Sequence record: NC_048203.1
DNA length: 64,000 nucleotides
From: Escherichia phage vB_Eco_mar003J3
Reading direction: 5' to 3' (one strand)
Part shown: one piece after another, positions 1 to 64,000 of the stretch
Position numbering within the stretch: position 1 is the first letter of the stretch
Layout of the letters: the number at the start of each line of letters is the position of its first letter
Notes under the pieces: generated by a model
What the model was told of the DNA's origin: nothing
What the model saw: only the letters and a program-made list of their open reading frames with translations
Database searches by the model: none
Position numbers and translations under genes: made by a program

Positions 1-30
1 GAGCTGGAATCTAGAAACTATACCAGTACT

Positions 31-627
31 TTGCGTTATTATCTTCTCGATCAAGGTGCAACTATTGATATCTTCAGTGAAAGCTGGGGGACTATCGAAG
101 GTGCAGGCAAAGAGTATACAGAAGAGCGAATCAAAGCTATTCTGCACTCAACTCCTGAATATTGCGCACCACGTCATGCAGATGCCTATGAAGCCAAGTT
201 ACTTCTGGTTCGCTATTATCATCTGGATTCTATTAAAGATGTAACAGTGGAACACGTTGAACAGTATATCAAGGATAAACCGAATGATCGAGCTGCATTT
301 TTCCATAAGATGCACGAGATGTTCTGGGAAGATATTAAAAAGTGTTCAAACGTAACAATCAAACCGTTTATCGAAGCTCTTAAGAATAAGAAGAAAGATT
401 TCTTCCTTAAGACAGGTCAGAGCGCTAACCCAAAGTATGCTCGTATGTATCTTGGCATGATGGGTATCGGTAAAGATCTGGATACGGAAAAGATTGTGGA
501 CTGGTACAGAACTTACTGTAAGATCGAATGTATGCCGATTCCAGTTAAGTTTATGACAGATGAAGAACGTCAGATGCATGAGGAAGCTCTTGCTGAATTG
601 GGAGCTAGAAATGACAGTGAAGAATAA
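31..627 (+). CDS. hypothetical early protein, probably 5'-partial
   Basis: Long ORF in + early operon; listed start is TTG and the frame is open back to position 1, so the gene likely begins upstream of the window. Confidence 0.5.
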   Translation: MRYYLLDQGATIDIFSESWGTIEGAGKEYTEERIKAILHSTPEYCAPRHADAYEAKLLLVRYYHLDSIKDVTVEHVEQYIKDKPNDRAAFFHKMHEMFWEDIKKCSNVTIKPFIEALKNKKKDFFLKTGQSANPKYARMYLGMMGIGKDLDTEKIVDWYRTYCKIECMPIPVKFMTDEERQMHEEALAELGARNDSEE

Positions 628-844
628 AAAGTGGGAAACAAGGAAGTTTCCAGTAAAAGAACGTAAAACTTCTGTTTACGATACTGCGGAGAAACTATGT
701 AGGGTTGTACCACCTCGTCTCGCTGGCATCCCTAATGTCTCCATATGGTTACTTAAACAACGGAAGACTCGTGTGTCTCTTCGCATTGGCTTTGAGTTAG
801 ATAAAGTCTATGCTGAACTTGCTTCTTTGCTCAAAGAATCATAA
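611..844 (+). CDS. hypothetical small protein
   Basis: ATG at 611 preceded by GGAG; lies within ORF-track frame 560..844; overlaps the stop of the upstream gene. Confidence 0.4.
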   Translation: MTVKNKKWETRKFPVKERKTSVYDTAEKLCRVVPPRLAGIPNVSIWLLKQRKTRVSLRIGFELDKVYAELASLLKES

Positions 845-853
845 AAATTTTAT

Positions 854-882
854 TTGCTTTCAGGAAAAATTTTCTGTATAAT
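854..882 (+). promoter_or_regulatory. T5-type strong sigma70 promoter, PN25-like
   Basis: TTGCTT-17 bp-TATAAT followed by ATAGATTCATAAATTTGAGAGAGGAGTT; near-identical to the T5 PN25 promoter as I recall it. Confidence 0.8.
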
Positions 883-913
883 AGATTCATAAATTTGAGA
901 GAGGAGTTTAAAT

Positions 914-1618
914 ATGGCTGGTTCTCGTAGAAAGAAACTTATCCATGAAATCCCTGATGAAACCTTTAAAAAGGTCATTGAACATCTGGAGAACGGTGGT
1001 ACTAAGAAAGCAGCATGTGAGATGCTCGGTGTTTCTTCTAACCCAACTATGGAACGAATGATCGAAGAATGGAGAGATCGTCAGGTTCAAGTTGCGGAAA
1101 TGAAAAAGAAGAAGCGTGGAACACTGATTGAGGGTGTTGAGCTTGCAAACGTAATTGAACAGTATCTTTCTGGTGATTCTTTTGAAGAAATTGCTGATCG
1201 TAACTATCGTTCTGTAGCGATGATTAAATCTGTTCTGGAACGTTATGGTGCTCTGCTTCGTTTAAACGATATTGTTGATCCATTGAATCCTCCGTTGATT
1301 CCTGATGATGCAATGGCAGAAGAATTTGAAGTTGGTGAACTTGTTTGGGTTCCTGGCTATCAGTGTATTGGTGAAATCAAGAAAGCAATGACCAACCCAG
1401 TTGGCTGCTACCGTGTTTGGTTGTTATCAGAAGGTAAACAACAGAACGTTCACTATATGCACTACGAATTAGCTTCTGTTAAACATCTGGAAAAGCTGGG
1501 TGTTGATGTTAAGGCTCTGGGCTTTAAGTGGAGTCGTGAAGAAGTTATCACGTTGGTTAATGAAGCTGTTAAAGCTGCCCTGAAACTAGATAAAGAGAAA
1601 GGAAAACGTCGTGAGTAA
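914..1618 (+). CDS. hypothetical early protein, possible HTH DNA-binding
   Basis: 234-aa ORF just downstream of PN25-like promoter; RBS GAGGAG; N-terminal basic region. Confidence 0.6.
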   Translation: MAGSRRKKLIHEIPDETFKKVIEHLENGGTKKAACEMLGVSSNPTMERMIEEWRDRQVQVAEMKKKKRGTLIEGVELANVIEQYLSGDSFEEIADRNYRSVAMIKSVLERYGALLRLNDIVDPLNPPLIPDDAMAEEFEVGELVWVPGYQCIGEIKKAMTNPVGCYRVWLLSEGKQQNVHYMHYELASVKHLEKLGVDVKALGFKWSREEVITLVNEAVKAALKLDKEKGKRRE

Positions 1619-1847
1619 ACTAACTGATCTGTTAAAAGCTGGAGACGTAAAATATCTCCAGCGAACTAGTTGGGAAAATAATAAAGATTACACAGTAATC
1701 CTGAAATTCTTTGTAGATAGCAATACCGTACGCCAGTACGTGTGGATGCCTTTTGATACATCATTATTCCCAAGTGATGAAGTGTGTGAACTAACCCTAG
1801 AAGAAGCCCTGGCCGACGATTGGGAGATCGTTGAACTAGATGTGTAG
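1611..1847 (+). CDS. hypothetical protein
   Basis: 78-aa ORF with GTG start overlapping the upstream stop; AAGGAAA RBS. Confidence 0.4.
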   Translation: MSKLTDLLKAGDVKYLQRTSWENNKDYTVILKFFVDSNTVRQYVWMPFDTSLFPSDEVCELTLEEALADDWEIVELDV

Positions 1848-1867
1848 CAGTTACTGAAAAATTTCAG

Positions 1868-1896
1868 TTGCTTAATCCTGTAATTCTTGATATAAT
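1868..1896 (+). promoter_or_regulatory. T5-type sigma70 promoter
   Basis: TTGCTT-17 bp-TATAAT upstream of ORF 1955. Confidence 0.6.
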
Positions 1897-1954
1897 ATTC
1901 TCATAGTTTGAAAGAACTATTCTGTTTAATTCTTAATTAAGGAAATCGAAAAAT

Positions 1955-2365
1955 ATGACTACTCCAACTCAGTGGACTGATGAACTGTTCGAAAAAATGT
2001 CTTCCGACTACGTTGCTCGTATGGAGCAATTCCCAGAAGATGAGCGTCCGGGCGTTAGCATGGAAATTGTTAGCGAAATTGCTCAGGAAAATGGTGTAAC
2101 TCCGAACGGTTTCCGTATGAAGCTGACCAAAGCAGGTCTGTATATCAAGAAAGCTGCTGGCTCTACTTCTAAATCAAGCGCATCTACTGGAGAAAAAGCT
2201 TCTGGTGGTTCTCGTACTTCCAAAGCTCAGGCTCACTCCGATCTTCGCTCTGCATTCTCTGATGCTGGCTTAGCCCCGGACTTCCTGGACGACGCAATCA
2301 TCGACAAGCTGACCGGTAAAGCAGCTGCTCATCTGGCAGAAGCTATCCGAGCTATCACTAAGTAA
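1955..2365 (+). CDS. hypothetical protein, Ala/Ser-rich
   Basis: 136-aa ORF with RBS; shares short Ala-rich stretches with ORF 5282..6049. Confidence 0.5.
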   Translation: MTTPTQWTDELFEKMSSDYVARMEQFPEDERPGVSMEIVSEIAQENGVTPNGFRMKLTKAGLYIKKAAGSTSKSSASTGEKASGGSRTSKAQAHSDLRSAFSDAGLAPDFLDDAIIDKLTGKAAAHLAEAIRAITK

Positions 2366-2401
2366 TTCTTAGATAAATCCACCAACACAAGGAATACAGT
2401 T

Positions 2402-2698
2402 ATGAATAAAGCTGAAATTATTGCTCAATGCGAAAAATTTGGTGAGTTTTATCTTCATTACGAAAAACTTCGTCAGAAAGGAACCACGTACCTTCAGGGT
2501 ACGATGGAATTTGATCCAGCTCAGGATAAATACCTGGCTGAGCGTATTAAACGTGAGCGCATCCGTAAGCCGAAAGAAGATGAAATCCTCGTTTTCTCTC
2601 GTACTAATGATAGCTTCCGTTTCATTCCTGTTGCGAAAGTTCGCCGTGTGACGAGCCTCCAGTCAGAGTTAGATCGTGCTTCTCCAGTAGGCCGATAA
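2402..2698 (+). CDS. hypothetical protein
   Basis: 98-aa ORF followed by an intrinsic terminator. Confidence 0.5.
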   Translation: MNKAEIIAQCEKFGEFYLHYEKLRQKGTTYLQGTMEFDPAQDKYLAERIKRERIRKPKEDEILVFSRTNDSFRFIPVAKVRRVTSLQSELDRASPVGR

Positions 2699-2709
2699 GA
2701 AACCAATTA

Positions 2710-2729
2710 GCCCCTATATGGGGCTTTTT
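2710..2729 (+). terminator. rho-independent terminator
   Basis: GCCCC-TATAT-GGGGC hairpin followed by TTTTT. Confidence 0.7.
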
Positions 2730-2748
2730 GTGTATTTGGGATATGTAA

Positions 2749-3057
2749 ATGAGCGATCAGGTAAATCAAAACTATGAAGGACACGTTGACGACCAGTCCA
2801 TCATGCTTTGGGAGAAGGAGGGGGAACAAGTAAGACTAACCGTATCTGAATTTCGTGGGAATCTATACATGGGAATTCGTTACTGGCTCCAAGATATTAC
2901 TGGAGAGTGGTTTCCAACGAAATCCGGCTTCTCTTTTCCTTATACCCTAGAAACTACATCACAGCTATTCTACGCTTTTACGCAAATCCTCAGTGAATCA
3001 GAGGTCTTGCATGAAGTACAGAAACGAGCTGAAGAACTCAAAGCCAAGAATGTCTAG
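2749..3057 (+). CDS. hypothetical protein
   Basis: 102-aa ORF; terminator hairpin overlaps its 3' end. Confidence 0.5.
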   Translation: MSDQVNQNYEGHVDDQSIMLWEKEGEQVRLTVSEFRGNLYMGIRYWLQDITGEWFPTKSGFSFPYTLETTSQLFYAFTQILSESEVLHEVQKRAEELKAKNV

Positions 3058-3072
3058 TTCTTGGCTTTTTCT
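3043..3072 (+). terminator. rho-independent terminator
   Basis: GCCAAGAA-loop-TTCTTGGC hairpin followed by T-run. Confidence 0.65.
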
Positions 3073-3084
3073 TTATAAATGTAC

Positions 3085-3113
3085 TTGCTTTCGACTCAGT
3101 TTTCATATATAAT
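3085..3113 (+). promoter_or_regulatory. T5-type sigma70 promoter
   Basis: TTGCTT-17 bp-TATAAT followed by ATTTATATAAATTGATGAGAGG conserved downstream box. Confidence 0.7.
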
Positions 3114-3142
3114 ATTTATATAAATTGATGAGAGGATCAATT

Positions 3143-3343
3143 ATGGCAATGACAATAACACTTCCAAAGATTCAAGCAAAACTTAATTTGCTCTCCATAG
3201 CAAGAATCAATTACCAGGATAGTATCGGCACTCCAAACCAGAAAGCGTACAAAGATGCGTGGTTGAAAGAAGCTGCTGATTTAGCTGGTATGGCTGCGCA
3301 GTATAGTAAAGAACTCAAAATGGAAATCGCAGATGATGAATAA
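3143..3343 (+). CDS. hypothetical small protein
   Basis: ATG at 3143 with GAGAGGA RBS; inside ORF-track frame 3125..3343. Confidence 0.4.
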   Translation: MAMTITLPKIQAKLNLLSIARINYQDSIGTPNQKAYKDAWLKEAADLAGMAAQYSKELKMEIADDE

Positions 3344-4307
3344 TGTAAAAGACTTTATTAAACGTTGTCAAGAAGCGTACTACCAGGGAATGAGTCTTAT
3401 TTCCGATGAAGAATATGATCGTCTGATTAAAAGATTCCCACTAGAGGAAGAAATCGGACCGAAAGGTGATATCCCTCATTTGTATCGTATGTATTCTTTG
3501 CAGAAAGTCTATTACGATCGTGGTGATAAAGCTCCATTCAACCCACTTGGTCAGGTTGAAACTGATAAGTTAGATGGTTGTGCGATTTCTCTATTATATA
3601 TTAATGGTGAGTTTGTTCAAGCGTTAACTCGTGGTAACGGTATTCTAGGAAATGATGTAACGCATAATGTTAAAATGCTGAACATCCCCAAAACTATTTC
3701 CCAAAAAGTACCAACTCAAATCACTGGTGAAGTTCTCATTACTAAAGAAGTAGAGAACAAACGTAACTATGCTTCTGGTGCTATTAACCTGAAAGATAGT
3801 GATGATTTCATGCAACGTATTGGTGAAGGTGGTTTAATCTTCGTTGCATATGGTATCCAGTGTTCAGCGGAAACAGTCGGTATTACAGAAGCCTATTTAA
3901 AAGATATGCTTTGGCTAGAGAATGAGAACTTCTTGACAGTTGTTAATGTTCGTTCCTTTTTTAAATGGATTCCGACGGACGGTAAAGTTGTTCGTATTAA
4001 CGACAACAATAAATTCTTCCGTGAAGGTTGGACTAATAAATTTCCTCGTGGTGCATTTGCTATTAAAGAGGATGAAGAAGGCGAAATTACCACACTTGTT
4101 AAAGTTGAATGGCAAGTAGGGGCTTCTGGTAAAGTAACTCCAGTTGGTTATTTCGAGCCGGTGATTATTGATGATGCCACAATCGTTAAAGCAACTCTTA
4201 ATAACGTTGATTATATTAACGCTCTCGATTTAGAGATCGGTTGCCAGATTCGAGTGATTCGTGCTGGTGGTGTAATCCCTTGTATAGTAGAGCGAGTATA
4301 CGACTAA
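3333..4307 (+). CDS. NAD-dependent DNA ligase, N-terminal (adenylation/OB) subunit
   Basis: KLDG adenylation motif in VETDKLDGCAISL, typical LigA N-terminal region; ends before the Zn-finger/HhH/BRCT part. Confidence 0.8.
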   Translation: MMNNVKDFIKRCQEAYYQGMSLISDEEYDRLIKRFPLEEEIGPKGDIPHLYRMYSLQKVYYDRGDKAPFNPLGQVETDKLDGCAISLLYINGEFVQALTRGNGILGNDVTHNVKMLNIPKTISQKVPTQITGEVLITKEVENKRNYASGAINLKDSDDFMQRIGEGGLIFVAYGIQCSAETVGITEAYLKDMLWLENENFLTVVNVRSFFKWIPTDGKVVRINDNNKFFREGWTNKFPRGAFAIKEDEEGEITTLVKVEWQVGASGKVTPVGYFEPVIIDDATIVKATLNNVDYINALDLEIGCQIRVIRAGGVIPCIVERVYD

Positions 4308-4357
4308 TTCGTAACCCTTTGCTACCCGTTTACCATGTCGGAATTATAAAGTGGTTA

Positions 4358-4386
4358 TTGACATTTTCGCCGCTTAGGTATATACT
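4358..4386 (+). promoter_or_regulatory. sigma70-like promoter
   Basis: TTGACA-17 bp-TATACT in the spacer between the two ligase ORFs. Confidence 0.45.
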
Positions 4387-4450
4387 ATTATCATTCAGTT
4401 GAGGGATAGAAAGTTATGGCGAGGGTAAGCAAAGTTAGTTAAAATTGTAG

Positions 4451-4479
4451 TTGCTAAATGCTTAAATACTTGTTATAAT
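4451..4479 (+). promoter_or_regulatory. T5-type sigma70 promoter
   Basis: TTGCTA-17 bp-TATAAT followed by ATTTATATAAATTGATAAGGAAG. Confidence 0.65.
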
Positions 4480-4509
4480 ATTTATATAAATTGATAAGGA
4501 AGAAATTTG

Positions 4510-5289
4510 ATGAAAATCGAAATTCCAACACAATGTCCCTCTTGTGGTTCTAAGCTAGATCTTGTCAACGGGCAATTATTCTGTAGGAATAAGTCCAACT
4601 GTCCAGCACAATCAAGTAAGTTAATCGAGAACTTCTGCACAAAAATGAAGTTAAAGGGCTTTGGCCCGAAAACTATTGAGAAGCTGGAACTGACCAAGAT
4701 CTCAGAACTGTTTTACCTGACCGAAGAAGATTTGGTCGGAGCTGTGGGTAGCAAGGTTGCCGCTAAGTTGATTAGCGAGTTAAATACTAAGGTTCGCGGA
4801 GACATTGACTTTGGTTCGGTTCTCGGTTCTTTAGGAATTCCTCTTATTGGAGAGGTTGCAGCAAAGAAACTGTCCCAAAATTGCACTAGCTTCCACGATG
4901 TGAAGGCTGACGGCAAGGCTGGAGAAAATTACAAAACCTGGCTAAATTCCCCACAAGGCAAGGATGTTATTGAATTACCCTGGAAATTCTCAACTGGTAT
5001 TCGAGGTACTAAAGCTGATATCATCATTACGGATGATTTAGTTGCCCAGCCAAATGGAATCACGATCTGTATTACCGGATCTTTGCAAGATTTTGCAAAT
5101 CGAACGGATGCAACAAACTATTTAGAAAGTCTAGGATATACGGTTAAGAAATCCGTTACCAAAGACGTCAAATACCTAATCTGTGAGGATGAATCAAAAC
5201 GTTCTTCCTCATCTTATAAGAAAGCCGAAACGAATGGGATAGAAATCCTGTCGATTAAAGAACTATTGGAGAAAAATAATAATGTCTAA
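4510..5289 (+). CDS. NAD-dependent DNA ligase, C-terminal (Zn-finger/HhH/BRCT) subunit
   Basis: CPSCGSKL...C...C zinc finger, helix-hairpin-helix region and C-terminal BRCT-like segment; ATG 4510 with AAGGAAG RBS. Confidence 0.8.
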   Translation: MKIEIPTQCPSCGSKLDLVNGQLFCRNKSNCPAQSSKLIENFCTKMKLKGFGPKTIEKLELTKISELFYLTEEDLVGAVGSKVAAKLISELNTKVRGDIDFGSVLGSLGIPLIGEVAAKKLSQNCTSFHDVKADGKAGENYKTWLNSPQGKDVIELPWKFSTGIRGTKADIIITDDLVAQPNGITICITGSLQDFANRTDATNYLESLGYTVKKSVTKDVKYLICEDESKRSSSSYKKAETNGIEILSIKELLEKNNNV

Positions 5290-6049
5290 ACTGAACTGGA
5301 ACGTAGAAGGTGTAACCGAGTCTCTGAAAGCAAAAGCCACTGCTCTGGGTGTTGCTGTAATCTCTCAAGAACAAGTAGCTGCTATCGCTGCTGAACTGGC
5401 TACCGAGACTGGTAAAGACGTTACCGCTCGCTCTGTTGGCTCTAAGCTGCGTAAAGAAGGTTTCGAAGTACAGAAAGCTAACGAAGTACAGAAATCCCCG
5501 TGGACTCCTGAGCAGGAAGCTGAACTAGTTGATTTCCTGAACGCTCATGCTGGTCAGTATACTTACGCTGAAATCGCTGCTGCTGTAGCTGGTGGTCAGT
5601 TCGGTACTAAGCAGGTACAGGGTAAGATCCTGAGTCTGGAAATGACTGCTTCTGTTAAGCCAACTGAAAAAGCTGCTGCTGTTCGTTCCTTCACTCCTGA
5701 CGAAGAAACTGATTTCGTTAATCAGGTTGTTGCTGGTGCTACTATTGAAGCTATCGCTGCTCACTTCGGTCGTAATATTAAGCAGATCCGTGGTAAAGCT
5801 CTGAGCCTGCTTCGTGAAGGTCGTATCGCTGCTATGCCGGTACAGGAAACATCAAGTGCTAAGACTCGTGAAGATCTGTTAGAAGGTCTGGATCTGGCTT
5901 CCATGACTGTTGCAGAAGTTGCTGAGAAAACTGGTAAGTCTGAGCGCGGTGTTAAATCTATGCTGTCTCGTCGTGGTCTGGTTGCTAAGGACTATGATGG
6001 TGCTGCTAAGCGTGCTAAACTGGATGCAAAAGCTGCGGCTGCTGAATAA
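5282..6049 (+). CDS. D5-like DNA-binding protein (three internal repeats)
   Basis: 255-aa Ala/Lys-rich protein with three repeated ~70-aa units; size and position resemble T5 D5; inference. Confidence 0.5.
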   Translation: MSKLNWNVEGVTESLKAKATALGVAVISQEQVAAIAAELATETGKDVTARSVGSKLRKEGFEVQKANEVQKSPWTPEQEAELVDFLNAHAGQYTYAEIAAAVAGGQFGTKQVQGKILSLEMTASVKPTEKAAAVRSFTPDEETDFVNQVVAGATIEAIAAHFGRNIKQIRGKALSLLREGRIAAMPVQETSSAKTREDLLEGLDLASMTVAEVAEKTGKSERGVKSMLSRRGLVAKDYDGAAKRAKLDAKAAAAE

Positions 6050-6066
6050 TCTGGTAAATTAAACCT

Positions 6067-6098
6067 AAGGGGAGGGGGCTATGCTCCTTCCCCTTTTT
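6067..6098 (+). terminator. rho-independent terminator
   Basis: GC-rich imperfect hairpin (AAGGGGAGG...CTCCTTCCCC) followed by TTTTT. Confidence 0.55.
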
Positions 6099-7604
6099 GC
6101 ATTTAGAAGGCACGAAAGCGTGCAAAGGAGAATGACCTTGTTTAACGTGCAAGCTGTAGTGTTGAAGATGCTTCTCGCTTCTGAACAGAAGCAAATAGCA
6201 TTGGAAACATTCTCAAAACTGCATAAAGATCATTTTAATGACGCTTTCTCCTCAATTTACCAAGCCGTCCAGAATTATTATAAGAAATATAACGCAATGC
6301 CGTCCATTGACGCACTGATGCTTGAGGCCAATAGGAACGCCCGCCTTTCTCAAGCTCTTGTCGTCTTAGCTAACACTCAAATTCCAGAAGTGAGCATGGA
6401 ACAGGCACTTGAAGTCCTAGAAGCTGAATATACACAGGATCTATTCCTGAAACTTCTAGAAACAGACGTGCTTCAAGATTTAACAATGCTGGATCAGGGA
6501 GAAATTCTCAATCGAGTTGCCTCCCTTCACTTAAAATTAGAAGAGAAAGTAACGAATACTGGAAAGGTATTCAACGCAGACACAATGCGTATTTTCCAGA
6601 GAGAAGAAGATACCAAACTGAACTTGATCGCTCTTGGTATTTGTAATGAGTTCGACGCTCAAATTGGTTTAGCTCGCACAGAAACGTTACTGCTTGGTGG
6701 TTGGCGTGGTACTGGTAAATCCATTATCTGTTCAAACATACAGGTTCAGCAATATTTGAATGGGGATATTGCTCCATACTTCTCAATTGAGATGAAAGAA
6801 CATGAAGTATTTAGACGTAATCTAGCCATGTTAGCTGGCGTATCAGCACTAGCAATGCGTAATAATACTCTAGAAGGTGCAGCTCTGTTGAGATTAGCCA
6901 GAACTAGAGCTAGGATGTTTAACGGCGGTGAAGAGCTTTTCGATAACTTCGTTAAACAGTACACAATGGCTAAGATGAGTGATTTCTACGATATGGAAAG
7001 TAAGCTAATAGAAGGGTATGAGCTACATACTCCTATGATTATTGTTTATGACCCTGAACTGTCCATTACAACAGTTGACGTAGAATTAAATAAATTAGTT
7101 GCTAGATATGGTGATAAAGTTACAGTAGCTTTACTGGACTATATTAACCAAACCCGACTTCCAGACTCTAAAACCATTGATATGTATGACTGGAAAGAAC
7201 AGATGGTTGTTAGCTCGTCTTTCAAATCTATCTGCCAGAAACATAACGTGGCTGGTGTAGCCCCTTACCAGATCGATCAAGATGGTAGAACACGTATGTC
7301 AAAGGGGATTCTTGATTCCGCAGACATGGCTGCTAATCTTAATGCTGCAAAAGCTGATAATGGTCAAGGTGCTATTATGTTTGACTTCGTTAAGACCCGT
7401 TCTTCTGATAGCGTGAAGTTTATGCCTAAAATGAACTGGGAAACCCTACGGATGGATAACACTACCAACCTAGCAATGGAAGATATATCTCAAATGGAAG
7501 CTGAGTTCGTTATCCCTATTGAGAAGGATAAGCCGGCTCAATCTAAACGTGCTAAGAAAGACAAAGCTGAAAATTCAACAGGTGAACAGGCCAGCGATAT
7601 ATGA
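6081..7604 (+). CDS. DnaB-like replicative helicase
   Basis: Walker A GWRGTGKS and RecA-like core; listed ATG 6081 lies inside the terminator hairpin, so the true start is probably downstream (e.g. MTLFNVQ). Confidence 0.75.
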   Translation: MLLPLFAFRRHESVQRRMTLFNVQAVVLKMLLASEQKQIALETFSKLHKDHFNDAFSSIYQAVQNYYKKYNAMPSIDALMLEANRNARLSQALVVLANTQIPEVSMEQALEVLEAEYTQDLFLKLLETDVLQDLTMLDQGEILNRVASLHLKLEEKVTNTGKVFNADTMRIFQREEDTKLNLIALGICNEFDAQIGLARTETLLLGGWRGTGKSIICSNIQVQQYLNGDIAPYFSIEMKEHEVFRRNLAMLAGVSALAMRNNTLEGAALLRLARTRARMFNGGEELFDNFVKQYTMAKMSDFYDMESKLIEGYELHTPMIIVYDPELSITTVDVELNKLVARYGDKVTVALLDYINQTRLPDSKTIDMYDWKEQMVVSSSFKSICQKHNVAGVAPYQIDQDGRTRMSKGILDSADMAANLNAAKADNGQGAIMFDFVKTRSSDSVKFMPKMNWETLRMDNTTNLAMEDISQMEAEFVIPIEKDKPAQSKRAKKDKAENSTGEQASDI

Positions 7605-8131
7605 TAACACAGGAACGACTAAAAGAACTGTTTGACTACTCCCCAGATACTGGGGAGTTTACTAGAAAAGTATCTAGAGGCAATCAGAAAGCTGGTAGTA
7701 TTGCGGGTACTCTAGATAGTGGATACATACGGATAAAGGTAGATAGAAAATTATACTTTGCACACCAACTAGCCTTCCTATATATGGAAGGATATATGCC
7801 AGAGGAAGTAGACCATATTAATCGAATTACTTGGGATAATAGATGGATTAATATTAGGCCATCCACCCGGCAAGAAAATAGCAGAAATAAAACAGCTAGA
7901 AGTAAATCTGGATACTTGGGAGTTTTCTGGTTTAAGCGGGATCACAAATGGCATGTAAGAGTAGTAAATTCTATGGGAGAAAAAGTTCACGGTGGGCTCT
8001 TTAATTACGCAGATCTAAAGCTTGCAGTCACTAAAGCCAATGAACTACGTCTACAATTACATGGAGAAAATGCTGTTCAAGAGATCTTTGATCCAACTAA
8101 GTATCCTTCACTGGAGGAGTTAAATTCATGA
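7601..8131 (+). CDS. HNH homing endonuclease with AP2-like domain
   Basis: EVDHINRITWDNRWINIRPSTRQENSRNK HNH motif plus AP2-like GYLGVFWFK; 4-bp overlaps with both neighbours. Confidence 0.75.
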   Translation: MITQERLKELFDYSPDTGEFTRKVSRGNQKAGSIAGTLDSGYIRIKVDRKLYFAHQLAFLYMEGYMPEEVDHINRITWDNRWINIRPSTRQENSRNKTARSKSGYLGVFWFKRDHKWHVRVVNSMGEKVHGGLFNYADLKLAVTKANELRLQLHGENAVQEIFDPTKYPSLEELNS

Positions 8132-9018
8132 GTCGAATAACAGAATTACTTGATCTTAAGGGAATTGAGTATAAAGATACTGGTGGAGATATTTTAATCT
8201 GTTGCTTAAATCCAGATCATGACGATAAACACCCAAGTTTGCGTATTGACCCTGAAACAGGTATTATGCACTGCTTGAGTTGTGGCTTCGGTAAAGGTAT
8301 ACCGAGCATTTACCATTATTTTAATGAGACTCAGTACCGACAGTCCCCAAGGCTATCGCAAGTACGTAAAAAGATTTCAGAGATTAGGAATGGATCAACG
8401 AATCTTGCAATTCCTGAATCTGCTTACCTTTTCGAAGGTGATTTCCGAGGTATAAGTTCTAAGACCTTGAAGAAATATTTTGCTTTCCAACACCAAGCAG
8501 ACTGGGAAGGCAGAATTGTATTCCCAATCACAGATGCTGTTGGACGCAATATCCTATTTTTGGGTCGTTCTATAAACAGTTCTGCCCCTCCTAAATACTT
8601 AGTAAAACCAAAACAAGTTTCACCGCCAATTTTTCCTGTACGATATAATACTCCAGTTCTTATTCTAGTTGAAGGCATCTTTGATATGCTGAACCTAGAG
8701 GATAATGGTATAGACTATGCTTCTTGCTGCTTTGGTACACATCAGTTTACTTCGGATAACATTGCAGATAAGTTCAGTCCTTATATTATTGCCGGTGTAA
8801 AAGTTGTTGTTATCTTACTAGATAATGATGCTTCTGGTAATAAAGCTGCCCAGGCTCTAGCAAAATTAATTCGTACAAAAACGCGTTTAACACCTGTAGT
8901 TGCTAACTTTCTTCTTCCTGAAGGTAAAGACCCTGGTGACTTAAATAAAGAAGAGATTGATATGTTAGCAAAACGTATTGAAATTTTAGTTGCTGAATCA
9001 CTTAAAGATTTGGTATAA
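8128..9018 (+). CDS. DNA primase (DnaG-like, zinc-binding + Toprim)
   Basis: CCLNPDHDDKHPSLRIDPETGIMHCLSCGFGKG zinc ribbon; Toprim-like LILVEGIFDMLNL ... ILLDNDASG. Confidence 0.75.
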   Translation: MSRITELLDLKGIEYKDTGGDILICCLNPDHDDKHPSLRIDPETGIMHCLSCGFGKGIPSIYHYFNETQYRQSPRLSQVRKKISEIRNGSTNLAIPESAYLFEGDFRGISSKTLKKYFAFQHQADWEGRIVFPITDAVGRNILFLGRSINSSAPPKYLVKPKQVSPPIFPVRYNTPVLILVEGIFDMLNLEDNGIDYASCCFGTHQFTSDNIADKFSPYIIAGVKVVVILLDNDASGNKAAQALAKLIRTKTRLTPVVANFLLPEGKDPGDLNKEEIDMLAKRIEILVAESLKDLV

Positions 9019-9080
9019 TATATTGGTAAGTTAGAGAAGAAACACTGAAGTTATACTTACTTACCAAGAGGAGATTAAAT

Positions 9081-11648
9081 TTGAAAATCGCAGTAGTTGA
9101 TAAAGCTCTAAATAACACTCGTTATGATAAACATTTCCAGCTATACGGCGAGGAAGTTGATGTATTCCATATGTGTAACGAGAAGTTGTCCGGTCGTTTG
9201 CTCAAAAAGCATATTACTATCGGGACTCCAGATAACCCGTTCGATCCGAACGATTACGATTTTGTTGTACTAGTTGGTGCTGAACCTTTCCTGTATTTCG
9301 CAGGTAAGAAAGGTATCGGTGATTATACTGGTAAACGTGTAGAGCATGGAGGCTATGCCAACTGGATTGCAAGTATTAGTCCAGCTCAGCTACACTTTAA
9401 ACCTGAAATGAAACCAGTTTTCGATGCAACTGTTGAAAGTATTCATGACATTATTAATGGTCGTGAGAAGATTGCAAAAGCTGGTGATTATCGTCCTATT
9501 ACTGATCCAGATGAAGCTGAAGAATACATCAAGATGGTGTATAATATGGTTATCGGACCTATCGCATTCGACTCCGAAACCTCAGCTCTGTATGCTCGTG
9601 ATGGTTATCTTCTTGGTGTTTCTATGTCTCACCAAGAGTATCAGGGTGTCTATATTGACTCTGACAGCATTACCGAAGTAGCTGTACATTATCTCCAGAA
9701 AATTCTGGATAGCAAGAATCATCAGATCGTTTTTCATAACTTGAAGTTCGATATGCACTTTTACTCCTATCATCTAGGACTTTCCTTCGAGAAAGCACAT
9801 AAAGAGCGTAGACTTCATGATACCATGTTGCAACACTATGTTCTTGATGAACGTCGTGGTACTCACGGCTTGAAATCTCTGGCTATGAAGTATACTGACA
9901 TGGGCGATTATGACTTTGAACTGGATAAGTTCAAGGATGATTATTGCAAGGCACATAAGATCAAAAAAGAGGATTTCAGCTATGATCTGATTCCATTTGA
10001 TATTATGTGGCCTTATGCTGCAAAAGATACCGATGCTACTCTGCGTCTGCATAATTTCTTCTTACCGAAAATTGAGAAGAATGAAAAGCTTTGCAGTCTA
10101 TACTATGACGTTCTGATGCCTGGTTGTGTATTCTTGCAACGTGTGGAAGATCGTGGTGTACCGATTTCTGTTGATCGCTTGAAAGAAGCTCAGTATCAGC
10201 TAACTCACAATCTGAACAAGGCTCGTGAGAAACTGTATACTTATCCAGAAGTCGTTCAGCTAGAAAAAGACCAGAACGAAGCATTTAACCCTAACTCTGT
10301 TAAGCAACTCCGTGTTCTTCTGTTTGATTATGTTGGTTTGACTCCAACTGGTAAACTGACGGATACAGGTGCAGATTCTACAAATGCAGAAGCTCTGAAT
10401 GAACTGGCTACTCAGCACCCGATTGCTAAAACTCTGCTAGAGATTCGTAAGCTGACTAAGCTGATCTCTACTTATGTTGAGAAGATTCTTCTGAGCATCG
10501 ATGCAGATGGTTGCATTCGTACCGGTTTCCACGAACACATGACTACTTCTGGTCGTCTGAGTTCTTCTGGTAAGCTAAACCTGCAACAGTTACCACGTGA
10601 TGAATCTATTATCAAGGGTTGTGTAGTAGCTCCCCCTGGATATCGTGTAATCGCATGGGACTTAACAACTGCGGAAGTTTATTACGCTGCTGTACTGTCT
10701 GGTGACAGAAACATGCAACAAGTATTTATCAACATGAAGAATGAGCCGGATAAATACCCTGACTTCCACTCAAACATCGCACACATGGTATTTAAACTGA
10801 CCTGTGAACCACGTGATGTTAAAAAGCTGTTCCCAGCTCTGCGTCAGGCTGCTAAGGCAATTACCTTCGGTATTCTGTATGGTTCTGGCCCAGCGAAAGT
10901 AGCTCATTCTGTTAACGAAGCTCTTCTGGAACAGGCTGCTAAGACAGGCGAACCGTTTGTTGAATGTACCGTTGCAGATGCTAAGGACTATATCGAAACT
11001 TACTTCGGTCAGTTCCCTCAGCTTAAGCGTTGGATTGATAAGTGCCACGATCAGATCAAGAACTTTGGATTCATCTATAGTCACTTTGGTCGTAAGCGTC
11101 GTCTGCACAACATCCATTCCGAAGATCGTGGTGTTCAGGGTGAAGAAATCCGTTCTGGATTTAACGCAATCATTCAGTCTGCATCTTCTGATAGCCTGTT
11201 GTTAGGTGCTATTGATGCTGATGAAGAAATCCTGTCACTGGGTCTAGGAAAAGAGATGAAGATCGTCATGTTGGTTCACGACTCCGTGGTTGCCATTGTA
11301 CGTGAAGATCTGATCGATCAGTATAACGAGATTCTGATTCGTAACATCCAGAAGGATCGTGGTATTAGTATCCCTGGCTGCCCAATCGGTATTGATTCTG
11401 ATTCTGAGAAAGGTGGTTCTCGCGACTACTCTTGTGGTAAGATGAAGAAACAGCACCCATCAATCGCTTGTATTGATGATGATGAATATACTCGTTATGT
11501 TAAGGGTGTATTACTCGATGCAGATTTCGAGTATAAGAAGTTAGCTGCAATGGATAAAGAGCATCCAGACCACAGCAAGTACAAGGATGATAAGTTTATT
11601 GCTGTATGTAAAGATCTGGATAATGTGAAAAGGATTTTAGGTGCTTGA
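9081..11648 (+). CDS. DNA polymerase, family A with 3'-5' exonuclease domain
   Basis: 855 aa (the size I recall for T5 DNA polymerase); exonuclease motif IAFDSETSALY and PolA motifs; listed start is TTG after GAGGAG. Confidence 0.95.
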   Translation: MKIAVVDKALNNTRYDKHFQLYGEEVDVFHMCNEKLSGRLLKKHITIGTPDNPFDPNDYDFVVLVGAEPFLYFAGKKGIGDYTGKRVEHGGYANWIASISPAQLHFKPEMKPVFDATVESIHDIINGREKIAKAGDYRPITDPDEAEEYIKMVYNMVIGPIAFDSETSALYARDGYLLGVSMSHQEYQGVYIDSDSITEVAVHYLQKILDSKNHQIVFHNLKFDMHFYSYHLGLSFEKAHKERRLHDTMLQHYVLDERRGTHGLKSLAMKYTDMGDYDFELDKFKDDYCKAHKIKKEDFSYDLIPFDIMWPYAAKDTDATLRLHNFFLPKIEKNEKLCSLYYDVLMPGCVFLQRVEDRGVPISVDRLKEAQYQLTHNLNKAREKLYTYPEVVQLEKDQNEAFNPNSVKQLRVLLFDYVGLTPTGKLTDTGADSTNAEALNELATQHPIAKTLLEIRKLTKLISTYVEKILLSIDADGCIRTGFHEHMTTSGRLSSSGKLNLQQLPRDESIIKGCVVAPPGYRVIAWDLTTAEVYYAAVLSGDRNMQQVFINMKNEPDKYPDFHSNIAHMVFKLTCEPRDVKKLFPALRQAAKAITFGILYGSGPAKVAHSVNEALLEQAAKTGEPFVECTVADAKDYIETYFGQFPQLKRWIDKCHDQIKNFGFIYSHFGRKRRLHNIHSEDRGVQGEEIRSGFNAIIQSASSDSLLLGAIDADEEILSLGLGKEMKIVMLVHDSVVAIVREDLIDQYNEILIRNIQKDRGISIPGCPIGIDSDSEKGGSRDYSCGKMKKQHPSIACIDDDEYTRYVKGVLLDADFEYKKLAAMDKEHPDHSKYKDDKFIAVCKDLDNVKRILGA

Positions 11649-12138
11649 TTTCAAATTGCCCGTATATGCTTTACGGGCGTTTGTATCAATTGAGCAGGAA
11701 GGTGATTATTCCGTAATTACAACAAGATATAATAAATATGTGCTAGATAACAGGAAGTTGCCTGGCACATTCTCTCAACGTAGGTTAGACCTATTCGAGA
11801 AGCGGAAAGAATTACCTTATAAGCTCTATCCTATTCGTGGTAGAATATCAATGTTGTCCCAATTAGTTGGGTCAAAGCGTAGCCAGTTCATAGATTCTGA
11901 TGGAAATCTTATTAATTGGAAGAAAACTACGTTCTATGATGTTATCACGTCTAAAGTTCTGCATTCTGCAAGAATTTATAATGGAAAGTATCAATGTTAT
12001 GTGGCCAAAGTTCCATATCCATTCGTACTATCCTATGTTCCAGCTTATATAAGCTATATTCTGGTAAATAATAGCCCTGTTATTTACCAAGTCCATCAAG
12101 AGGAGCCTGAAATTCCTAGACTTAGAATAAAATTATGA
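11641..12138 (+). CDS. hypothetical protein
   Basis: 165-aa ORF overlapping polymerase stop and helicase start. Confidence 0.5.
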   Translation: MLDFKLPVYALRAFVSIEQEGDYSVITTRYNKYVLDNRKLPGTFSQRRLDLFEKRKELPYKLYPIRGRISMLSQLVGSKRSQFIDSDGNLINWKKTTFYDVITSKVLHSARIYNGKYQCYVAKVPYPFVLSYVPAYISYILVNNSPVIYQVHQEEPEIPRLRIKL

Positions 12139-13487
12139 AGGTTGTTATATCTAATAAAGCCTATTTCAAGCCCGATGATGAACTCTGGGATTATTGTAGT
12201 AAACAAACCACTTACCACATCGAGACAATGACTAGTAAATACCCTATTATGTATAAGAATAGTGGTGTTGTTGCTAAAGAGATTAAGTGGATTCCCATTA
12301 CGCGTCTGGATTTGCTAGATGCTAAGGGAGTAAAATACGAATTAGTTGATAAACGCACGTTAGCTCCGGTAAAAATACCAGAACCTCAGTTCAAGCTGCG
12401 TGAAGAAGATCAACTCCCTATATATGAAGAGTGTGATGATACTTGTATTATCAATGGTAAGCCCGGATTTGGTAAAACTATCCTAGCTTTAGCTCTTGCA
12501 TATAAGTTTGGCCAGAAAACTCTGGTAATCTGCACCAACACATCCATACGGGAAATGTGGGCTGCAGAAGTTCGTAAATGGTTTGGATTCGAGCCTGGTA
12601 TTATAGGTTCTGGAAAGTATAATATTGATCCACCAATCGTGGTCAGTAATATACAAACCGTGAATAAACATGCGAATAATCTTTCTAAGGTGTTCGGTAC
12701 TGTTATAGTTGATGAAGTTCACCACTGTGTGGCTACAACTTTCACTAATTTCTTAGAGATCTCGTGTGCTCGCTACAAGATTGGTTTATCGGGTACGTTA
12801 AAACGTAAAGATGGCCTACAAGTTATGTTCAAAGATTTCTTTGGATATAAGATCTTTAGTCCGCCTGTCAATAACACTGTTCCACCCACAATCCATAGGT
12901 ACTCCGTGCCTGTTGAGTTATCAGGAAACCAGAACGTACCGTGGGCATTACGTGCTAACGATGTGTATAACCATCCTGAATATCGAGAGACTATTATAAA
13001 TCTAGCTCATTTATATGTGTCTATGGGGCATAAGGTTCTCTTTGTAAGTGATAGAACAGAACTAATTCAAACAATACTAGAAGCTCTCGCACAACGTGGT
13101 GTTACAACCTATGAGATTATAGGTGCAACTCCTTTGGATGATCGATTGAGAATCCAGAAAGATGTAGCGGAGGGCGGACCTTGTGTACTTGCAGCAGCTC
13201 AGAGTATCTTCTCAGAAGGTATTTCTCTTAACGAGCTATCTTGTTTAATAATGGGAAGTCTCATTAATAATGAATCTCTCATAGAACAGCTAGCAGGTCG
13301 CGTTCAACGTATTGTTGACGGAAAACTAGATCCGATTGTTGTAGATTTAATTATGAAAGGAGGTACTGGTTTAAGACAGGCTTCTGGACGTATGGCCGTA
13401 TATCGCAATAACGCATGGAAAACTATTACTATGACTCCGGAGAAAGCAGTACAATTAGCTAAAATTGCATTTGGCAACTGCTCATAA
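12135..13487 (+). CDS. SF2 (DEAD/DEAH-type) DNA helicase
   Basis: Walker A GKPGFGKT, DEVHH box, helicase C-terminal motifs. Confidence 0.8.
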   Translation: MKVVISNKAYFKPDDELWDYCSKQTTYHIETMTSKYPIMYKNSGVVAKEIKWIPITRLDLLDAKGVKYELVDKRTLAPVKIPEPQFKLREEDQLPIYEECDDTCIINGKPGFGKTILALALAYKFGQKTLVICTNTSIREMWAAEVRKWFGFEPGIIGSGKYNIDPPIVVSNIQTVNKHANNLSKVFGTVIVDEVHHCVATTFTNFLEISCARYKIGLSGTLKRKDGLQVMFKDFFGYKIFSPPVNNTVPPTIHRYSVPVELSGNQNVPWALRANDVYNHPEYRETIINLAHLYVSMGHKVLFVSDRTELIQTILEALAQRGVTTYEIIGATPLDDRLRIQKDVAEGGPCVLAAAQSIFSEGISLNELSCLIMGSLINNESLIEQLAGRVQRIVDGKLDPIVVDLIMKGGTGLRQASGRMAVYRNNAWKTITMTPEKAVQLAKIAFGNCS

Positions 13488-13499
13488 TTATTGTATAAT
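13471..13499 (+). promoter_or_regulatory. T5-type sigma70 promoter
   Basis: TTGGCA-17 bp-TATAAT followed by ATACACATAAATTTGAGAGAG. Confidence 0.55.
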
Positions 13500-13570
13500 A
13501 TACACATAAATTTGAGAGAGAAAGTTTCGGATTGATAAGAAAGTCCGAAGCAGAAAAATAAAAATTGTAC

Positions 13571-13600
13571 TTGTCAAATCCTCCCGATTTAATGTATAAT
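13571..13600 (+). promoter_or_regulatory. T5-type sigma70 promoter
   Basis: TTGTCA-18 bp-TATAAT followed by ATATACATAAATTGATGAGAG. Confidence 0.65.
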
Positions 13601-13627
13601 ATATACATAAATTGATGAGAGACAAAA

Positions 13628-13990
13628 ATGAAATTCTTTGATTACGAGAGAATTTACCTCTTAGCTAGAGGAAACTCCGACCTGATTGTCAAGCTATTTA
13701 ATAGAATGCTTGCAGAGCCTGATGCTCACCAACTACTGGTCGGTTCTTCATTCATCTTGAATGAATCAACTATTGTTGATAACCCTTACAAATTGTCTAA
13801 TAGACAACTGGCAGAATATCTAGGAATTCTAAGTCTACGAAATTATGCCGAATATAAGTTTACAAACGATCCGAGTTTGGACATGCAATATGTTCCCGTA
13901 TGGATACCACGTTCTGTAATCGATACTAACCCACTAATTGCAATCAATAAATCGAAGATAATCTTTAAAGAGGAAATAAAATATGGCTAA
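13628..13990 (+). CDS. hypothetical protein
   Basis: 120-aa ORF downstream of tandem T5-type promoters; RBS GAGAGA. Confidence 0.5.
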   Translation: MKFFDYERIYLLARGNSDLIVKLFNRMLAEPDAHQLLVGSSFILNESTIVDNPYKLSNRQLAEYLGILSLRNYAEYKFTNDPSLDMQYVPVWIPRSVIDTNPLIAINKSKIIFKEEIKYG

Positions 13991-14756
13991 GTCTTGGGGC
14001 GAAACTACTGGCGGTTCTAACGATAAAATCGACTTCCTGAAATTCAACAACGGTGTAACTCGTGTTCGTATCGTTTCTGGTGTTCTTCCACGTTATGTCT
14101 ACTGGCTGACTAACAAAGATGGTAATGCAGCTCCGTTTGAGTGCCTGCGTTTCAACCGTACTAAAGAGAGCTTCATCCGCGGTAAAGCTGACCCGATTCA
14201 CGAAATGGGCTTCTTCGAAAAAGAGCTGGACAAAGATGGTAATCGTGTTCCGCTGAAACCGAAGAAAAACTACATCGCCTTCGTTATCGACCGTTCCGAT
14301 AACAAACTGAAAGTTATGGAAGTTAAAGCTACTATCCTGAAAGGCATCCAGTCTATCATGAAGCAGCTTGAACTGGCAGATCCATTCGATATCGATATTT
14401 CTATCGAGAAGAAAGGTAAAGGCTTCGATACTGAGTACGATGTACAGCAGATCGCAGCAATGCAGTTCCAGATGAAACTGAAAGATCCTACCAGTGCTGA
14501 GTCTAAACTGCACGCCGCTGATGTTGATATCCTCGGTGAAGCTATGTGTGATGATACTGGTGAGTTCATCAAGTTCGAAAAAGTTCCTTCTCTGGAAGAA
14601 ACCTACCCGGTTCCGTCCTATGAAGAGCAGAAAGAAGCTATTCTCGCCTTCATGGAAGGTCGTGAGAAGCAAGACGGCGGTGACGCTAAGTCTGGTGGAG
14701 ATGCTGGTTCTCAGAAAGGCATCGACGCTGAAGCTGCTAGCGATCTGGACGACTAA
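13983..14756 (+). CDS. hypothetical protein with acidic C-terminal tail (possible ssDNA-binding protein)
   Basis: 257 aa; C-terminus GGDAKSGGDAGSQKGIDAEAASDLDD resembles acidic tails of phage SSBs; strong RBS AAAGAGGA. Function is inference. Confidence 0.5.
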   Translation: MAKSWGETTGGSNDKIDFLKFNNGVTRVRIVSGVLPRYVYWLTNKDGNAAPFECLRFNRTKESFIRGKADPIHEMGFFEKELDKDGNRVPLKPKKNYIAFVIDRSDNKLKVMEVKATILKGIQSIMKQLELADPFDIDISIEKKGKGFDTEYDVQQIAAMQFQMKLKDPTSAESKLHAADVDILGEAMCDDTGEFIKFEKVPSLEETYPVPSYEEQKEAILAFMEGREKQDGGDAKSGGDAGSQKGIDAEAASDLDD

Positions 14757-14764
14757 TAAACCAA

Positions 14765-14790
14765 GGGGAGCTACGGCTCCCTTTCTTTTT
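14765..14790 (+). terminator. rho-independent terminator
   Basis: GGGGAGC-TACG-GCTCCC hairpin followed by TTTCTTTTT. Confidence 0.75.
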
Positions 14791-14795
14791 AACTT

Positions 14796-15773
14796 ATGAA
14801 AATACTATTTAGTGCTGATCATCATATCAAATTAGGACAAGATAAAGTTCCAAAGGAATGGCAGAAGCGTCGCTTCCTGATGCTAGGAGAACGGTTAAAT
14901 GACATATTCCATAATCATAACTGTGATCTGCATATTGCTGGTGGTGATATTCTTGATGTTGCCGACCCATCGTCGGAAGAAATAGAACTTCTTGAACAGT
15001 TCATGTCAAGGCTTGACCATCCAGGCAAGATCTTCACTGGGAATCATGAAATGTTAACTAAAACTATTTCATGTCTGTATCATTATGCAGGAGTTATTAA
15101 TAAAGTAACAAACGGAAATTGGGAAGTCATTAATAAACCATATCGTTCTCCTGAATTTGATATTATCCCTTATGATGAAATCCACAAACCAAAGTGGAAA
15201 CCATCTGAGTCAAAATTATGTTTCACGCATGTTCGTGGTGAAATCCCTCCACATGTAAAACCAGAGATTGATCTAACGAGGTATAACTGTTATGACATTG
15301 TAATTGCTGGCGATTTACATTCTTATACTAATAGTCAAACTGTTGGTTCTACTAGACTTCTTTATCCAGGATCTCCACTAACTACATCGTTCCATAGAGA
15401 ACGCACAAAAGGTACAAATGGTTGTTTTATCATTGATACCGACACATTAAAAGTAGAATGGATTGAACTTGGTGACTTACCACAACTGATTCGTAAAACA
15501 ATCGGAGTTGGTGAGGAAATGGAGCCTAGTGACTATGACCGTGTAATTTATGAAGTCACTGGTGACGTCGTTCAGTTAAAGTCTATCAAAGATTCCGATC
15601 TCTTAGATAAAAAGATTAACCATCGAGTTACTAAAGATGCTAAGTTAAATCTTGTCGATCTTGATATGTTAGGCGAGCTTGAGCTTTACTTCCGTGAAGT
15701 TGAAAAGCTGTCTCAAGGCGACATTGATAGAATCTTAGCTAGAGCTGCTAAATATGTCAAAGATTACAATTAA
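14796..15773 (+). CDS. SbcD/Mre11-like recombination nuclease (D12-like)
   Basis: Metallophosphoesterase motifs DHH, GGDILD, GNHE. Confidence 0.85.
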   Translation: MKILFSADHHIKLGQDKVPKEWQKRRFLMLGERLNDIFHNHNCDLHIAGGDILDVADPSSEEIELLEQFMSRLDHPGKIFTGNHEMLTKTISCLYHYAGVINKVTNGNWEVINKPYRSPEFDIIPYDEIHKPKWKPSESKLCFTHVRGEIPPHVKPEIDLTRYNCYDIVIAGDLHSYTNSQTVGSTRLLYPGSPLTTSFHRERTKGTNGCFIIDTDTLKVEWIELGDLPQLIRKTIGVGEEMEPSDYDRVIYEVTGDVVQLKSIKDSDLLDKKINHRVTKDAKLNLVDLDMLGELELYFREVEKLSQGDIDRILARAAKYVKDYN

Positions 15774-17592
15774 GACACTAAAATTCAGCAACGTTATGTC
15801 TTACGGTAAGGATATCGTAATTCATTTCGATAAGAATCCAGTTACTCAGTTAATCGGAGGAAACGGTCTAGGGAAGTCCACTATTGCTACTGTTATTGAG
15901 GAATTGTTTTATAACAAGAACTCACGTGGTATCAAGAAGGACGCCCTATTCTCTTGGGGTTCTCCGAAGAAAGAGTATGATATGCACGCTTACTTCTCGA
16001 AAGATGAAGATGAGTATGAATTGCATAAAGTAGTTAAATCAACTGCTAAGGTTACGCTGATTAAGAACGGAGAAGATATCAGTGGACACACAGCAACTCA
16101 AACGTACAAGATGATTGAAGAGATTATGGGTGGTGACTTCCAAACATTCACTAAACTGATCTATCAATCTGTTGGTTCCAATCTAGACTTCCTCAAAGCA
16201 ACTGATGCAACACGTAAAGCTTTTCTTGTTAATCTGTTCAATCAGGAACAGTATAAAGAGATGTCAGAAACTATTAAGGCTGATCGTAAAGAAGTGGCAA
16301 GTACGTTAAGTAACTTGCAAGGCCAGATGGCCGTAATTACGAAGATCCTCAATGGAAAAGGTAATCTCGGAAGTTTACAAGAGCCAGTTGAAGTTCCAGA
16401 GTTTGAGGAAGAACCGTTAGCACAAGAACTTACTGAATCGAAAATTAAGGCGGCATTAGCCAAGTCACAAGAGGCTAATATTACTAAACTTCGTAATTTG
16501 GACAAAGCTGTACAAGTTGCCGAACAATCTTTCGAGCCTTTCAAAAATTTCCCCGCGCCCACTGACCAATCTGAAGAGATCTCAAGTGTTACGCGTGACC
16601 TAACGATTGTTACCTCACGTGCAGGAGAAGTCAAGAAACGTTATCAGAAGTTCAAGCAAGAGGCTTCAAATACTGAATGTCCTACTTGTGGCACTCACCT
16701 TGATACAACTGCTGCTCAAAAAGCAATGGATATGGCTAGAACAGAATACGATCCTCTGTTTAAAGAGAAACAATCTCTTGAAGCTACATTGGAGCAGTTG
16801 AAGAAAGAACAAGTTGAGTATACTGCATATATTAGAGCTAAGGATGCTTTGGATAAGGCAGTAGCAGCTAGAGACGAGTTCAAAAATTCAATGAGTGATG
16901 CTTCTTTTGAAGAACTCAATGTGCAAATCCTACAGGTGCAAATCCGACAATTAGAACAGGAAATCGCAGATGGACGTTCTAAAGTTGCAATTGCCAAAGA
17001 GCATAATGCAAATGTCGAGTTAGCCAATGCAAAATATAAAGCGAAACTAGAACAGATTGAGAAAGCTGAGGCAGAAATGTCTGAGATAACGTCCAAACTG
17101 GATGGAGTATCAGAAGCTGTTGCTGATCTTGATATTCTGATCACTGCATTGAAAAATCTGGTAGGATATAAATTAGAGCATAGTGTGAAAGTATTTGAGG
17201 AATTGATTAATAAATATCTTTCTATTATGACTGGTGGTAAGTTCGCACTTGGATTTGAGCTTGATGAAACGAAATTACAAGTAGTAATCTTCAATGATGG
17301 GAACCGTACCAGTATGGAAAACTGCTCTACTGGTCAGCAAAGTAGAATTAACCTAGCAACTCTGTTAGCTATTCGAATGCTGTTAACATCTATTAGTAAA
17401 GTTAATATTAATCTTCTGTTCCTTGATGAAGTTATTAGCTTTATTGATACGAAAGGACTTGATACTCTCGTTGAATTATTAAATGAGGAAGATAGTCTGA
17501 ATTCTATCATTGTTTCTCATGGGCATACGCATCCATTAGCCCATAAGATTACTGTCAAAAAAGATGCAGAAGGATTTTCCTACTTAGAATAA
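15754..17592 (+). CDS. SbcC/Rad50-like ATPase (D13-like)
   Basis: Walker A GGNGLGKST, long coiled coil with CPTCG zinc hook, C-terminal LLFLDEV signature. Confidence 0.85.
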   Translation: MSKITIKTLKFSNVMSYGKDIVIHFDKNPVTQLIGGNGLGKSTIATVIEELFYNKNSRGIKKDALFSWGSPKKEYDMHAYFSKDEDEYELHKVVKSTAKVTLIKNGEDISGHTATQTYKMIEEIMGGDFQTFTKLIYQSVGSNLDFLKATDATRKAFLVNLFNQEQYKEMSETIKADRKEVASTLSNLQGQMAVITKILNGKGNLGSLQEPVEVPEFEEEPLAQELTESKIKAALAKSQEANITKLRNLDKAVQVAEQSFEPFKNFPAPTDQSEEISSVTRDLTIVTSRAGEVKKRYQKFKQEASNTECPTCGTHLDTTAAQKAMDMARTEYDPLFKEKQSLEATLEQLKKEQVEYTAYIRAKDALDKAVAARDEFKNSMSDASFEELNVQILQVQIRQLEQEIADGRSKVAIAKEHNANVELANAKYKAKLEQIEKAEAEMSEITSKLDGVSEAVADLDILITALKNLVGYKLEHSVKVFEELINKYLSIMTGGKFALGFELDETKLQVVIFNDGNRTSMENCSTGQQSRINLATLLAIRMLLTSISKVNINLLFLDEVISFIDTKGLDTLVELLNEEDSLNSIIVSHGHTHPLAHKITVKKDAEGFSYLE

Positions 17593-17595
17593 AAC

Positions 17596-18078
17596 ATGGC
17601 CGTAGATAGTAGAGAGAAAGGTAAACGTGGTGAATATCAGGTAAGAGATATACTGCGTGAACGTACAGGTCTTGAGTGGGAACGTGTTCCAGGCTCTGGT
17701 GCTTTTGGCCAGAGCCATGGACTGAAGGGTGACATCTACCTTCCACCACAGAGCGGACATATTAGTAAATACTGCTTCGAAGTTAAGTGGTATAAAGATG
17801 ATAACATATCAAGTAATTTATTTAACGTTGGTGAATCCACTCTAGAGAAGTGGTGGCAGCAGTGTTCCCGTGAAGGTGAACAGATGAACTCCAAACCAGC
17901 CTTAATATTCAAGAAAGACAGAGGACAGTGGTTAATTGCTTTGGGTAGCTCAGATCCTATGGTTGACAACTTAATGTGTCGTACCCATATGGTGTTAAAT
18001 AAGAAAGACATGGAAATCGTAATCGGGTTATTTGAACCATGGTTACACCACGCATCTGTTGAGGACTTAATTAAATAA
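17596..18078 (+). CDS. D14-like protein, putative PD-(D/E)xK nuclease
   Basis: 160 aa; GDIY...FEVKW resembles a D...ExK nuclease motif; synteny upstream of D15. Confidence 0.5.
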   Translation: MAVDSREKGKRGEYQVRDILRERTGLEWERVPGSGAFGQSHGLKGDIYLPPQSGHISKYCFEVKWYKDDNISSNLFNVGESTLEKWWQQCSREGEQMNSKPALIFKKDRGQWLIALGSSDPMVDNLMCRTHMVLNKKDMEIVIGLFEPWLHHASVEDLIK

Positions 18079-18953
18079 TGAGTAAATCCTGGGGAAAATT
18101 TATTGAAGAGGAAGAAGCTGAGCTGGCTTCTCGTCGCAACCTAATGATTGTTGATGGAACTAACTTAGGCTTCCGCTTCAAACATAATAATAGTAAGAAA
18201 CCATTCGCATCAAGTTATGTTTCTACAATTCAATCTCTAGCAAAATCCTACTCAGCTAGAACTACAATCGTTCTCGGTGATAAAGGAAAGTCTGTATTCC
18301 GTTTAGAGCACCTTCCTGATTATAAGGGCAACCGTGATGAAAAGTATGCTCAACGTACAGAAGAAGAGAAAGCACTAGATGAACAGTTCTTCGAGTATCT
18401 TCGTGATGCTTTCGAATTGTGTGAAACCACATTCCCAACTTTCACTATTCGTGGTGTAGAAGCAGACGATATGGCAGCTTATATTGTTAAGCTCATTGGT
18501 CATTTATATGATCATGTTTGGCTGATTTCTACTGATGGTGACTGGGATACTCTATTAACTGATCGAGTTTCTCGCTTCTCCTTTACCACACGTCGTGAGT
18601 ATCATCTTCGTGACATGTATGAACATCATAACGTTGACGATGTAGATCAGTTTATCTCTCTGAAAGCAATTATGGGAGATCTTGGTGATAACATCCGTGG
18701 TGTTGAAGGCATCGGTGCAAAACGTGGTTATAATATTATCCGTGAATTTGGTAATGTTCTGGATATTATTGATCAACTCCCTCTGCCTGGGAAACAGAAA
18801 TATATACAGAATCTGAACGCATCGGAGGAGTTGCTTTTCCGAAACTTGATTCTGGTTGATTTACCGACCTATTGTATAGATGCTATTGCTGCTGTGGGTC
18901 AAGACGTACTAGATAAGTTTACGAAAGATATTTTGGAGATCGCAGGACAATGA
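18078..18953 (+). CDS. D15: flap endonuclease / 5'-3' exonuclease (D15-like)
   Basis: 291 aa (same length as T5 D15 as I recall); FEN family N-terminal MIVDGTNLGFRF and H3TH-like region. Confidence 0.9.
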   Translation: MSKSWGKFIEEEEAELASRRNLMIVDGTNLGFRFKHNNSKKPFASSYVSTIQSLAKSYSARTTIVLGDKGKSVFRLEHLPDYKGNRDEKYAQRTEEEKALDEQFFEYLRDAFELCETTFPTFTIRGVEADDMAAYIVKLIGHLYDHVWLISTDGDWDTLLTDRVSRFSFTTRREYHLRDMYEHHNVDDVDQFISLKAIMGDLGDNIRGVEGIGAKRGYNIIREFGNVLDIIDQLPLPGKQKYIQNLNASEELLFRNLILVDLPTYCIDAIAAVGQDVLDKFTKDILEIAGQ

Positions 18954-19396
18954 TTAAAATTAAACTAACTCATCCAGATTGCATGCCAAAGATTGGTTCT
19001 AATGATGCCGCAGGTATGGATCTGCGTGCATTCTTTGGTACTAACCTTGCAGCAGATTTACGTGCTATTGCACCAGGCAAATCCCTTATGATAGACACCG
19101 GTGTCGCGGTGGAAATTCCGCGAGGTTGGTTTGGTTTGGTAGTTCCTCGCAGCTCTTTAGGTAAGCGTAAACTGATGATCGCAAATACCGCAGGAGTGAT
19201 CGACTCAGACTACCGTGGTACTATTAAGATGAACCTGTTTAACTACGGTTCTGAAATGCAAACTCTGGAGAATTTCGAGAGACTTTGTCAGCTAGTGGTA
19301 CTACCACACTATTCAACCCATCATTTTGAAATCGTTGACGAACTAGAGGAGACTGATCGTGGAGAAGGCGGCTTTGGAAGCTCAGGAAGTAAGTAA
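18950..19396 (+). CDS. dut: dUTPase
   Basis: Canonical dUTPase motifs AAGMDLRA, RSSLGKRKLMIANTAGVIDSDYRG, C-terminal RGEGGFGSSG. Confidence 0.9.
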   Translation: MIKIKLTHPDCMPKIGSNDAAGMDLRAFFGTNLAADLRAIAPGKSLMIDTGVAVEIPRGWFGLVVPRSSLGKRKLMIANTAGVIDSDYRGTIKMNLFNYGSEMQTLENFERLCQLVVLPHYSTHHFEIVDELEETDRGEGGFGSSGSK

Positions 19397-19412
19397 TTTT
19401 GCAGATCCTAAT

Positions 19413-19625
19413 ATGATAGGAGTAGATGTAGATCAATCTAATTTTTACAAGATTGATATTAAATACGTTGAACCTGAGAAAATAGTATTGAGGGTTGATG
19501 TATCTGGTGTAGTAGAGCAGTGGGATGAAGAGGGATTTATCGCACTTTGCACTGAATCTCAGGATCCTATGCTTAAAGCTATGCTAGCAGTGTATAACTT
19601 AGGTATTATTGCAGGTAGTAGATAA
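19413..19625 (+). CDS. hypothetical small protein
   Basis: ATG 19413 after dUTPase stop; weak RBS. Confidence 0.3.
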   Translation: MIGVDVDQSNFYKIDIKYVEPEKIVLRVDVSGVVEQWDEEGFIALCTESQDPMLKAMLAVYNLGIIAGSR

Positions 19626-19632
19626 TAATAAA

Positions 19633-19664
19633 CCCCAGTGGATTATCCACTGGGGTTTTCTTTT
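19633..19664. terminator. bidirectional intrinsic terminator between convergent early and late units
   Basis: CCCCAGTGG-ATTA-TCCACTGGGG hairpin with T-run on + strand and A-run before it. Confidence 0.7.
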
Positions 19665-20931
19665 ACTTAGAACTTCTTAGTGCATTAAGTTCTCTCTGCA
19701 TATATTCTAACTGTTCCTTATAGTCCACTATTTGTTTTTGTAGTTCCTGTACAACTGTGATAATATCAGCCATAACAGCCTTATCATTTACGTTTAGAAT
19801 CTCAAATTCTTTTCCATTATCATCTACAGACTGACCCCCACTAAAAACATAAATAGGGTCAATAGCTTCCATCTGCTGTGCTAAATACCCACGCTGGGGA
19901 ACTACATTTCCTTTATATGTGAATTCTACAATCCCTATTTGTTCAATTCGTTCCCACGCACCCGATTTCGGCAATTTAAAATTGTCTTTGATACGAACAT
20001 CAGAACCTTGAATAGCAACTTGCCCTAAAGGAGTATGCATTGTGCTGTCCGCTCGCATAGAATACCAGAGATTTATATTATCAGATCTTGTTAATTGCCA
20101 TGTATATTGTGCGACTCCATCTACAGTATAAATGTAGTTGGCTACCGTACAGTCAGAGTTTTCAAGATGGGATAACTTGTTATGTCTAACACCGTCTAAC
20201 GACTCTTGGCTTTTTAGCTTTACAATTGTAGCAGTGTATGCGTCAGAATTCCCAAAAAGTGCTCGAGCTACAAGGTTTGATTGTGTTTCTAATCCATTCT
20301 GTGGTAGTAAAGTCCCTGGTATATAAAGGTGTCCATTAGAATTAAAACGCATTACTGCTGTATTTGTTCCATGTGCTTCAACCCTTGCTTCGGTAATTCC
20401 ATTTCCAATTGCTGCTTGTGCGTAGAAATCTGCACTAAAGTTATCGGTAGCTCCTACTTTATACTTTGAACTAACTCTGCCACCACTTACTACAGTATTC
20501 ACTGGGGGTAATACTGCATCGGCATTGTTAACACTCCAAGAAGTATTTGCCGCAACAAAACCACCAGATGCACGAATAACCCAAACACCAACAAAACTAC
20601 GTGGCAATATGTTGTTTTTTATTGAATATTTTCCATAGACTCCATCACTGGCCCCAGCGTTAATTGTTAATACTGCGTTGTTTCTTACTCTGCTAAAAGT
20701 ACCATCATTAGGTAAAAATGTATCTTCAACTGCAGAATTATATCCGAAAGCTCCGCTTACAGCTTTAGGTGCTGGTTGCCAAACTTTTCCGCTTGTATCG
20801 TTTGCTGCCGTACCATAAATATTAGGTGCTGCCGCTTCATAGACACGCCCATCTTCGGAAGAATTACCACCATCACCACGCCCAAAAAGACTTAACGTAG
20901 AATTTGGTTGCGCACCGTTCCGGTCAGGCAC
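19663..20931 (-). CDS. distal L-shaped tail-fibre protein (LtfB-like), C-terminal segment with intramolecular chaperone domain
   Basis: C-terminal ...AVMADIITVVQELQ... matches the C-terminus of the neighbouring fibre protein; listed start is GTG and the frame is open upstream to an in-frame TAG at 21013-21015. Confidence 0.8.
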   Translation of the reverse strand: MPDRNGAQPNSTLSLFGRGDGGNSSEDGRVYEAAAPNIYGTAANDTSGKVWQPAPKAVSGAFGYNSAVEDTFLPNDGTFSRVRNNAVLTINAGASDGVYGKYSIKNNILPRSFVGVWVIRASGGFVAANTSWSVNNADAVLPPVNTVVSGGRVSSKYKVGATDNFSADFYAQAAIGNGITEARVEAHGTNTAVMRFNSNGHLYIPGTLLPQNGLETQSNLVARALFGNSDAYTATIVKLKSQESLDGVRHNKLSHLENSDCTVANYIYTVDGVAQYTWQLTRSDNINLWYSMRADSTMHTPLGQVAIQGSDVRIKDNFKLPKSGAWERIEQIGIVEFTYKGNVVPQRGYLAQQMEAIDPIYVFSGGQSVDDNGKEFEILNVNDKAVMADIITVVQELQKQIVDYKEQLEYMQRELNALRSSK

Positions 20932-21012
20932 ACGGAATGTAGTAGATCCGTTACCCGTTGAATACCTACCTCGTTTTTCTGGGTCAGCAAGCCATTCAGC
21001 ATCGGAAATAGG

Positions 21013-21888
21013 CTATAACATTTGAGCGTATGCCCACAATTCAGGCCAGTCTGCGCGATTTAGCAATTGACCATCTGATAAGACTTCATATGGTTGAATA
21101 TACGCACGACTATCACGAAGATGGAAATCACCAACGCCATAGTTCATTACACCATTCATTGTCGGGCCGACAGTGCCTGTATTTACAAGGTTTTGCACCC
21201 AACGTTTCGTCGCTGCATCATAATCGTTAACTGGATCACCAGACAGTGGGGTAGGACCTTGGGGCCTAACAACAGACCATAAAGCTTCCCTATTGGTTAC
21301 TCCTGTACCTCCCTGTTCAACAGATAATGATATCCACTTGTTTTCTACGTCACTATACGCACCCCAAGCACCTGAATTCTGAATAGTTAACCTTGAGCTT
21401 TTATCTCCACTATACACTCGAGTTTCTGTTCCAAATTCCTGGCTAAATCTATCAAGTTCTAGTGCAGTTTTAGCCCCATCTACAGTAGAAGAACCAGTAC
21501 CACCCTGAGCAATAGTAATAGCTTTGGTAAGTGAATTTAGTTCTGTAATATCGTTATTAGCACCCTTACCTGCTTTAGTATCTAGGCCAGTATTAATACT
21601 CTCAATGGATGTGTTAATACCACCCAAGGCAGAATTAATACCACCAATAGACTCGTTAATGCTACTAACAGACTCATTAGTATTGTTAATAGAAGTATCA
21701 ATTCCACTTAGACGAGTGTTTAATTCTTGCTGATCTATATTATACTTAGAGATTTGTAAGTATTTAGAAGTTAATACAACAGCACCAGCCTCTCCATCAA
21801 CAGAGAAAACACCAGCAACAGCAGCATCTCTGTTAACTACAATATATGGCGCCATTGCGCCAGATTTAGGCATTAAATTACGTGACAT
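21013..21888 (-). CDS. distal L-shaped tail-fibre protein (LtfB-like), N-terminal segment ending at an in-frame TAG
   Basis: Repeats GINTSI/GGTG; C-terminus DGQLLNRADWPELWAYAQ is the first half of a collar-like domain whose second half (GNGSTTFRVPD) lies 21 codons downstream in the same frame. Confidence 0.8.
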   Translation of the reverse strand: MSRNLMPKSGAMAPYIVVNRDAAVAGVFSVDGEAGAVVLTSKYLQISKYNIDQQELNTRLSGIDTSINNTNESVSSINESIGGINSALGGINTSIESINTGLDTKAGKGANNDITELNSLTKAITIAQGGTGSSTVDGAKTALELDRFSQEFGTETRVYSGDKSSRLTIQNSGAWGAYSDVENKWISLSVEQGGTGVTNREALWSVVRPQGPTPLSGDPVNDYDAATKRWVQNLVNTGTVGPTMNGVMNYGVGDFHLRDSRAYIQPYEVLSDGQLLNRADWPELWAYAQML

Positions 21889-22286
21889 AAGATTTCCTAA
21901 TAAGATTAGAATTACTCCCTAATCTCTTGTAAACTTTTAGAGTAAAGTGCGAGTCCCTTCGCACAATAGGTTATTATGGAGTATTTTTTATTTTACTCAC
22001 TTCTGTTTCAAGTGTGGACACACAGTTAACTAAAGCTAGAGCTTGATTTACTTCCGTAAGAAGTTTCTTAAGAGTAGTAATCCCTCCCTTTAAGCTATCA
22101 ATTTCTTTTGCTTACTGGTCATTTTCATCCCTTAGCTGAAGAAGAGCTTCATGGTGTAGTACTCTGTCTTTTCATCGAACATGATGTTGTCCGCATATTG
22201 CCGAGTTTGATCGGACTGTATACTCACAACATCCGCGCGGATGTAAAAACCTGCAACAGCATGGTTTAGGAGGAATCCAAATGGTG

Positions 22287-24929
22287 TTACTTTTGTAACA
22301 TCAGATTAACTAGTTCTTTAAGCTCTGCGACTTCTGACTTCAGCGTTTCGATTTCCGTATTCTTTCTCTGTAACTCCTGAACGACGGTTACTACATCCGC
22401 CATGACCGCGCGGTCATTTACGTTCATTATCTCAAATTCATTACCGTCATCACCAAGAGCGGTCCCCCCAAAGTAAGTATAGGTATCGTCGATATCAGCC
22501 ATTTGCTGTGCAAGAAAACCGCGCTGACGGATTTTACTTCCGTTATAGTAAAATTCCATGACACCTATTTTAGCAATCCTTTCCGCTGCGCCATCCCTTG
22601 CAGGAGCAAAGCTATTCTTAATGCGGATATCAGATCCTTGGATGGCGACGCGCCCTTCAGGGGTGTACATCCCGTTATCTGCTCGGATCGAAAAATATTT
22701 AATATCAAGACCTGTTACGTCCATCCTTGTTACAAACTGTTGTTGTGAACCTCCTGGAGATACAAGATAGTGATATATTTTTGTTGTGTTATTTTCGACT
22801 TGGCTCAGATAGTTGACGTTATCCGCGTCCGTCGACGATCTATCCGCTTTTTTTATGACCGCCGGGCCGAAAGCGCCATCACGGCCCGAAAATACGCGCC
22901 CCCGGGCTTCACTCTCACATGACATATTGCCATCAGAGTCTATCGCCAAAATAGCCTGTTTAAGTACGCCACCGATTCTGGATACTGCTGATATGCGAGT
23001 CACCACCACTGACGACCCTTTCGTCGCAGCCACGGACATCGACGCATCGGCGATATTAACGCCGTTTTCGGATAGTCGGCTAGTCAGCCACCCGCCCGCC
23101 GTAGCCCCCGCAGGTAGAACAGTCTCCTTATGTACGACCTGCAACGTGTCCTGGATATTAGGGTTAGTCACCTTTTCCAGAACCCAGCCACGCGTCGCGG
23201 CATCCATCTCGCTAACTGGATCTGCTGCTAATGGCGTGGCACCTACTGGGCGGACGTTAAGCCAAGCAGCGGCGCGGTCTGCGAGATCGCTCAAGTTATT
23301 TGCTTTCTTGAGTACATCTGAAGAAGCTGGAACTTCTAGGGCAGTTCTAGCCTCTTCTACTGTAGAAGCTCCGGTACCACCTTTATTTATCGGGATAATA
23401 TCTTCTACAGAGGCTTCTCCAAGTCCTAAAGCTGATCTTGCAGTCTCAATAGTAGAAGCTCCGGTACCACCTTTATTTATTGGGATAATATCTTCTACAG
23501 AGGCTTCTCCAAGTCCTAAAGCTGATCTTGCAGTCTCAATAGTAGAAGCACCAGTACCTCCTTTAGCTACAGGTAAAATTCCCTCAAAACTATCTGTAGA
23601 AATGGCAATATTAACAGAACCATCTGCAGAAGGTCCAATCCCATTAACCATAGTAATATACGGAATTTGTTCCTTAATAGCACCAGCGTTTTCCTCGCCT
23701 TTTGCAGCAGCACGGAATGCTTGACCCTGCATCATATCAGGTAGACGGAAAGTAGTAGTACCATTACCAGTGGAGAAATAGAGAGTTGCACCAGCTTGCC
23801 ATTGTTCCTCAGTAACCGAAGGGATTAAGCCAGCTTCAATAGCTTCCCAAGTATCTGGGTAGTCTACACGTAGAACCTCACGACCATCAGCAGGAAGAAC
23901 ACCAGGGTACCCAACGCCTGAATCCTTATCATAAGGGAACCAAGTAACTTCACCTAACCACAGAGAAGGATTACCACCAGGAAGAGTAATCTGTATGTTA
24001 CCTACATCATCTGCACGAACGTTATTAATAGAAACTATCTTTTGCTCTGCCTCTACTAACTCTAATTCTGGAGTCTCAGCAGTTCCAGCTACTTTGTACC
24101 ACCCATATTTTGAGTCAGTTTGGTTCCATACTAGGATCTTTTCACCTAGTGCGCGACTACTAACGTCAGTATCTGCTTCTTCTTTGGTCTTGTAGACTTT
24201 GATAAAGCCAGATATATCTTCTTTATCCAGTTTGCTATCTACAATCTGAGTAGCACGATCTGCCTCAGCTTTAGCACGATCTGCCTCAGTAGTAGCATCG
24301 ATAGCTTTATCGCCAGCTTCAGTAGCAGAACCAGCAGCATTAGTTTCAGAAATCTTAGCGTTTAGTTCTGATTGCTTAGCAGCAGCAGCATGCTCACCAG
24401 CAGTTGTTGCAGCAGCATCGGCTCCTTCTTTAGCAGTTTCTGCACCAGTTTGTGCAGTTTCAGCGGCTACTTGAGCTTGTTGAGCAGCAGTTTTAGCTTG
24501 TTCGGCTAGTTCTCTACTTCTTTCAGCATTTTGAGCAGCTAACTGAGCCGCATCTTTGTGTGTGCCGGCTTCTGTAGCAGATGCAGCGGATTCTTCAGCG
24601 CTAGCCTTAGATAATCCAGCTTGTCTCTCAGATTCCGTAGCAGAAGTAGCTGCTTGAGTAGCAGAAGCTTCAGAAGAATCAGCGTAAATAGCAGCTCTAT
24701 TTTCTGAGTCTCTAGCGTTAGTTTCAGATAATTTTGCTGCAATTTCAGAATCTTTTGCAGCAGCAGCTGAAGCTGCGGATGATTCCACAGCCGCAGTCAG
24801 TTCACCCGCAGTAATAGAACTGATAGAGTTACCTAAAACTACTGTATATTTAGGATACTTACTAGCAGTAGTTGTAGTATCATCTATGTTCAGAATCTGC
24901 TGTACAATAATTTTAGTTTTAAGTGCCAT
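22287..24929 (-). CDS. proximal L-shaped tail-fibre protein (pb1/LtfA-like) with C-terminal intramolecular chaperone domain
   Basis: 880 aa; Ala-rich coiled-coil N-terminus, GGTGASTIE repeats, collar-like DGREVLRVDYP...GNGTTTFRLPD, C-terminal AVMADVVTVVQELQ. Confidence 0.85.
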   Translation of the reverse strand: MALKTKIIVQQILNIDDTTTTASKYPKYTVVLGNSISSITAGELTAAVESSAASAAAAKDSEIAAKLSETNARDSENRAAIYADSSEASATQAATSATESERQAGLSKASAEESAASATEAGTHKDAAQLAAQNAERSRELAEQAKTAAQQAQVAAETAQTGAETAKEGADAAATTAGEHAAAAKQSELNAKISETNAAGSATEAGDKAIDATTEADRAKAEADRATQIVDSKLDKEDISGFIKVYKTKEEADTDVSSRALGEKILVWNQTDSKYGWYKVAGTAETPELELVEAEQKIVSINNVRADDVGNIQITLPGGNPSLWLGEVTWFPYDKDSGVGYPGVLPADGREVLRVDYPDTWEAIEAGLIPSVTEEQWQAGATLYFSTGNGTTTFRLPDMMQGQAFRAAAKGEENAGAIKEQIPYITMVNGIGPSADGSVNIAISTDSFEGILPVAKGGTGASTIETARSALGLGEASVEDIIPINKGGTGASTIETARSALGLGEASVEDIIPINKGGTGASTVEEARTALEVPASSDVLKKANNLSDLADRAAAWLNVRPVGATPLAADPVSEMDAATRGWVLEKVTNPNIQDTLQVVHKETVLPAGATAGGWLTSRLSENGVNIADASMSVAATKGSSVVVTRISAVSRIGGVLKQAILAIDSDGNMSCESEARGRVFSGRDGAFGPAVIKKADRSSTDADNVNYLSQVENNTTKIYHYLVSPGGSQQQFVTRMDVTGLDIKYFSIRADNGMYTPEGRVAIQGSDIRIKNSFAPARDGAAERIAKIGVMEFYYNGSKIRQRGFLAQQMADIDDTYTYFGGTALGDDGNEFEIMNVNDRAVMADVVTVVQELQRKNTEIETLKSEVAELKELVNLMLQK
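23361..23540. repeat. two near-identical 90-bp tandem repeats inside the tail-fibre gene
   Basis: Copies 23361-23450 and 23451-23540 differ at one or two positions; diverged third copy flanks them. Confidence 0.9.
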
Positions 24930-25351
24930 TATTGAGTTACTCCATCGCTGATGTATACTTTACCTTCCATAATACGGAAAGAACTGACTTCAGAGCCAAT
25001 TACATCACGAGTCATTAGGATATCATAATAACCAGCAAAACGTTGTCTTGGGTTATACTTATCACGTTCTTTAGATGCTTTTTCACCAATATTAGTAACG
25101 TCTGCAACGGAAAGACTAATTGCAGCAGCACCTTGAGCAGCATCAATAACACGAGTTTTAAAGTTAGCTAGAACCTCGGCGTTCTCATCTAAACTAGACT
25201 TAATAGTTCCTCGGAGTGAATATCCGGTTAAGTTAACAGGAACTTCTGTTGGTGGATATACACTGTCATCAACATCCATAAACTGCATGATAAGACCATA
25301 AGGTACTTTCTCATCAACAACAATATCAATAACTCGGTTTTCTGTACTCAT
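24929..25351 (-). CDS. collar protein (p132-like)
   Basis: 140 aa; position between pb4 and fibre gene; TAATG overlap with fibre gene start. Confidence 0.6.
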
Positions 25352-25356
25352 TATAA

Positions 25357-27414
25357 TTACCTTATATGGATATACCCACTATTTAGGTCTATCTTCATCT
25401 TGTAGTATGCTTCAGGGTTCCCTGATAACGCAGCATTTCTATCGTAGATTATATTAACACCGATTTGTGATAAGAAGGCATTTCCTGCCACAATCTTATC
25501 CGCAGTAACAGTTCCATTAACAATCATATTGCCATGAAGAACCATTGCAGGGTTAATCCATCCAGCTCCGTTCCACTGACGGGTAAATGCTGTTTGTGGA
25601 GCATTACTGTTAAATTGTGTTAGAACATCGTATTTAACCGGAGGTTTTCCAAAGTTATTTTGAAAGAATGCGTTAGCTTGTCCATCATCCCAACCGCCTA
25701 ATCCAGGAATACCCATGGAGTACATCCCAGGACCACGCTGTCCATCATGTCCTATAGTACCTTCAGTACCACTCCATTGAACTACATCAGACCAGCTAGT
25801 ACCTTCAAGAAGTTTGTTAGTAACTGGATCAAGTGTACCTGTAGTCGCATAGATATTTTGTGTCATATCTGTACGGTTAGGTGGAGTTTTTGACCAACCA
25901 GGAGGTGGATAATCTTGTTCTAGCGGTTTGGCCGGTAAAGATGTTGCTAACTTATAAACAAATACTGTTTGCTTACCTTGTAAACCAGTTCCAATATCTA
26001 CGTCACCATTTGGTGTTCCAATCACTACACCACTAGAAATACGCAGAGTAGTACCATCATAACGTATCCATTGTGTAGCATTACCAATGTCTAACTTAGC
26101 TTTGGCAGAGGTATTATCCATACCCATCCAAATACCAGAGTTATTATCCCCCCAGGATTTACCTTGAGTGTAAATTGCTGGGTTATCTTTACCAGACAAG
26201 TTAGTCATGATAAAGTTCGCAGCATTAATATCTCTAGTAATTACTTTACCATCAACGTTAACAACACGGTTTATAGGGTCAAAAGAAATAGGTGCTTTAC
26301 CTTCTTCATCTAGCAGACCAATGTTAATAGCACCAGTAGCTGCATCAATTAGGAATGTTTGTCTCCAGATTTCCCCATCTTTCATGCTGCCTTTAATAAA
26401 GGCATAGTTAACATCAATACCCGTCTCATTGACAAAACTATTATCTAGAGGAGTATCTTCATTCAGAATAAACGTTACAGGAGCTGACTCTGTTATATCT
26501 TGTTTACTTGGTCCCCAGGCAATTGATGATACCTTAAAAGTATGTTCAACTTTCCATGGGAATGATATAATTGTTGCAGCTCTGGCAGCACCCACGTTTA
26601 TCTTTTGAGCTTTAGCCCATCCGGTTTTAGCATATTCCTCGGAGTTTATGTAAGTAACCAAGAATTCACGAACGTTAGCACCAGCACCACGTTCCCAGTC
26701 CCACTCAATTCTAACATCATATCGTTCTTTACCATCAGCAATTCGTGCAGCTTTAAAAACAATATCGATAGGTGCAGTAGGAGGAACAAAATTATAAGCT
26801 ACAGTTAGAATATTAGTGAACTCATAGTACCCAGAAGAATCAACTGTAACACCATCAGGCATAGTTACTTGACCAGATATTCTGATCTTATAATCTCCGA
26901 TAGGAACTCCACCAAATTTAATAGTAGAACCTAAAGCCCCAATATAATATTTAGTCCATGGACTGTCTTCAGTGGCTGTACTTTTTAACTCAATAGTACA
27001 GTAGCTTGCTTCACCAGTTGTTTCCACAACAACTATTGGTGCGCCCACCCCAACATCCACAGGTTCTGACTCAGATCTTGCTGCAACAATTATTGGCTTC
27101 TCTTTTGTTTTAAAGTTAGTTTCATTAGAGAGGTTAATACCAATTTTTGCATTTAAAAGTTCTGAGTCAATAATTGAGTCATAAAAAGCTCCCTGAACCT
27201 GATAGGTAGTTGAGGGAGTTAAGTTATTGATCATAACAAAGAAAGTGTCGATTCCAGTGAAATCTCTTCTATCCACTTCTTCGCCAAGTTTAAGCCAGAA
27301 TGATCTACCGATAACATCGTAGTCGGTATAGATAGAATGCTGGATATACGCCATAGTATATCCAGTCATAATACTATTTAAGACCATCTTGGCTGGTGCA
27401 TTATTCGAAATCAT
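25357..27414 (-). CDS. tail tip protein pb4-like
   Basis: 685 aa; synteny pb3-pb4-p132-ltf as in T5. Confidence 0.7.
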
Positions 27415-30264
27415 TTAAATAGATGCCCAATCCACAGATTGCTCGCCATTATCACCTTCTGCTCTTATACGGAAGCGTAACTTCCTATTAATACCTAGAG
27501 CATCCTCGTTATGAAGAGCATAGTCTGCCTTATTGTATATCAGTAGATAATCGTAGACATACTGATCTTCAATTCGTACACTTCTTAATAAACGATCTAG
27601 GTTATCGTAGATTTCGAGAGTGTAGAAGATTCCATCAATGATATCTTCTTCTGGAATTCTATCCCAGGCCAACTTAACGTCTGGTCCTACAAACTCCGAT
27701 ACATCTCCTGAAGCTGTATTAGTAACTCTGAAGTTACTAACGACGCTTAAGTTTTTAGCAGAGTTAAGTTCTACTGATAGTGTTACTGGAGAACTTCGTC
27801 TACCATTAATATCTACAGCTCTAATCTCAAATACTGCTAAACCAGCAGGTTCTCCAATAATTTCTTGGATCATTCGTAGATTTGGATTAGTTTCTAATTG
27901 CTGTACGATATAAGGATCAGCATGTCCAGAGTGAACGATGGAGTAATAAACAACGTTATTAGTTAAGCTAGGAAGCCAAGATAGCTCACCATTCTTACCA
28001 ATAGATCCTACTTGTCCACCCGGTGTTGGTGTATACATAAAGTCTCTAGGAGGCAGTACGTTATTACTAACATCAGGGATATCGTTACCACTATTATCAA
28101 CCTGCTCGGAGTTAATGAATACATCCTCACCGTACTCTTGCAGTGTAATATTAATCTTACCTTCTCTAGAGTTTTCAACTTCATCAACTAGGAAGTATTT
28201 CTTGTCCCAACCATAACGACCGTATGTAAAAGCAATCGGATCGTTAGGCTCAATGCCTATGAAATGATATGGTAATGAGAATGTGAGAGTTCGTGAGTAA
28301 CGAGACTTTTTCAGTTCTCTATCTGCAAAGCTACGCGCAGTATAGTAGTTAGTGATGTTTGCAAAAGAAAGCTGAAGTTTTTTATCTAACCCTTTATCTT
28401 GCTCCTTAAATATAGAGTTAAAGAATGTAATGGAGTTAGTTTTCCAGCTTAATGCGGGATCTAGTATAGAGGCTTGTACTGAGTTGAATTTATTTCTACC
28501 AGTAGTATCTGACAATTCCAGATCACCATAGGTATCTAAGAAGTCAATCTCCAGTGGAGTATTCGAGAACTTCTCAACAGTTATTCTATACTGACCAGAT
28601 AAGTTGTTGATAGCACCTCCATAAGACTCTATTAATCCCTGCACGTTTTTAAATACTGACTCAGAGGTATCGAGAATAGTATTCATTTGAACTATTTGTC
28701 TATTCTCTCCTACAGCATCAGTCCATCCAACGTATCTCCAGTAGGGTTGCCAAGAAACCTGATAGGATTCATCAATGATATCCAGGATAGCTGCTTCTTG
28801 AATAAGTTGCTGGAGAGGGAACTGATCAATAGTGATATTAGCACCGTAGCGGTCAGAGGTTAGGTAGTCCAGAGTTTGCCAGATACCGTTTAAGCTAGTC
28901 TTATCAGCAGTTACTCTACCATCTGAATGGTAGATTTTAGTCTTCTTACCTTGAACTTCAGCACTAACTTCTGGAATTTCTGTTCTGTTTTCGTTAATAG
29001 TAAAGCGAACAATAGCATAAGCAGTATCTAACAGTTTATAACGAGAGTCCCAGTATTCCGGTCCATTCTCATTCATGTTCTGTAGATAGAAACCTTTCTC
29101 TTTTGCAATGTTAACTAGAACATCCGCAGCAGATTGGTCTGCTCTACCATGGTAAGTCCAGATACGGATATCACCATTACCATCATTATACCTATATTCC
29201 TGTCCATGAACAGAAGGTTCAGAGCTTGATTGACCAGAAGCAATACGTTGCATGGTATCTCCAGCTACTTTCTTAGTACCAAAGCAAGTACGAGACTTAC
29301 TATCATTAGGATCAATACAGATCATTGGTACATCACCAAAGTAGAAATCTAGAAATCCATCAATCTCACCCTCACAGAATGCATACACTATATATACGAT
29401 ATTAGGGTTATGCAGCTCAGTATCTGCGAATACGGGGATTCCAGGAATTTTCTGAGTTCCATACACTACCGGGAGGAACTTAGCCGCTAAGTTAAAATCG
29501 ATATCAACTTCCTTAGTCACAGTCTCATAGTATTTCTTCATGCTATAGCTTCTAGAAAGACCAAATAACTTTTTCTTAGACTGTAACTTGTAGCGTTCTT
29601 CCTGAACCTGATACTTAGCTAGAATAGAGATACTCTTATTAGCGTGGAAGAATCCATAGTCCTCTTGATATTCAGGTCGCTTAGCGCCGTTAGATGGAAC
29701 TAATTGGCCAGCAACAATCTCAAGTCCCCTATGGGCAGCATCATCTGTGAAACGTCCGTTTACTCTATCAAAGTCATAGAATTGATTTGAACAGTTCCAT
29801 GTGATAGTAGATGTGCTAATTCCAGAAGTACCAATGTTATCCTTAATACCTCCACCAGTAATTTTACCACGAAAGTAAAGTAAAGGACCATTAGTGTCTG
29901 AATCTACAGGAAGAATATTGCCTTCTTCATCAATAACCGCTTGATGGATTGAGATAGACCTATCTAGGAAGGATACACCATTTTGGACTAGTTTTAATAC
30001 TTCATCCTCAGCAGTACCTGTGATAGTAAAAGAAAGACTACCAATGGAAAGATCTCTATTTTGTTTATGTGTTGTTATAGACTTAACCTTACCGGATGTA
30101 TAAAGAATACCATTATATCTTACATCTCTAAAATAATCTGTAAGATATATGTACGCAGAACTTGATCCGGTAGAGCTTGGCAATTCAAGAGTAATAAGGC
30201 ATGCAGTTTTTATTTTATTATTGGTTCTTAGATACTCTCTTGCACTGTCAAGAATTTTCTTCAT
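27415..30264 (-). CDS. baseplate hub protein pb3-like
   Basis: 949 aa (the size I recall for T5 pb3); position between pb9 and pb4. Confidence 0.8.
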   Translation of the reverse strand: MKKILDSAREYLRTNNKIKTACLITLELPSSTGSSSAYIYLTDYFRDVRYNGILYTSGKVKSITTHKQNRDLSIGSLSFTITGTAEDEVLKLVQNGVSFLDRSISIHQAVIDEEGNILPVDSDTNGPLLYFRGKITGGGIKDNIGTSGISTSTITWNCSNQFYDFDRVNGRFTDDAAHRGLEIVAGQLVPSNGAKRPEYQEDYGFFHANKSISILAKYQVQEERYKLQSKKKLFGLSRSYSMKKYYETVTKEVDIDFNLAAKFLPVVYGTQKIPGIPVFADTELHNPNIVYIVYAFCEGEIDGFLDFYFGDVPMICIDPNDSKSRTCFGTKKVAGDTMQRIASGQSSSEPSVHGQEYRYNDGNGDIRIWTYHGRADQSAADVLVNIAKEKGFYLQNMNENGPEYWDSRYKLLDTAYAIVRFTINENRTEIPEVSAEVQGKKTKIYHSDGRVTADKTSLNGIWQTLDYLTSDRYGANITIDQFPLQQLIQEAAILDIIDESYQVSWQPYWRYVGWTDAVGENRQIVQMNTILDTSESVFKNVQGLIESYGGAINNLSGQYRITVEKFSNTPLEIDFLDTYGDLELSDTTGRNKFNSVQASILDPALSWKTNSITFFNSIFKEQDKGLDKKLQLSFANITNYYTARSFADRELKKSRYSRTLTFSLPYHFIGIEPNDPIAFTYGRYGWDKKYFLVDEVENSREGKINITLQEYGEDVFINSEQVDNSGNDIPDVSNNVLPPRDFMYTPTPGGQVGSIGKNGELSWLPSLTNNVVYYSIVHSGHADPYIVQQLETNPNLRMIQEIIGEPAGLAVFEIRAVDINGRRSSPVTLSVELNSAKNLSVVSNFRVTNTASGDVSEFVGPDVKLAWDRIPEEDIIDGIFYTLEIYDNLDRLLRSVRIEDQYVYDYLLIYNKADYALHNEDALGINRKLRFRIRAEGDNGEQSVDWASI

Positions 30265-30875
30265 AGACTTTCCCTCAAGGAAAGTGAAATACCAGTATAT
30301 GTACCATTACTATTTAACGTAGAGCCAAAACTGTCTCCGTTCATTAATTTAGTTCTAAACAGAATACCATTAAATACCGGTTTCTCACTACCCGTAGTAG
30401 TAATGAATAGATCAGGATAAACACTTATATTCCAAGTATTTCCTGCTGTGTTGATAGAAGTGATTTTGTACACTTTTGGATGGTTGGACAATTTAAATAA
30501 ATCGCCTGGTTTAGGCAGTCCACGAAGTGTACCTTTAGTGTCCATAATAACTATTGAACCTTTTTGTCCGGCAGGAATATTTACAGCACTAGTATCACCA
30601 CGAACTCGGAAAGCTTCATATTGTGGTAATAACACATCAATATAGCTACCTGTTCTTTTATAATCTAGAATGAATGAGTCTAATTTAGCAAATTCATCTG
30701 GGAATAATTCTGGATAAGAGATATTAATACCCCAATATTGAGCAGACACCTTAACCTCCCTAACTTTACCATTAGGTAATTCATCACGAATCATAGGGTC
30801 ATTGTCTACTAAGTTAACGCTTTCAAAACCTAACCCTGATAGCTCTGGGTTCGTGTATGGGTCTGGTAGTCTCAT
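30261..30875 (-). CDS. distal tail protein pb9-like
   Basis: 204 aa, immediately downstream of the tape measure gene. Confidence 0.75.
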   Translation of the reverse strand: MRLPDPYTNPELSGLGFESVNLVDNDPMIRDELPNGKVREVKVSAQYWGINISYPELFPDEFAKLDSFILDYKRTGSYIDVLLPQYEAFRVRGDTSAVNIPAGQKGSIVIMDTKGTLRGLPKPGDLFKLSNHPKVYKITSINTAGNTWNISVYPDLFITTTGSEKPVFNGILFRTKLMNGDSFGSTLNSNGTYTGISLSLRESL

Positions 30876-30901
30876 AGTTAATTTCTCCTCTTAATAACAA
30901 T

Positions 30902-30930
30902 ATTATAATAGGATTGGAAAATTTTATCAA
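30902..30930 (-). promoter_or_regulatory. sigma70-like promoter upstream of pb9 gene
   Basis: On - strand TTGATA-17 bp-TATAAT, 30-60 nt upstream of the pb9 start. Confidence 0.4.
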
Positions 30931-30945
30931 GAAATTTTTATTTTT

Positions 30946-30976
30946 CCATAAAGAAAAGGAGGACATAAAGTCCTCC
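30946..30976 (-). terminator. intrinsic terminator after tape measure gene
   Basis: GGAGGAC-loop-GTCCTCC hairpin followed on - strand by a T-rich run. Confidence 0.55.
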
Positions 30977-30983
30977 TCCAGTA

Positions 30984-33900
30984 TTAAGAATTACCAAGTG
31001 ATTTCAGGGTGGTTCCATTCTCATTAAGAGCCTGTTCTACGGCATCCCTGAAAGCAGCACTGTTGCTCGAAGCAAAGTCTCGGAAGCTAGCCGCATCCAT
31101 CGTACTGATGTTCAGCACAATAGGTCTACCCGATGTACCCTTTGAAGATCCTTTGAGTTCATCAGTAGGAGTAGCCTTCATCGGAACCATAGGAGTGATT
31201 ACTTCGGTACCATGTTCACCCATCTGGTAACTAACTCCAGGATACATATTACCACCTTCTGCACGGGGTACGAAAGAGTTAGCATTACCAATCCCTTGAT
31301 CTCCTCGAATATAAGAAAGCTCACCTGCGTTAGCCGACATAGAAACGTCTACGTTCTTCTGGCGCTCTCCAAGAGTTAAGTAACCAGCTGTCTCAGCACC
31401 AGAGTCCCCAATAGAAGACATACCAGATGCAGAGGATGCTTGAGCAAGAGCCATAGCACCTGCTAAACCAGCCGCAACCATCAGAGGAATAGAGAATGGA
31501 TACGGAACAGCTGTTGCTGCCTGCATCACCGCTACTGCCGTCTGGATAATGATTTGCTTCTTAGCCGCATCTTGCTGGATCTTGAGCTTTTCAGCCTCTA
31601 ACTTCTTGATCTTAGCTTTAGATTGCTCAGATTTACCATCACGTTTCTGTTCTGCTGCAATAGCTGCATCAATAGCACTTACCTGTTGACCAACACTATA
31701 CTGAATCATTGAAGATACAGTTTGCATACCAGCCGCTACTAGAGAAGTGGTATCCAGAGATCCTTGTGAAAACTGGATCATAGCATTAGTTAGGTTACCC
31801 ATGCTTTGTGCTACAGCAGTTGCTTCGGAGTTCAGTTCAGACAGCTTAGAAATAGCCTGGTCATAGGATGCCATTCTATTCTGCATATCCATATTTGCTT
31901 TATCATCTCCTTCCAGTCCAGTTGTTGGAGTGTAAACACCACCAACAGAAGAAGTGACTTGCTGCTGCATCTGAGCATCACGTTGCATCTTAAGCTGTGC
32001 TAGAGCTGCCGAAGTTTCTTGGATTTTACGCTTATACTCTTCCTGAGCTTGTGCATTTCCTTTTGTAATTTCCAGTAAACTTTGGTACAGAGCTTGCTGT
32101 TCGGTTAGTCTCTGAGATTCCCCCGTAACGTTTCTGCTAGTCTGTGAAATATTAAGAGCTCTTTCACGTCCAGAAGCCATTTCCCTTTGCTGATCCTGAC
32201 GGAATTTCCAGATTTCACGTTCAATTTGTGCCTGAGCTCGTCTTGATTGTTCAGCTTCCTTATGCTTATCAACCTGTTTGGAGTACCATTCATACTTTTC
32301 TTTCTCGATAGTCAGTTCAAGGTTCAACTGAGCTAAACGATACTGAGTATCTGTCATAGTACGGTTATTCAGGAGAGCTATTTCACGATCAACACCAAGA
32401 ATCTTATCAGTATAGTCCTTAACCTTCTTCTGAGCTTCCATACCCTGGTTAGTGATCTTGATACGTTCTAACTGAATCTTAGCTATCTCACCTTCGATTG
32501 CTTTGTTACCCTTGTTAGTTTCTAGGACACGCTTAAGAGCTGCTTCCTGTTCTTCTAACTGTTGGATTTCCAGACGTCTACCAGCTTCCTGTGCTTTCTC
32601 TTTGTCCTTAGTCTGGTTGTATACTTCTGCAATTTTCTGCTGAACTTCTAACTGATTCTTAGTCTCATTACCAGTTAATTTTACGTAACCAGCAAGAGCT
32701 TGTGAAGCAGTCTTCATCTCACTAAGAGTATTATACCCTAAGTTCAGGCTCTTAACATACTCATCAGCATTTTTACCAGTACCAGCAGATAAAGACTCAA
32801 TAGTCTTAATCGTATCTGATAGGGATGCACTAGTTTTAGCCGCAGTGTTAGTGTTCTGAGCGATGTTCTGGATATCGTTAGCTAAATCACTAGCAGTTTT
32901 CTTAGCCTGGTCATATGCTTTCTGCTGTTCTGTCAATCCTTTCAGAGTTGCAGAGTTAAAGTCATAAACCGCATCCGGGTCATTTGCATCTTTCTGTAGG
33001 TTAATTTGCTTCTGGAATTCTGTATTAGATTTGGCTGCTGCAGCACCAGCAGCTTGGTATGCCGATTTCCATGCATTAAGATTGCCAGTTGAATCCTCTA
33101 CTTCCTTATCAAGACGCTCTACCTGGAGAGCTAATGCAGCAGTATCTGCAATGAATTTCTGGTTTTCTTCAGAAGATCCTATGCGAACTCCTCCTACTTC
33201 AAAACCTCCTGCAGCTAATCCTACCGGTGCACCTTGAGCAACTAAACGAATAGCCCCTGCTGTAGATGCATCTGCTTGCTGCATACGCTTATCTAGATCA
33301 GCTTTTAACTTATTACGCTTTTCTAGAGATTCTTTGTACATATCAAGAGCTTTATTATATCCTTCCTCAGAAGCGGAAAGACTTAAAGCTACAGCACCAA
33401 CGTTAGTTGGGTCAATCTGACGGTTAGTTTCTTCCTGTGCTCTAGCAGCAGAGGCCGAGATAGATGCTTGAGAAGTATAGAACACTGCGTTGATAGAATC
33501 AATTACTGGCCCTAAATACTTAGCAGCAGCCTGTTGAACCTTTCTCAGGGCAGCATCAGCATTAGCAGCAAACTGTTCCCAAGAGGTTGCACGAAGTACA
33601 TCATCAAGATAGCCGAAACGTTTAGTAGATTCAGCGATTACTGCGTTAGCATATGCTTGTTGCTTCTGGAAAGTAGAGAGACTATTAACGTTATATGTAA
33701 TACCTGTGTTAGCAGCATTTAACTGTTTAACGTAGTCAGCGTAAGCATCGTTAAGACGAATAGTAACACCAAGTTCGTCCAGAAGTTCGATTTCTTGTTT
33801 AGATACACCCTTGATTACACGGTTAAGTGCATCAGTCATATCAACACCAAGAACAGCAGCAGCACGACGAGCTACTAGACCAAATTTATTAAGTTGTTCA

Positions 33901-34691
33901 GCATCAAATCCATATGCAGAGGCAGAGGATGCCTGTCTCATTGCTTCTTCAAAGGAGATTGCATAACCAGCAGCCTCTTGTAGAGATCTAGCTAGAGTTT
34001 GTACAGGAGTACCTGTTTGAGTACCAACAATAGTACCAAACTTCTCAAGACGGTTTAACTGGTCACCCATCTTAAGTTGTTCGAATGCAGATTGTAGAAC
34101 GAACACGTTAGACGCAATAGCAGCATACATAAGAGGTAGAGAACCACCAACTTTAGCCATTGCTGCGAAGTCACGAGTAGCACCTCGTGCAGAACCAGAG
34201 GTATTACCTAGAGCACGACTAGCACGACCTGCGGATGTGGTAGTATCATTGAAGCCTCTAGTAGTACCCGACAAAGCACGGTTTGTATCGTATAATCTAT
34301 CTTGAACTTTTTCAGTTGCAGCAGCTACATCGTTACCCATTGCCTTAACAGATTTACCAACATGTGTAAATCCAGACTCTAGCTTATCAGATACCTCAAT
34401 CATAGCAATAGCAAGGTCATCTAACTTAGCACCAATACTATCCATAGATTTGGTGATGCCCATCATACCTCTGCTAGCCTGCATTTTTGTTAGACTTTTG
34501 GCTGCCCTATCTGCTGCCCTCTCAATGGAATAAAGAGTTTTGGGCATTTTTCCTAGCTGCTCATTAGTCAGTTCGGAAGCAGCAGCAGCGTTTTCTAACG
34601 CATCAGATACGTTTTCAATAGACTTTGCAGTACGGGTTGCCCCTTTCTGCTTTACATCTATAAGTAATTCTCGTATTAGCTTATCAGTCAT
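30984..34691 (-). CDS. tape measure protein pb2-like
   Basis: 1235 aa, long coiled-coil, C-terminal Gly/Ala-rich hydrophobic segment; canonical position. Confidence 0.9.
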   Translation of the reverse strand: MTDKLIRELLIDVKQKGATRTAKSIENVSDALENAAAASELTNEQLGKMPKTLYSIERAADRAAKSLTKMQASRGMMGITKSMDSIGAKLDDLAIAMIEVSDKLESGFTHVGKSVKAMGNDVAAATEKVQDRLYDTNRALSGTTRGFNDTTTSAGRASRALGNTSGSARGATRDFAAMAKVGGSLPLMYAAIASNVFVLQSAFEQLKMGDQLNRLEKFGTIVGTQTGTPVQTLARSLQEAAGYAISFEEAMRQASSASAYGFDAEQLNKFGLVARRAAAVLGVDMTDALNRVIKGVSKQEIELLDELGVTIRLNDAYADYVKQLNAANTGITYNVNSLSTFQKQQAYANAVIAESTKRFGYLDDVLRATSWEQFAANADAALRKVQQAAAKYLGPVIDSINAVFYTSQASISASAARAQEETNRQIDPTNVGAVALSLSASEEGYNKALDMYKESLEKRNKLKADLDKRMQQADASTAGAIRLVAQGAPVGLAAGGFEVGGVRIGSSEENQKFIADTAALALQVERLDKEVEDSTGNLNAWKSAYQAAGAAAAKSNTEFQKQINLQKDANDPDAVYDFNSATLKGLTEQQKAYDQAKKTASDLANDIQNIAQNTNTAAKTSASLSDTIKTIESLSAGTGKNADEYVKSLNLGYNTLSEMKTASQALAGYVKLTGNETKNQLEVQQKIAEVYNQTKDKEKAQEAGRRLEIQQLEEQEAALKRVLETNKGNKAIEGEIAKIQLERIKITNQGMEAQKKVKDYTDKILGVDREIALLNNRTMTDTQYRLAQLNLELTIEKEKYEWYSKQVDKHKEAEQSRRAQAQIEREIWKFRQDQQREMASGRERALNISQTSRNVTGESQRLTEQQALYQSLLEITKGNAQAQEEYKRKIQETSAALAQLKMQRDAQMQQQVTSSVGGVYTPTTGLEGDDKANMDMQNRMASYDQAISKLSELNSEATAVAQSMGNLTNAMIQFSQGSLDTTSLVAAGMQTVSSMIQYSVGQQVSAIDAAIAAEQKRDGKSEQSKAKIKKLEAEKLKIQQDAAKKQIIIQTAVAVMQAATAVPYPFSIPLMVAAGLAGAMALAQASSASGMSSIGDSGAETAGYLTLGERQKNVDVSMSANAGELSYIRGDQGIGNANSFVPRAEGGNMYPGVSYQMGEHGTEVITPMVPMKATPTDELKGSSKGTSGRPIVLNISTMDAASFRDFASSNSAAFRDAVEQALNENGTTLKSLGNS

Positions 34692-34702
34692 TTATTTTTC
34701 CC

Positions 34703-34736
34703 AATAAAAAAGGCTCTGGGCAAATCACCCAGAGCC
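34703..34736 (-). terminator. intrinsic terminator upstream of tape measure gene
   Basis: GGCTCTGGG-loop-CCCAGAGCC hairpin followed on - strand by TTTTTTATTGGGAAAAATAAATG, the last ATG being the tape measure start. Confidence 0.6.
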
Positions 34737-34774
34737 AAGCCTCATCGTGGAACGCCCATTGGAGGAAACTTTTA

Positions 34775-35140
34775 CTAAGCTCGAGATCTAGCATGTGGTT
34801 TAATGTTCGGAGTACGACCATTAGGTTTACTATGCTTCTCGGCTCTCTTACGAGCTGCATCTACAGCTTTCGAATCAAATATATTGATAATGTGTAGAAC
34901 AAACTCTTTCTCTATAGGATCAGTAATCCCATAGATATCAAATAAAACACCTAATGCACTTTTGTCTTTCCCTATAAATATAGGAAAGTCACCGGGTATG
35001 AAACAATCAATAAGACTATTATAAATATTCATACTAGTAGATACAATAGGTGGAAAATCTTCGAGCTCAACAGGCATTGCCTTAGGATCAGGTTCAATAC
35101 CTAGAGACTCACAAAGCATTAAATATTGTTGTTTTGTCAT
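34775..35140 (-). CDS. tail assembly chaperone, downstream (+1 frame) segment
   Basis: 121-aa ORF directly upstream of the tape measure gene; frame is open upstream to 35227 and overlaps the end of ORF 35202..35606; no good SD before its ATG. Confidence 0.55.
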   Translation of the reverse strand: MTKQQYLMLCESLGIEPDPKAMPVELEDFPPIVSTSMNIYNSLIDCFIPGDFPIFIGKDKSALGVLFDIYGITDPIEKEFVLHIINIFDSKAVDAARKRAEKHSKPNGRTPNIKPHARSRA

Positions 35141-35201
35141 TTTAGATGCTGAGGATTTAATGCATTTATCTGCAAAATCGGCAACAGCATCTAGTAACTG
35201 C

Positions 35202-35606
35202 TTACGCTTTTGAGCTACGAAAAGTGTCTAAGTGGAACACTGTCTGGTTGATCCAAGAATCAAACGCAGCAGAGTTCTGCATAAGCATGATAGCATTATC
35301 GCGGCTAAATGGAACTTCAGTAGTAGGATCAGCTTCAGTTTCGATAAGCATCAGCTTCTCAACATCTCCAATCGTCAAGCCAGTCCAGCCAGCAATTGCA
35401 GTATCAACGAAAGCTTCAATAAACTTATCATCGTCCTGAACCTGAATCATAGTACCGTTAACCCACTCGTCACGCTTAGCGGAAGAGATAACACGTTTAG
35501 ATGCAGCACGAGACATGTAGTTCAGTTGTAGCTTGAAGTTAGGCATACCTGGATAAGCCAGCTCAATAGTACGAGTTTCAAGGGTAATATCTTTTAAATT
35601 GATCAT
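35202..35606 (-). CDS. tail assembly chaperone
   Basis: 134-aa ORF in the canonical position upstream of the tape measure gene. Confidence 0.55.
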   Translation of the reverse strand: MINLKDITLETRTIELAYPGMPNFKLQLNYMSRAASKRVISSAKRDEWVNGTMIQVQDDDKFIEAFVDTAIAGWTGLTIGDVEKLMLIETEADPTTEVPFSRDNAIMLMQNSAAFDSWINQTVFHLDTFRSSKA

Positions 35607-36502
35607 TTCTTTATTTCTCCAAAGAAGTCGATTCTTACCGGATCAGAGTCTGCAGTAGGGATTACATCCCATTCAACTCTATATATATCCGAGAATTGTA
35701 GGCGTTTTGTTATACGTGTTGAAGGAAAATCTATCGAAATATGTTCATTTCGGATGGTTAATGGTATGTCAGTTTCGGGTTCAATATTATAAAACATATC
35801 ACCAGCAAATCGCTTGGTGTAGTAAAATGCAATTGTTGCCGAAGCATTCATTTCATTAACATAAGCTCTCTTATTATTATATATTTTGTTTATGTCAAAT
35901 ACGCTTTTATCTTCCCTCCAAGAACATTGTTGCTGGAATGACATAGAAGCGGATAAAAGAGCTGGTAAAACGTTACTATTGGTAGATACTCTAGGAGGAC
36001 TATATGATATGACTTCACCCTGAACAATAGAACCAGCAGGGGTAGAAGTGGATACCTCAGAGAACTTACCAGATTCAATTCCTACGTTTAGAATAGGAAC
36101 GCTTTTATCTAGAGAAAAGTCTACAGTAGATACATAGCAATTCTCAAAGTACACACAGTTATTATCTTTATTAACTATGTATATATTAAACATTGTTGGC
36201 TCAATATTTGTACTATAAAGTGGTAGTAAGAATGTGTTACCCTCTCGGTCAAAGCCCATCCATTCAAAGAAGTTAGCTTCAGTAAGGGTATTACTAAAAT
36301 TTATAGCCAGCGATATTGAAGATGGAGTTTGTGCATTAATAATAGAGTCAGCATAGTTGGTTCTACGATGTATAGTCCTACGAAGAGTTTTAAATTCCTC
36401 ATAGGACGTATTGATATCGTAATTTGACAGGGCATCAAAATGATAAGCCCTGCCATCGTACTCAACTATAACTTTTGACTCCCTCATTAGAGAGTAGTAC
36501 AT
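35603..36502 (-). CDS. minor tail protein (p140-like)
   Basis: 299 aa between tail tube and chaperone genes; 4-bp overlap. Confidence 0.5.
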   Translation of the reverse strand: MYYSLMRESKVIVEYDGRAYHFDALSNYDINTSYEEFKTLRRTIHRRTNYADSIINAQTPSSISLAINFSNTLTEANFFEWMGFDREGNTFLLPLYSTNIEPTMFNIYIVNKDNNCVYFENCYVSTVDFSLDKSVPILNVGIESGKFSEVSTSTPAGSIVQGEVISYSPPRVSTNSNVLPALLSASMSFQQQCSWREDKSVFDINKIYNNKRAYVNEMNASATIAFYYTKRFAGDMFYNIEPETDIPLTIRNEHISIDFPSTRITKRLQFSDIYRVEWDVIPTADSDPVRIDFFGEIKK

Positions 36503-36506
36503 TTAA

Positions 36507-37916
36507 TTAGCCACCAGAAGCAGTAACTGTAATGCTCTTAGTACCTTCTACACCAGAACCATCTTTAGCTACAGCTTTCACAGTAACTGCACCGGTCTTA
36601 GAAGCATCAGCGGTTAGTAACCCAGAAGTTGCATCAATAGTGGCAGCAGTACCAGAGGAAATAGACCAAGTTACTTCCTTATTAGTAGCTTCAGCAGGTA
36701 AAACATCTACAGTCATCTGAAGAGTTGCACTATTCTCGACGGAAGTTGCATCACCCGCAGATTTAACAGTAATACCTGTTACTTTTACTGGAGCTGCTTT
36801 ACCACCGTCACCAGTTGCAATCAGATTTGCAATAGTAGCTTTGGTGTACTTATTAGAGAAACCAAGATAACCTTCATCACCAGTATCCAGATCAGTAGGA
36901 ATTGCTTTGAACTCTACAGAAGTACCAAGTACATCGTCAGTCTCAATAGTTGGGATGTTTACGTGGGCTTGCTTAGCAACCAGAACAGCAGCAGGGCGCT
37001 CATCATCATATTCACCACCAAGTACTAGAGCGATTTCGAAACGGTTAACTACTTTCAGGGTCTTAATTAGATCTTTGTACAGATCCATAGAACCTAGAGC
37101 TTTATCGTTAAGATAAGCAGTTAGAGAACCAGTTAGTTCGAATGCACCAGTAAATGAACCGATTGGGATGTTAACACGGGACATAACGTTCGGAGTCAGG
37201 TAGGTGATGTTGTTATTGATTGTAAAGCTACCACCAGTGATCGGAATGTCATATGCCTTACCAGTATCCATATCCTTAATTTTGAGGATAGTCAGTTTGT
37301 TCTTGGTATAAGAACCCTGGATAGTCATGTAAGTTTCATCATCAATACCTACAGTATCAGGATCAAATGGAGCAGCATCCAGAGGGATCAGCTGGTTACC
37401 ATTACCTGACCAAGTTACACGACCGATATCTTCGATATCAACGTTTACTTCAGCCTGGTTGATCTGGCAGGAATCGATGTAGCTCCATGCTTTATCAGTA
37501 AGGATGTAAATATGTAGCATTGCCAGTTCGTGGTATGCGTTATCCTTAAAGTTAACCATGAAGTTAGTTTCGTTAGTGTGTGCACCTGTATCACCATCTA
37601 GGTTGATAGGCTTACCACTAGAAAGAGCATGCCACAGCATGTAGTCCGGAACGATCTGCTTACTCGTAGTCTTGTCTAAGTAAGGCAGGATGTAAGTAGA
37701 GAAACTCCACTCAGCTGCGTTCAGGGAGTCGTTGAAACGTTTTGAACCACGAGTTGGACGCGGACCAGCTTCGTTAACAGTAATATCGGTTGAGTTACTG
37801 TCCTGACCCCAAGAAATATCATCTTGAACTAGAATCTCTTGCGTGTTGGTCTTATCGTGACCAGTCTTAACCGTAGACACGAAGATTCGAGTATTACGTA
37901 ATAGTTGTAAAGACAT
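36507..37916 (-). CDS. major tail tube protein pb6-like with C-terminal Ig-like domain
   Basis: 469 aa; C-terminal Big_2-like KVTGITVKSAGDATSVENSATLQMTVDVLP...; strong RBS AGGAGA. Confidence 0.85.
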   Translation of the reverse strand: MSLQLLRNTRIFVSTVKTGHDKTNTQEILVQDDISWGQDSNSTDITVNEAGPRPTRGSKRFNDSLNAAEWSFSTYILPYLDKTTSKQIVPDYMLWHALSSGKPINLDGDTGAHTNETNFMVNFKDNAYHELAMLHIYILTDKAWSYIDSCQINQAEVNVDIEDIGRVTWSGNGNQLIPLDAAPFDPDTVGIDDETYMTIQGSYTKNKLTILKIKDMDTGKAYDIPITGGSFTINNNITYLTPNVMSRVNIPIGSFTGAFELTGSLTAYLNDKALGSMDLYKDLIKTLKVVNRFEIALVLGGEYDDERPAAVLVAKQAHVNIPTIETDDVLGTSVEFKAIPTDLDTGDEGYLGFSNKYTKATIANLIATGDGGKAAPVKVTGITVKSAGDATSVENSATLQMTVDVLPAEATNKEVTWSISSGTAATIDATSGLLTADASKTGAVTVKAVAKDGSGVEGTKSITVTASGG

Positions 37917-37942
37917 TTATTTATATTCTCCTAATCTGTAAC

Positions 37943-38428
37943 TTATCTGCGAAGTGCCCTACGAGGTGGCTGATACCTCACTGTTACATTTATTTCCGCT
38001 AAACCATATGGGGCCAGTAGACCCTCATCTGTAGCTACTGAGGTAATGCTCATATCAGTTGCCTCACATGGGAAGGTCGATCCATTAGGTTTACTAACAG
38101 TATATTCTAAATTTCCACCTGTGTCAATGACGGTTTTTATGTCAGCTACGAGTTTTTCAAGTTGCTCTTGAATATCTGTTTTCTCTTTGTCATACACGAG
38201 GATTGGAAGTTCTAAAAACATCCACTGTTGGCCTGAGGGAAGATACTGCCCAGTTTCAGTTCCGATATGGACTGCCACATAAGGAAATTCTCGGATTTCC
38301 TCGAATTTATAAGTTTGACGAGAAACGTTTCCATAAAGGTTATTGAAATACTCGTCAGGTTGTGAACCATCCATTTGTGTGGCGATTCGGTCAACCACTG
38401 CTTGTGCAATACTTGTTCTGTGATCCAT
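37943..38428 (-). CDS. tail terminator protein (p142-like)
   Basis: 161 aa; immediately upstream of the tube gene. Confidence 0.6.
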   Translation of the reverse strand: MDHRTSIAQAVVDRIATQMDGSQPDEYFNNLYGNVSRQTYKFEEIREFPYVAVHIGTETGQYLPSGQQWMFLELPILVYDKEKTDIQEQLEKLVADIKTVIDTGGNLEYTVSKPNGSTFPCEATDMSITSVATDEGLLAPYGLAEINVTVRYQPPRRALRR

Positions 38429-38431
38429 TTA

Positions 38432-39199
38432 TTAGGTTCCTTGATTAACCTTGATTTTATATCTAGAGTGAATCAGGTCTCTTGCAGCTTTTGCGATTGC
38501 TTCCCCAATAAGTTTTTGAGGGTTTCGAGCGCCAGGGTAAGGTCGTAGAGAAAGTCTTCGATATGTAGAAACTGCGGGGTTGAACACAGAGTAAGGACGA
38601 ACCATATAGTTATACGTCACATTCAGCTCTGGAGCACCTTTACTAGTTTCTGCATCACGTAACATAACATCTTTAATCTTTAAGGAGTTAGCAAAGCGAC
38701 CAGTTCTGAACTTCAATGGTGCCCCTGCTTTTTTCATATCCTTGATTAAGTATTCCTTAGCTACTATCTCAAGAATAGCACGCATGTTACTATTTGATAC
38801 GAAACGACCGGAAGCACCTGTTACTGCACCTGAATAGCCATCTTCAGTATCTCTAGGATCTCCAAAGTTTACCTGAACTCTACCGGTAGAACGTTTTTTA
38901 CCAACAGCAGAACGTTTACCTGCGGTTGCTTGAATTAAATTCTCTAGAGCGCCTAAATCACCAGAAAGATCTAAGTTAGAAGAAACAGCCTTCAGTATAG
39001 ATGCTGTCCTAACATTTAATAAGTCTTGTGATACTGGTTTTGAGAATTTGAAAGATACCTGTGCAACTGTGCCATCTCTTGTAGGATCCTTCAAACCAGT
39101 CTCAACTGTATATACAACAGTATTCTTATTATTCTCAGATCGTCCTGCAGTATCTAGCTGCTCTTTAATAATTTGTCTAGCTAGATCAGAAAGAGCCAT
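38432..39199 (-). CDS. tail completion protein (p143-like)
   Basis: 255 aa; synteny. Confidence 0.5.
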   Translation of the reverse strand: MALSDLARQIIKEQLDTAGRSENNKNTVVYTVETGLKDPTRDGTVAQVSFKFSKPVSQDLLNVRTASILKAVSSNLDLSGDLGALENLIQATAGKRSAVGKKRSTGRVQVNFGDPRDTEDGYSGAVTGASGRFVSNSNMRAILEIVAKEYLIKDMKKAGAPLKFRTGRFANSLKIKDVMLRDAETSKGAPELNVTYNYMVRPYSVFNPAVSTYRRLSLRPYPGARNPQKLIGEAIAKAARDLIHSRYKIKVNQGT

Positions 39200-39711
39200 T
39201 ACACTCTCCTATAGACTTCGATGATTGTACGAATATGTTCTGGAATACCAGACTTAGTATTGTTAAACGTAACTGTCTCACCACCAATAGTCTTGGCTTG
39301 ACGATAATCTTGCTTATGCCAGTGATCTACTAACAGACATGCTGCCAGTTTAAGATCTTCAGGCATTGGATTGAAACCACCTTGAGTATACTCTACATCC
39401 ATATATCCTTCAGGAGGATTAAACTTAAGGAGGATAACACCATCAGGATACAGTTTAAACTGTTCCGTATCTATTTCATTCTCGTTAATAGTCATCTTTG
39501 TAATAGATGTGGCTGAAGGAGAACTCAGGAAATATTTCCTACGGCTAGGTTTTGTGGTGATTAATTGATCTACCGCATCTGCATCATCCATACCTAGAAG
39601 GCTTGTAATCAGCGTATTGGCAGCTTTAATCATCATCTCAACCTGAGTTTCCATATCAGGACGTTTTAAATTCCCATATAGTTTATAATCTTCAACAGTG
39701 ATGATTTGCAT
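39199..39711 (-). CDS. head completion / connector protein (p144-like)
   Basis: 170 aa; follows the capsid gene terminator. Confidence 0.5.
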   Translation of the reverse strand: MQIITVEDYKLYGNLKRPDMETQVEMMIKAANTLITSLLGMDDADAVDQLITTKPSRRKYFLSSPSATSITKMTINENEIDTEQFKLYPDGVILLKFNPPEGYMDVEYTQGGFNPMPEDLKLAACLLVDHWHKQDYRQAKTIGGETVTFNNTKSGIPEHIRTIIEVYRRV

Positions 39712-39722
39712 TTATTTTTCCC

Positions 39723-39749
39723 AATAAAAAAGGAGAGCCGAAGCTCTCC
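39723..39749 (-). terminator. intrinsic terminator after major capsid gene
   Basis: GGAGAGC-CGAA-GCTCTCC hairpin followed on - strand by TTTTTTATTGGGAAAAATAAATG. Confidence 0.65.
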
Positions 39750-39770
39750 TTATCGGCTGAAAAGCCTGTA

Positions 39771-41147
39771 TTAAGATGCAGCGTAAGCACCAGATACAAC
39801 GCCGTTTTCGAAGTAACGTTGCAGGTTAACACGCTGAGTAACGTAGTATGCGTCACGCTGTTTGCCAGCTTGGCGCTCACGTTCAACAGTAACAGCACGC
39901 TGACGCGGCATTACGAAGTTATCTTTATAAACAATAACTGCGAATTCTGCAGAAGCAGCTTTAGCTGGGAAGTACTCAGAAACTACAACCGGCAGACCGT
40001 AAATACGACCAACCTGACCCTGCAGTTTAACAGCATCGTTACCAACCTGGGCAACATCCTGCCATTCTTCATCTTCCAGCAGATCGTAGTAAGCATCCAT
40101 AGATACGATCAGTACCAGTTTGCTCAGTTTCAGACCATGACGGCCCAGTTTACGACGCAGCTTGGAGATAGTCTTAGCAGTTACCAGAACAGAACCGTCA
40201 GCTTTAGCTTCGGTAACAACCTTAGCACCATCATCAGCAGCCAGTTTCAGCAGACCCTTAGGCTGACCAGTACCATTACCAGACATGAAAGCTTCTTCGA
40301 TAGAAACAGCGTGTGCTTCGATCAGACGCTTACGCAGCAGAGGCAGCAGGGAGAAGATTGCATCTTCTTCAGTTTCATCAGTGATGAAGGACTTAGCAGC
40401 CAGCTTGTAAGTTTTGAAGCTGATTTCAGTCAGTTGACCTTTAACTTCGTCACCAACAGTTTCGTCAGTACCGAATTTGGAAGCATCTACCCAAGTAGCA
40501 CGACCAGCTTCTGGTTCAACGAGCATTGTAAGGATTTTGCTGGACATTGGCAGTTCATCGAACAGTGCACCAACTACCAGTTCCTTCTGCAGGTCACGGA
40601 TAATACGGGTAGAGAAGATAGTTTCGTATGCTTCGCTAGACATGGAAACGGAAGAAGAACCGTTAACAGCTTTAACGTGAGCCTTACCATGTTCAGTTTC
40701 GAATACGTCTTTCTCCATCATATAAGACAGAAGAACCAGTTTCTCAACTTCATCTTCGAAAGCATCCTGAGTGCCATAAAGAGCTTTAGCTACGCTATCA
40801 CCAACGAAGGAACGACCTTCACGAGCTGCCAACAGAGACTTGATTTCGTCCTGAAGACCAACGATGGTTTCCTGCTGCTTTTCTACAGTCTGTGCGAACA
40901 GTTCTGCGCTCTTCTTAGACTTCTCGTCCAGGTTCTTAACCAGATCCAGAGCTTCTTCCAGACGCTTACGGTCTTCACCAACAGCTTTAGATACTAGGTC
41001 ATTCATACGAGACAGTTCTTTTTCTTCCTGCTCTTCACGCAGACGCTTAGCTTCCGCAGCTTTCTGAGCAGCAGTCAGACCTTCCAGAGATTTAGCCAGA
41101 TCACCCAGACCAAGTTCTTCCTTCAGCTTATTAATATCAATAGTCAT
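39771..41147 (-). CDS. major capsid protein pb8-like (HK97 fold)
   Basis: 458 aa (the size I recall for T5 pb8); N-terminal scaffolding-like coiled coil; RBS GGAG. Confidence 0.9.
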   Translation of the reverse strand: MTIDINKLKEELGLGDLAKSLEGLTAAQKAAEAKRLREEQEEKELSRMNDLVSKAVGEDRKRLEEALDLVKNLDEKSKKSAELFAQTVEKQQETIVGLQDEIKSLLAAREGRSFVGDSVAKALYGTQDAFEDEVEKLVLLSYMMEKDVFETEHGKAHVKAVNGSSSVSMSSEAYETIFSTRIIRDLQKELVVGALFDELPMSSKILTMLVEPEAGRATWVDASKFGTDETVGDEVKGQLTEISFKTYKLAAKSFITDETEEDAIFSLLPLLRKRLIEAHAVSIEEAFMSGNGTGQPKGLLKLAADDGAKVVTEAKADGSVLVTAKTISKLRRKLGRHGLKLSKLVLIVSMDAYYDLLEDEEWQDVAQVGNDAVKLQGQVGRIYGLPVVVSEYFPAKAASAEFAVIVYKDNFVMPRQRAVTVERERQAGKQRDAYYVTQRVNLQRYFENGVVSGAYAAS

Positions 41148-41164
41148 TTTTAAATAATTCTCCG

Positions 41165-41797
41165 TTATTCTTTAACGTAGCCTAAAGCTATCGCAAGTTT
41201 TTCTAGTTCAGAAAGATTACGTTCTTGAGCTGGGACAGCCTTAGAACTTGTTGCAGTAAAAGATTTGCGCCATTCAGTGTAATCGTGACCATTCATACTC
41301 TTAGCGAGGTTGAACGTTGAGTCCTGATTACAAGGTACAGAGACTACCGAAACTTCGTATAGTTCTAAATCTTTAATAATAAATATGTCAGTAGCTTCAT
41401 CCCATTCTGCGTCTAGGCAGCGGAATCCGATACTGAATGTTTTCAGTACACCGTTTTTAATTAGTGAGAAGATAGCTGGATCAGAACTTTCATAAATCTC
41501 GCATTCAATTTCGAGACCCATTTCAGTAGGGTTAAGATCAATACACTTGCCGATTGGACGACGATGGTCGTGGCCGAAAAGAATAATCGGGTTTTTCATG
41601 TAGTTAACAAGTGCATTAGACGTTTTCCATGCCGAAGCAGGAATTACGTCACCAGCGCGATCTTTACTAATTGTATTAGCGAATCCACGGATTTTTATAA
41701 CACCCTCTTTGGATTCGCTATCAATAGACTTAATGTAAGCGTCTAAATGAACCGGTGCTGATTTTAACTTGTTATAGTCAATAGCAGCATTTGTCAT
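41165..41797 (-). CDS. prohead protease pb11-like
   Basis: 210 aa between portal/decoration and capsid genes. Confidence 0.8.
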   Translation of the reverse strand: MTNAAIDYNKLKSAPVHLDAYIKSIDSESKEGVIKIRGFANTISKDRAGDVIPASAWKTSNALVNYMKNPIILFGHDHRRPIGKCIDLNPTEMGLEIECEIYESSDPAIFSLIKNGVLKTFSIGFRCLDAEWDEATDIFIIKDLELYEVSVVSVPCNQDSTFNLAKSMNGHDYTEWRKSFTATSSKAVPAQERNLSELEKLAIALGYVKE

Positions 41798-41800
41798 TTA

Positions 41801-42283
41801 TTAAGCCTCCGGCGCAGGGTTGATAGTTGTTACACACTCATTAGAAGTAATGGAAGTAGATTTACTATCCGTTACAACAACTTTGTAAGTACCAGCATCT
41901 TCTGCAGCAGCTGTAGCTTTGTTGAAATTAGGGCCAGTAACACCACTTAGTGGAGAACCGTCTTTAGTCCAAGCATAAGTATATGGTGCAGTACCACCAG
42001 TAACTGTTACACCCAGATTAATTGCTGCACCAGTATCAACAGCTAGAGTTTTAGCCAGATTCTTTGTGAAAGCTAGTGCCGGAACAACCGGAGCAGTAAT
42101 TTCGTATGCTTCTTTGAACTTGTTCCAAACCTTGCGGTTGGTATGTGCAGTGGTCATTCCAAACTCTTTACGTAGAGTAGCGTAGTTTGGAACGAACTTG
42201 TGTGCTGCAACCGTAGCAAAGAAGATATGAGATTCTGGCAGCTTTTCACCAAAAATGGCCTTTAGACCAGCATAATCAATCAT
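41801..42283 (-). CDS. capsid decoration protein pb10-like (C-terminal Ig-like domain)
   Basis: 160 aa; C-terminal Ig-like TGGTAPYTYAWTKDGSPL...GTYKVVVTD. Confidence 0.7.
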   Translation of the reverse strand: MIDYAGLKAIFGEKLPESHIFFATVAAHKFVPNYATLRKEFGMTTAHTNRKVWNKFKEAYEITAPVVPALAFTKNLAKTLAVDTGAAINLGVTVTGGTAPYTYAWTKDGSPLSGVTGPNFNKATAAAEDAGTYKVVVTDSKSTSITSNECVTTINPAPEA

Positions 42284-43497
42284 TCTTTATCCCCATCGGC
42301 AGTGCCTTGCGGTCTACCACCTTCTTGACCAGATACACCTGTTGCAGAACCAGCAATGTTAGCAGGAATACGAATCTTATTCATCTGCTCATCATCTAAA
42401 GGTTCAAGGTTAAGCTCTTCACGAGCTTCGTTACCAGTCATGATACCGTTATTAACCAAAGAGGTTAAATGTTTAGCCTCAGCTTCTTTATCTGGCGTCA
42501 GTGCAGCCACTTCCTTAGTATTAGGAGTAACCTTGTAGCCAAAGAAGAAAGTAAGAGAACTAGTCAGCTTGTTCAGCATGGGAATGATAGTCATGTAATA
42601 GAACAATTCGATGTTTGGTCGAATGTTAGCATTATTACCACCATCAAGTAACACTTGCGGAACACCAAAGGCAAGACAGATGGATTTATTAAATCCTTCG
42701 ATATCTTCCTTGAAGTCTAGATCTTTAAAAGAGGATATTTGGGAGTACGGTTTTGCTTTCATACCACCATCTAGAATCAGGACAGTAGACTGACCCGTAC
42801 TAGGATTATAATCGAGTTGTAATTCTTCTTGTTTACGCTCACGCAATTTCTTGTTCAGGATTTCATCCGTCTCAAGAATAAGACCAATCACAGTGCCGTT
42901 ATCGAGGAACTTCTCTTTAAAGTTAAGCATTTTAGAACGCTTCTCAAGAGAGTCAATAACTGTAGCAACACGAGATTGTCCAGAAATTTGGGAGTTTGTG
43001 CCACACACGTAACTGTTATCCTTTATAAAGATAATCTCATCTACGCGATAGTCTATCTGGTTATTAAATATGAATTTTTTGATAAACTTATTGGCATCTG
43101 CCTCTACTTGCATTAGTGCAGCAGGGACATGGTAAAGTGCTGTGCCATCCCAATAGATGTATGCACAACCCTCAAAAAGTAGATCAGTGACTACAAGTCT
43201 ACGGAATGTGCTTATATCCATGAATGGATTAGGTCGTACATTTAAGAGAGTGTCTAGAGTCTTTGCCTTGACGCCGTTAGCGTACGTGACAATATTATAT
43301 TTATCTCCGACAGTATAAGAACACTCCGCCGCACTATCGATAACCATGTTAGCAGTTCGGTTGAGAATCTCAATCTTACTGTAGGCTTGTCCAGTGGTAA
43401 ATGGCTTACGGTTAGTGCGATGACTAACTGGTTCCATGTCTCTTATAATACGTTGACCCGGATTTAGCTTTTCAGTAATCCAGCTTTTTAAACCCAT
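42280..43497 (-). CDS. portal protein pb7-like
   Basis: 405 aa; position downstream of terminase. Confidence 0.85.
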   Translation of the reverse strand: MGLKSWITEKLNPGQRIIRDMEPVSHRTNRKPFTTGQAYSKIEILNRTANMVIDSAAECSYTVGDKYNIVTYANGVKAKTLDTLLNVRPNPFMDISTFRRLVVTDLLFEGCAYIYWDGTALYHVPAALMQVEADANKFIKKFIFNNQIDYRVDEIIFIKDNSYVCGTNSQISGQSRVATVIDSLEKRSKMLNFKEKFLDNGTVIGLILETDEILNKKLRERKQEELQLDYNPSTGQSTVLILDGGMKAKPYSQISSFKDLDFKEDIEGFNKSICLAFGVPQVLLDGGNNANIRPNIELFYYMTIIPMLNKLTSSLTFFFGYKVTPNTKEVAALTPDKEAEAKHLTSLVNNGIMTGNEAREELNLEPLDDEQMNKIRIPANIAGSATGVSGQEGGRPQGTADGDKE

Positions 43498-44021
43498 TAT
43501 AAGAACCTTGCGAATCCTGATTTAGTTTCAGTCTTGACTTGTGTCTTTTCTTGAGGATTCTGTAGCTTTTCCTTTTGTTTAAGAACCCATACCTTCTGCT
43601 TATTAGCAGAGAAAAGGGGTGGTTCTTTAGTGTACACCTTATGTAATAGTTGGTGATGGTGGACACAAAGGGTAACAGTGTCATCTACTAGCTCATGCCT
43701 ATATCTTTCATAGAATGCCGTCCTATTTGAGAGGACTATTTCTTCGTCAGTGAAATCCAATTGGAGTTCTTTAGCAAATTTTTTAACTAGTAGAGACACT
43801 GTATGGTAATGATGAAGTTCTAATTCTTCACCACAACCACAGATTTCGCAGCGATCGGCTTTTTTATATTGACTTTTTATACCGTCTCGCATGAGTGATA
43901 TAGCATCACGTTTATATTTTACATTTCCTGCCACAGTATTCTCCTCAACTGTATGAATATAGTATACATAATCATGTCGAATTTGTAAAGGGGATTTTAA
44001 AATGCAGGAATGGGATACCAA
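43497..44021 (-). CDS. HNH endonuclease
   Basis: CEICGCGEELELHHYH ... CVHHHQLLH zinc-finger/HNH motifs; true start probably internal. Confidence 0.7.
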   Translation of the reverse strand: MVSHSCILKSPLQIRHDYVYYIHTVEENTVAGNVKYKRDAISLMRDGIKSQYKKADRCEICGCGEELELHHYHTVSLLVKKFAKELQLDFTDEEIVLSNRTAFYERYRHELVDDTVTLCVHHHQLLHKVYTKEPPLFSANKQKVWVLKQKEKLQNPQEKTQVKTETKSGFARFL

Positions 44022-44048
44022 CTGAGTAGTATCCTATCCTATACTTAT

Positions 44049-45365
44049 TTATTTCCCACGGGAAATTGAGTAAATTCCATAACGCAGTGCGTCACAAAGG
44101 TGAGAGTTCGCATCATGACGTGGTTTTTCACGTGATAATTTCTCTTCACCTTCCTGGAAGTCCCACTTGTAGTTCGCTAAGGCGTGGATCAATGAGGTAC
44201 ATGAAGCATCTACGATGATCTTACCTTGCTGGAACAGTGCTTGCAGGCATGCCAAACCATCTAGGACGGATTTCTTAGCAGGAGCAGAAGCGATTTCATG
44301 TTCATAAGCTAAGTCCTGACGGAACTGAGCAGCGGCGGAGTCTACAAATATACGATCAACATTATAACGATCTATGCAGTGCTGGATATAAGCAGCGTGT
44401 TGGGCTGTAGTCTTTTCAGCCTGCTGATACTCTTCTAGTATGTAATAAACATCAGTATCATAGTGATACTTGATAGTAAGAACTGCTGTAGGGTCACGAT
44501 AACCAACGTCGATACCAAGTAATGTTTCGAAAGCCTCATCATCTTTAAAGAAGTGACGCATACCTTTGAGGTCTTTAACGTGCTCGATAGCATTGAAGGT
44601 ATCAAAGATCTGACCTTCGAATACGGAGAAGTCAGCCTCATATTCTTGACGGAAATAGTTTTTACTAACAGTACGACGCGCTTCTTCGATATCGTTCAGG
44701 TCAGCACGTGGGTTATCACGATATGTACCATGAATAGATACCCAATTAGGTAGCGTTTCGTTAAATCCTTTCTCATAGAACTCTTTGAACCAGTTACCCC
44801 CACGAGGAGTAGAGATAAATAGAGCTTTAGAGTTTGGCTTATCTAGGGTAGGACGTAACTGAATATCGAAAGCTGCACCACCAACGTCGGAAATCGCTGC
44901 TTCGTCAAAAATGATGAAGTCATATGAACGACCAACCGCGGAGTCAGCCTGCGCCGCGGAAGCCAGTTTAAAGAGTGAACCATTCGCTAATTCAATCTCT
45001 TTATCTTTGGCGTTCTCACGTTCAGTCTGTAATCCATACTTTTTAATAAGACCACGAATCTGTGACCAACCAATGTTAGCCAGTGAGTAGTTAGGTGCAA
45101 CTACTAGCACCTTCACATTGGGTTCCAGAAGTTTTAAGAACCCAAGTGTATATGCGATGAACGACTTACCTACACGACGTGATACACATGCAGTTACGAA
45201 ACGGTGTCTAGGATCTTCCAGCGCGTTAATAATTGCAACCTGAGGGGCGTTAGGCGTAATCCCCTCTTGAGCTAGAATGCTAGAGACTGGCAGACGGAAA
45301 AATCGTTTGTCAATACCAAAGTCAATAACATCTGTGGTGTTAATATAATCTCTAGAGACCTTCAT
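44049..45365 (-). CDS. terminase large subunit
   Basis: 438 aa; Walker A-like CVSRRVGKS, Walker B FIIFDEAA, C-terminal RNaseH-like nuclease region. Confidence 0.9.
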   Translation of the reverse strand: MKVSRDYINTTDVIDFGIDKRFFRLPVSSILAQEGITPNAPQVAIINALEDPRHRFVTACVSRRVGKSFIAYTLGFLKLLEPNVKVLVVAPNYSLANIGWSQIRGLIKKYGLQTERENAKDKEIELANGSLFKLASAAQADSAVGRSYDFIIFDEAAISDVGGAAFDIQLRPTLDKPNSKALFISTPRGGNWFKEFYEKGFNETLPNWVSIHGTYRDNPRADLNDIEEARRTVSKNYFRQEYEADFSVFEGQIFDTFNAIEHVKDLKGMRHFFKDDEAFETLLGIDVGYRDPTAVLTIKYHYDTDVYYILEEYQQAEKTTAQHAAYIQHCIDRYNVDRIFVDSAAAQFRQDLAYEHEIASAPAKKSVLDGLACLQALFQQGKIIVDASCTSLIHALANYKWDFQEGEEKLSREKPRHDANSHLCDALRYGIYSISRGK

Positions 45366-45847
45366 TATCTCTTACCTCCTCCTGCTAGAGCGGTAATAAG
45401 ATTCATATAGTTTTCGTCACCACTTCCAGCAATAATATTATTCTGAATGTTAGTCTGGTTAGCCGGAGTACGGGCTGCTGCCTTCACTTTCTCCAGTTCT
45501 ACCATCATTTTCATTTCTTCCATCTTCATCTTATGCGCCTTCCAGAGAATATCCATGATATCCTGGTCAGAACCCATGCCAGTTTCTTCGAGTTCTTCCA
45601 ACTTGCGCTTGATAACTTCATCAAGAACTCCGAATAAGCGGTCACGATTACGGAAGCCACTTTCCATAAAGATATCGTTGAGATAGTTTTTAACTTCCCC
45701 ACGATTCATTATATCACGGAATACAATCTCGGACATTCCAAGACTACGAGCGGCGGCAGGAACATCACTACCGCACTGTAAATAGGCTTCAATAACATCC
45801 ATGCCCTCAGGAGACATGAGATCGGGAACTAATACATCATTTGCCAT
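45365..45847 (-). CDS. terminase small subunit (putative)
   Basis: 160 aa immediately upstream of the large subunit gene, sharing one base with its start; N-terminal HTH-like region. Confidence 0.6.
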
Positions 45848-45857
45848 ATATCCTCCT

Positions 45858-47639
45858 TTAGGTTAGGCGTTGAACTGTTACACGTAGTCTTGGCAAGAAA
45901 ACAGCCGCCGCTTCCGCAGCGTGAATGATAACACCCAATTCAACGTTGCCATTACCAAGGTTTTTAATAGTATAAATATATCCGTTCCTACGGAAAGCAA
46001 ACTCATCAGGCCTACTAGCCCAAGTTTGTGTATAACTATAGGAAGTTGTACTGTGATAAGGTACTAGATATCCAGGTGGCAGAGTAAGAATCTGGTGGAA
46101 TACACCATCACCAGCAGTATAACTTTGTTGCCGTCTACCTTGTACCTGCCAAGCACTACCTCCGTAAGTACGCACAGGCATTCCAGCAGTATTAAGATTA
46201 CCCATAATAACTTCGGTAGTTAATATAACAGTAGAGTGAGCATTCGGTAATCCCAACCAAACTGTGGCCAAAGGTGTGTAGAAGTCACCAGCACCAGGGT
46301 AGGATGGAGTTATATCGTCCCCTACATAAGTACTTGCAACGTTGCCTGGGAATAACCTGAGTGGTACAGTACTAGGACTCCACACAGGTCCATGTTCATT
46401 ACCAATGGAGTTGGTATTAGTATCTACATACCATTGTTTACCTACACCAAATTTATATAAGCTAATTTGAGAAGCTGCACCCCCATAGTTAACTGGTGAC
46501 CACAACCCACCATTACTAGAGCCGATAAATTCACATCGTGCAGTATTATCACCAAAAACTCCGGTATACGCAGCGTTATTACCAACATACTCCATATCAG
46601 GGCGATAGCCTAAGTTTCCGAAAGCATTCTGGTTAATAAATTTATAGCCTGTATTTGGTAGGCTAACACCTTTAATAGTAAAGTTAGATGGAGATATTAA
46701 GATATCTGAACTGGTAAATGGATTACCAGAAACTCCCATACTACCATTAGAATAGCGCAGATTTAGTACATACCAAATAACCTTAGTTGGCGTAACGTTG
46801 TACCAGTCCTGTACATATACCTTTCTAGTGGCTTGTGCAGCCATATTAGTTGTAGAACCCCTACAAACGTATACTTTAGTAGGAAAGGAGGGGGATTGGT
46901 AGTTAATGTTTACGTTATCTGGTAGTACGCCTTTTTTACCTGCGAAGCCACGAATATTAGAACTACAAACATAAAACCAATCATGGCCTCTACCAGCAGA
47001 ACCAATAGGCGCCTGCCAGTTAGGATCCCAATAATCTGCGTTACCACCATCTAAAGGAACAGTAGAGACACCAGTTGGAAAACCCATAAGACTCCAGGCT
47101 CTGGCAATGGCTTCACCAGCAGAAACACCACCAGGTCTAAAGATCTGGAAACCAGAGGACTGTAGTAAACTGCCTCCAGAACCTTGCCTAGCAATAGATT
47201 CCTCATGACCAAGACCACCATTATAGATATAAGTACCATGAGCTAAACTATCACCGATCGCAAAAGCAGATGTTACAGATAATTCAGCACCAGCACGTGG
47301 TGGGTCTTCAAAGAATGATAAGAACTGGCCAACCTGAGATTGAGTACCATTCAGAAATCCACGATGAGTACCGTTTATCTCAATAGCAGTTAATATAACT
47401 CTACCCGGATCATTGGATTTAATATTTATAATATCCCAAGGCATCTGAGTAACAAAGTATCCATTACCTGCATTACCTAGGGCTGCTTCATAAGTCCCAT
47501 CAACCAGGACGAAAGGCATATCTGAGTGGAAGATACTATTAGTATTTGGAGAATAGTGCTCACCAGTATCACCACCATTAGCAGCGTTTAGAGATAATAC
47601 AGTTTTACCATCACTAAATTTTCCTGCGAAAAAACTCAT
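45858..47639 (-). CDS. receptor-binding tail protein (pb5-like)
   Basis: 593 aa, Gly/Asn/Tyr-rich; first gene of the late strand, divergent from the llp-like gene; RBS AAGGAGA. Confidence 0.7.
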
Positions 47640-47664
47640 ACAATCTCCTTCTTTAAAAATGTAT

Positions 47665-47693
47665 TTGCTTAGGTCCCTCTATTTTGCTATAAT
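47665..47693 (+). promoter_or_regulatory. T5-type sigma70 promoter driving llp
   Basis: TTGCTT-17 bp-TATAAT followed by ATATTTATAAATTAAACAGAGG. Confidence 0.65.
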
Positions 47694-47722
47694 ATATTTA
47701 TAAATTAAACAGAGGAACGATT

Positions 47723-47989
47723 ATGAAAAAGTTACTAGCTATCGTAGTTGCAGCAGTAGTGTTGACTGGTTGTGTACCAGCTCCCGAGCCGTTCTGTAAG
47801 GCATACGTGAAGTCTTATGGTCATGTTGGTGAAGAACACTATGCTTTAGATATTCGAGAAGCACGTACTGTGGGCTACCGATTCCCTAAAACTCAGTTAC
47901 GCACTAAGTTTGGGTGGTGGGATCTGTCACAGTTTGATCTCAAATATGGCGATTGCAAATTTAAACTAGAACAATCTGGTCACTTGTAA
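47723..47989 (+). CDS. llp: Llp-like superinfection-exclusion lipoprotein
   Basis: 88 aa; signal peptide MKKLLAIVVAAVVLTGC with lipobox LTGC; small Cys-containing mature domain; divergent from the RBP gene as in T5. Confidence 0.75.
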   Translation: MKKLLAIVVAAVVLTGCVPAPEPFCKAYVKSYGHVGEEHYALDIREARTVGYRFPKTQLRTKFGWWDLSQFDLKYGDCKFKLEQSGHL

Positions 47990-48316
47990 TTAGTATAAAG
48001 TAAAAAGATCTCGAAGTAAACAAAAATTTTTATTTCTGGGATGAGGTACAGGTAGCAAACACAATGCAAGATGAAGAAAAGCCCTTTCAGGAACCTGTTA
48101 ACTTTGAAATAGATCCCAGGACTAAAGCAATACATGATGCGATTAACGAAATCATTCAAGACGTCATAGAAGATACAATATAAGACGTGATGGGAACATC
48201 CTTCTTACTAGAAGAATCCGGCTTCGACGAAGTAATGGATCTAATCGGGACAGTCGTAATGGTTCGTGCAATTGCTAGGGTATTCCAAATACCAAGACTA
48301 TAGGAGAAGCAAAGAG

Positions 48317-48451
48317 ATGTCAGACGACAACAGAAGAAAGAACAGACGCGGGGAAGTGTACGAAAGTTGGATAAATAGTTTCGGATTCGGAACTGTATTA
48401 TTCTTTATCTTTGTACTCTTTTGGTTAGCGGCTATGGCGGGGTGGTTATAA
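48317..48451 (+). CDS. small membrane protein (44 aa)
   Basis: ATG 48317 after AGGAGAAG; basic N-terminus then one hydrophobic helix. Confidence 0.4.
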   Translation: MSDDNRRKNRRGEVYESWINSFGFGTVLFFIFVLFWLAAMAGWL

Positions 48452-48555
48452 TGGAAGTAATAATTATTGCTTTACTAGTTGTGGTAATTATCGGGCAGTG
48501 CATTTTAGATAACCACTTAACTCGTATCGAACGTAAGCTGCGGGGAGACAAGTAA
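48451..48555 (+). CDS. small membrane protein (34 aa)
   Basis: MEVIIIALLVVVIIGQC...; TAATG overlaps with both neighbours; below the ORF-track size cut-off. Confidence 0.35.
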   Translation: MEVIIIALLVVVIIGQCILDNHLTRIERKLRGDK

Positions 48556-48773
48556 TGTTTAGTTTTGTAGCTATCTTCATTATTGGGGTACTTGCGGGAA
48601 TCTTCGGAACACTCGGGGCGATTAATAAGCATCGTGAATATATTGTGGGAGTATCGCGGGAGCTTTCGGAAAGGGAGCGGAGGTTTGCAGAAAAACGGGA
48701 GGAGTTCGAGCGAGAGTGGAGTGCTGGCTCAAGAAGCTCTCGTAGGAGATTTAAGATAGATGACAAATCATAA
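48555..48773 (+). CDS. small membrane protein (72 aa)
   Basis: N-terminal TM helix then charged Arg/Glu-rich tail. Confidence 0.45.
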   Translation: MFSFVAIFIIGVLAGIFGTLGAINKHREYIVGVSRELSERERRFAEKREEFEREWSAGSRSSRRRFKIDDKS

Positions 48774-49257
48774 GCCCTTACTTCCCTTAGAGGAATACCA
48801 GAGTAAGTTCGATTATGATCCAGAAACAGGTATATTTACTTGGAACTCGGGGAGTCGTAGAGGTAAACCAGCTGGCGGCCGTAATGACTCGGGCATTTCC
48901 CTTTCTATGGGCAGCAAAGGCAAGTATAAGGCCCACCGAGTGGCGTGGTTATACATGACAGGGGAAGATCCAGGAGATCTTCTAATAGATCATAAAGATC
49001 AAGACCCCTGGAACAATAAATGGAACAACTTACGAAAAGCTACGAATAAAGAAAATAGTAATAACTCTTCCGGATGGGAAAATAAATCCACAGGTGTAAA
49101 AGGGATATATAAGAGGACAGAAGGGAAGTTCGAGGCGAGAATACGTGCTAACGGGGAAAGAATCAACGTAGGTACATTTGGTAGCCTCGAGGAAGCTGAA
49201 AGTGCGATAAGGGAAGCACGTGAGAAAGTATGTGGTGAGTTCACAAACCACGGTTAA
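48760..49257 (+). CDS. HNH homing endonuclease with AP2-like domain
   Basis: Paralogue of ORF 7601..8131 (shared YDPETGIFTW / HKDQDPWNN motifs). Confidence 0.75.
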   Translation: MTNHKPLLPLEEYQSKFDYDPETGIFTWNSGSRRGKPAGGRNDSGISLSMGSKGKYKAHRVAWLYMTGEDPGDLLIDHKDQDPWNNKWNNLRKATNKENSNNSSGWENKSTGVKGIYKRTEGKFEARIRANGERINVGTFGSLEEAESAIREAREKVCGEFTNHG

Positions 49258-49374
49258 TAGCGCTAATTTGAAAATCTTGAAATTTCATAAGATTACACAT
49301 GCGGATGTGCTCAGTGGGACTGGAGATAGTTAGTAGTCTAATAATCCCCCTGTGTTACTATTACCATGCTAACT

Positions 49375-49413
49375 GTTTCATCCTGTAACCATTTTTTAAT
49401 TACAGGATGAAAC
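49375..49413. terminator. bidirectional hairpin between convergent genes
   Basis: Perfect 14-bp inverted repeat GTTTCATCCTGTAA ... TTACAGGATGAAAC with 11-nt loop; T-rich on + side. Confidence 0.6.
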
Positions 49414-49430
49414 TATTTTATTTTTAATTG

Positions 49431-50165
49431 TTAGGCAACTTTTAATTTATCAATGAATTGTTGCGGAGCGGTACTATAGTCTCCCCTTTCTTCCTCAGTC
49501 ATACCCTGCCAGCACATTTCTAAGCGCTGGCAAAGATATTGATAATCATTATCATCATCTAACGATTCATCAATAAAGGTTTCACCGATCAATGCTACGC
49601 CGATTGATAGGATATCGTTAACGGCTTGGGCGTCCAGTGTTTTGAATCCAGCACTTGCCGCCACCGATAATACGCCTTTATGATCATCAATCATCGTAAA
49701 ATCAGCGTTTGGATATAGCTGTTTAAATAGTTCAAAGTAATAGCTTTTGTATACAGCGTCTTTGCTGTGGTATATTTCGCTAACCTTATCCGCTTCAAAG
49801 TATTTGTGTAATGTATCGCGGGAGAATACGCGGATATTGCTATTTCCGCGCCCTCGCAAGCCTTGTTTACGCAAATAAAAGTAATCGCTTTTAGACATAA
49901 GGCGCGCGGTACAAATAACATTTAAAGTATTTGCATCATTCATACATTGGCGCATATATTCAACCAACGGCAATAAAGAATCCTGCATAATTAAATCATG
50001 TTTACAGGCTTCGCGGGAATACTTATTTAAATTTAAATTCCCGTTATCATCAAAGCAAGGCGCTACACGATGGAAAGAATTAATGATTGTGCCGTCCAGA
50101 TCCCAAATCATGACGCGGGAAATATGCGGGAAATTATGGGTAATATTCGTTTTAACTTGATTCAT
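49431..50165 (-). CDS. dmp: 5'-deoxyribonucleotidase (Dmp-like, HAD-type)
   Basis: 244 aa (the size I recall for T5 Dmp); WDLDGT HAD motif I. Confidence 0.8.
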   Translation of the reverse strand: MNQVKTNITHNFPHISRVMIWDLDGTIINSFHRVAPCFDDNGNLNLNKYSREACKHDLIMQDSLLPLVEYMRQCMNDANTLNVICTARLMSKSDYFYLRKQGLRGRGNSNIRVFSRDTLHKYFEADKVSEIYHSKDAVYKSYYFELFKQLYPNADFTMIDDHKGVLSVAASAGFKTLDAQAVNDILSIGVALIGETFIDESLDDDNDYQYLCQRLEMCWQGMTEEERGDYSTAPQQFIDKLKVA

Positions 50166-50245
50166 TTGTTACATTCTCCATTTAAGGGATCTAGGTTAAT
50201 TCAGCATTACCCGCTATTTATAAGCGGGTAATAATAAATTAACTA

Positions 50246-50638
50246 TTAAAGACCATACGCCAACGCATCAGCGATAAAACTAATATCCTCACCTGATACA
50301 CTGGAACGAATCCCCGCGCAAGTGTAGACCTTTGCAGACATAAGAGCATTATCAAGGCAAGCGGGGCATGGCGCGACAACTGCAAACGCTAGACCTGATT
50401 TTACAGCGTCAATAATAACAGTTTGCTCTTTTACGGTATCAATATAAACGCCTTTTGCTTTTGTATGGCTTGACGCTTTACCGGTAATGTATGCAAATGT
50501 TGTTACCTGTAGCGCCTCGTTAAAGTCTAGCAGTTCATCAATAATATGACCCGATTCAACGTGATAACGCTCGCCATTAGAATAAACTAGAACGATGGAA
50601 GAAGTAGCGTGATCAAAAGGAATGTTTTGGTTTTTCAT
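50246..50638 (-). CDS. hypothetical pre-early protein (130 aa)
   Basis: ORF between A1-like and dmp genes with GGAG RBS; contains PCPAC motif; function unknown. Confidence 0.55.
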   Translation of the reverse strand: MKNQNIPFDHATSSIVLVYSNGERYHVESGHIIDELLDFNEALQVTTFAYITGKASSHTKAKGVYIDTVKEQTVIIDAVKSGLAFAVVAPCPACLDNALMSAKVYTCAGIRSSVSGEDISFIADALAYGL

Positions 50639-50682
50639 GTTTAAAACTCCAGATTATTTAATTAACTTTTTCGGGAATATAA

Positions 50683-50700
50683 GCGGGGAATATTCCCCGC
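50683..50700. repeat. 18-bp perfect palindrome GCGGGGAATATTCCCCGC (copy 1)
   Basis: Lies in a 30-bp segment identical to 52705-52734; between the A1-like gene stop and the next gene. Confidence 0.9.
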
Positions 50701-50713
50701 TGATTAAATTTAA

Positions 50714-52378
50714 TTAGGCAAAGAATTTGCCATTTTTGAAATCAATCAAGGTACGTTGACCGTTTGCATATGTAATTAAATGCGTTTGCGTCCAGCTTGA
50801 CGCGCCAACGTTGTAACCCATATCGAGACTACCAGCAACGCCAGCGGTATAAACGCCGCCGTATATACTAGCCGTGTGAGTGTGGCCCGTGTTGAGGCGT
50901 CCTAACTTTTTAAACTGTTTAGGATTGCCCCGACTGCCGTTAATGCCGTTGTGACCATGTACACCGCATTCAATTCCTGCAATCTTGAAAGATTGGTCAG
51001 TAGTCAGGAAAATAGCGTTAAATTCGCAACCTGCAACGTTTCTAAGCGCATAATCCAATACGTTAAAGGTATCATCTTGTTTTGCAATAGCCGCATAAAT
51101 CGCAGCGTTTAGGCTGTGATACAGTTCGGCGTTTGCGGGGTCGTCTTTAATGTTAGCGTTACGATCATCAAGCCAACGGGATAACGCCAAATCATGATTG
51201 GATTCCACGATGATTGTTTGAGAAAAATCGCGCTCCATTGACTCCAACACGCGACCGGTATCAATGAGATCGTCAATAACTTTATCACGTCCGGCGGCGT
51301 ATTGTTTCGCAAGGAATACACCACTTGCGCGGTTGTGATGGTTACGCGATGTAAAATCATGCACATCATGAATAAACTGATATTTCGGTTTAAGAATATC
51401 AAGCAAGCTATTTTCGCCCACCCATGATGCAACGGCGCATTCATCATCTAATTTTTCGGCGTGAATATCGCCATATTGCAAGCCTAGAACATGATCGGAC
51501 GTTTCAAAACATCCGGTAGGCATAGCGCAAATATTCAAATCATAAAACATTCCGCTTTCATCCATTGTTTCAAGCTGGCGAACAAAAAATTCGCCGTCGT
51601 CGTCAAATTCTACCAACAAAGCGCCGTAATTATGCAGCGCCTCAGCTTTTTGACCTGCTTTCTGCTGAATATAGTTTTTAAGTGTAGCCGTTCCGGTGGA
51701 GTACATACGGCGCACTACTTCACCTTTTAACGCTGGCACACTTTCAGCGGTAATTTTAGCGTGACCAATTGCCAGACCTTCAATATTTAAAGCCGTGGCG
51801 GTTTCTGCGAATCCTGAAAGCGGATAGTCTGCCGTTGGTAACACGTTAATTTCAGCCATGAAAGCAAAACGGCGATTATTTAAAAATACGTTTTTCTCGC
51901 AAATATATTTATTAAATGCGGGATCGTATTTAATGCCTTCGTTACCTTCTCCATTCTGGAAGCCGTTTTTATTGTAAATGAATTTACTAACCAGCAATTC
52001 ACCGCCGATATATTCAGCGAATTGCTCAAGCACTTTCAAAAAGTTTTTATGTGGGAAAGTATTATTTTGAATCGACGTTAGAATAAAACGGCGACCGGAT
52101 TTAACTTCCCACTGTTCCACGGTACTAGAAACAATCCCCGCCGCTTCTGGGCGATCATCATTTTTAATCGCCTTTTCAGCTTTTGCCGCTTTCGGTTTCG
52201 CTGGCTTATTTGCTTCCAGCCAGTCACAAATTGCGGTCGAATGTTTCGGCGTGTCATAAACAGCTTTTGAAATATCGTCACAAACTTCCAATTTAGTAGC
52301 GCGTAAACGCTTGCCATAGAAATTAAAATCAGCGGCAAGTTTAGTGATCTGGGACTGTTTTTCTGCGGAAATATTCAT
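50714..52378 (-). CDS. A1: pre-early A1-like metallophosphoesterase
   Basis: 554 aa; calcineurin-like motifs GDIH, HDVHDF, ESNHD, GVHGHNG, GHTH; adjacent to dmp as in T5. Confidence 0.8.
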   Translation of the reverse strand: MNISAEKQSQITKLAADFNFYGKRLRATKLEVCDDISKAVYDTPKHSTAICDWLEANKPAKPKAAKAEKAIKNDDRPEAAGIVSSTVEQWEVKSGRRFILTSIQNNTFPHKNFLKVLEQFAEYIGGELLVSKFIYNKNGFQNGEGNEGIKYDPAFNKYICEKNVFLNNRRFAFMAEINVLPTADYPLSGFAETATALNIEGLAIGHAKITAESVPALKGEVVRRMYSTGTATLKNYIQQKAGQKAEALHNYGALLVEFDDDGEFFVRQLETMDESGMFYDLNICAMPTGCFETSDHVLGLQYGDIHAEKLDDECAVASWVGENSLLDILKPKYQFIHDVHDFTSRNHHNRASGVFLAKQYAAGRDKVIDDLIDTGRVLESMERDFSQTIIVESNHDLALSRWLDDRNANIKDDPANAELYHSLNAAIYAAIAKQDDTFNVLDYALRNVAGCEFNAIFLTTDQSFKIAGIECGVHGHNGINGSRGNPKQFKKLGRLNTGHTHTASIYGGVYTAGVAGSLDMGYNVGASSWTQTHLITYANGQRTLIDFKNGKFFA

Positions 52379-52476
52379 ATATTAATTAACTCCATTAAAG
52401 GGATTTAAAACATTTTAAAGCTGGCAATATTGCCAAATATAACGCCGTTTATTTACAGCGTTATAATTTGCAACAT

Positions 52477-52674
52477 TTAACTAATCGGCATTAGGCTAGA
52501 ACTTACACCAAGAGCAACGGCGGCAATAAAACAAATAAGACCTAAACTCTTTGCGAATTTAGATTTATGCTTAAAATAATATGAATCTAAATCATTTTGA
52601 AAATAAGCGAATAATAATGAGGCCGCCATAATAAACAAGCCTAGAATGAGGGATTCACTAGGAAAGAAGATCAT
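52477..52674 (-). CDS. small membrane protein (two predicted TM helices)
   Basis: ATG at 52674 (MIFFPSESLILGLFIMAASLL...); between A2-like and A1-like genes. Confidence 0.45.
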   Translation of the reverse strand: MIFFPSESLILGLFIMAASLLFAYFQNDLDSYYFKHKSKFAKSLGLICFIAAVALGVSSSLMPIS

Positions 52675-52704
52675 TTTAATAACTCCGGTCAAAGGGAAAT
52701 TATA

Positions 52705-52722
52705 GCGGGGAATATTCCCCGC
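52705..52722. repeat. 18-bp perfect palindrome GCGGGGAATATTCCCCGC (copy 2)
   Basis: Identical 30-bp context to copy 1; followed on - strand by TATAAT. Confidence 0.9.
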
Positions 52723-52731
52723 TGATTAAAT

Positions 52732-53166
52732 TTATTCGCCTGCGGCCTGTTTTACTTCATCGACAACGCCTAACAATTGCGCCATGGCTTCCAGCGTTTC
52801 CAGTTTTGCACTTTCCAAACTTGCCAGATCGTCGGCGTCTTTGATAATGCCTGAATCAATGGCGTGTTTAGCGATAACGCGCACATAGTGAGCTTTACGG
52901 ATTGAGCTACCGCCGCCAACTTTGCGCGGCTTGTCGCTTTTCTGGTAGGCTTTTGCACTGGTCAATTTAGAACGTACAGAGACAGGGGAAGCCGCGCCAA
53001 CGGCGGCGGCGATTTCTTTTAAGCCGTCACTGTTAGCAAATTCAACGCCATTTTTTTCGATCATTTCAGAATACAAAGAGACAGCTTTCTGCGTGTTTTC
53101 TTCATTCCAAGAGAATTTTGCGGCTTTTTCGGTTTTAACGTTAGACATAGTAAATACTCCGTTCAA
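52732..53166 (-). CDS. pre-early A2-like protein (putative)
   Basis: 144-aa ORF upstream of the A1-like gene, size close to the ~15 kDa I recall for T5 A2; assignment by synteny only. Confidence 0.45.
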   Translation of the reverse strand: MNGVFTMSNVKTEKAAKFSWNEENTQKAVSLYSEMIEKNGVEFANSDGLKEIAAAVGAASPVSVRSKLTSAKAYQKSDKPRKVGGGSSIRKAHYVRVIAKHAIDSGIIKDADDLASLESAKLETLEAMAQLLGVVDEVKQAAGE

Positions 53167-53247
53167 TTATTAATTAAGGGATTATGATTAACTAATGTTA
53201 ATCGTTATATTGCCCATATTTCAGGGCAATATAAAAGTAACACTAAT

Positions 53248-53499
53248 TTATGCTATGGCTTGCCATTTATCATCTTTCTGAATGACCTTTACAACGTCGC
53301 CAGATTTAACACGGACGGTATAAATCGGCTTGCCGTGGTTACTGCGTTCCGTTTCCGCGTAGACCGCTTCAATCTTATCAAAGGGATCAAGCGCCGCACC
53401 TTTAATACGTTCGGCTTTTCCGGTTAATTCATCCGTTTTAGTTACAAAAGGAATGAATACAGATTGACCTACTTTCGGCGCGGTAATAACGTTTTGCAT
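53248..53499 (-). CDS. hypothetical pre-early protein
   Basis: 83-aa ORF with GGAG RBS. Confidence 0.5.
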   Translation of the reverse strand: MQNVITAPKVGQSVFIPFVTKTDELTGKAERIKGAALDPFDKIEAVYAETERSNHGKPIYTVRVKSGDVVKVIQKDDKWQAIA

Positions 53500-53632
53500 T
53501 TTTAATACTCCGGTTTATTGGGGATTATTCCACAATAGCGCCTCGATACTTTGAAACGCTATTAGATTATAATCCGCTAGGAGTTAGCCTAAACATTACC
53601 GTTATCCAAATTGTTAAAGAGCAGTTACTACG

Positions 53633-53655
53633 GGGAACATCTTAAAACCTATCGG
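53633..53655. repeat. 23-bp inverted repeat, left arm
   Basis: GGGAACATCTTAAAACCTATCGG; reverse complement of 53907-53929 with one mismatch. Confidence 0.85.
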
Positions 53656-53663
53656 CTAGCGTG

Positions 53664-53873
53664 TCAAGCGTTTTTTAAACTTTTTTCGATTTGATGGGAG
53701 TTATATAAATCAATCATTATATTACGCCACACCATTTCCAGCCCTTGTTGCTTGCCTTTCTTGTATTGCTTGAATCTGTATTTTACAGATCGTTGCGCTA
53801 CTGTCAACAAATTTTTTGTTCTGCTATCAAGCGACTTGATAGGCTTGCCAGTGATCAAAAGCGTTTGTTTCAT
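53664..53873 (-). CDS. hypothetical small basic protein
   Basis: 69 aa, Lys/Arg-rich, RBS AAGGAA; ORF sits exactly between the two arms of the 23-bp inverted repeat. Confidence 0.45.
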   Translation of the reverse strand: MKQTLLITGKPIKSLDSRTKNLLTVAQRSVKYRFKQYKKGKQQGLEMVWRNIMIDLYNSHQIEKSLKNA

Positions 53874-53906
53874 ATCGTCGATTCCTTATAATATCTAAGT
53901 TTACCG

Positions 53907-53929
53907 CCGATAGGCTTTAAGATGTTCCC
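53907..53929. repeat. 23-bp inverted repeat, right arm
   Basis: CCGATAGGCTTTAAGATGTTCCC. Confidence 0.85.
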
Positions 53930-54028
53930 TAATTTTTAAAGAGCATGGCAGGGTTTTGAAAGGTCAAACAGACTGTCAATCGCTGTTATCCCCGCCGTGT
54001 AGTTCGTCATTGCCGCCCTACGTGATAA

Positions 54029-54057
54029 ATAATAGGAGAATACCGAGAAGGGCGCAA
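54029..54057 (-). promoter_or_regulatory. candidate sigma70 promoter for the - strand pre-early operon
   Basis: On - strand TTGCGC-17 bp-TATTAT about 150 nt upstream of ORF 53873; weak call. Confidence 0.3.
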
Positions 54058-54280
54058 GCGTATTTTTGTAAAGAAACGTAAAGAAAACCACTACTCGCAA
54101 ACGTCCAGCGGCGCATTAAATTTAATGAAACGGGCGCGCGAATAACACCAAAACAACCATTTTAGCAAGTAATTTTTTCATTTATATCTGCTCTAGGGTA
54201 CTTGACAAAATCTAAAATCCTCGTGGTGAGGTTTTCTCGGTGTACCCCTTATGATTGCCTATCTTTTCCTTTGAGGCGCT

Positions 54281-54307
54281 TAGAATGCGTTACAGAGCGT
54301 TTTAGAC
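54281..54307. repeat. 27-bp direct repeat, copy 1
   Basis: TTAGAATGCGTTACAGAGCGTTTTAGA, identical at 57704-57730. Confidence 0.85.
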
Positions 54308-54521
54308 CCTGTTAATAACTTATACAAAAAGCAAAAATGAAATTTAATGAGTTATCCACTTGATTTTTCAAAAAAGTATTTTCTGCTGTTATTTTTCATT
54401 GACAAATAAGTCTGGACGTGTATCAGATCGTTAGCAGACTAATAATCGCTAGGATGATAATCACGCTGGTGGATTGTAACGGCTGAAATCATTAGCAGAC
54501 TATTAATCAAGGAAAATCCTA

Positions 54522-54552
54522 TTAGCCAACTAACTATTTCATAATATATAAT
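54522..54552 (+). promoter_or_regulatory. T5-type promoter (weak -35)
   Basis: TATAAT followed by ATACATATAAATTAATGAGAAAT conserved downstream box; about 430 nt upstream of ORF 54982. Confidence 0.45.
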
Positions 54553-54636
54553 ATACATATAAATTAATGAGAAATAATAAATATGAGAAACTATCGGGCT
54601 AAGTGAGAACCACTATCATTTAACTTATACCCAAAG

Positions 54637-54645
54637 TTATCCACA
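54637..54645 (+). promoter_or_regulatory. DnaA box (TTATCCACA)
   Basis: Exact match to the consensus 9-mer. Confidence 0.5.
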
Positions 54646-54685
54646 GCACAAAATAACTTGACGCAATAGGCGACGTTTTGGCGAC

Positions 54686-54694
54686 TTATCCACA
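54686..54694 (+). promoter_or_regulatory. DnaA box (TTATCCACA)
   Basis: Exact match to the consensus 9-mer; part of inverted repeat A. Confidence 0.5.
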
Positions 54695-54714
54695 GACTTA
54701 TATACAGGTTATCC

Positions 54715-54734
54715 TACTGTATAAATATACAGGG
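54715..54734. promoter_or_regulatory. LexA/SOS-box-like palindrome
   Basis: TACTGTATAAATATACAGGG fits CTGT-N8-ACAG; part of inverted repeat A. Confidence 0.4.
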
Positions 54735-54981
54735 TAGAATGGTAGCAGTAACAACCGCAATCAAATTTAAGCGGCCTAGAACGCGCTACACGGCGTTTTC
54801 TCACTGCTGCCCTTATTATAATAAAGCCTTGTGTACACTTACAGAGTGCTAGAAATAGAAAACGCGCGGATATCATAAAAACAGGCAGTAAGCAAGGAAT
54901 AAAAAACCTTTTCTTTTTCCTTGCCCCTAGCGAACAAATATCTATATCATTCACTCACCGATTAACGAGGGAGACAAAGAA

Positions 54982-56007
54982 ATGTCTACTGTAAGAATTG
55001 CAGTACCAGCAAACGCCACTATTATTAAGGGTAGTTTGCGCAACCTGCTAGACGGATCAAGTCTAGCAAGCCTACAGCTAGACGGATCAAGTCTAGCAAG
55101 CCTACAACATACGGCGGCAATGGTTGAAAAGATTCACGATGAAATTTTAGATAATAATGATACTCATTATTGTTTAAGTGATTTCACACAATTACTAGAC
55201 CCTACCCGCGTTCTAGTGCTTTACAACCGTGACTATCACATCATGCGAAATCAGCGGGGAAGAGATATTGATTTTATCATTGTAGGTCACGACGAAAAAA
55301 GCTATATTGCCCGTGGTTACAATGTACAAGAAAAAGAAATGGTTTTCGCTACTCGCGTAAATGGTATTAATTCCAGCGATGTAGAAGATTTACTATCTAG
55401 TATTTGTGGCGAATTGACAAGCGCCATTAAACGTGCTGATAGTTACGCAATCGAAACAACTGGCGTATTGTGTTTTGGACGCGCTAGAGGTAACATGTTG
55501 ATCCCTAACGATTATTTAGAGTATGGGAATGAATCAAACGTTGCAAACGCTGGATTTACACTTTTACCGCTTGACAATGTAACAAAACAGGCTGTACAAT
55601 CTCAAACTTCAAGCGCAAATGCGCAAACTACTGAAAATAAAGGAAATATTATGTCTAAAGTATCTTCTATCGTTGCTGCTAATAAATCCGCCGTTGTAAA
55701 CGCTGCTAAACTGGAAGTGGGTAAAATTGCACTGACTCAAGTCACAAAAGTAGCGGCGAAAAAAGCACCGTTTATGATTAAAGGGTATATTGATACGCCG
55801 ATTGGTCGTGTAGTGATCGCTAACCTGCTGAGTGTAGCGGTTGACCAGTACGCCCCGACTAATGCGAAAGCTAAAGCGGTAGCAGGCGCGGCAATGGAAG
55901 CGGCAATGTTGGAAATGGTACAAAGTTTCAATATTGCTGAAATGATCGATGAAATGGTAAAAGGTATTGACATTTCAACCTTTACCCAAAATGCTGAAAG
56001 CGAGTAA
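54982..56007 (+). CDS. hypothetical protein (341 aa) with internal 10-aa tandem duplication
   Basis: RBS GAGGGAG; N-terminal LDGSSLASLQ x2; possible internal start MSKVSSIV after AAAGGAAA. Confidence 0.6.
   Translation: MSTVRIAVPANATIIKGSLRNLLDGSSLASLQLDGSSLASLQHTAAMVEKIHDEILDNNDTHYCLSDFTQLLDPTRVLVLYNRDYHIMRNQRGRDIDFIIVGHDEKSYIARGYNVQEKEMVFATRVNGINSSDVEDLLSSICGELTSAIKRADSYAIETTGVLCFGRARGNMLIPNDYLEYGNESNVANAGFTLLPLDNVTKQAVQSQTSSANAQTTENKGNIMSKVSSIVAANKSAVVNAAKLEVGKIALTQVTKVAAKKAPFMIKGYIDTPIGRVVIANLLSVAVDQYAPTNAKAKAVAGAAMEAAMLEMVQSFNIAEMIDEMVKGIDISTFTQNAESE
55048..55107. repeat. 30-bp tandem duplication, two copies
   Basis: CTAGACGGATCAAGTCTAGCAAGCCTACAG / ...ACAA, one mismatch. Confidence 0.9.
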
Positions 56008-56035
56008 TAATTAGTCTAATGTAAAGTTTTGTAAA

Positions 56036-56061
56036 GGTCGCCCTAATCGGCGGCCTTTTTT
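56036..56061 (+). terminator. rho-independent terminator
   Basis: GGTCGCC-CTAATC-GGCGGCC hairpin followed by TTTTTT. Confidence 0.65.
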
Positions 56062-56125
56062 GTTATAATGCCTTTACACCGAAACGGTGGATTGAAAATT
56101 TTCCCCGATTTCTAGGAGGCGTTAA

Positions 56126-56353
56126 ATGGTACATTCATCATCTTCTGCAATTTTTAATGGTATGGAATGGGTATCCGTTCCCACTATTGTAAGCGTTATG
56201 GTTTCGGAGTTTGGGATTGGTAAAACTTATGTTACCATTCAGGAGCTTTACGACAATGACAAGATTGATCAGCAAACAGCCGGATTTTTGCTGGATGAAT
56301 TGAAAGCTAACCACTGCACCAAAAAGCAAGCGGCAAAAATTGTTTTAATGTAA
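56126..56353 (+). CDS. hypothetical protein (75 aa)
   Basis: RBS TAGGAGG. Confidence 0.5.
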   Translation: MVHSSSSAIFNGMEWVSVPTIVSVMVSEFGIGKTYVTIQELYDNDKIDQQTAGFLLDELKANHCTKKQAAKIVLM

Positions 56354-56360
56354 TTAATAA

Positions 56361-56388
56361 CGGGGCGTTACTTTCGCCCCTAATTTCT
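56361..56388 (+). terminator. hairpin / partial terminator
   Basis: GGGGCG-TTACTTT-CGCCCC followed by TAATTTCT. Confidence 0.5.
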
Positions 56389-56401
56389 AGGAGCTAATAA
56401 A

Positions 56402-56551
56402 ATGGTTATTTTTCGATCAGTTCTAGCAGGTATCTTGGGCGCTATTTTATCGTTGTTTGCAATAGCTTTCGGTGTTCATGCCGTTATTATCGGCGCGGGT
56501 ATCGCGGGGTTTTCTTACCTGTTAGGCTGTATGACTGGTAAAGGGGGATAA
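56402..56551 (+). CDS. small membrane protein (49 aa, two predicted TM helices)
   Basis: RBS TAGGAGCTAATAAAATG; hydrophobic Gly/Ala-rich sequence; below ORF-track cut-off. Confidence 0.45.
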   Translation: MVIFRSVLAGILGAILSLFAIAFGVHAVIIGAGIAGFSYLLGCMTGKGG

Positions 56552-56553
56552 AA

Positions 56554-56766
56554 ATGTTAAAAAATGTAAGCCTTGCCCGTTCTAAAGGTTTTAAGCTGGT
56601 GGATGTTAACACGTTCGAGCGTCCAGATTGTAAAATCGAATATGTAGCACGCAACAAAAACGCGTTTCGTGTTACAGAAAAGAAATTTGACAAGCGCGGC
56701 AATTTGGTAGCCGAAACGGTTAAACACTTTGCCACCTTTTACGCTGCGTTTCGGGGAGTGTTATAA
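56554..56766 (+). CDS. hypothetical protein (70 aa)
   Basis: RBS AAGGGGGA; tightly packed operon. Confidence 0.5.
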   Translation: MLKNVSLARSKGFKLVDVNTFERPDCKIEYVARNKNAFRVTEKKFDKRGNLVAETVKHFATFYAAFRGVL

Positions 56767-56767
56767 A

Positions 56768-57112
56768 ATGGTAATTTACGAGGGCAACCGATTTGTAACT
56801 AATTGCCGTCCGGCATTATTAGCAAACTATTTAAATCAGCTTTCACCAGTTTATAAAGGCGTGGTTAATATCTATGAGGGCAAAGCACATTATAAAATTT
56901 CTGCCGTTGTCGCCCGTGAACTAGCGTTTCAATTTTTAACTTTTGGGTCTTGTGACGTTCAGGTTATGGGGGAAGCGTTAATAGCGGAAAATGAAAATGA
57001 ATTTATTGACATTTTCCGCAAAGTATGTACAGAGCGCCTGATTATGAAAGGCGCGTATATTCAATCAACCGCTGAAAGTATCGAAACAGCGTTTCGAAAG
57101 GTGGCGCAATGA
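56768..57112 (+). CDS. hypothetical protein (114 aa)
   Basis: ATG 56768 with GGGAG RBS; inside ORF-track frame 56729..57112. Confidence 0.5.
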   Translation: MVIYEGNRFVTNCRPALLANYLNQLSPVYKGVVNIYEGKAHYKISAVVARELAFQFLTFGSCDVQVMGEALIAENENEFIDIFRKVCTERLIMKGAYIQSTAESIETAFRKVAQ

Positions 57113-57294
57113 CTAGAAATGAAGCTGTTAAAGCTATGTTAGAAGGTAAAAAAGTAACTCATCGTTATTTTTCCATGCATGAATATTTATTCATGAAATA
57201 TGAAGTGATCACCACGGAGGATGGTTATAAATTTAATCATGAATTTTATAGCCGTGAAATGTTTAATGATGGCTGGCAGCTTTATTATGAATAG
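57109..57294 (+). CDS. hypothetical protein (61 aa)
   Basis: ATGA overlap with upstream gene; RBS AAGGTGG. Confidence 0.45.
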   Translation: MTRNEAVKAMLEGKKVTHRYFSMHEYLFMKYEVITTEDGYKFNHEFYSREMFNDGWQLYYE

Positions 57295-57420
57295 CTGGTG
57301 GCGAAAAACACAAAGCCATAAATCTAATAATACCGCTGGGAAACATTCCCAGCGTTTACGATTTGGTAATGGCTTCACAATGATATTGATAATCATTCTC
57401 ATTCTAGGAGCAATGGCGTT

Positions 57421-57615
57421 ATGAGTGATAAAATTGTTGTAACTAAAACTACTGTTACCGTTGATACTTTCTTTGTGCCTGATACGCTGGAAAATCGGCA
57501 AGCGGTGGAGCGTGGCGATTATGATAAAGTGATTTATGATAACGATGGTTACTATCAACATTTGGTAGACTCCTACGGCGAAAGCGAAAAGATCACACAT
57601 CGACTACCAGACTAA
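57421..57615 (+). CDS. hypothetical protein (64 aa)
   Basis: RBS AGGAG; followed by terminator. Confidence 0.5.
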   Translation: MSDKIVVTKTTVTVDTFFVPDTLENRQAVERGDYDKVIYDNDGYYQHLVDSYGESEKITHRLPD

Positions 57616-57621
57616 TAATAA

Positions 57622-57650
57622 CGGGGCGCAACTATCGGCCCCGTCTTTTC
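57622..57650 (+). terminator. rho-independent terminator
   Basis: CGGGGC-loop-GCCCCG hairpin followed by TCTTTTCT. Confidence 0.7.
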
Positions 57651-57703
57651 TGGCCTTCCTCAAATTTCCCCTTATTAAAATACCTCCGCCAAAAATAAAC
57701 GCG

Positions 57704-57730
57704 TTAGAATGCGTTACAGAGCGTTTTAGA
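57704..57730. repeat. 27-bp direct repeat, copy 2
   Basis: Identical to 54281-54307. Confidence 0.85.
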
Positions 57731-57760
57731 GCTATATTAGAGTTATTCACTACGCAGGAA

Positions 57761-57780
57761 TACTGTATAAATATACAGTA
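57761..57780. promoter_or_regulatory. LexA/SOS-box-like palindrome
   Basis: TACTGTATAAATATACAGTA: one mismatch from the idealised SOS box TACTGTATATATATACAGTA. Confidence 0.45.
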
Positions 57781-57788
57781 GAATAACC

Positions 57789-57809
57789 TGTTGATAAGTC
57801 TGTTGATAA
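57789..57809 (-). promoter_or_regulatory. two DnaA-box-like 9-mers (TTATCAACA)
   Basis: TGTTGATAA at 57789-57797 and 57801-57809; one mismatch from TTATCCACA. Confidence 0.35.
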
Positions 57810-57861
57810 CGCCCCAAAATCGCTAGGATTTTGTCAAGTCAAATCGTGCTGTTAATAAACC

Positions 57862-57870
57862 TGTGGATAA
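57862..57870 (-). promoter_or_regulatory. DnaA box (TTATCCACA on - strand)
   Basis: TGTGGATAA, exact consensus. Confidence 0.5.
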
Positions 57871-57902
57871 CTTAAATAACAGTGTTTCTCACTTCGCTTT
57901 GT

Positions 57903-58044
57903 AAATGCGAGTCATTCTCATTATCATTAGCGTTTCCCTTCCTAAATGCAAATCATTCTCATTCGTATTCCGGTAGTCAAATGATAACTGTTCTCATTCG
58001 CATTCAACTTCTCAAATGCGAATCATTCTCATTATCATTCGCAT
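57903..58044. repeat. four direct repeats of AAATGCGAATCATTCTCATTatCATT-like unit
   Basis: Copies begin at 57903, 57944, 57979, 58013 (period ~35-41 bp). Confidence 0.8.
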
Positions 58045-58053
58045 TTCGGCAGG

Positions 58054-58076
58054 CAGGGCAATTTGCCCTGCGCTTT
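58054..58076 (+). terminator. palindrome plus T-run (terminator-like)
   Basis: CAGGGCA-ATT-TGCCCTG followed by CGCTTTTG. Confidence 0.45.
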
Positions 58077-58077
58077 T

Positions 58078-58677
58078 GTGCAAATCCGACATTTGCCCCC
58101 ACGGATTACGTGCCAGTGTGCATGTGCGAATCCGACAATTTTTGGTAGTGTGCAAATCCGATGGGAAATATTTTTTATATGTGCGAATCCGACAATGAAT
58201 TTTCCTAAAAACTCCAGCAATCCGCAACTGCGATGCAATCCAGCTGGATTTACTAGAATATGTGCAAAACCGACAAGTGTTAAGGTGTGCGAATCCGACA
58301 AGATTTTTGTGACTTCGATTGGAGGGTGTGTGATTGTGTGGGTTTGGGGAGAAGTGCGAATCCGATGAGATTTTGGGAGGAACTACGGAAGGAGCAGCGG
58401 TGATGGTGCTTTAGCACCGATTTGCTGCATTTTTGGGGATAATGCGGGATGTTTTGGCTAGAATTGAGATTAGTGGAGATAAAGCGAAATTTTATTAGCA
58501 AAATGGGGCAAAATCGCTTGACAAGTGAAAATTCCTGTGGCTCTAAAAACTCAGGCAATCATGGGCCTTCGGCCCGAAATAATGCTGCTATTTTCAGTGT
58601 TCCTAAAAACTTTGGAGACTCCTATCAATGTGCAAATCCGACCATAAATTTCTAGAAACATAATGTGCAAATCCGAT
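58078..58677. repeat. iteron-like array: nine copies of (T)GTGCRAATCCGAYA
   Basis: Copies at 58078, 58124, 58150, 58181, 58262, 58287, 58354, 58630, 58665, all same orientation, irregular spacing. Confidence 0.85.
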
Positions 58678-58721
58678 AGCAATTTCCAGAAATGTGTTTT
58701 GGAAAAATGTCTCCTAGAAAT

Positions 58722-58793
58722 AACCGCCCTCCCTATAACCGCCCTGTATAGGAAACCGCCCTAGGATATGTAACGTTGGAGAGAAACTGCCCT
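58722..58793. repeat. four direct copies of AAC(C/T)GCCCT
   Basis: At 58722, 58737, 58754, 58785 with 15-31 bp spacing. Confidence 0.7.
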
Positions 58794-59210
58794 AGAATGC
58801 GTGAGAAACAGATTTAAAGTTTAGTGTAAACTCTAGAGTTAATGCTCAACTATTCCTAGAAACTTAGGAGTCTACTAGAAAGTGTTGTGCCATCCTAGCA
58901 GATGAGCGGCAACCGGTGTATCATCTTGAACACAAATATTGCCTTTAAATATTATAAGGTAAATAAAAGTTAATATACCCCCATTTCATGAGAGTTAGCC
59001 CCTCTAGGCGCGTGCGATTTGATACATCCTCCTGAGTCTCGGGGAGGAAGAACAATTGACGAGAACCTGCAAGCAGAACCGTCATCAAGTATTTTCCTAC
59101 GAGGAATGATGTAAATCTACGGCCTAGAGGTAAAAACAAGTTGATGTTTTTAATCTATGAGATTATTATAACATGCAGCTCAAATAATGTCAAGAAGATT
59201 TTGCTAACGT

Positions 59211-59936
59211 TTATAGATCGTGATTGACTTTGAGTATGACTCCCTTCGATGCCATGAAAAGGAATGTTGCTAGGTAAGATGACTCGGAATTTAGCGCAGA
59301 ATAATCTACACTTCCTCTAGGTCTAGTTTCTTGTTTAGTGTCAAGAATTGTTTCGATATCAAACTTAACAGATCTTGCAACTTTTCTAGCTTGTTCAGGA
59401 TCACGTAAGATTTCAAAGTGAGCAGCATCTAGAATATGGTTAGATGATGTTGATTCGTCAACTATACTTAGATGAACCTGCGCAAGTGTAGATACGATTC
59501 CTAGCTTTAATTCAGATAGAGAAGAATATGGTGGTTCTACTTTCTTTGTAAGTCTAGGGAGATGATCGTATTTACATTGCTTTTGAGGAATCATCAGAAT
59601 ATTAGGATAACATTCTAAACATGACTTTGCATTTCCTTCTTTAAAATGCGGGAGTTCTTTATCTGCAAAGACGTGGAATGAATCTGCTGAAAATCCTTTA
59701 ATAGTAGGATCAACAGTTTGAATCAGACGACGTAAACTAATATATGAAGGAGCTAATGTGACTTCTTCTGCATCTTTATTATATTTAGGTTGCCCACTAG
59801 CATTAATATATGCTGGATAAAACTCTGCACAAAATGCTACTGCATGAGCTTCTAACTCATTAAGTTCGGAAACATTCTTTCCATTACAAGCTCTAGCTAA
59901 CTTAATAATCTCTGCTAAATTCTTTTTTATACTCAT
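59211..59936 (-). CDS. hypothetical early protein (241 aa)
   Basis: Long ORF, first of a tightly packed - strand operon. Confidence 0.6.
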   Translation of the reverse strand: MSIKKNLAEIIKLARACNGKNVSELNELEAHAVAFCAEFYPAYINASGQPKYNKDAEEVTLAPSYISLRRLIQTVDPTIKGFSADSFHVFADKELPHFKEGNAKSCLECYPNILMIPQKQCKYDHLPRLTKKVEPPYSSLSELKLGIVSTLAQVHLSIVDESTSSNHILDAAHFEILRDPEQARKVARSVKFDIETILDTKQETRPRGSVDYSALNSESSYLATFLFMASKGVILKVNHDL

Positions 59937-60241
59937 ATATAATCATCCGGTTTTGTTTTAGTTTTTGTTACTGATTTCACTGAAGGATCTAACTTAATCC
60001 ACGTAAACCCTAGCTGCTCAGATAAGTGAGATATATTTCTAGGTGTTATTTTTATATTTGGAGGTAACTTAAATACTAGGTCTTTAAGTAACTTCATATC
60101 ATCTGAACCAATGAAGAGAATATACTGCATATCTTCTTTTTGTTCATATTCGTTTTCAGATAATGTACTAACTCCGACTGTATGTTTATTGAGTGTGGCC
60201 ACCTTACAGCGGCCTACAGTAAACTGAGTAATTATATCCAT
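59933..60241 (-). CDS. hypothetical protein (102 aa)
   Basis: 4-bp overlap with downstream gene. Confidence 0.5.
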   Translation of the reverse strand: MDIITQFTVGRCKVATLNKHTVGVSTLSENEYEQKEDMQYILFIGSDDMKLLKDLVFKLPPNIKITPRNISHLSEQLGFTWIKLDPSVKSVTKTKTKPDDYI

Positions 60242-60852
60242 TAACGACCTCTAGCCTTATCTGCATCAATAGCTTCGAATACTTTCGTTAACATTTCTTC
60301 AAGCTCACCTTCTTTGCTAGGATTGCTCAAACGAATAGTATATGAGTTCCTAGAAACTCCTGAGTCTTCTTGTGCTCCGCGATCTTTTGCAAAGCCCATC
60401 ATTGCAACGCCAGCTTTATTCCACTCGTCTACGCTAGATGCTTCCCCAAATTTATATGATTGCGTATTGCTTACCACGCCACCACAAGGAACATTGTGCA
60501 TATCCGACATTAATCTTTTATCAGAATTATTCAGCATTGCGATTGGCCCTGACTGCCACGGATCCCGAATAGTCACTGGAGTACTAGGGCGATTCACCTC
60601 AGTCTTCACGAGTTTGTATCCAGCATCGATTAGTGCATTAATCAGATTATCAGCCGGGATACGAGCCGTGCCAAAGATAGCACGAGCATTCATAAGCTTA
60701 GCCTGAAATTCCTTGCAACCTTGAAGATCAGTGTGCAAAAACGACAGTTGCATAGATTTAAACTGTACTGTAGCAGTCAGATCTTTAAAGCTGTAATCCC
60801 ATGTGTCGAGTTCATGATCTGCAACTACTTTAATGGTTTGTTGTGTAAACAT
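60241..60852 (-). CDS. hypothetical protein (203 aa)
   Basis: Long ORF in operon context. Confidence 0.6.
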   Translation of the reverse strand: MFTQQTIKVVADHELDTWDYSFKDLTATVQFKSMQLSFLHTDLQGCKEFQAKLMNARAIFGTARIPADNLINALIDAGYKLVKTEVNRPSTPVTIRDPWQSGPIAMLNNSDKRLMSDMHNVPCGGVVSNTQSYKFGEASSVDEWNKAGVAMMGFAKDRGAQEDSGVSRNSYTIRLSNPSKEGELEEMLTKVFEAIDADKARGR

Positions 60853-61037
60853 TATCTATTCTCCAGTTTATCTAACAGCTTACGAGCTGCGATATTATGT
60901 TGTTTAATTTCTCGGTTAAGAATTTCATTTTCACTATTTAATTCTAGATTCTTGGTATTAAGACTACTACAGCAAACCACTAACCCTAGAACTGCCACTA
61001 GAGACGCTACTAATATAACGAGAAATAATATTTCCAT
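60852..61037 (-). CDS. small membrane protein (61 aa)
   Basis: N-terminal TM helix then coiled-coil-like tail. Confidence 0.45.
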   Translation of the reverse strand: MEILFLVILVASLVAVLGLVVCCSSLNTKNLELNSENEILNREIKQHNIAARKLLDKLENR

Positions 61038-61270
61038 TATTTAATTCCCATGTATCTTTTTAGGTATTCGATGAAGTCTTCAGCTTTATGCTCTTGACTG
61101 CCCTGAGCCACGAATAACTTTAGAACCTCACGCTGTTGTTTAAGAACAGAGACTTCTCTCCGCAATTTCACAGTATCGTCAATGATCTGGTTAGCATAAC
61201 GAGTCTTGCGCACAGCGGTATTGATAGCGAAGACTAGTGCGATTAGTAAAATAATTAATACATATTCCAT
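61037..61270 (-). CDS. small membrane protein (77 aa)
   Basis: N-terminal TM helix then charged coiled-coil-like tail. Confidence 0.45.
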   Translation of the reverse strand: MEYVLIILLIALVFAINTAVRKTRYANQIIDDTVKLRREVSVLKQQREVLKLFVAQGSQEHKAEDFIEYLKRYMGIK

Positions 61271-61557
61271 CAGTTACTCCAGATTAGCATCCAGCTCTTG
61301 TCGAACGTGGCTGCTCTGTTAATTAATTCGCCCATAGAAACGTTATTGTTGTCTATGGCTTCTTGTACAAACTCTTTACCGAAATCATCTACTAGGTATT
61401 CTGTACCATTTATAATAATCTTGTAGAGAGTTGGGACTAAAGGATGTTGATGATTAAGAGGACTCTCGTTAACAATTATCTCATTCCTTCCCCACGTCGT
61501 TTTGAACATTTTATGGGATAGTAGAGCTAATGGATTTGACCAGACTACGTACTCCAT
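61270..61557 (-). CDS. hypothetical protein (95 aa)
   Basis: ORF in operon context. Confidence 0.45.
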   Translation of the reverse strand: MEYVVWSNPLALLSHKMFKTTWGRNEIIVNESPLNHQHPLVPTLYKIIINGTEYLVDDFGKEFVQEAIDNNNVSMGELINRAATFDKSWMLIWSN

Positions 61558-62023
61558 CTTTCTTTAACTCCTGTTTTAACTTTTGATCTTTATTATACCA
61601 AATTATGTGCTCACCGTCAACTACAAATTTGTGGAAAGGTGCTGGTACGGTATACACTCCATATTCTGTTAAGCGTGTTACAACTTTATGAGCACATAAT
61701 CGGCAACCATGTCCTTCTAAGTGAGACCGTGCAGTTTGTAAGAAGTAACCATCGTGATCTGGGCAATAGATCTCAACCTGCTGTTGCATAGTTCTATACT
61801 TAACTCTTTCATATCCAAAGAACTTACCATGTGCTTCTACAGCTCTCCTGATAAAGATTAGATTAAGTGCATCTTGCTGGAAGTCTATATGAAGTTGTTT
61901 GAGTTTAATTCTATTAATAGATCCATCTGATTTAGTGAATCTATTTATGGGAAACTGTAATGCTTCCTCATAAAGTAATTCGTTTATTTTATCTCTCATA
62001 GTATACACGAAAGGCCAGAACAA
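61511..62023 (-). CDS. hypothetical protein (170 aa), Cys/His-containing
   Basis: CPDHDGYF...HGCRLCAH, possible zinc-binding. Confidence 0.5.
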   Translation of the reverse strand: MFWPFVYTMRDKINELLYEEALQFPINRFTKSDGSINRIKLKQLHIDFQQDALNLIFIRRAVEAHGKFFGYERVKYRTMQQQVEIYCPDHDGYFLQTARSHLEGHGCRLCAHKVVTRLTEYGVYTVPAPFHKFVVDGEHIIWYNKDQKLKQELKKDGVRSLVKSISSTIP

Positions 62024-62043
62024 TTAAGTCCTGGCCTCTAGGA

Positions 62044-62493
62044 TTAGTGAAGTTGCTTGCCGTTTAAGGCCATATCAGCAGTTTCCAGAAGAGATTCAGT
62101 AATCTCACGAGAAACTAGATATTCATCAATTGAGTGGCGGCGTTTATAAGCGTAAGCATTAACAATCAGATCTAGAGCACCGAGAACATCATGAACAGTT
62201 ACTTCTTCATTATTGTCTAGCTCTTCTTGGGTAATCTCAATTAACTGGCCAACTGCCATTAAAAGCCCAAGAATATCTGCTGTTTCACCTGCCACCAGCG
62301 GATTAGCACATCCTACTGTAAGATCGAAAGCATGATTGACAATTGACTGTCCATCAACGCTTCCTTCCTCAATCTGCTTCTCCAACTGCTTCATCTGCTC
62401 TAGCACTGGATTTTTCTTTTGTGTCATGGTAAAGATTTCCTGTATCAGTTGGAAGGAATGCCGATTGTGCCTTCGGCGGATGTTGTTTAGCAA
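62044..62493 (-). CDS. hypothetical protein
   Basis: 149-aa frame; real start probably internal (MTQKK...). Confidence 0.5.
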   Translation of the reverse strand: MLNNIRRRHNRHSFQLIQEIFTMTQKKNPVLEQMKQLEKQIEEGSVDGQSIVNHAFDLTVGCANPLVAGETADILGLLMAVGQLIEITQEELDNNEEVTVHDVLGALDLIVNAYAYKRRHSIDEYLVSREITESLLETADMALNGKQLH

Positions 62494-62836
62494 TCCAGTT
62501 GAGGATCAGTACACGGCTAGGAACGATATCGGTATTATACCAGAAGTCATGAACCCAATGTCGTGCATCTTCGAACTTACCGAACTTATATGCTTTCTTG
62601 AACAGTTCAAAACCAAAGCAGTCAGGTGCAAAATCTACGTCACGATAAAGAATTACCTTAGAACCGGTGAGATCTTGAATCGCTGCGTTAATCTCTGTAT
62701 GTGAGAACTTCGTCTCATGGAAAGTATTAAAGAAGCGGTAATTAAAACGTCCGTTCGTTTCGACAAACAACTGGATGAATAAATCATTAAATTGGCCATC
62801 AAACCAGTAATTCTGTAATCTTTGCAGTGCTGTCAT
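62369..62836 (-). CDS. hypothetical protein (155 aa)
   Basis: ORF in operon context; partial overlap with downstream ORF. Confidence 0.5.
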   Translation of the reverse strand: MTALQRLQNYWFDGQFNDLFIQLFVETNGRFNYRFFNTFHETKFSHTEINAAIQDLTGSKVILYRDVDFAPDCFGFELFKKAYKFGKFEDARHWVHDFWYNTDIVPSRVLILNWIAKQHPPKAQSAFLPTDTGNLYHDTKEKSSARADEAVGEAD

Positions 62837-63033
62837 TTACGAACTCCATTTATTGCTGCTATAACGCCTTCATACATGAAAGGAAGAACTTGTGAAATGT
62901 GGAAATCTTGAACTGTCCAACCAGCCTCTTGATACATAATGTTAATGATTGCACAACTTAACATAAAAGCTGGTAGAATTATAAAGTAATCCCACGTTGC
63001 TTTCTGCAAGTTAGGGTTATAAAAATTAATCAT
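62833..63033 (-). CDS. small membrane protein (66 aa)
   Basis: Hydrophobic core segment. Confidence 0.4.
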   Translation of the reverse strand: MINFYNPNLQKATWDYFIILPAFMLSCAIINIMYQEAGWTVQDFHISQVLPFMYEGVIAAINGVRK

Positions 63034-63133
63034 CTATTTTTAAGTCTCCGTATTACTTTGGCCTGCTCAACGATTATGAAAACGGCAACCACTAAACCGA
63101 AGATTAGGATTGCCGTAACAGTTGTTAAATCAA

Positions 63134-63466
63134 TCAAGGCAGACGCCAAACGTAATGGGCTGTCCAAAGTGTTTCTGGTTCATCGTCATTATGCATCACT
63201 AGGGACTCTGGAGAATAACTATTAGCTAGTTCTTTACGAACCATTTCACGTTCTTCACCAGTTTCAATATTTTTAACAATCACTTTCATATTAAGAGGAG
63301 TTAGCTCAGAAAGCGGTCGCCATAAGTCTTCCAGATCTGTTTTAGTTTTATTCTGGATGGATTGCAAGACTTCTAGTGTCTGAGGATTTACATTAATAAA
63401 CCCACGTTCAGTAACAAAACCTAGAAACTCGTCCAGCAGGATTAATTCACTAAAATTAAGCTTCAT
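63134..63466 (-). CDS. hypothetical protein (110 aa)
   Basis: ORF in operon context. Confidence 0.5.
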   Translation of the reverse strand: MKLNFSELILLDEFLGFVTERGFINVNPQTLEVLQSIQNKTKTDLEDLWRPLSELTPLNMKVIVKNIETGEEREMVRKELANSYSPESLVMHNDDEPETLWTAHYVWRLP

Positions 63467-63701
63467 CTTTCAGAATATCCTCGATCATGTCAGAAGATTG
63501 CTGTAGTTCGTCTACAATGCGTTTAACGTCAGTTTTTGTCACTTTACCTGCCAACATCGTGAACAACATAGCAACAATGATGATAGGGACTGGCAGAACA
63601 AACAGTGCTACTTTACCAACGTTCTTTGGAGTCCAGGTGTGATACTTAGTAACCAGAATACCAACAATAACCAGATAAAAAGCTAAGATAATTAACATCA
63701 T
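63456..63701 (-). CDS. small membrane protein (81 aa)
   Basis: Two hydrophobic helices. Confidence 0.45.
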   Translation of the reverse strand: MMLIILAFYLVIVGILVTKYHTWTPKNVGKVALFVLPVPIIIVAMLFTMLAGKVTKTDVKRIVDELQQSSDMIEDILKDEA

Positions 63702-63979
63702 TTCTTAATCTCCGTGATTACCTGAGCGCGCAGGACTTTAATAGGAAGTTTAGTGTTACCAACAAGAGCTTCAATATTCTTTAGCTTTTCTTTGAGAAGA
63801 TCTGAACGTCTTTGTGTGTCCTCGATATCTTTTTCAGCAGCTATATATTTTTCCCAGAGCGCATTATTGGTGGCCTTCATTGCTTCCATATTTTTATTAG
63901 CATTAAGAATGCCAATGATTCCACCAATTGCTGCTAAAGTAGTGAGAACCAGCAATCCAATTAAAATTTCTGTAATCAT
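63698..63979 (-). CDS. small membrane protein (93 aa)
   Basis: N-terminal TM helix then coiled-coil-like tail. Confidence 0.45.
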   Translation of the reverse strand: MITEILIGLLVLTTLAAIGGIIGILNANKNMEAMKATNNALWEKYIAAEKDIEDTQRRSDLLKEKLKNIEALVGNTKLPIKVLRAQVITEIKK

Positions 63980-64000
63980 TTAAATACTCCATTAGCACAC

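Follow-up and report, generated by a model that had tools for sequence, protein, structure and literature searches.

Organization of the split NAD+-dependent DNA ligase genes ligA and ligB and of their promoter-containing spacer in Escherichia phage vB_Eco_mar003J3

Organization of the ligase locus

The window analyzed in this work is the whole stretch of 64,000 nucleotides of Escherichia phage vB_Eco_mar003J3 (sequence record NC_048203.1). A sequence search carried out with the ligase region has revealed 99.5% identity to Escherichia phage EscoHU1 and matches in 455 phage records, almost all of them T5-like, with at least 80% of the region covered in 429 phage records. The genes ligA, ligB, D5 and the replicative helicase follow each other in the window in the T5-type order. 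The features of the locus are the following:

3040 to 3068, plus strand: terminator-like hairpin (12-bp stem followed by a T-run) that ends the upstream transcription unit and is kept in T5
3085 to 3113, plus strand: T5-type promoter TTGCTT-17-TATAAT, upstream of the 72-aa ORF and ligA
3125 to 3343, plus strand: 72-aa ORF of unassigned function that runs into the start of ligA; EscoHU1 and TrudiGerster have it as a hypothetical protein
3333 to 4307, plus strand: ligA, 324 aa, with domain Ia, nucleotidyltransferase and OB domain
4338 to 4412, plus strand: promoter P-K28b, -35 TTGACA (4358-4363) and -10 TATACT (4381-4386), 17-nt spacing, 11/12 consensus positions
4431 to 4505, plus strand: promoter P-K28a, -35 TTGCTA (4451-4456) and extended -10 TGTTATAAT (4471-4479), 17-nt spacing, 10/12 consensus positions
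4496 to 4502, plus strand: ligB ribosome-binding site AAGGAAG, a Shine-Dalgarno element by reading of the sequence
4510 to 5289 (alternative start 4507), plus strand: ligB, 259 aa when translated from its ATG at 4510 (259-260 aa)
5282 to 6049, plus strand: D5 gene, with its ATG 8 nt inside the ligB end (AATAATGTCTAA); D5 protein in EscoHU1 and T5
6067 to 6095, plus strand: terminator-like hairpin after D5 (13-bp stem with 8 G-C pairs, then a T-run)

An earlier note on this DNA had described a ligase encoded in two pieces, an adenylation/OB half at 3333 to 4307 and a zinc-finger/HhH/BRCT half at 4510 to 5289, and had mentioned a similarly split ligase in T5. Both the open reading frames and the Pfam analysis agree with this division, and the T5 RefSeq record does contain separate ligA (T5.116) and ligB (T5.117) genes.

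Domains and conserved residues of the two subunits

The Pfam analysis of the ligA product has revealed the NAD-ligase adenylation domain PF01653 (84.3 bits) and the OB domain PF03120 (77.1 bits), and the protein aligns over its full length with chain A of PDB 9hu3 (E = 1e-106). When aligned directly with E. coli LigA, the protein has its motif I (K79-L-D-G) at K115-L-D-G of the bacterial enzyme, and the motif of the catalytic K79 is invariant among the aligned T5-like LigA relatives. Domain Ia, the NMN-binding region of NAD+ specificity, contains the stretch EAYYQ…ISDEEYDRL, which matches EYLYH…IPDAEYDRL of E. coli LigA. Residues Y16, Y17, E27, Y28 and D29 of this domain are invariant in the alignment of relatives; domain Ia residues are reported to be essential for NAD+ use in mutagenesis studies of the E. 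coli enzyme. Motif IV has arginine (R221) in the alignment, versus lysine in one-piece ligases.

The ligB product contains a BRCT domain (PF00533, 36.1 bits, cutoff 21.3), and its HhH match (PF12826) has a score of 21.6 bits, under the cutoff of 27. LigB residues 3-122 were aligned by phmmer with residues 402-529 of E. coli LigA (E = 1e-11), the overall alignment covers E. coli residues 402-666, and chain B of PDB 9hu3, described as 'DNA ligase subunit B', is matched with E = 9e-80. The four cysteines of the zinc finger (C9, C12, C25 and C31) are invariant among relatives; C9 and C12 correspond to the first two zinc-finger cysteines of E. coli LigA, which we take to be C408 and C411 in the numbering of that protein, and the second pair lies in the matching stretch. 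Both halves are conserved to 40-50% protein identity, with many invariant columns beyond the catalytic lysine and the four cysteines, and the Shine-Dalgarno element and ATG of ligB are kept across genera in the spacer alignment.

Position of the break in the ligase

The alignment with bacterial LigA that had been proposed in the earlier note has been carried out, and only one short segment was found to be lost at the junction. The C-terminal sequence VERVYD of LigA corresponds to VNVVLS of E. coli LigA, ending at S393, and TQCPSCGS of LigB corresponds to THCPVCGS (406-413), with T7 of LigB at T406, which places M1 of LigB at about R400. The E. coli linker ERPEDT (394-399), of about six residues, has no counterpart in either half, and there are zero extra residues at the junction on both sides; therefore, the break coincides exactly with the linker that joins the OB domain to the zinc finger. 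Conservation extends up to the break at the LigA C-terminus and at the LigB N-terminus, and the break is identical in all aligned relatives.

The spacer and its promoters

The spacer between both genes (4308-4509) consists of 202 nt with 32% GC and has stops in all three frames. The two promoter elements that the earlier note had read in it were both found in the promoter scan, and the T5 RefSeq record NC_005859 includes 'promoter P-K 28b' (66366-66440) and 'promoter P-K 28a' (66459-66533) as regulatory features. Since the spacers of the window and T5 are 99% identical in an ungapped alignment, the T5 promoters map to 4338-4412 and 4431-4505 and enclose both hexamer pairs. There are a few point differences between the two spacers, and just upstream of the P-K28a -10 the window has T and T5 has C. 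The TATAAT of P-K28a is preceded by an upstream TG. Names and activity of P-K28b and P-K28a are given here according to the annotation of the T5 record. The P-K28 names presumably come from the classical 1980s collection of cloned strong T5 promoters, and the purine-rich stretch TTGAGGGA that follows P-K28b is similar to a transcribed-region motif common to T5 promoters.

In the interval 2500-6500, 8 promoter-like sites were found versus 8.0 expected from shuffled sequences, so the scan proves little by itself, and the case for the promoters rests on the conservation of the hexamers, the T5 annotation and the presence of a promoter upstream of ligB in each scored split locus. Both hexamer pairs are kept in phages ranging from those of E. 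coli to those of Vibrio, with the P-K28b hexamers kept in six genera, even where the remaining spacer diverges, and the P-K28a TATAAT is invariant in the alignment. Two sigma-70 promoters in tandem and the ribosome-binding site of ligB make up the spacer, which is not leftover coding sequence. An 8-codon mini-ORF located after P-K28b (ATG at 4416, MARVSKVS) was also considered, and it was dropped because it is not kept in the Klebsiella, Proteus and Vibrio relatives.

The promoter at 3085-3113, which would drive the 72-aa ORF and ligA, coincides in the alignment with a T5 RefSeq feature that is labelled 'promoter' and has no name (positions 1285-1359 of locus L007, corresponding to 3065-3139 of the window). 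From the -10 onward, 22 nt upstream of ligA (3108-3129) are identical to those of P-K28a (4474-4495). This match is present in T5, TrudiGerster and the window and absent in the Klebsiella, Proteus, Providencia and Vibrio loci and in most marine loci tested, and the exact 22-nt match is restricted to close T5 relatives only. The scan has found no terminator-like site within the spacer, and the hairpin at 6067-6095, a strong terminator-like site, is likely the end of the ligB-D5 transcription unit. Without a terminator after ligA, ligB and D5 are expected to be transcribed both by read-through and from P-K28b and P-K28a, with transcription ending at 6067-6095. In the transcript structure that we infer, ligB and D5 would form one unit fed by P-K28b, P-K28a and read-through from the ligA unit, and their translation would probably be coupled, with the D5 start inside ligB.

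Distribution of the split and contents of the gap

The genes ligA and ligB were found as two genes in every record annotation and fetched locus inspected, and two subunits are annotated across about 450 phage records. In annotated regions of Klebsiella, Proteus and Vibrio phages (two genera in the latter case) and of another E. coli phage, ligA and ligB are separate and D5 is the next gene. A scan of IMG/VR has yielded 80 loci in which the halves are separate ORFs wherever both could be located. The split point is unchanged in the phages of Klebsiella, Proteus, Vibrio and Providencia examined and in the IMG/VR loci with both halves located, and the marine metagenomic relatives examined are broken at the identical point. 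Outside the T5-like clade, the nearest kin show about 26-31% identity, and their ligases are one-piece proteins of 613-669 aa. The split looks like a single old event common to the whole T5-like clade.

Across relatives, the gap between ligA and ligB ranges from less than 90 nt (roughly 50-90 nt) to 3829 nt and holds from zero to several unrelated genes. In all 54 split arrangements scored, a promoter with at least 10/12 consensus positions and a 17-nt spacer is located at most 230 nt upstream of ligB; these arrangements are the window and 53 loci from several genera, which are related and hence not independent. In cultured members the tandem promoters always occupy the last ~190 nt of the gap, about 93-96 nt apart. 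Members of the marine metagenomic clade have a gap made up of one consensus promoter, whose -35 TTGAC(T/A) overlaps the TGA stop of ligA in most of them; an A-rich stretch is located in the ligA end.

In some lineages, additional genes follow the ligA stop and precede the promoters. The gap genes recognized are the following:

Vibrio phage Achelous (L004): DprA-like gene
Proteus phage: NADAR-domain gene
Two metagenomic contigs: T5orf172-domain genes
Locus L045: crAss001_48-like gene
Salmonella phage SP3 and one relative: GIY-YIG homing endonuclease gene (Pfam 26.1 bits, cutoff 22.6)

ORFs similar to the gap gene of Achelous are also found in loci L042 and L044, where they have no Pfam match or were not scanned. 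The GIY-YIG gene of SP3 and the relative is located between the ligA stop and P-K28b, with its ATG overlapping the ligA end, and no more than 3 of the records searched were found to have such a gene. Endonuclease domains were not found in the ORFs that occupy the gap of Vibrio and Proteus phages, which are DprA-like or of unassigned function, and no endonuclease ORF is present at 4308-4509 of the window.

Nature and origin of the split

Another reading of the two ORFs is a sequencing or assembly error, which the earlier note had considered, or a decaying pseudogene. No support for either was found, and their probability is practically negligible: there are 429 independent phage records that cover the region, every record or locus inspected has two genes, the halves have kept 40-50% identity with the catalytic lysine and the four zinc cysteines invariant, and the break point does not change in any aligned relative. 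Introns, inteins and bypassing have precedents in phage replication genes, and this general precedent would be the only argument for two ORFs that give a single protein or mRNA by way of an intron, translational bypassing or frameshifting, or a split intein. At this locus such joining is highly improbable. The Rfam search at 4150-4650 with E values up to 10 gave three matches, all far below their gathering scores, no match was obtained at gathering thresholds across the whole window, and the fold of the spacer RNA is not more stable than that of shuffled sequence (z = -0.40). The degenerate intron that the earlier note had named as an alternative has no support in these same results or in the marine gaps made up of one promoter. 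Moreover, the junction lacks extra residues for intein halves, ligB has a Shine-Dalgarno element and an ATG of its own that are kept across genera, the PDB entries have subunit B as a chain of its own, beginning with the residue that aligns to M1 of LigB, and the gap, from less than 90 nt to 3.8 kb long, can hold whole genes.

Another explanation, to which we give a tentative place as possible and still rather unlikely, takes up the mobile-element scar named in the earlier note: mobile DNA, in the form of a freestanding homing endonuclease gene with a promoter of its own, would have entered a one-piece ligase gene long ago, the split would be a relic that has been tolerated since, and the endonuclease gene would have been lost later in most lineages. 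This explanation deals with the origin of the split and is compatible with a two-subunit enzyme. The gap behaves as a variable insertion site, given its range of lengths, it is occupied by the GIY-YIG gene in SP3 and one relative and by T5orf172-domain genes in two metagenomic relatives, and the closest relatives outside the clade have the ligase in one piece. Genes split by endonucleases that stay functional are known in T4-like phages, and in Aeromonas phage Aeh1 the nrdA gene is split by mobE, a freestanding homing endonuclease gene of the T4-like phages. The ligase resembles Aeh1 nrdA as an essential replication enzyme encoded in two neighbouring pieces, which presumably come together again at the protein level, and in the endonuclease gene that occupies the gap of some relatives (SP3). 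However, the gap of the window has neither an endonuclease gene nor a remnant of one and is filled by the two promoters and the ribosome-binding site, and the ligase split is family-wide and old, not lineage-specific as in Aeh1. In addition, the GIY-YIG gene, with three records, has the appearance of a recent arrival, the shortest gaps, which are marine, hold a promoter only, and no endonuclease domains were found in the ORFs that Vibrio and Proteus phages have in the gap.

Comparison with known ligases

The window belongs to a T5-like phage, and its ligase is very probably the NAD+-dependent enzyme of two subunits that is typical of T5-like phages (Demerecviridae). In T5 the genes, their order (D3 … ligA, ligB, D5, D6 helicase) and the 202-nt spacer are as in the window, and the ligase proteins are about 96% identical; a difference is the 72-aa ORF, absent from T5, that the window has after the upstream promoter and in front of ligA. 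The orthologous subunits of the Providencia phage vB_PreS_PR1/PSTCR5 ligase (PDB 9HU3 and 9I5I) align over their full length with those of the window, with about 55-61% identity and the identical split point, and the Providencia phages also have the tandem promoter layout, in a gap of 192 nt. The order of the six modules of E. coli LigA (PDB 2OWO), from Ia through adenylation, OB, zinc finger and HhH to BRCT, is kept in the window, where the HhH domain is a probable one. The phage ligase keeps the KxDG of motif I and the four-cysteine zinc site of the E. coli enzyme, although it is composed of two polypeptides that total 583 aa, whereas E. coli LigA is a single one of 671 aa. Ia and the adenylation domain of the phage enzyme have several deletions, and its motif IV has arginine in place of lysine.

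The split ligase, with the promoters in its spacer, has already been annotated and published for phage T5 and its relatives. The T5 subunits are given as AAU05253 and AAU05254 (PMC3632103), the split T5 ligase is also mentioned elsewhere (PMC1684257), and a work on T5 RNA polymerase mentions neither the ligase nor the K28 promoters (PMC7472727). The open-access search has found no literature on PDB 9HU3/9I5I, 'K28a/K28b' or T5 ligase biochemistry, and no experiments showing LigA-LigB binding or joint ligation for the source phage or T5. Gene structure, domain content, position of the junction, identity of the promoters with those of T5 and conservation of split and promoter have been computed here, and the small additions to previous knowledge are the family-wide link between break and promoter and the occasional endonuclease occupant of the gap.

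Subunit association and proposed function

The best PDB matches of both proteins are the entries 9HU3 and 9I5I, with chains A, 'DNA ligase (NAD(+))', and B, 'DNA ligase subunit B', the latter being 100% identical to a gene of the T5-like Providencia phages vB_PreS_PR1 and PSTCR5. The co-deposition of these orthologous subunits suggests contact between the chains, and hence that LigA and LigB form a complex. In the association and division of labour that we infer, LigA, with domain Ia, adenylyltransferase and OB fold, would, judging from truncated one-piece ligases, self-adenylate with NAD+ and seal nicks poorly alone, and LigB would contribute the zinc finger, HhH and BRCT that in one-piece LigA complete the clamp around nicked DNA. 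Both subunits would assemble non-covalently into a full ligase for Okazaki-fragment joining and repair in phage replication. A fragment of the Haloferax NAD+ ligase composed of Ia, adenylation and OB domains self-adenylates and cannot ligate (PMC1684257), a result that supports such a division of roles, with the chemistry in LigA and the DNA clamp in LigB.

The split may also be kept by selection for a separate control of LigB, which would be made in excess or with other timing and would have a nick-binding or scaffold role alone or set a late limit on sealing. We consider this doubtful; it is based on ligB being presumably co-transcribed, and probably translationally coupled, with the abundant DNA-binding regulator D5 behind two strong promoters. 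T5 virion DNA has fixed single-strand nicks, and a late limit on nick sealing, if true, might relate to them.

Significance

For annotation purposes, the two ORFs should be taken as a real two-subunit enzyme, not as a broken gene, and the spacer as a known promoter pair. As incremental points, naturally split enzymes of this kind are useful models for the assembly of multi-domain DNA ligases around a nick, and the presence of a promoter at the break throughout the family hints that the architecture of the transcription units helps to maintain the split.

Promoters and genes upstream of ligA and ligB

An exact 22-nt repeat, TATAATATTTATATAAATTGAT, was found at two sites of the window, and none is expected by chance. 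It comprises the -10 hexamer and the initial transcribed region, and is common to the promoter upstream of orf72-ligA and to P-K28a in the ligA-ligB spacer. This promoter repeat is kept in T5 and TrudiGerster and absent from more distant genera. Further upstream, the D3 gene is preceded by a promoter that corresponds, judged by its position, to promoter P-N 26 of the T5 record.

1868-1896, T5-type promoter (TTGCTT-17-TATAAT, TG upstream), upstream of D3
3108-3129 and 4474-4495, copies of the 22-nt repeat
3125-3343, 72-aa ORF between the upstream promoter and ligA
3978-3995, ligase motif IV (DGKVVR, LigA D216-R221)
5282-5289, overlap of ligB with D5, whose start codon lies 8 nt before the ligB end, AATAATGTCTAA

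The 72-aa ORF is also present in EscoHU1, TrudiGerster and a Klebsiella phage, whereas T5 lacks it (about 190 nt absent). Within motif IV of LigA, Arg221 is invariant among six T5-like LigA subunits, in contrast to the lysine found in the E. coli and Thermus enzymes (DGVVIK and DGVVVK).

The ligA-ligB gap in related phages

A GIY-YIG homing-endonuclease-like gene (213 aa) lies in the gap of Salmonella phage SP3 (L029 6965-7606; MG387042 64017-64677), after the ligA stop and before P-K28b, and such a gap gene was found in only three records, the two SP3 deposits and vB_Sen_SG_WM_RUS_R2. The gap of one Proteus phage locus is filled by a NADAR-domain gene (L039 6956-7612, 110 bits), and that of other Proteus phages holds just one 55-aa ORF.

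The separation in marine metagenomic T5-like loci (L050, L053, L062, L076 and some 30 others of this kind in IMG/VR) is scarcely longer than one promoter, and a single promoter would drive ligB. Its -35 hexamer, TTGAC(T/A), contains the ligA stop TGA (for example, L050 3076-3170).

The ligB-D5 junction

D5 adjoins ligB, or nearly so, in other genera too. In the window, the location of the D5 start codon inside the end of ligB suggests translational coupling of both genes.

Follow-up and report, generated by a model that had tools for sequence, protein, structure and literature searches.

Background

Phage T5 builds its L-shaped tail fibre from a single gene product, pb1 (Ltf), which has an autocleaving C-terminal intramolecular chaperone. 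In phages DT57C and DT571/2 (PMC4728585; PMC10713586) the corresponding locus reads pb3-pb4-ltfC-ltfA-ltfB-dut-exo, and LtfB carries a C-terminal Peptidase_S74 chaperone domain. As restated by Ayala et al. (2023, PMC10713586), lateral fibres are indispensable only for infecting hosts that bear O-antigen. Several LTF-defective T5-like mutants have been described, namely DT571/2 ltfB Q45opal, ltfA S23am, the deletion DT530(1) and clones grown on C600 (PMC4728585). The ltfB nonsense mutant of DT571/2, an opal mutant on which no fibres were visible, grows normally on laboratory or rough strains and loses an O-antigen host, a deletion of ltfA-ltfB was selected in laboratory passage, and about 30 % of DT571/2 clones grown on rough C600 spontaneously lost infectivity on an O-antigen host, for which the authors blame LTF-less mutants (Golomidova et al. 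2016, PMC4728585). A lesion at the same locus is also seen in phages vB_EcoS-26175I-V (MK907267-71), where ltfA is disrupted by a +1 insertion in an A7 run and annotated as two CDSs, ltfB being intact.

Phage vB_Eco_mar003J3 (LR027389) is an Epseptimavirus of the T5-like Demerecviridae and was published by Michniewski et al. (2019), who obtained it by overnight enrichment and three plaque purifications on E. coli MG1655. This host carries rfb-50; in EMG2, a related K-12 strain, the same mutation consists of an IS5 element inserted in wbbL and results in rough LPS with no O-antigen. The present study concerns a stretch of 64,000 nucleotides from the RefSeq copy of the record (NC_048203.1), hereafter the window. 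A preliminary description of this DNA, prepared from the sequence alone, proposed that two neighbouring ORFs form one fibre gene of about 740 codons carrying an amber codon, and offered four explanations for it, i.e. a real nonsense mutation, propagation on an amber-suppressing host, programmed read-through or a base-call error. It added that L-shaped fibres are dispensable in the laboratory.

Results and Discussion

Identification of the ltfB gene

Translation of positions 19663-21888 on the minus strand gives 742 codons with a single internal stop, TAG at codon 292, and a terminal TAA (Table 1). The ORFs 21013..21888 and 19663..20931 (-) share one frame with only that TAG between them, as had been proposed, and the count of 27 sense codons separating the TAG from the GTG listed as the start of the second ORF was likewise correct. 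In LR027389 the two pieces appear as separate "tail fiber protein" CDSs because the amber mutation splits the gene; by exact look-up, the 291-aa product is VCU43802 / YP_009824366 and the 422-aa product is VCU43801 / YP_009824365.

Table 1. Features of the interrupted fibre gene and its neighbours (positions in the window)
Feature	Position	Strand	Remarks
ltfB, L-shaped tail fibre branch subunit	19663..21888	-	741 sense codons, broken at codon 292
Amber codon TAG	21013..21015	-	altered base at 21014
N-terminal 291 codons before the stop	21016..21888	-	conserved N-terminal module, shaft repeats, first half of the collar-like segment
Collar-like segment containing the stop	20914..21093	-	about aa 266-325
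Part downstream of the amber codon	19663..21012	-	449 codons and TAA: remaining collar-like segment, divergent receptor-binding region, chaperone domain
GTG listed as start of the 422-aa ORF	20929..20931	-	27 sense codons after TAG
C-terminal intramolecular chaperone domain (Peptidase_S74)	19855..20004	-	aa 629-678, downstream of the stop
ltfA, proximal L-shaped-fibre subunit	22287..24929	-	intact, 880 aa; paralogue of ltfB
ltfC / p132 fibre-attachment collar protein	24929..25351	-	140 aa; same position and length as p132/ltfC in 26175II, YZU-L1 and DT571/2

The gene lies directly downstream of ltfC-ltfA on the same strand and before dut/exo. The locus order is pb3, pb4, ltfC/p132, ltfA, ltfB and then dut and exo on the opposite strand, which matches DT571/2 and is common to DT57C. 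The product of the upstream neighbour, ltfA, is 72 % identical to DT571/2 LtfA in its first 600 aa. Homology to LtfB extends over the full length and includes the N-terminal module: BLASTP aligned residues 1-731 of the uninterrupted product with 1-764 of DT571/2 LtfB at 50 % identity (E=0.0), rising to about 85 % over the first ~330 aa, while the C-terminal receptor-binding part is divergent and the amber codon at residue 292 is found only in the present phage. The part before the stop, taken by itself, is about 85 % identical to the N-terminus of DT571/2 LtfB; searched against Pfam, it gave no domain. Additionally, phrog_6921, a tail-fibre profile of 738 positions, matches residues 1-729 of the uninterrupted product, and the C-terminal Peptidase_S74 domain was recognised with Pfam PF13884 (E=2.7e-07, 31.2 bits against a cut-off of 22), as in LtfB proteins of the DT57C/DT571/2 type. 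Judged by this homology, the gene is ltfB by descent and, its frame being broken by the TAG, a nonsense allele in its present form. The proposal of a single fibre gene with an amber codon is thus upheld, both by this full-length orthologue and by the single 2226-nt CDS seen in close relatives.

By analogy with T5 pb1, the fibre would belong to the class of O-antigen-binding lateral fibres that are dispensable on K-12, and its chaperone would be of the same type. The arrangement differs, however, in that T5 has one fibre gene whereas vB_Eco_mar003J3 has the two-gene branched arrangement, in which the broken gene encodes the branch subunit and not the tail-attached one. The spacer between ltfA and ltfB is also long, 398 nt as compared with 40 nt in DT571/2. 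It was considered as a decayed remnant of a chaperone domain, and this was rejected, as the spacer gave no Pfam hit and no match to DT571/2.

The GTG annotated as the start of the downstream piece corresponds to an internal Val codon in intact homologues (...TFRVPD...), and the interval between the TAG and this GTG (20929-20931) contains neither an in-frame ATG nor a Shine-Dalgarno-like sequence. Hence the GTG does not appear to be a credible start and is best regarded as an artefact of ORF finding and annotation. Across the whole window, four stops split same-frame open stretches of at least 100 codons, comprising three TAA and the one TAG at 21013-21015. At two of the three TAA junctions the ORFs abut, with a downstream ATG within 0-1 codon of the stop.

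Codon 292 in related phages

All homologues examined across this position are single, unbroken genes in which it is occupied by a sense codon, Ser with one exception; none is split at the site, which speaks against two independently translated genes. The closest deposited relatives are phages vB_EcoS-26175II-V (99.3 % nucleotide identity), followed by Citrobacter phage YZU-L1 (96.6 %). In all of these the gene is annotated as a single intact CDS of 2226 nt, with Ser at codon 292 encoded by TCG in vB_EcoS-26175II and TCA in YZU-L1. Ser also occupies the equivalent position in DT571/2 LtfB, in the homologue P0028 and in the second collar-like segment of DT57C LtfA (PDB 8hqz chain d). Even closer to the window are two environmental assemblies, L014 (ENA ERZ28663813, a 113-kb scaffold) and L017 (Logan SRR22878007), which match it over all 2226 nt of the gene save one base, having TCG in place of TAG. 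These two differ from the window by only three substitutions in 7-8 kb, all common to both, and therefore they probably come from one phage population and count as a single witness. Codon 292 is TCG in a third lineage, L013, as well. No match was obtained when viral_contigs was scanned for the exact pattern with a degenerate codon at this site. A large protein search with the 291-aa fragment returned matches of 509 aa at most, omitting the 741-aa cluster and DT571/2 LtfB, and hence is no census of the family.

At window position 21014 the plus strand has T where the wild type has G, which corresponds to A in place of C on the coding strand and converts Ser292 from TCG to TAG. Comparison with the relatives indicates that the TAG is derived and arose very recently, by C to A on the coding strand (G to T on the plus strand). 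After the stop, synonymous and nonsynonymous differences from relatives stand at 9:1 and 12:2, and 13 of 15 fall at codon position 3. Such predominantly synonymous third-position changes suggest that this stretch evolved as coding sequence in frame until very recently. Moreover, ltfB is otherwise unchanged relative to the contigs with the wild-type allele, which points to an extremely young lesion.

The segment interrupted by the stop

According to the preliminary description, the stop cuts through a collar-like domain that aligns with the neighbouring paralogue. The alignment is real: BLASTP carried ltfB residues 266-322, across the stop, onto residues 342-398 of the product of 22287..24929 (E=1e-07), a match that chance would not give, seeing that the alignments of intact 741-aa homologues extend over the whole length. 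The segment forms a single alignment block with LtfA and also with DT57C LtfA (two segments of PDB 8hqz_d). The assignment to a collar domain is less firm. The Pfam Collar family (PF07484) matches 8 of 22 family members at E<=0.1 (best 3.4e-05), but in vB_Eco_mar003J3 it scores below the cut-off of 24, reaching 17.1 bits in ltfB and 18.7 in the LtfA paralogue and covering profile positions 38-54 only. A profile search against the PDB returned fibre and chaperone structures, with no collar-domain entry. AlphaFold2, run on P0028 with an alignment of 22 sequences, gave a mean pLDDT of 44.6, too poor for a fold search, and modelled the collar-like segment as strand-helices-strand with only moderate confidence. 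That one aligned block is interrupted therefore stands, and a collar-like domain at the stop is plausible from these profile matches.

Reproducibility of the amber codon

An error would give just such a difference of one base from otherwise identical relatives, and this explanation, with a sense codon as the true reading, deserves consideration. The same TAG, however, is present in Logan assemblies of PRJEB56639, a mock-virome study of 2022 (Cook et al. 2024), which are 100 % identical to the window in three unamplified Illumina libraries (ERR10359653, ERR10359656 and ERR10359658) and two PacBio libraries (ERR10359908 and ERR10359911). The evidence is at the level of assemblies; the Illumina depth for this phage was 423-805x, and the five libraries were separately prepared about five years after isolation and assembled with a different pipeline. 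The change is a substitution, with a C directly after the TAG and no homopolymer at the site. An 86-kb contig from ERR2849792, probably the original run, also spans the site with the same split neighbours and is identical to the window over the part read. With five later libraries on two platforms all having TAG and none a sense codon at 21013-21015, the base-call option of the preliminary description is eliminated, and the chance of a sequencing or assembly error is practically nil.

A pseudo-revertant (TAG to CAG) in the stock was considered as well, as the 741-aa cluster member P0005 equals the window product with Gln292. It was rejected, since the DNA of its contig (L023, ERR10359653) matches the window at 100 % identity and has the TAG. 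Gln292 is present in P0005 because the gene caller read TAG as sense, and a 537-aa call in L024 arose likewise.

Suppression, read-through and separate genes

An amber codon may be read to some extent, so that some full-length LtfB would still be made and the gene would be down-tuned rather than dead, either through a suppressor tRNA elsewhere in the phage genome or through abundant phage near-cognate tRNAs such as Gln(CUG). Of 52 other likely genes in the window only 1 ends in TAG, hence suppression would cost little. With a C directly after it, as here, UAG terminates comparatively weakly, and trace read-through is possible. The tRNAs of 26175II include Gln(CUG), Gln(UUG), Tyr, Lys(CUU) and Trp, plus one with a UCA anticodon, so that stop-reading tRNAs do occur in the group. 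Nevertheless, no tRNA gene was found in the 64-kb window and no CUA anticodon among the 31 tRNAs of 26175II, the closest relative, which was taken as a proxy for the tRNA cluster of vB_Eco_mar003J3 lying more than 10 kb beyond the window. MG1655 is not known to carry an amber suppressor, and the suggestion of an amber-suppressing propagation host is contradicted by the published use of this strain. Virion proteomics of the phage detected MAR003J3_00081, which by gene order is intact LtfA, and neither ltfB fragment, in a set of only seven proteins in total. The stop, moreover, is conserved in no relative, a sense codon occupying the site, which gives no sign of an evolved mechanism. A leaky amber is accordingly improbable. 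Still less probable is a leaky switch, in which UAG would occasionally be decoded by phage tRNAs, whether a CUA suppressor or near-cognate Gln(CUG) made in excess. A minority of virions would then have functional branched fibres, and particles with and without fibres would coexist as a form of bet-hedging.

The absence of the stop from every relative also leaves programmed read-through, the third option of the preliminary description, without support. A genuine two-gene architecture, or programmed read-through yielding a short and a long product, could draw on the short N-terminal-module proteins of other Epseptimaviruses, P0013 (256 aa) and P0014 (295 aa). These have a different C-terminal domain, however, and end elsewhere, whereas P0009, P0028 and P0032 continue through the site; all close relatives have one CDS, and neither a start codon nor a ribosome-binding site comes after the stop. 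The likelihood of such an architecture is negligible.

Probable loss of LtfB function and growth on a rough host

With a probability of roughly 90 %, the observations are best explained by a single ltfB gene that has been inactivated through one very recent base change (Ser292 TCG to TAG), tolerated on O-antigen-less MG1655. A real nonsense mutation is thus the favoured one of the four options, the TAG being reproducible, the host not known as a suppressor strain and the stop present in no relative. On a non-suppressing host translation would end after 291 residues, and the 449 codons after the amber are predicted to remain untranslated. The fragment would keep the N-terminal module and lose the receptor-binding region and the C-terminal chaperone. 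Fibres of the LtfB class need this chaperone domain in order to fold, and since the fragment would have neither region, no functional LtfB is expected. We infer a loss of LtfB function, and the lesion would be linked to growth on the rough host, on which such a loss may be neutral or advantageous. As MG1655 has no O-antigen, lateral fibres would not be needed there to reach the outer-membrane receptor, and because the phage was enriched and plaque-purified on this strain, it would tolerate, and may even benefit from, the lesion.

In this respect vB_Eco_mar003J3 resembles the LTF-defective mutants of DT571/2 and its kin, having an ltf lesion in a phage kept on a K-12 strain that lacks O-antigen and on which it can do without the fibres. 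Its amber is, however, spontaneous and at a different codon, in a phage of a different genus (Epseptimavirus). Similarly, the same locus is affected as in vB_EcoS-26175I-V, although here ltfA is intact and the lesion is a substitution in ltfB. In published spot tests vB_Eco_mar003J3 lysed K-12 derivatives and a few Klebsiella isolates and none of six other E. coli strains, a host range that is compatible with loss of LtfB and not diagnostic of it.

The mutation may have arisen before or during isolation. That the amber allele was a natural polymorphism already present in the estuary population, and not one that arose or was fixed during enrichment and purification on MG1655, would agree with a stock carrying TAG at first deposit and, indirectly, with the split neighbours on the ERR2849792 contig. 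It is nevertheless the less likely course, considering that a lesion so young sits in a gene otherwise unchanged from the wild-type-allele contigs, that natural hosts bearing O-antigen require lateral fibres, and that rough hosts quickly accumulate fibre-defective mutants.

Implications for annotation and host range

The ltfB allele of vB_Eco_mar003J3 is of the ordinary loss-of-function type, in a fibre gene that the phage can do without, and involves no new mechanism; it adds a further case of fibre loss in T5-like phages isolated on rough K-12. It matters chiefly for curation, in that LR027389 and its RefSeq copy list a single broken gene under two "tail fiber protein" entries. The host-range discussion of the source paper treats the ltfA/ltfB pair of this phage as working, and the host range and adsorption reported for it may be those of an LtfB-deficient mutant. 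The phage also serves as a mock-community standard. Finally, the Gln292 protein illustrates that gene callers which reassign stops can turn a lone amber codon into a spurious "recoded" protein in large databases.

Apparent interruptions in the ltfB and ltfA genes

Disruption of ltfB, the branch subunit gene of the L-shaped tail fibre, is suggested to be common among deposited genomes, since homologues in Salmonella phage Kenya-K38 and in P0010, a product encoded on a 110-kb Logan contig, also look split or truncated. These Epseptimavirus homologues appear to be interrupted at positions differing from that of the vB_Eco_mar003J3 stop: in Kenya-K38 (P0009 and P0047 of the protein collection) a 'tail collar domain protein' of 408 aa precedes a 'chaperone of endosialidase' of 484 aa; the 259-aa P0010 ends just ahead of the collar-like segment. 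On short Logan contigs, automatic gene prediction treated the ltfB TAG as sense, and the two resulting products (see table) are spurious 'recoded' proteins present in a large protein collection.

The intact neighbouring gene, ltfA, contains a T7 run in which phage 26175II, the closest deposited relative, has one extra base, and ltfA is annotated there as two CDSs. The Logan contig of SRR22878007 (L017) likewise has one extra base; the ENA scaffold L014, with the same three SNPs as L017, is without it. The extra base marks a slippage hotspot at which ltfA is knocked out, or else it is a sequencing error in the homopolymer.

Features of the fibre locus and of the closest relative

In several runs the Logan contigs are broken inside the ltfA tandem duplication, at window position 23421; further contig breaks, at 19645 or 19658, adjoin a perfect hairpin. 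The hairpin is probably a bidirectional terminator, and its loop (19644) is the site of one of the three SNPs relative to L014 and L017.

The ltfA-ltfB spacer is kept in 26175II and Citrobacter phage YZU-L1, whereas the corresponding gap in the T5-like phage DT571/2 is only 40 nt. Translations of the spacer gave no Pfam match and no similarity was found between it and the DT571/2 locus. The spacer could be a scar of module exchange or could bear a promoter.

The closest relative, a T5-like phage, encodes a UCA-anticodon tRNA that is a candidate opal-reading tRNA, which has no bearing on the ltfB amber codon.

Coordinates of the features discussed
Feature	Position	Details
T7 run in ltfA	window 22841-22847; L001 around 3030-3050	A7 on coding strand; about codon 692
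ltfA tandem duplication	window about 23330-23510	encodes GLGEASVEDIIPINKGGTGASTIETARSAL twice
Perfect hairpin	window 19637-19651	AGTGGAT-T-ATCCACT; between convergent ltfB and 88-aa genes
ltfA-ltfB spacer	window 21889-22286	398 nt; 38% GC; apparently non-coding
741-aa call P0005	L023 (ERR10359653_516) 1534-3759	TAG passed through; Gln at residue 292
537-aa partial call	L024 1534-3144	TAG passed through
tRNA, anticodon UCA	L011 40426-40499 (MK907268.1, 80425-80498)	'tRNA-SeC' per ARAGORN and record

Follow-up and report, generated by a model that had tools for sequence, protein, structure and literature searches.

A three-unit 90-bp repeat array in the lateral tail fibre gene ltfA of Escherichia phage vB_Eco_mar003J3, apparently inherited and partly homogenised by gene conversion

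The closest described counterparts of the gene studied here are the ltfA genes of phages DT57C and DT571/2, which form branched lateral fibres and carry ltfA at the same position in the order pb4-ltfC-ltfA-ltfB (PMC4728585; PMC10713586). The structure of LtfC from DT57C has been described (PMC10713586), and aa 223-471 of DT57C LtfA were proposed as the region that contacts LtfB (Golomidova, 2016; PMC4728585). Behind the gp14-like domain these proteins possess a slot holding perfect DNA-level tandem repeats, as does the gene of vB_Eco_mar003J3. In DT571/2 it contains a 57-bp repeat in 2.4 copies with 100% identity, and an extra repeat copy arose de novo in this slot in a laboratory mutant (PMC4728585). 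A comparable organisation is found in SU10 gp12 and phiEco32 gp14 (7z47 chain D; PMC9509320), in which a homologous middle domain is directly followed by so-called GGTG units spaced 30 aa apart (aa 486-542). Like LtfA, SU10 gp12 carries a second fibre protein, but it belongs to a podovirus, has another N-terminal anchor and contains two units instead of three, and its repeat region is unresolved in the structure.

One copy of the same signature, GILPLARGGVGSNTAAGARSTIGAG, is present in the solved Shaft structures of the R1 and R2 pyocins (6cl5, 6cl6, 6ct8), where three interdigitated chains build a thin rod of helix-plus-turn motifs and 70 residues span 93 Å (PMC6116203). Buth et al. (2018; PMC6116203) pointed out that such repeats permit fibre-length adjustment. 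However, the pyocin Shaft differs from LtfA in its single copy, in a similarity that is restricted to the motif level (E 0.008-0.3), in belonging to a contractile particle and in having no S74 chaperone. An in-frame tandem duplication with variable copy number, situated upstream of the receptor-binding part of a fibre gene, was also reported for Enterococcus phage EfV12-phi1; in contrast to the present case, its units are 1.8 kb long, unrelated in sequence and arose under experimental selection during coevolution (PMC6365445). Fibre-length adjustment through such repeats is a real but ordinary route in phages.

We analysed a stretch of 64,000 nucleotides (the window) from vB_Eco_mar003J3 (NC_048203.1), which is a segment of an Epseptimavirus (T5-like) genome. 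Positions 22287-24929 (minus strand) hold ltfA, the gene for the lateral (L-shaped) tail fibre protein A of 880 aa, which is anchored to the tail collar. The ORF product is identical to YP_009824367.1 of vB_Eco_mar003J3, a protein found in virions by proteomics (PMC6563131). It matches the tail fibre family phrog_5481 (1e-218) and aligns over aa 1-597 with aa 1-588 of DT57C LtfA (PDB 8hqz_d; phmmer, E=7e-257). The original prediction of a proximal tail-fibre gene agrees with this assignment to the tail-attached lateral fibre gene, for which the DT57C LtfA match, the S74 domain and the adjacent ltfC speak. Of the two ORFs upstream of ltfA, one contains Pfam PB4 domains and the other the LtfC domain (24929-25351, minus strand; PF23926, E=1.9e-15); the latter is ltfC (p132) and codes for the collar protein by which LtfA is fixed to the tail. 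The order pb4-ltfC(p132)-ltfA-ltfB occurs likewise in the relatives L001, L002 and L003 and in DT571/2.

LtfA of vB_Eco_mar003J3 is closely similar to the DT57C-type proteins over the first ~440 aa, shares with them the distal linker (NNLSDLADRAAAWLNVRP in DT57C and DT571/2) and the S74 chaperone, but has a different receptor-binding part. Homology to DT57C LtfA includes the N-terminal LtfC-binding segment and the long trimerising helix, and aa 41-230 are predicted to be helical by AF2 (pLDDT 63-84). The middle domain (23580-24236, minus strand; aa 232-450) is homologous to phiEco32 gp14 and SU10 gp12, aa 248-542 of the latter (7z47_D) aligning to aa 232-507 of LtfA with E=1e-46; it is the proposed docking region for LtfB, which is defined by homology alone. 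The conserved linker KANNLSDLADRAAAWLNVRP (23247-23306, minus strand; aa 542-561), aligned and conserved in DT57C LtfA, closes the variable-length slot, and the protein ends with an intramolecular chaperone of the autocleaving Peptidase_S74 type (22290-22634, minus strand; aa 766-880). The chaperone is recognised by Pfam PF13884 at aa 766-813 (26.3 bits vs a cut-off of 22) and modelled by AF2 with pLDDT 73-92. When the C-terminal half of LtfA was used as protein query, distant fibres were the sole matches. The repeats and the NNLSD linker are situated just upstream of the C-terminal module swap point. A further ORF (22813-23724) lies on the opposite strand wholly inside ltfA, the product of the latter being backed by strong homology and published proteomics.

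Between the middle domain and the linker, ltfA contains three in-frame 90-nt units in codon register on the minus strand. Unit 1 (LPVAKGGTGASTIETARSALGLGEASVEDI; 23487-23576, aa 452-481) consists of a diverged head, A0, and a tail, B; unit 2 (IPINKGGTGASTIETARSALGLGEASVEDI; 23397-23486, aa 482-511) of a head A1 and again tail B; and unit 3 (IPINKGGTGASTVEEARTALEVPASSDVLK; 23307-23396, aa 512-541) of a head A1' and a diverged tail C, which gives the overall pattern A0-B-A1-B-A1'-C. Units 1 and 2 have tails identical at 63/63 nt and diverged heads (18/27 nt), units 2 and 3 heads identical at 26/27 nt and diverged tails (34/63 nt). Tandem Repeats Finder reports a repeat of period 90 at 23362-23565 (2.3 copies, 96% matches, score 380). 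With the two copies in optimal register (23362-23459 vs 23452-23549), 97 of 98 bases are identical, with 23391 vs 23481 as the sole mismatch, and the near-identical stretch covers 188 nt. The longest exact self-match in ltfA has 68 nt, compared to 9-12 nt after shuffling its codons (20 shuffles). The near-perfect 90-bp tandem duplication claimed in the original prediction is real (88/90 identical bases between 23361-23450 and 23451-23540), and so are the diverged third copy, with three in-frame units at aa 452-541, and the repeated 30-aa units, the peptide quoted there corresponding to aa 481-510. Its span of 23270-23560 captures the array but sets the upper limit too low, as unit 1 reaches 23576. 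A contingency (phase-variable) repeat locus was considered and rejected, because gain or loss of a unit keeps the reading frame and only about two identical copies exist (~2.1 near-identical copies of the 90-nt unit of 30 codons).

The comparison with related phages is informative about the age of the array. The phages vB_EcoS-26175 I-V and Citrobacter phage YZU-L1 match the whole ltfA without any 90-nt gap; they have three units, with unit 2 differing by A500V and V508T, and the Logan protein P0345 has three units with unit 2 in the same state. The nearest relatives, whose flanks are 99-100% identical to vB_Eco_mar003J3, are thus three-unit phages with a diverged unit 2. The more distant relative L003 has two GGTG units and, at four of the sites clustered in the putative conversion tract described below, carries the allele (B') that L001 and L002 have in unit 2. 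Since vB_EcoS-26175, YZU-L1 and P0345 already possess three units, the sequence comparison indicates an inherited rather than a new array. Hence, of the "very recent duplication or ongoing conversion" that had been suggested, the first part is not supported, the three-unit array being common to phages from Austria and China and to a Logan contig, and the second gains support from a 26-nt paralogous cluster and the diverged middle unit in three independent relatives. Repeat number among related phages, proposed for comparison along with the duplication, does differ: two or three GGTG units are found, and one unit plus 19-aa repeats in LtfA of the DT57C type. The ltfA allele is rare and was found in seven GenBank records, two Logan contigs and vB_Eco_mar003J3; exact-pattern scans with three patterns gave no match in IMG/VR, JGI metagenomes and GTDB genomes.

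Nine substitutions are specific to vB_Eco_mar003J3 compared with L001 and L002, five of which fall within 26 nt. Each of these five (gene nt 1499, 1518 and 1522-1524) equals the base 90 nt upstream. In the pairwise comparison with L001, 6 of the 14 differences of gene nt 720-2643 are located in 63 nt (binomial P=3.5e-7 at the background rate). On the evidence of these alignments, the clustered paralogous bases are what a recent gene conversion within ltfA would leave behind. The putative tract in unit 2 (minus strand) covers at minimum 23406-23431 (gene nt 1499-1524) and at maximum 23392-23459, and is bounded by gene nt 1470 and 1539, where bases specific to the unit have been kept. Changes specific to each lineage amount to 9 in vB_Eco_mar003J3, 4 in L001 and 29 in L002; these counts, together with the paralogous cluster, argue for a derived state in vB_Eco_mar003J3, whereby the direction of conversion was deduced by parsimony and branch lengths from four or five sequences of a recombining gene. 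By such a conversion, or by unequal exchange to the same effect, 26-68 nt of unit 2 were most likely replaced with unit 1 sequence, which explains why the 63-nt tails of units 1 and 2 are identical. The three-unit state itself may go back to a two-unit ancestor (A0-B-A1-C), a state still found in one relative, from which unequal crossing-over inside the conserved "GGTGA" coding core would have produced the third unit.

Other origins of the same pattern have to be considered. The 90-bp segment B + A1 could have been copied very recently from a two-unit ancestor, so that its copies are still undiverged. A single unequal crossover leaves exactly the order A0-B-A1-B-A1'-C, and L003 demonstrates that a two-unit relative exists. 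Nevertheless, we regard such a fresh duplication as very unlikely: the relatives with almost identical flanks are already in the three-unit state with a diverged unit 2, and the single B' tail of L003 differs from B of vB_Eco_mar003J3 at the same sites, so that for an independent duplication one has to postulate another two-unit ancestor, as yet unobserved, with tail B. It is also rather doubtful that vB_Eco_mar003J3 kept an original perfect duplication and that the lineages of vB_EcoS-26175, YZU-L1 and P0345 imported a short L003-like B' patch into unit 2. The four B' sites common to L003 do mark B' as an old and importable allele, and ltf genes are highly mosaic. However, the imported patch must be 30 nt long or shorter, because L001 and L002 lack the bases that distinguish L003 at 9 nt downstream and ~20 nt upstream. 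Moreover, YZU-L1 is by branch lengths the outgroup to vB_Eco_mar003J3 and vB_EcoS-26175, therefore the import would either predate the split of vB_Eco_mar003J3 or have happened twice. Finally, near-identical tandem repeats classically collapse or expand during assembly, and the original prediction had named mis-assembly as possible. That copy number or homogenised sequence was made by the assembler is highly improbable, since every related assembly is of the three-unit type, with equal length in independent assemblies (seven GenBank records, one Logan contig), and since the 188-nt near-identical stretch is shorter than the 2x250-nt reads used for vB_Eco_mar003J3 (PMC6563131). In addition, an assembler does not normally swap five true variant bases for paralogous ones. 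Intragenic gene conversion in an inherited three-unit array hence remains our preferred reading.

At the protein level, all three units fit the pattern x-P-[IV]-x-x-GGTG-A-x-T-x3-AR-x2-LGL and also the broader signature hydrophobic-P/G-[IV]-x2-GGTG-[AS]-x-[TSN]-x3-A-[RK]-x2-L. When 63 units were aligned, GGTG proved invariant, and conservation reached at least 90% at A17 and L21. The unit is present in 1,384 protein clusters at E<=1e-3; its spacing is exactly 30 aa in LtfA, and among 148 representatives the modal spacings are 30 aa (124 cases) and 28 aa (111 cases), with tandem runs of up to 11 units. Scans of the repeat segment against Pfam and NCBIfam returned no family for the GGTG unit, so a very common fibre repeat is still without a curated family model. 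An NCBIfam match to the RcGTA tape measure (E=0.0012; 18.7 bits vs a cut-off of 220) was dismissed. The motif profile matched the R1 and R2 pyocin fibres (6cl5, 6cl6, 6ct8) weakly, with E-values within the range given above, at chain positions ~254-278, which correspond to residues ~573-596 in the Shaft domain. The AF2 monomer contains a short helix per unit (464-470, 493-500 and 524-530), the repeats being modelled at low confidence (pLDDT 30-57), and the solved structures do not cover the repeat region, SU10 gp12 being built for residues 1-90 only and DT57C LtfA for its N-terminal part only. In the trimeric fibre each unit may contribute one short helix and turn to a thin rod of interdigitated chains, as in the R-type pyocin shaft, and the GGTG units probably build a thin trimeric spacer rod of about 4 nm per unit. 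Given the weak pyocin match and the AF2 pLDDT of 30-57 in the repeats, this fold and the length per unit are inferred rather than observed.

An alternative function would be that of binding modules, for the LtfB N-terminus or a host glycan, which would change branching or avidity and not length. Unit 1 falls within the segment of LtfA that corresponds to the proposed contact region for LtfB in DT57C (PMC4728585), and two such units are present in SU10 gp12, to which a distal fibre protein is attached. But the longest arrays reach 11 units, the units occur in many fibres without branch partners, the homologous R-pyocin stretch sits in a buried, interdigitated shaft (PMC6116203), and the docking region is known by homology alone. 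Such a role is therefore unlikely, in our opinion.

The spacer reading fits the variability of this place among relatives. With the linker at aa 542-561 as distal anchor, the distance from QIPY to NNLSD is 93, 114, 123 or 133 aa among related LtfA proteins, and the content of the slot also varies: in DT57C-type LtfA a single GGTG unit precedes 19-aa VDSALADKADIATTYTKME repeats, whereas the slot of vB_Eco_mar003J3 contains three GGTG units but none of the 19-aa repeats. Because the same slot holds different repeats and copy numbers in relatives, fibre geometry may be tuned there, namely by gain, loss and homogenisation of repeats. The array would act as a length-adjustable spacer between the LtfB-docking middle domain on one side and the distal linker, receptor-binding module and chaperone on the other. 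Taken as one explanation, we consider an inherited array, gene conversion and a length-adjustable spacer rod to be likely.

It is a rather unlikely extension that the slot represents a dedicated evolvable "length cassette", in which repeats of either type (GGTG or 19-aa) are held identical at the DNA level by gene conversion. If so, units could be gained and lost rapidly thanks to their DNA identity, and how far the LtfA tip reaches in relation to the LtfB branch could be readjusted as the host O-antigen changes in thickness. The slot would then correspond, in a phage, to the contingency repeats of bacteria, but would act on fibre geometry. Our understanding of T5-like fibres is unchanged by this array, which is an ordinary case of something already known. 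Nevertheless, it offers a clean, small case in which intragenic gene conversion appears to keep tail-fibre repeats identical, and it pinpoints a specific slot in T5-like LtfA that differs in length between phages and accommodates two unrelated repeat types, which is useful for engineering and comparing T5-like host-range modules.

A minor observation concerns the neighbouring ltfB (19663-21888, minus strand), which encodes the branch fibre that attaches through LtfA. Its conserved N-terminus is present, the first 291 aa sharing 79% identity with LtfB of DT571/2. No tRNA was found in the 64,000-nt window. Codon 292 of ltfB is TAG, an amber codon (21013-21015) that interrupts the gene, and three relatives have TCG or TCA at the same codon.

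The tandem repeat lies in ltfA (22287-24929, minus strand, 880 aa), which is preceded by pb4 (25357-27414) and ltfC/p132 (24929-25351). Next comes an ltfB homologue that shares 79% identity with LtfB of DT571/2 over its N-terminal 291 aa. The window belongs to Epseptimavirus and is approximately 96.8% identical overall to vB_EcoS-26175 and Citrobacter phage YZU-L1. Its LtfA is the same in every residue as YP_009824367.1 of vB_Eco_mar003J3, a protein found in virions by proteomics (PMC6563131). The first 597 residues match LtfA of DT57C (PDB 8hqz chain d, E=7e-257), a Peptidase_S74 intramolecular chaperone is located at aa 766-813, and by every feature tested the protein is of the DT57C type. 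Within the fibre, LtfA is the protein anchored by the LtfC collar, and it presumably bears LtfB as a branch (PMC4728585, PMC10713586); therefore, the original prediction was essentially right in placing the repeat in the proximal tail-fibre gene.

Tandem Repeats Finder reported a period of 90 nt at 23362-23565 (2.3 copies, 96% matches, score 380). The two copies initially proposed, 23361-23450 and 23451-23540, are identical at 88/90 positions, and in the best register (23362-23459 versus 23452-23549) 97 of 98 positions are the same. The longest exact self-match comprises 68 nt (20 codon-shuffled versions of the gene: 9-12 nt), which confirms the near-perfect 90-bp tandem repeat as real and well above chance. 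In the codon register, the array encodes three 30-aa units on the minus strand: unit 1 (aa 452-481, 23487-23576, LPVAKGGTGASTIETARSALGLGEASVEDI), unit 2 (aa 482-511, 23397-23486, IPINKGGTGASTIETARSALGLGEASVEDI) and unit 3 (aa 512-541, 23307-23396, IPINKGGTGASTVEEARTALEVPASSDVLK), each composed of a 27-nt head and a 63-nt tail. Units 1 and 2 differ at 9 of the 27 head nt, including synonymous sites within KGGTG, and have identical tails; units 2 and 3 share 26 of the 27 head nt and have diverged tails (34/63 nt). Judged from the sequence, this pattern, A0-B-A1-B-A1'-C, would be expected if A0-B and A1-C, two older units that had already diverged, had undergone unequal exchange. On the plus strand, a 303-aa ORF with a TTG start (22813-23724) runs antisense across the repeat region, most likely a by-product of ltfA codon composition rather than an evidenced gene.

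Seven related GenBank records align to the whole ltfA in one piece without a 90-nt gap, and in the alignment the three units occur alike in the window, vB_EcoS-26175II and YZU-L1. In both relatives the unit-2 tail (B') differs from the unit-1 tail at 6 nt, resulting in A500V and V508T, and the same diverged unit 2 is present in P0345, an 880-aa protein from a Logan contig. Beyond gene nt 720, only 14 sites distinguish the window from vB_EcoS-26175II, and six of these are in the 63-nt unit-2 tail (binomial P=3.5e-7). Private changes number 29 in YZU-L1, 4 in vB_EcoS-26175II and 9 in the window; five of these nine cluster within 26 nt (gene nt 1499 and 1518-1524, window 23406-23431), and all five equal the base 90 nt upstream. 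A more distant relative, a 73-kb Logan contig (L003; LtfA protein P0002), has only two units, A0-B'-A1-C, with the B' state at four of the clustered sites.

The distribution of substitutions favours one event within the window lineage. The most parsimonious history would begin with a two-unit ancestor that gained the third unit by duplication before these phages diverged; the two B tails would then have diverged, and B would finally have been copied over B' along 26-68 nt, by intragenic gene conversion or an equivalent unequal exchange, in the window lineage only. Less parsimoniously, a patch of <=30 nt may have been imported into the relatives. Hence, the suggested ongoing conversion is supported by the clustered paralogous bases, whereas a very recent duplication is not, as vB_EcoS-26175II, YZU-L1 and P0345 already possess three units with a diverged unit 2. 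An assembly artefact, also considered in the original prediction, is unlikely because every independent assembly contains three units and because the near-identical stretch of the array measures 188 nt, against 2x250-nt reads for the phage with identical LtfA (PMC6563131).

The repeat unit has no model in Pfam or NCBIfam. A full scan of aa 448-560 against 1.84 billion cluster representatives gave 1,384 matches at E<=1e-3 (284 at E<=1e-10), and among the best 148 of these, units are most often spaced by 30 or 28 aa, with tandem runs of up to 11 units. The approximately 30-aa GGTG...AR..LGL unit, matched by these 1,384 clusters (50% identity), is a widespread, uncatalogued fibre repeat and a candidate family for curation. 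In SU10 gp12 (PDB 7z47_D), a homologous middle domain likewise precedes two tandem units; its model was built for residues 1-90 only (PMC9509320). A profile of 63 units weakly matches R1/R2 pyocin fibres (E 0.008-0.3) at chain positions ~254-278, corresponding to residues ~573-596 of the Shaft domain (constructs begin at residue 323). In the R-pyocin Shaft, three interdigitated chains of helix-plus-turn motifs form a thin rod, in which 70 residues span 93 A (PMC6116203), and by this weak homology each 30-aa unit would add ~4 nm. An AF2 monomer has one short helix per unit (464-470, 493-500, 524-530; pLDDT 30-57), and we infer the fold of the units from the Shaft homology and this low-pLDDT model.

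Between the proposed LtfB-docking middle domain and the distal linker, LtfA has a slot that we measured from QIPY (aa 421) to NNLSD (aa 544), both of which are conserved. The suggested comparison of related phages revealed that repeat number differs: the slot comprises 93 aa in P0002 (two GGTG units), 114 aa in DT57C, DT571/2 and TrudiGerster (a single GGTG unit and a 19-aa repeat in 2.x copies), 123 aa in the window and YZU-L1 (three GGTG units) and 133 aa in a laboratory-derived fused LtfA-B of DT571/2 (extra 19-aa copy). The window fills the same slot with a different repeat than DT57C and DT571/2. The DT571/2 repeat is 57 bp long (2.4 copies, 100% DNA identity), and Golomidova et al. found that a new copy arose in a mutant and located the repeats directly after the proposed LtfB-contact region (PMC4728585); length changes driven by repeats are therefore already known at this slot. 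Among 120 LtfA homologues, proteins contain 0 to 5 GGTG motifs, spaced by ~30 aa or ~61-68 aa.

We propose that the array would act as a spacer rod that separates the putative LtfB-docking middle domain (aa 232-450) from the distal linker with the receptor-binding part and the chaperone. Its length would shift through unequal exchange in the conserved GGTG-coding core, and conversion would hold adjacent units alike and thereby favour further gain or loss. Less probably, the units may form a binding surface for LtfB or glycans. The window repeat is one of a common class of fibre repeats, and perfect tandem repeats whose copy number changes have previously been described at exactly this slot. 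Experimental coevolution has likewise yielded in-frame tandem duplications in fibre genes (PMC6365445). The repeat is thus a real finding with a neat conversion signature, yet it represents an ordinary case.

The units sit just upstream of a module junction; identity to L003 collapses past ~gene nt 1710. The ltfA-ltfB spacer (21889-22286, 398 bp) is conserved in vB_EcoS-26175II and YZU-L1 and measures only 115 bp in L003. At ~21980-22159 (minus strand) the spacer retains a relic, decayed and interrupted by stops, of the extreme C-terminus of an LtfA chaperone of the L003/TrudiGerster type. The relic matches P0002 aa 854-905 (tblastn E=1.6e-10) and was probably left by a swap of the C-terminal fibre module. 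The Ala-rich coiled coil at ~24300-24840 (gene nt 90-630) is 67-73% identical to vB_EcoS-26175 and YZU-L1, compared to 99-100% for the remainder of ltfA, and phage IrmaTschudi instead shares ~92% identity with the window over ltfA nt 1-1286, which points to a second mosaic patch. The vB_EcoS-26175 GenBank records split ltfA into two annotated ORFs of 696-708 aa and 145 aa (4001-6091 and 6207-6644 in vB_EcoS-26175II) on DNA colinear with the intact 880-aa gene, which suggests a frameshift or sequencing error in those records.

The window ltfB (19663-21888, minus strand) has an in-frame amber at codon 292 (TAG, 21013-21015), where the codon is TCG in vB_EcoS-26175II and L003 and TCA in YZU-L1 (Ser); otherwise, the gene stays in frame and is 99.3% identical to vB_EcoS-26175II. 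The predicted product would be a 291-aa LtfB without the receptor-binding part. This fits relaxed selection if the genome is that of vB_Eco_mar003J3, for which rough E. coli MG1655 served as isolation and growth host, but the amber may also be a sequencing error or be suppressed. GGTG motifs also occur twice within LtfB aa 120-200 (21300-21540), as ITIAQGGTGSSTVDGAKTALELDRF and LSVEQGGTGVTNREALWSVVRP, 62 aa apart and followed by the linker 'VRPxGxTPLxGDPVxDYDAATKRWV', the same as in LtfA. Such shared DNA and protein homology could mediate LtfA-LtfB fusions as reported for DT571/2.

Follow-up and report, generated by a model that had tools for sequence, protein, structure and literature searches.

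Several genetic systems provide a framework for the sites described here. In phage T7, the intrinsic terminator T-phi lies directly after the major capsid gene 10; it is incomplete, and the downstream tail genes are expressed at a lower level via read-through. Internal operon attenuators are also known from Escherichia coli, at the rplL-rpoB terminator and at terminator T1 of rpsU-dnaG, where dnaG additionally has a poor ribosome site. The virion of phage T5 contains about 775 copies of the capsid protein compared with 12 of the head completion protein, and about 120 copies of the tail tube protein compared with 3 of the tape measure protein. All gene classes of T5 are transcribed by the host sigma-70 polymerase, and the mechanism of the switch to late transcription is not known (PMC7472727).

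Among the Demerecviridae, the records of Lindwurm (OK143207), Sugarland (NC_042093) and PR1 (NC_041913) contain the same or homologous hairpins, with a ribosome binding site annotated right after the terminator. Lindwurm and Sugarland carry predicted terminators after the capsid gene as well as before and after the tape measure gene, and PR1 carries the last two only. These annotations, which already mark the sites as predicted terminators in related phages, are software predictions. The identity of the tails, their strong conservation and the third copy of a shared 11-mer are not annotated in any of the three records. Here, we describe the sequence anatomy, conservation and structural covariation of these sites and their positions relative to known promoters.

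Hairpin junctions in the late structural region

The analyzed window, a stretch of 64,000 nucleotides, belongs to a T5-like phage of the genus Epseptimavirus. The features of its late region relevant to this study are the following (all on the minus strand):

39771..41147, minus strand: major capsid protein gene (458 aa), last gene before terminator A
39755..39766, minus strand: small hairpin GGCT-TTTC-AGCC ahead of hairpin A, behind the capsid stop codon
39730..39751, minus strand: predicted terminator hairpin A, AAGGAGAGC-TTCG-GCTCTCCTT, 20 nt after the capsid stop codon
39709..39731, minus strand: shared tail of site A, with the U-tract TTTTTTATT (39731..39723), GGG (39722..39720), AAAAATAA (39719..39712) and ATG (39711..39709)
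39199..39711, minus strand: head completion protein gene (170 aa; PF24163, E 1e-78), first gene after terminator A
38099..38127, minus strand: promoter P-J5 (TTGACA-17-TATACT) inside the tail terminator gene, 'promoter P-J 5' in the T5 record
34775..35606 (35202..35606 and 34775..35140), minus strand: two tail-assembly-chaperone ORFs, last genes before terminator B
34737..34771, minus strand: conserved stem-loop (TTTCCTCCA...GAGGCTT) upstream of hairpin B, from folding and comparison
34712..34736, minus strand: predicted terminator hairpin B, GGCTCTGGGT-GATTT-GCCCAGAGCC, after the second chaperone ORF
34689..34711, minus strand: shared tail of site B, with TTTTTTATT, GGG, AAAAATAA and the tape measure ATG (34691..34689)
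30984..34691, minus strand: tape measure protein gene (1235 aa, pb2 homologue), sole gene between terminators B and C
30955..30979, minus strand: predicted terminator hairpin C, directly after the tape measure stop codon
30902..30954, minus strand: tail of C, TTCTTTATGGAAAAATAAAAATTTC, with the third copy of GGAAAAATAAA (30947..30937), running into P-G25
30930..30925 (TTGATA) and 30907..30902 (TATAAT), minus strand: promoter P-G25, serving the distal tail protein gene; labelled 'promoter P-G 25' on the orthologous stretch of the T5 record

The gene identities given in the initial annotation for capsid, head completion and tape measure proved right, and the two chaperone ORFs match positions 12-141 (35202..35606) and 170-255 (34775..35140) of phrog_313. 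That annotation had also reported an identical 24-nt stretch behind a GC hairpin at both sites, ending in the start codon of the next gene, which we confirmed: the 24-mer CTTTTTTATTGGGAAAAATAAATG is present in exactly two copies in the window (34689-34712 and 39709-39732, minus strand), each coming after a GC hairpin and ending in the ATG of the tape measure or the head completion gene, respectively. The positions had been given about 2 nt off, and the loop CGAA at A corresponds to the plus-strand reading of what is TTCG on the minus strand. The number of matches expected by chance was 0.00 (100 dinucleotide shuffles), and a scan of the window for further copies, as had been suggested, revealed none beyond the two at up to three mismatches. 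Because the last C-C of both stems is common, the true identity is 25 nt.

A shorter element is shared with a third site. The 11-mer GGAAAAATAAA is found in exactly three copies in the 64 kb, compared to 0.07 expected, and every copy stands right after one of the late terminators A, B and C. It is absent from the terminator-like hairpins that the window contains in its early and pre-early regions. Hairpin C is annotated as a terminator in Lindwurm, Sugarland and PR1, and its stem varies between genera, showing normal drift in the same genomes. Compared with the T5 promoters P-G25 and P-J5 (AY692264; Bujard-type strong sigma-70 promoters), the tail of C contains GGAAAAATAAA within the A-rich upstream block of P-G25, whereas sites A and B have no usable -35 or -10 hexamers and run straight into an ATG, which argues against promoters at these two sites. 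Both promoters, which the T5 record places upstream of the tail tube gene (P-J5) and after the tape measure gene (P-G25), are conserved in the window, and the P-J5 stretch of T5 is nearly identical to that of the window; P-J5 restarts transcription for the tail tube gene, downstream of A.

Sequence anatomy of sites A and B

Hairpin A consists of 7-9 bp with a UUCG tetraloop (core stem -12.2 kcal/mol). Its core GGAGAGC-TTCG-GCTCTCC covers 39749..39732, and flanking A-T pairs extend it to 39751..39730; it is followed by TTTTTTATTGGGAAAAATAA and the head completion ATG at 39711..39709. Hairpin B comprises 10 bp (stem -19.1 kcal/mol) and begins 39 nt past the stop codon of the chaperone ORF. Folding of the complete intergenic stretches gave -21.2 kcal/mol (A) and -31.9 kcal/mol (B), both with z around -3. 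Each site shows a GC-rich stem-loop on the transcribed strand, and the tract TTTTTTATT (8/9 T) abuts both stems, with 7-8/9 T in every lineage having the sites. Both are located on the coding strand shortly after a stop codon, at plausible ends of transcription units, with P-J5 and P-G25 further downstream, and they rank first and third among the terminator-like sites in 27-47 kb. A search with the Rfam 15 covariance models gave no match at A, B or C, and three chance-level matches (E 0.2-0.6) elsewhere in 30000-42000. We found no mapping of T5 transcript 3' ends in the literature.

Read as RNA, the 24-mer is composed of the U-tract UUUUUUAUU, a weak Shine-Dalgarno (SD) motif GGG, the A-rich unstructured spacer AAAAAUAA and AUG. 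At both sites, GGG(A) is placed 7-8 nt before the ATG and allows at most about four pairs including one G-U, which makes it a weak SD. Canonical motifs precede the genes for capsid (GGAG), tail tube (AGGAG) and distal tail protein (GAGGAG), whereas A and B have only GGG; distant relatives show GAGG or GGAG at the same place.

In the light of these features, the terminator assignment made in the initial annotation is well supported for both sites by a hairpin with an 8/9 U tail after a stop codon, a layout kept among relatives and the annotations in related phages. Judged from their sequence, A and B are best read as leaky intrinsic terminators joined to a ribosome site that is weak (GGG). When standard criteria are applied, the two hairpins have the look of strong terminators, which would count against leakiness.

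Like T-phi of T7, terminator A stands right after the gene of the most abundant virion protein. Unlike T-phi, which acts on T7 RNA polymerase, it would act on the host sigma-70 polymerase, no more than 20 nt separate the stem from the start codon, and the same design occurs at two sites. The E. coli attenuators share with these sites a partial intrinsic terminator within an operon, at dnaG combined with a weak start, that lowers a low-copy protein after high-copy ones, the leakiness being in our case what we infer; they differ in belonging to cellular operons and in their longer spacers.

Conservation among T5-like phages

Sites A and B have orthologues across the Demerecviridae. The layout of A (hairpin, U-tract, SD and an ATG 18-28 nt after the stem) was found in all 13 lineages, down to about 47% capsid identity, with stems unrelated in sequence; the layout of B was likewise present in the eight lineages examined, with the ATG 17-23 nt after the stem. 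Hairpin A is identical in T5, Sugarland, L065 and PR1, shows a compensatory change from G-C to A-T in L012/L021 and has wholly different stems in distant clades. At hairpin B, Sugarland carries the compensatory changes GGCCTAGGG/CCCTAGGCC (CTCTGGG to CCTAGGG plus the matching 3' arm), and the stems of L068 and L082 differ. Structure rather than sequence is kept in L012/L021, in Sugarland B and in the unrelated stems of L068-L082 with the same layout. Across lineages, the terminator hairpins are too divergent to align.

The upstream elements are also retained: PR1, Sugarland, L065 and L066 have the GGC...GCC stem before A, with different loops, and the CCTC(C)/GAGG(G) pairing before B is present in PR1, Sugarland, L065 and L068, while L066 keeps the CCTC/GAGG motif but not as a pairing of the minimum free energy fold. 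Site B is missing in the Vibrio-type clade, and a related clade in which the chaperone ORF is fused lacks a terminator of the site B type. Members of Tequintavirus have 3 extra nt before the ATG at B. In T5, the tail at B is split after TTTTTTATT by a homing-endonuclease gene (T5p137) between the U-tract and the tape measure ATG, so that the exact tail appears dispensable there.

Across about 25 distinct relatives, variation is limited to 3.4% of the intergenic columns at A, corresponding to 2/59 columns among 25 relatives, and to 4.8% at B. Of the flanking codon positions, 54-71% vary at third and 10-16% at first and second positions. Furthermore, Providencia phage PR1 shares 45 nt without a mismatch, next to proteins of 28-55% identity. 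These comparisons suggest that both spacers are under purifying selection. We consider the near-invariance of the spacers mildly unusual, together with the presence of GGAAAAATAAA after the third late terminator too. The extreme cross-genus conservation of the two spacers is the sole point beyond textbook expectation: the design is ordinary, the sequence unusually invariant. Near-invariant loops, spacer and flanks exceed what a plain terminator needs.

Alternative explanations and a probable step-down of late gene output

The identity of the tails could reflect ancestry, if those of A and B, and partly that of C, derived from a single terminator-tail cassette, through duplication or gene conversion within the late region. 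We regard this origin as possible, although somewhat doubtful. It fits with the 25-nt identity including the ATG, with the three occurrences of GGAAAAATAAA, always after a late terminator, and with the tails TTTTTATTTGGAGTAAATATG and TTTTTTATTTGAGGTAATAAAATG of L066, which resemble each other more than those of T5. However, homology ends at the last two stem bases, with unrelated stems, loops and flanks, and T5-like genomes in IMG/VR never contain more than two exact copies of the 24-mer. Variants are limited to a single copy (L012/L021, L013/L019 and L029 at A; L005, L014, L015 and L027 at B), which argues against ongoing homogenisation, and the tails of Sugarland, L065 and L068 differ between A and B under the same grammar. 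Moreover, AAATAAATG also ends the start region of the tail tube gene, suggesting a spacer generic for this phage, and the 11-mer at C falls in the A-rich upstream block of P-G25. The 'copied regulatory cassette' proposed in the initial annotation is thus weakly supported, given that the identity does not reach into the stem beyond its last bases, that each copy varies on its own and that other genera obey the same grammar with different letters. A dispersed repeat or mobile cassette was rejected, given at most two copies, an identity that ends at the stem and copies that do not change together. The identical tails are most readily accounted for by a tight functional grammar that constrains both sites alike, possibly over an ancient common origin, and not by a recent copy.

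Homing endonucleases offer another route to uniform spacers, which might serve as their landing or recognition sites, or as junctions where co-infecting phages exchange modules, kept alike by repeated gene conversion. Homing endonuclease genes are known to cluster beside capsid and other essential genes (10.1101/2023.03.23.533998), and T5orf172/CapR-type genes do occur here: T5 carries one in its B tail (T5p137), and L012, L019 and L021 carry one ahead of hairpin A, behind the capsid stop codon. Their insertion points differ, though, as the gene interrupts the tail at B but precedes the hairpin at A; co-conversion would homogenise flanking coding sequence, yet the flanks are diverse; the layout is kept in clades without any insertion seen; and such enzymes usually exploit conserved sites rather than cause conservation. 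We regard this explanation as very improbable. Still less credible, in our view, are promoters embedded in the head completion and tape measure genes, within the first codons, with the A-rich tail serving as their UP element in the manner of P-G25 at C. T5-type promoters carry an AAAAATT block near -43 (PMC3326045), the 11-mer at C lies within the annotated P-G25 stretch, and ATGCAA-18 nt-TATAAA follows downstream at A. Nevertheless, B has no acceptable in-register -10 hexamer, the TATAAA of A is TATAGA in T5 and hence not conserved, neither site appeared in the promoter scan output, and the resulting transcripts would lack the start codon of their host gene. A sigma-70 promoter with an UP element at A or B was rejected on the missing -10 at B, the unconserved -10 at A and the absence from the scan.

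Alternatively, the hairpins might act mainly after transcription, as 3' barriers that shield the capsid and tail tube messages from exonucleases and as 5' stem-loops protecting the downstream message once it has been processed by a cut in the AU-rich tail, the polymerase stop being secondary. Tandem hairpins at each site (a small or irregular one, then the main one), the UUCG tetraloop at A, the single-stranded AU-rich tail after the hairpins and a distance of about 20 nt from stem end to ATG in nearly all lineages, which places the stem at the border of a ribosome footprint, are compatible with this idea. We nonetheless consider it unlikely as the main role, as the conserved 8/9 U tail abutting the stem is a hallmark of intrinsic termination that a stability element does not need; both roles can coexist. 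To our knowledge, there is no candidate factor for such hairpin-plus-tail modules, and we judge it rather improbable that they are recognised in cis by a factor, either phage-specific or from the host, that coordinates expression after the three late terminators, be it an antiterminator, a processing enzyme or a translational repressor or regulator that binds RNA. Conservation above that of first and second codon positions, including loops and spacer, the 45 identical nt in PR1 despite the divergence of the adjacent proteins, the restriction of the 11-mer to the late terminators, the conserved CCUCC...GAGG stem-loop beside B and the still unexplained late-transcription switch of T5 (PMC7472727) would suit such a factor. 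On the contrary, the tail differs in Sugarland, L065, L066 and L068, which have the hairpins, T5 is viable without the 3' half of the tail at B, the AU hairpin that can form in the tail is weak and lacks significance (-1.5 kcal/mol, z -1.7), and Rfam yielded no match. If a trans-acting factor were involved, it would time or tune the low-copy virion genes and bear on late control of T5 by the host sigma-70 polymerase.

In our view, A and B are probably Rho-independent terminators within the late structural operon that step output down from high-copy to low-copy proteins. At both sites, the terminator would directly adjoin the region where translation of the following gene starts, with no base to spare. 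Most polymerases would halt at the hairpins after the high-copy genes, namely capsid before A, and tail tube, p140 and the chaperones, transcribed from P-J5, before B. Rare read-through would then provide message for the low-copy proteins (head completion, tail completion and tail terminator after A, tape measure after B), translated from a weak ribosome site, after which terminator C would end the tape measure unit and P-G25 would start transcription anew for the baseplate genes. As the ATG follows 20 nt after the stem at A and B (17-28 nt in all lineages), no promoter fits in between, and the essential downstream genes need read-through. From this arrangement we infer partial termination and a setting of protein ratios, in line with the virion copy numbers of T5. 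The attenuation before the tape measure gene put forward in the initial annotation is plausible, but B is better described as a step-down of the whole P-J5 unit (tail tube, p140 and both chaperone ORFs) than as setting a chaperone-specific ratio.

Two observations sit less easily with such a step-down: p140, a low-copy protein, is encoded upstream of B in the 'high' unit, and T5 manages without the 3' half of the tail at B.

If the step-down reading is right, these sites would represent a compact case of a large virulent phage matching gene output to virion stoichiometry with host-type signals only, i.e. strong promoters before high-copy genes, and a terminator plus a weak ribosome binding site before low-copy genes. 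This would be of use for the annotation and engineering of T5-like genomes, where insertions at these junctions, comparable to the natural homing endonuclease genes, would alter the dosage of downstream genes.

Hairpin-plus-tail modules of the late region

The minus strand carries the late structural genes in the order terminase, portal, decoration protein, protease and major capsid protein, followed by head completion, tail completion, tail terminator, tail tube and a p140-like minor tail protein, and finally two chaperone ORFs, tape measure, distal tail protein and baseplate hub. Between 33500 and 40500, the sequence is ~98% identical to that of Epseptimavirus genomes (Salmonella phages Stitch, Sw2 and oselot; Escherichia phage GreteKellenberger), and identity to T5-type Tequintavirus genomes is 80-90%. 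Roughly 550 Demerecviridae records gave matches in this comparison.

Features of the late region
39771..41147, minus strand, major capsid protein gene
39199..39711, minus strand, head completion gene
38127..38099, minus strand, promoter P-J5 (TTGACA-17-TATACT), conserved from T5
36507..37916, minus strand, tail tube gene
35202..35606, minus strand, first chaperone ORF
34775..35140, minus strand, second chaperone ORF
30984..34691, minus strand, tape measure gene
30979..30955, minus strand, terminator hairpin C, one of the three strongest terminator-like sites in 27-47 kb
30930..30902, minus strand, promoter P-G25 (TTGATA-17-TATAAT), conserved from T5

The initial annotation had reported two modules, each a hairpin followed by an identical 24-mer, and both were found as described: site A between the capsid gene and the ATG of the head completion gene, and site B between the second chaperone ORF and the ATG of the tape measure gene. 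On the minus strand, CTTTTTTATTGGGAAAAATAAATG occupies 39709-39732 and 34689-34712, and 100 shuffles gave 0 matches to this 24-mer. The proposed search for further copies returned 0 other matches at up to three mismatches in the window, nor did core sub-motifs of the 24-mer reveal hidden copies there. Since the final two stem bases (CC) are common to both sites, the identity amounts to 25 nt and ends at these bases; the two sites are unrelated in their stems (GGAGAGC/GCTCTCC at A, GGCTCTGGGT/GCCCAGAGCC at B), loops and upstream flanks.

Hairpins A and B are within the top three terminator-like sites of 27-47 kb. The whole intergenic regions fold with -21.2 kcal/mol (A) and -31.9 kcal/mol (B; z about -3 for the folds), including a second, smaller hairpin just upstream of the main one at both sites. 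The 24-mer resolves completely into a U-tract, a weak Shine-Dalgarno (SD) sequence, an A-rich spacer and the ATG. The U-tracts lie at about 39723-39731 (A) and 34703-34711 (B). The SD of the genes behind A and B is GGG only; elsewhere it is GGAG (capsid), AGGAG (tail tube) or GAGGAG (distal tail). As the spacer ending AAATAAATG also stands before the tail tube gene, it serves this phage as a general start context, which removes much of the surprise at the identity of the two tails. An AU hairpin with the GGG in its loop (UUUAUU-GGGAAA-AAUAAA) was rejected as not significant (-1.5 kcal/mol, z -1.7), and the idea that A and B are promoters or UP elements was discarded for lack of conserved hexamers. 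Rfam gave no match at the sites. The major nick positions of T5 presumably do not coincide with them.

Other hairpins were also observed in the window. A perfect palindromic hairpin, AGCGGGGAATATTCCCCGCT, occurs twice, at 50682-50701 and 52703-52724 (plus coordinates), with an identical GATTAAATTTA after either copy. The pair flanks a 554-aa ORF (50714..52378, minus strand) and forms another duplicated hairpin module. At 19630-19658, where plus-strand early and minus-strand late genes converge, a symmetric 13-bp hairpin AAACCCCAGTGGAT(T/A)ATCCACTGGGGTTT looks like a bidirectional terminator.

Conservation and origin of the two sites

Both sites were compared across 31 IMG/VR loci covering A and B, 53 loci retrieved via a capsid-protein profile, and the annotated records of Lindwurm, Sugarland, T5 and Providencia phage PR1. 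As a pair, sites A and B are real, not random, and strongly conserved. The modules are essentially unchanged in all Markadamsvirinae, with three additional bases ahead of the tape measure ATG in Tequintavirus. Among about 25 distinct sequences, 3.4% of the intergenic columns are variable at A (59 nt) and 4.8% at B (83 nt), compared to 54-71% of third and 10-16% of first and second positions in the flanking codons; at site C, directly after the tape measure stop codon, 10% of spacer columns vary. In PR1, 45 nt of site A are identical to the window despite neighbouring proteins of only 55% (capsid) and 28% (head completion) identity, and site B differs in nothing but its loop, a single base of the stem and two positions in the tail.

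In distant clades the stems are wholly different in sequence and the layout is kept: the hairpin (-12 to -19 kcal/mol) is followed by 9 nt with 7-8 U, then by an SD rich in purines (GGG, GAGG or GGAG) and by an A/T-rich spacer that leads to the ATG, with a stem-to-ATG distance of 17-28 nt, mostly about 20 nt. Because these hairpins are too divergent to align, cross-genus structure was assessed by folding each sequence singly. Compensatory stem changes occur in L012/L021 and in hairpin B of Sugarland.

The initial annotation had further suggested that the repeated 24-mer is a copied regulatory cassette. The identity itself is real, but the homology between A and B ends at the stem, and the cassette explanation is weakly supported. 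Exact copies never exceed two per genome, as seen in a scan of IMG/VR with an exact 21-mer (at most two copies per T5-like genome), and in other genera the A and B tails differ while sharing the same grammar. Variants are restricted to one copy at a time (A in L012/L021, L013/L019 and L029; B in L005, L014, L015 and L027), which shows that the two copies evolve independently. An ancient common origin of the two tails is possible. The exact 21-mer was also found in two IMG/VR phages that are not related; a pair of permuted 21-mers with matching composition yielded 0 and 2 matches, so that these occurrences are within chance and give no evidence for a travelling cassette. One case is an unrelated marine siphophage contig (L094 9509-9548, minus strand; same sequence in L125), in which the hairpin GCCGC-TTTTAA-GCGGC is followed by the identical TTTTTTATTGGGAAAAATAAATG and the shared 23-mer ends in the ATG of the contig's own tape measure gene (phrog_9483); its DNA had no match among 50,697 phage records. 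The other is a partial case (L135 5265-5285).

Homing endonuclease genes of the T5orf172 and CapR zinc-finger type (phrog_681) are present in some phages and absent in others at precisely these two junctions. In T5, such a gene (L020 7690-8476 = T5p137) lies between the U-tract of hairpin B and the tape measure ATG, standing in place of the GGGAAAAATAAA part and overlapping pb2 by ATGA at its end; tape measure expression therefore does not require the exact tail. In L012, L019 and L021 (about 1990-2650), the gene is inserted after the capsid stop codon, ahead of hairpin A, and comes with a hairpin of its own and a promoter-like palindromic stretch.

The two chaperone ORFs upstream of site B look like one gene with a +1 (or -2) frameshift at 35205-35227 (minus strand). 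Neither ORF matched Pfam; against phrog_313 (258 positions; PHROGs) they cover positions 12-141 and 170-255. The second ORF invariably occupies the +1 frame and stays open upstream as far as the last part of the first, the supposed spacer holds a conserved peptide (T[LP]FV..LL....FA[DE][KR]C[VI]K), and the ATG of the second ORF is not conserved, with Ile in Sugarland at the Met of T5. The Vibrio-type clade (L073-L076, L086), which has no site B, has the chaperone as one fused ORF (264-280 aa). ACT-TTT-CGT is a possible slip site (UUU to UUC). A +1 frameshift fusion of the two ORFs would give a product spanning ...DTF|VAQKRK... According to the Sugarland paper, T5-type chaperones lack a predicted frameshift signal.

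Site C and the shared 11-mer

With hairpin C, a terminator stands directly after the tape measure gene as well as before it, so that this gene is bracketed by terminators. In the region 30902-30979 (minus strand), the tail TTTTCTTTATGGAAAAATAAAAATTTC contains an 11-mer also present at A and B and leads into P-G25, a known T5 promoter. This 11-mer, GGAAAAATAAA, has exactly three copies in 64 kb (0.07 expected), each directly after hairpin A, B or C, and is absent from terminator-like hairpins of the early and pre-early regions in the window. At site C, the copy belongs to the A-rich block that lies upstream in the stretch annotated as P-G25. As such blocks are a known feature of T5 promoters (PMC3326045), the coincidence partly reflects A-richness serving two different purposes. 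An early-region promoter-like site at 13553-13600 (plus strand; GAAAAATAAAAATTGTAC-TTGTCA-18-TATAAT) has the same A-rich block as P-G25, which supports the block as a generic T5 promoter feature.

The invariance of A and B across genera, including loops, spacer and flanks, exceeds what a terminator needs; in the same genomes, the stem of terminator C differs from genus to genus. A stem-loop just upstream of hairpin B (34737-34771, minus strand) contains the anti-SD-like TTTCCTCCA, which pairs with GAGGCTT in the window, while in most relatives CCTC(C) pairs with GAGG(G). The CCUCC...GAGG motif and its pairing are kept in PR1, Sugarland, L065 and L068 with a varying interior; in L066 the motif is present and the predicted MFE fold leaves it unpaired. 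Together with the invariance and the three 11-mer copies, this stem-loop leaves room for a sequence-specific factor acting at late terminators, which we consider improbable.

Proposed termination and read-through in late gene expression

The expected terminator after the capsid gene is supported. Related genomes already carry predicted terminators at the positions of the two sites. The Lindwurm and Sugarland records place them after the capsid gene and before and after the tape measure gene, each followed by an RBS feature, and the PR1 record has terminators on both sides of the tape measure gene with a promoter after the second. The T5 record (AY692264) annotates no terminator. Its two classical promoters are P-J5, which lies within T5p142 and ahead of the tail tube gene, and P-G25, in the interval from pb2 to pb9. 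The literature search turned up no mapping of T5 transcripts by 3' ends or RNA-seq.

Termination at A and B is inferred, as is its efficiency. At both sites only 20 nt separate the stem from the next ATG, leaving no room for a promoter; the essential genes behind them could thus be expressed by read-through only, and A and B, if they terminate at all, must be leaky attenuators. The late region would then most likely consist of five units: one closed by terminator A after the capsid gene; the head completion, tail completion and tail terminator genes, reached by read-through only; the tail tube, p140 and chaperone genes, driven by P-J5 and ending at terminator B; the tape measure gene, again by read-through only, up to terminator C; and the baseplate genes from P-G25.

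The genes behind A and B encode low-copy virion proteins. Attenuation ahead of the tape measure gene is plausible; it would act on the P-J5 unit as a whole, not on the chaperones in particular, and would not be universal in the family. A and B would belong to a well-known kind of element, in which an intrinsic terminator passes directly into a weak start region ahead of low-copy genes.
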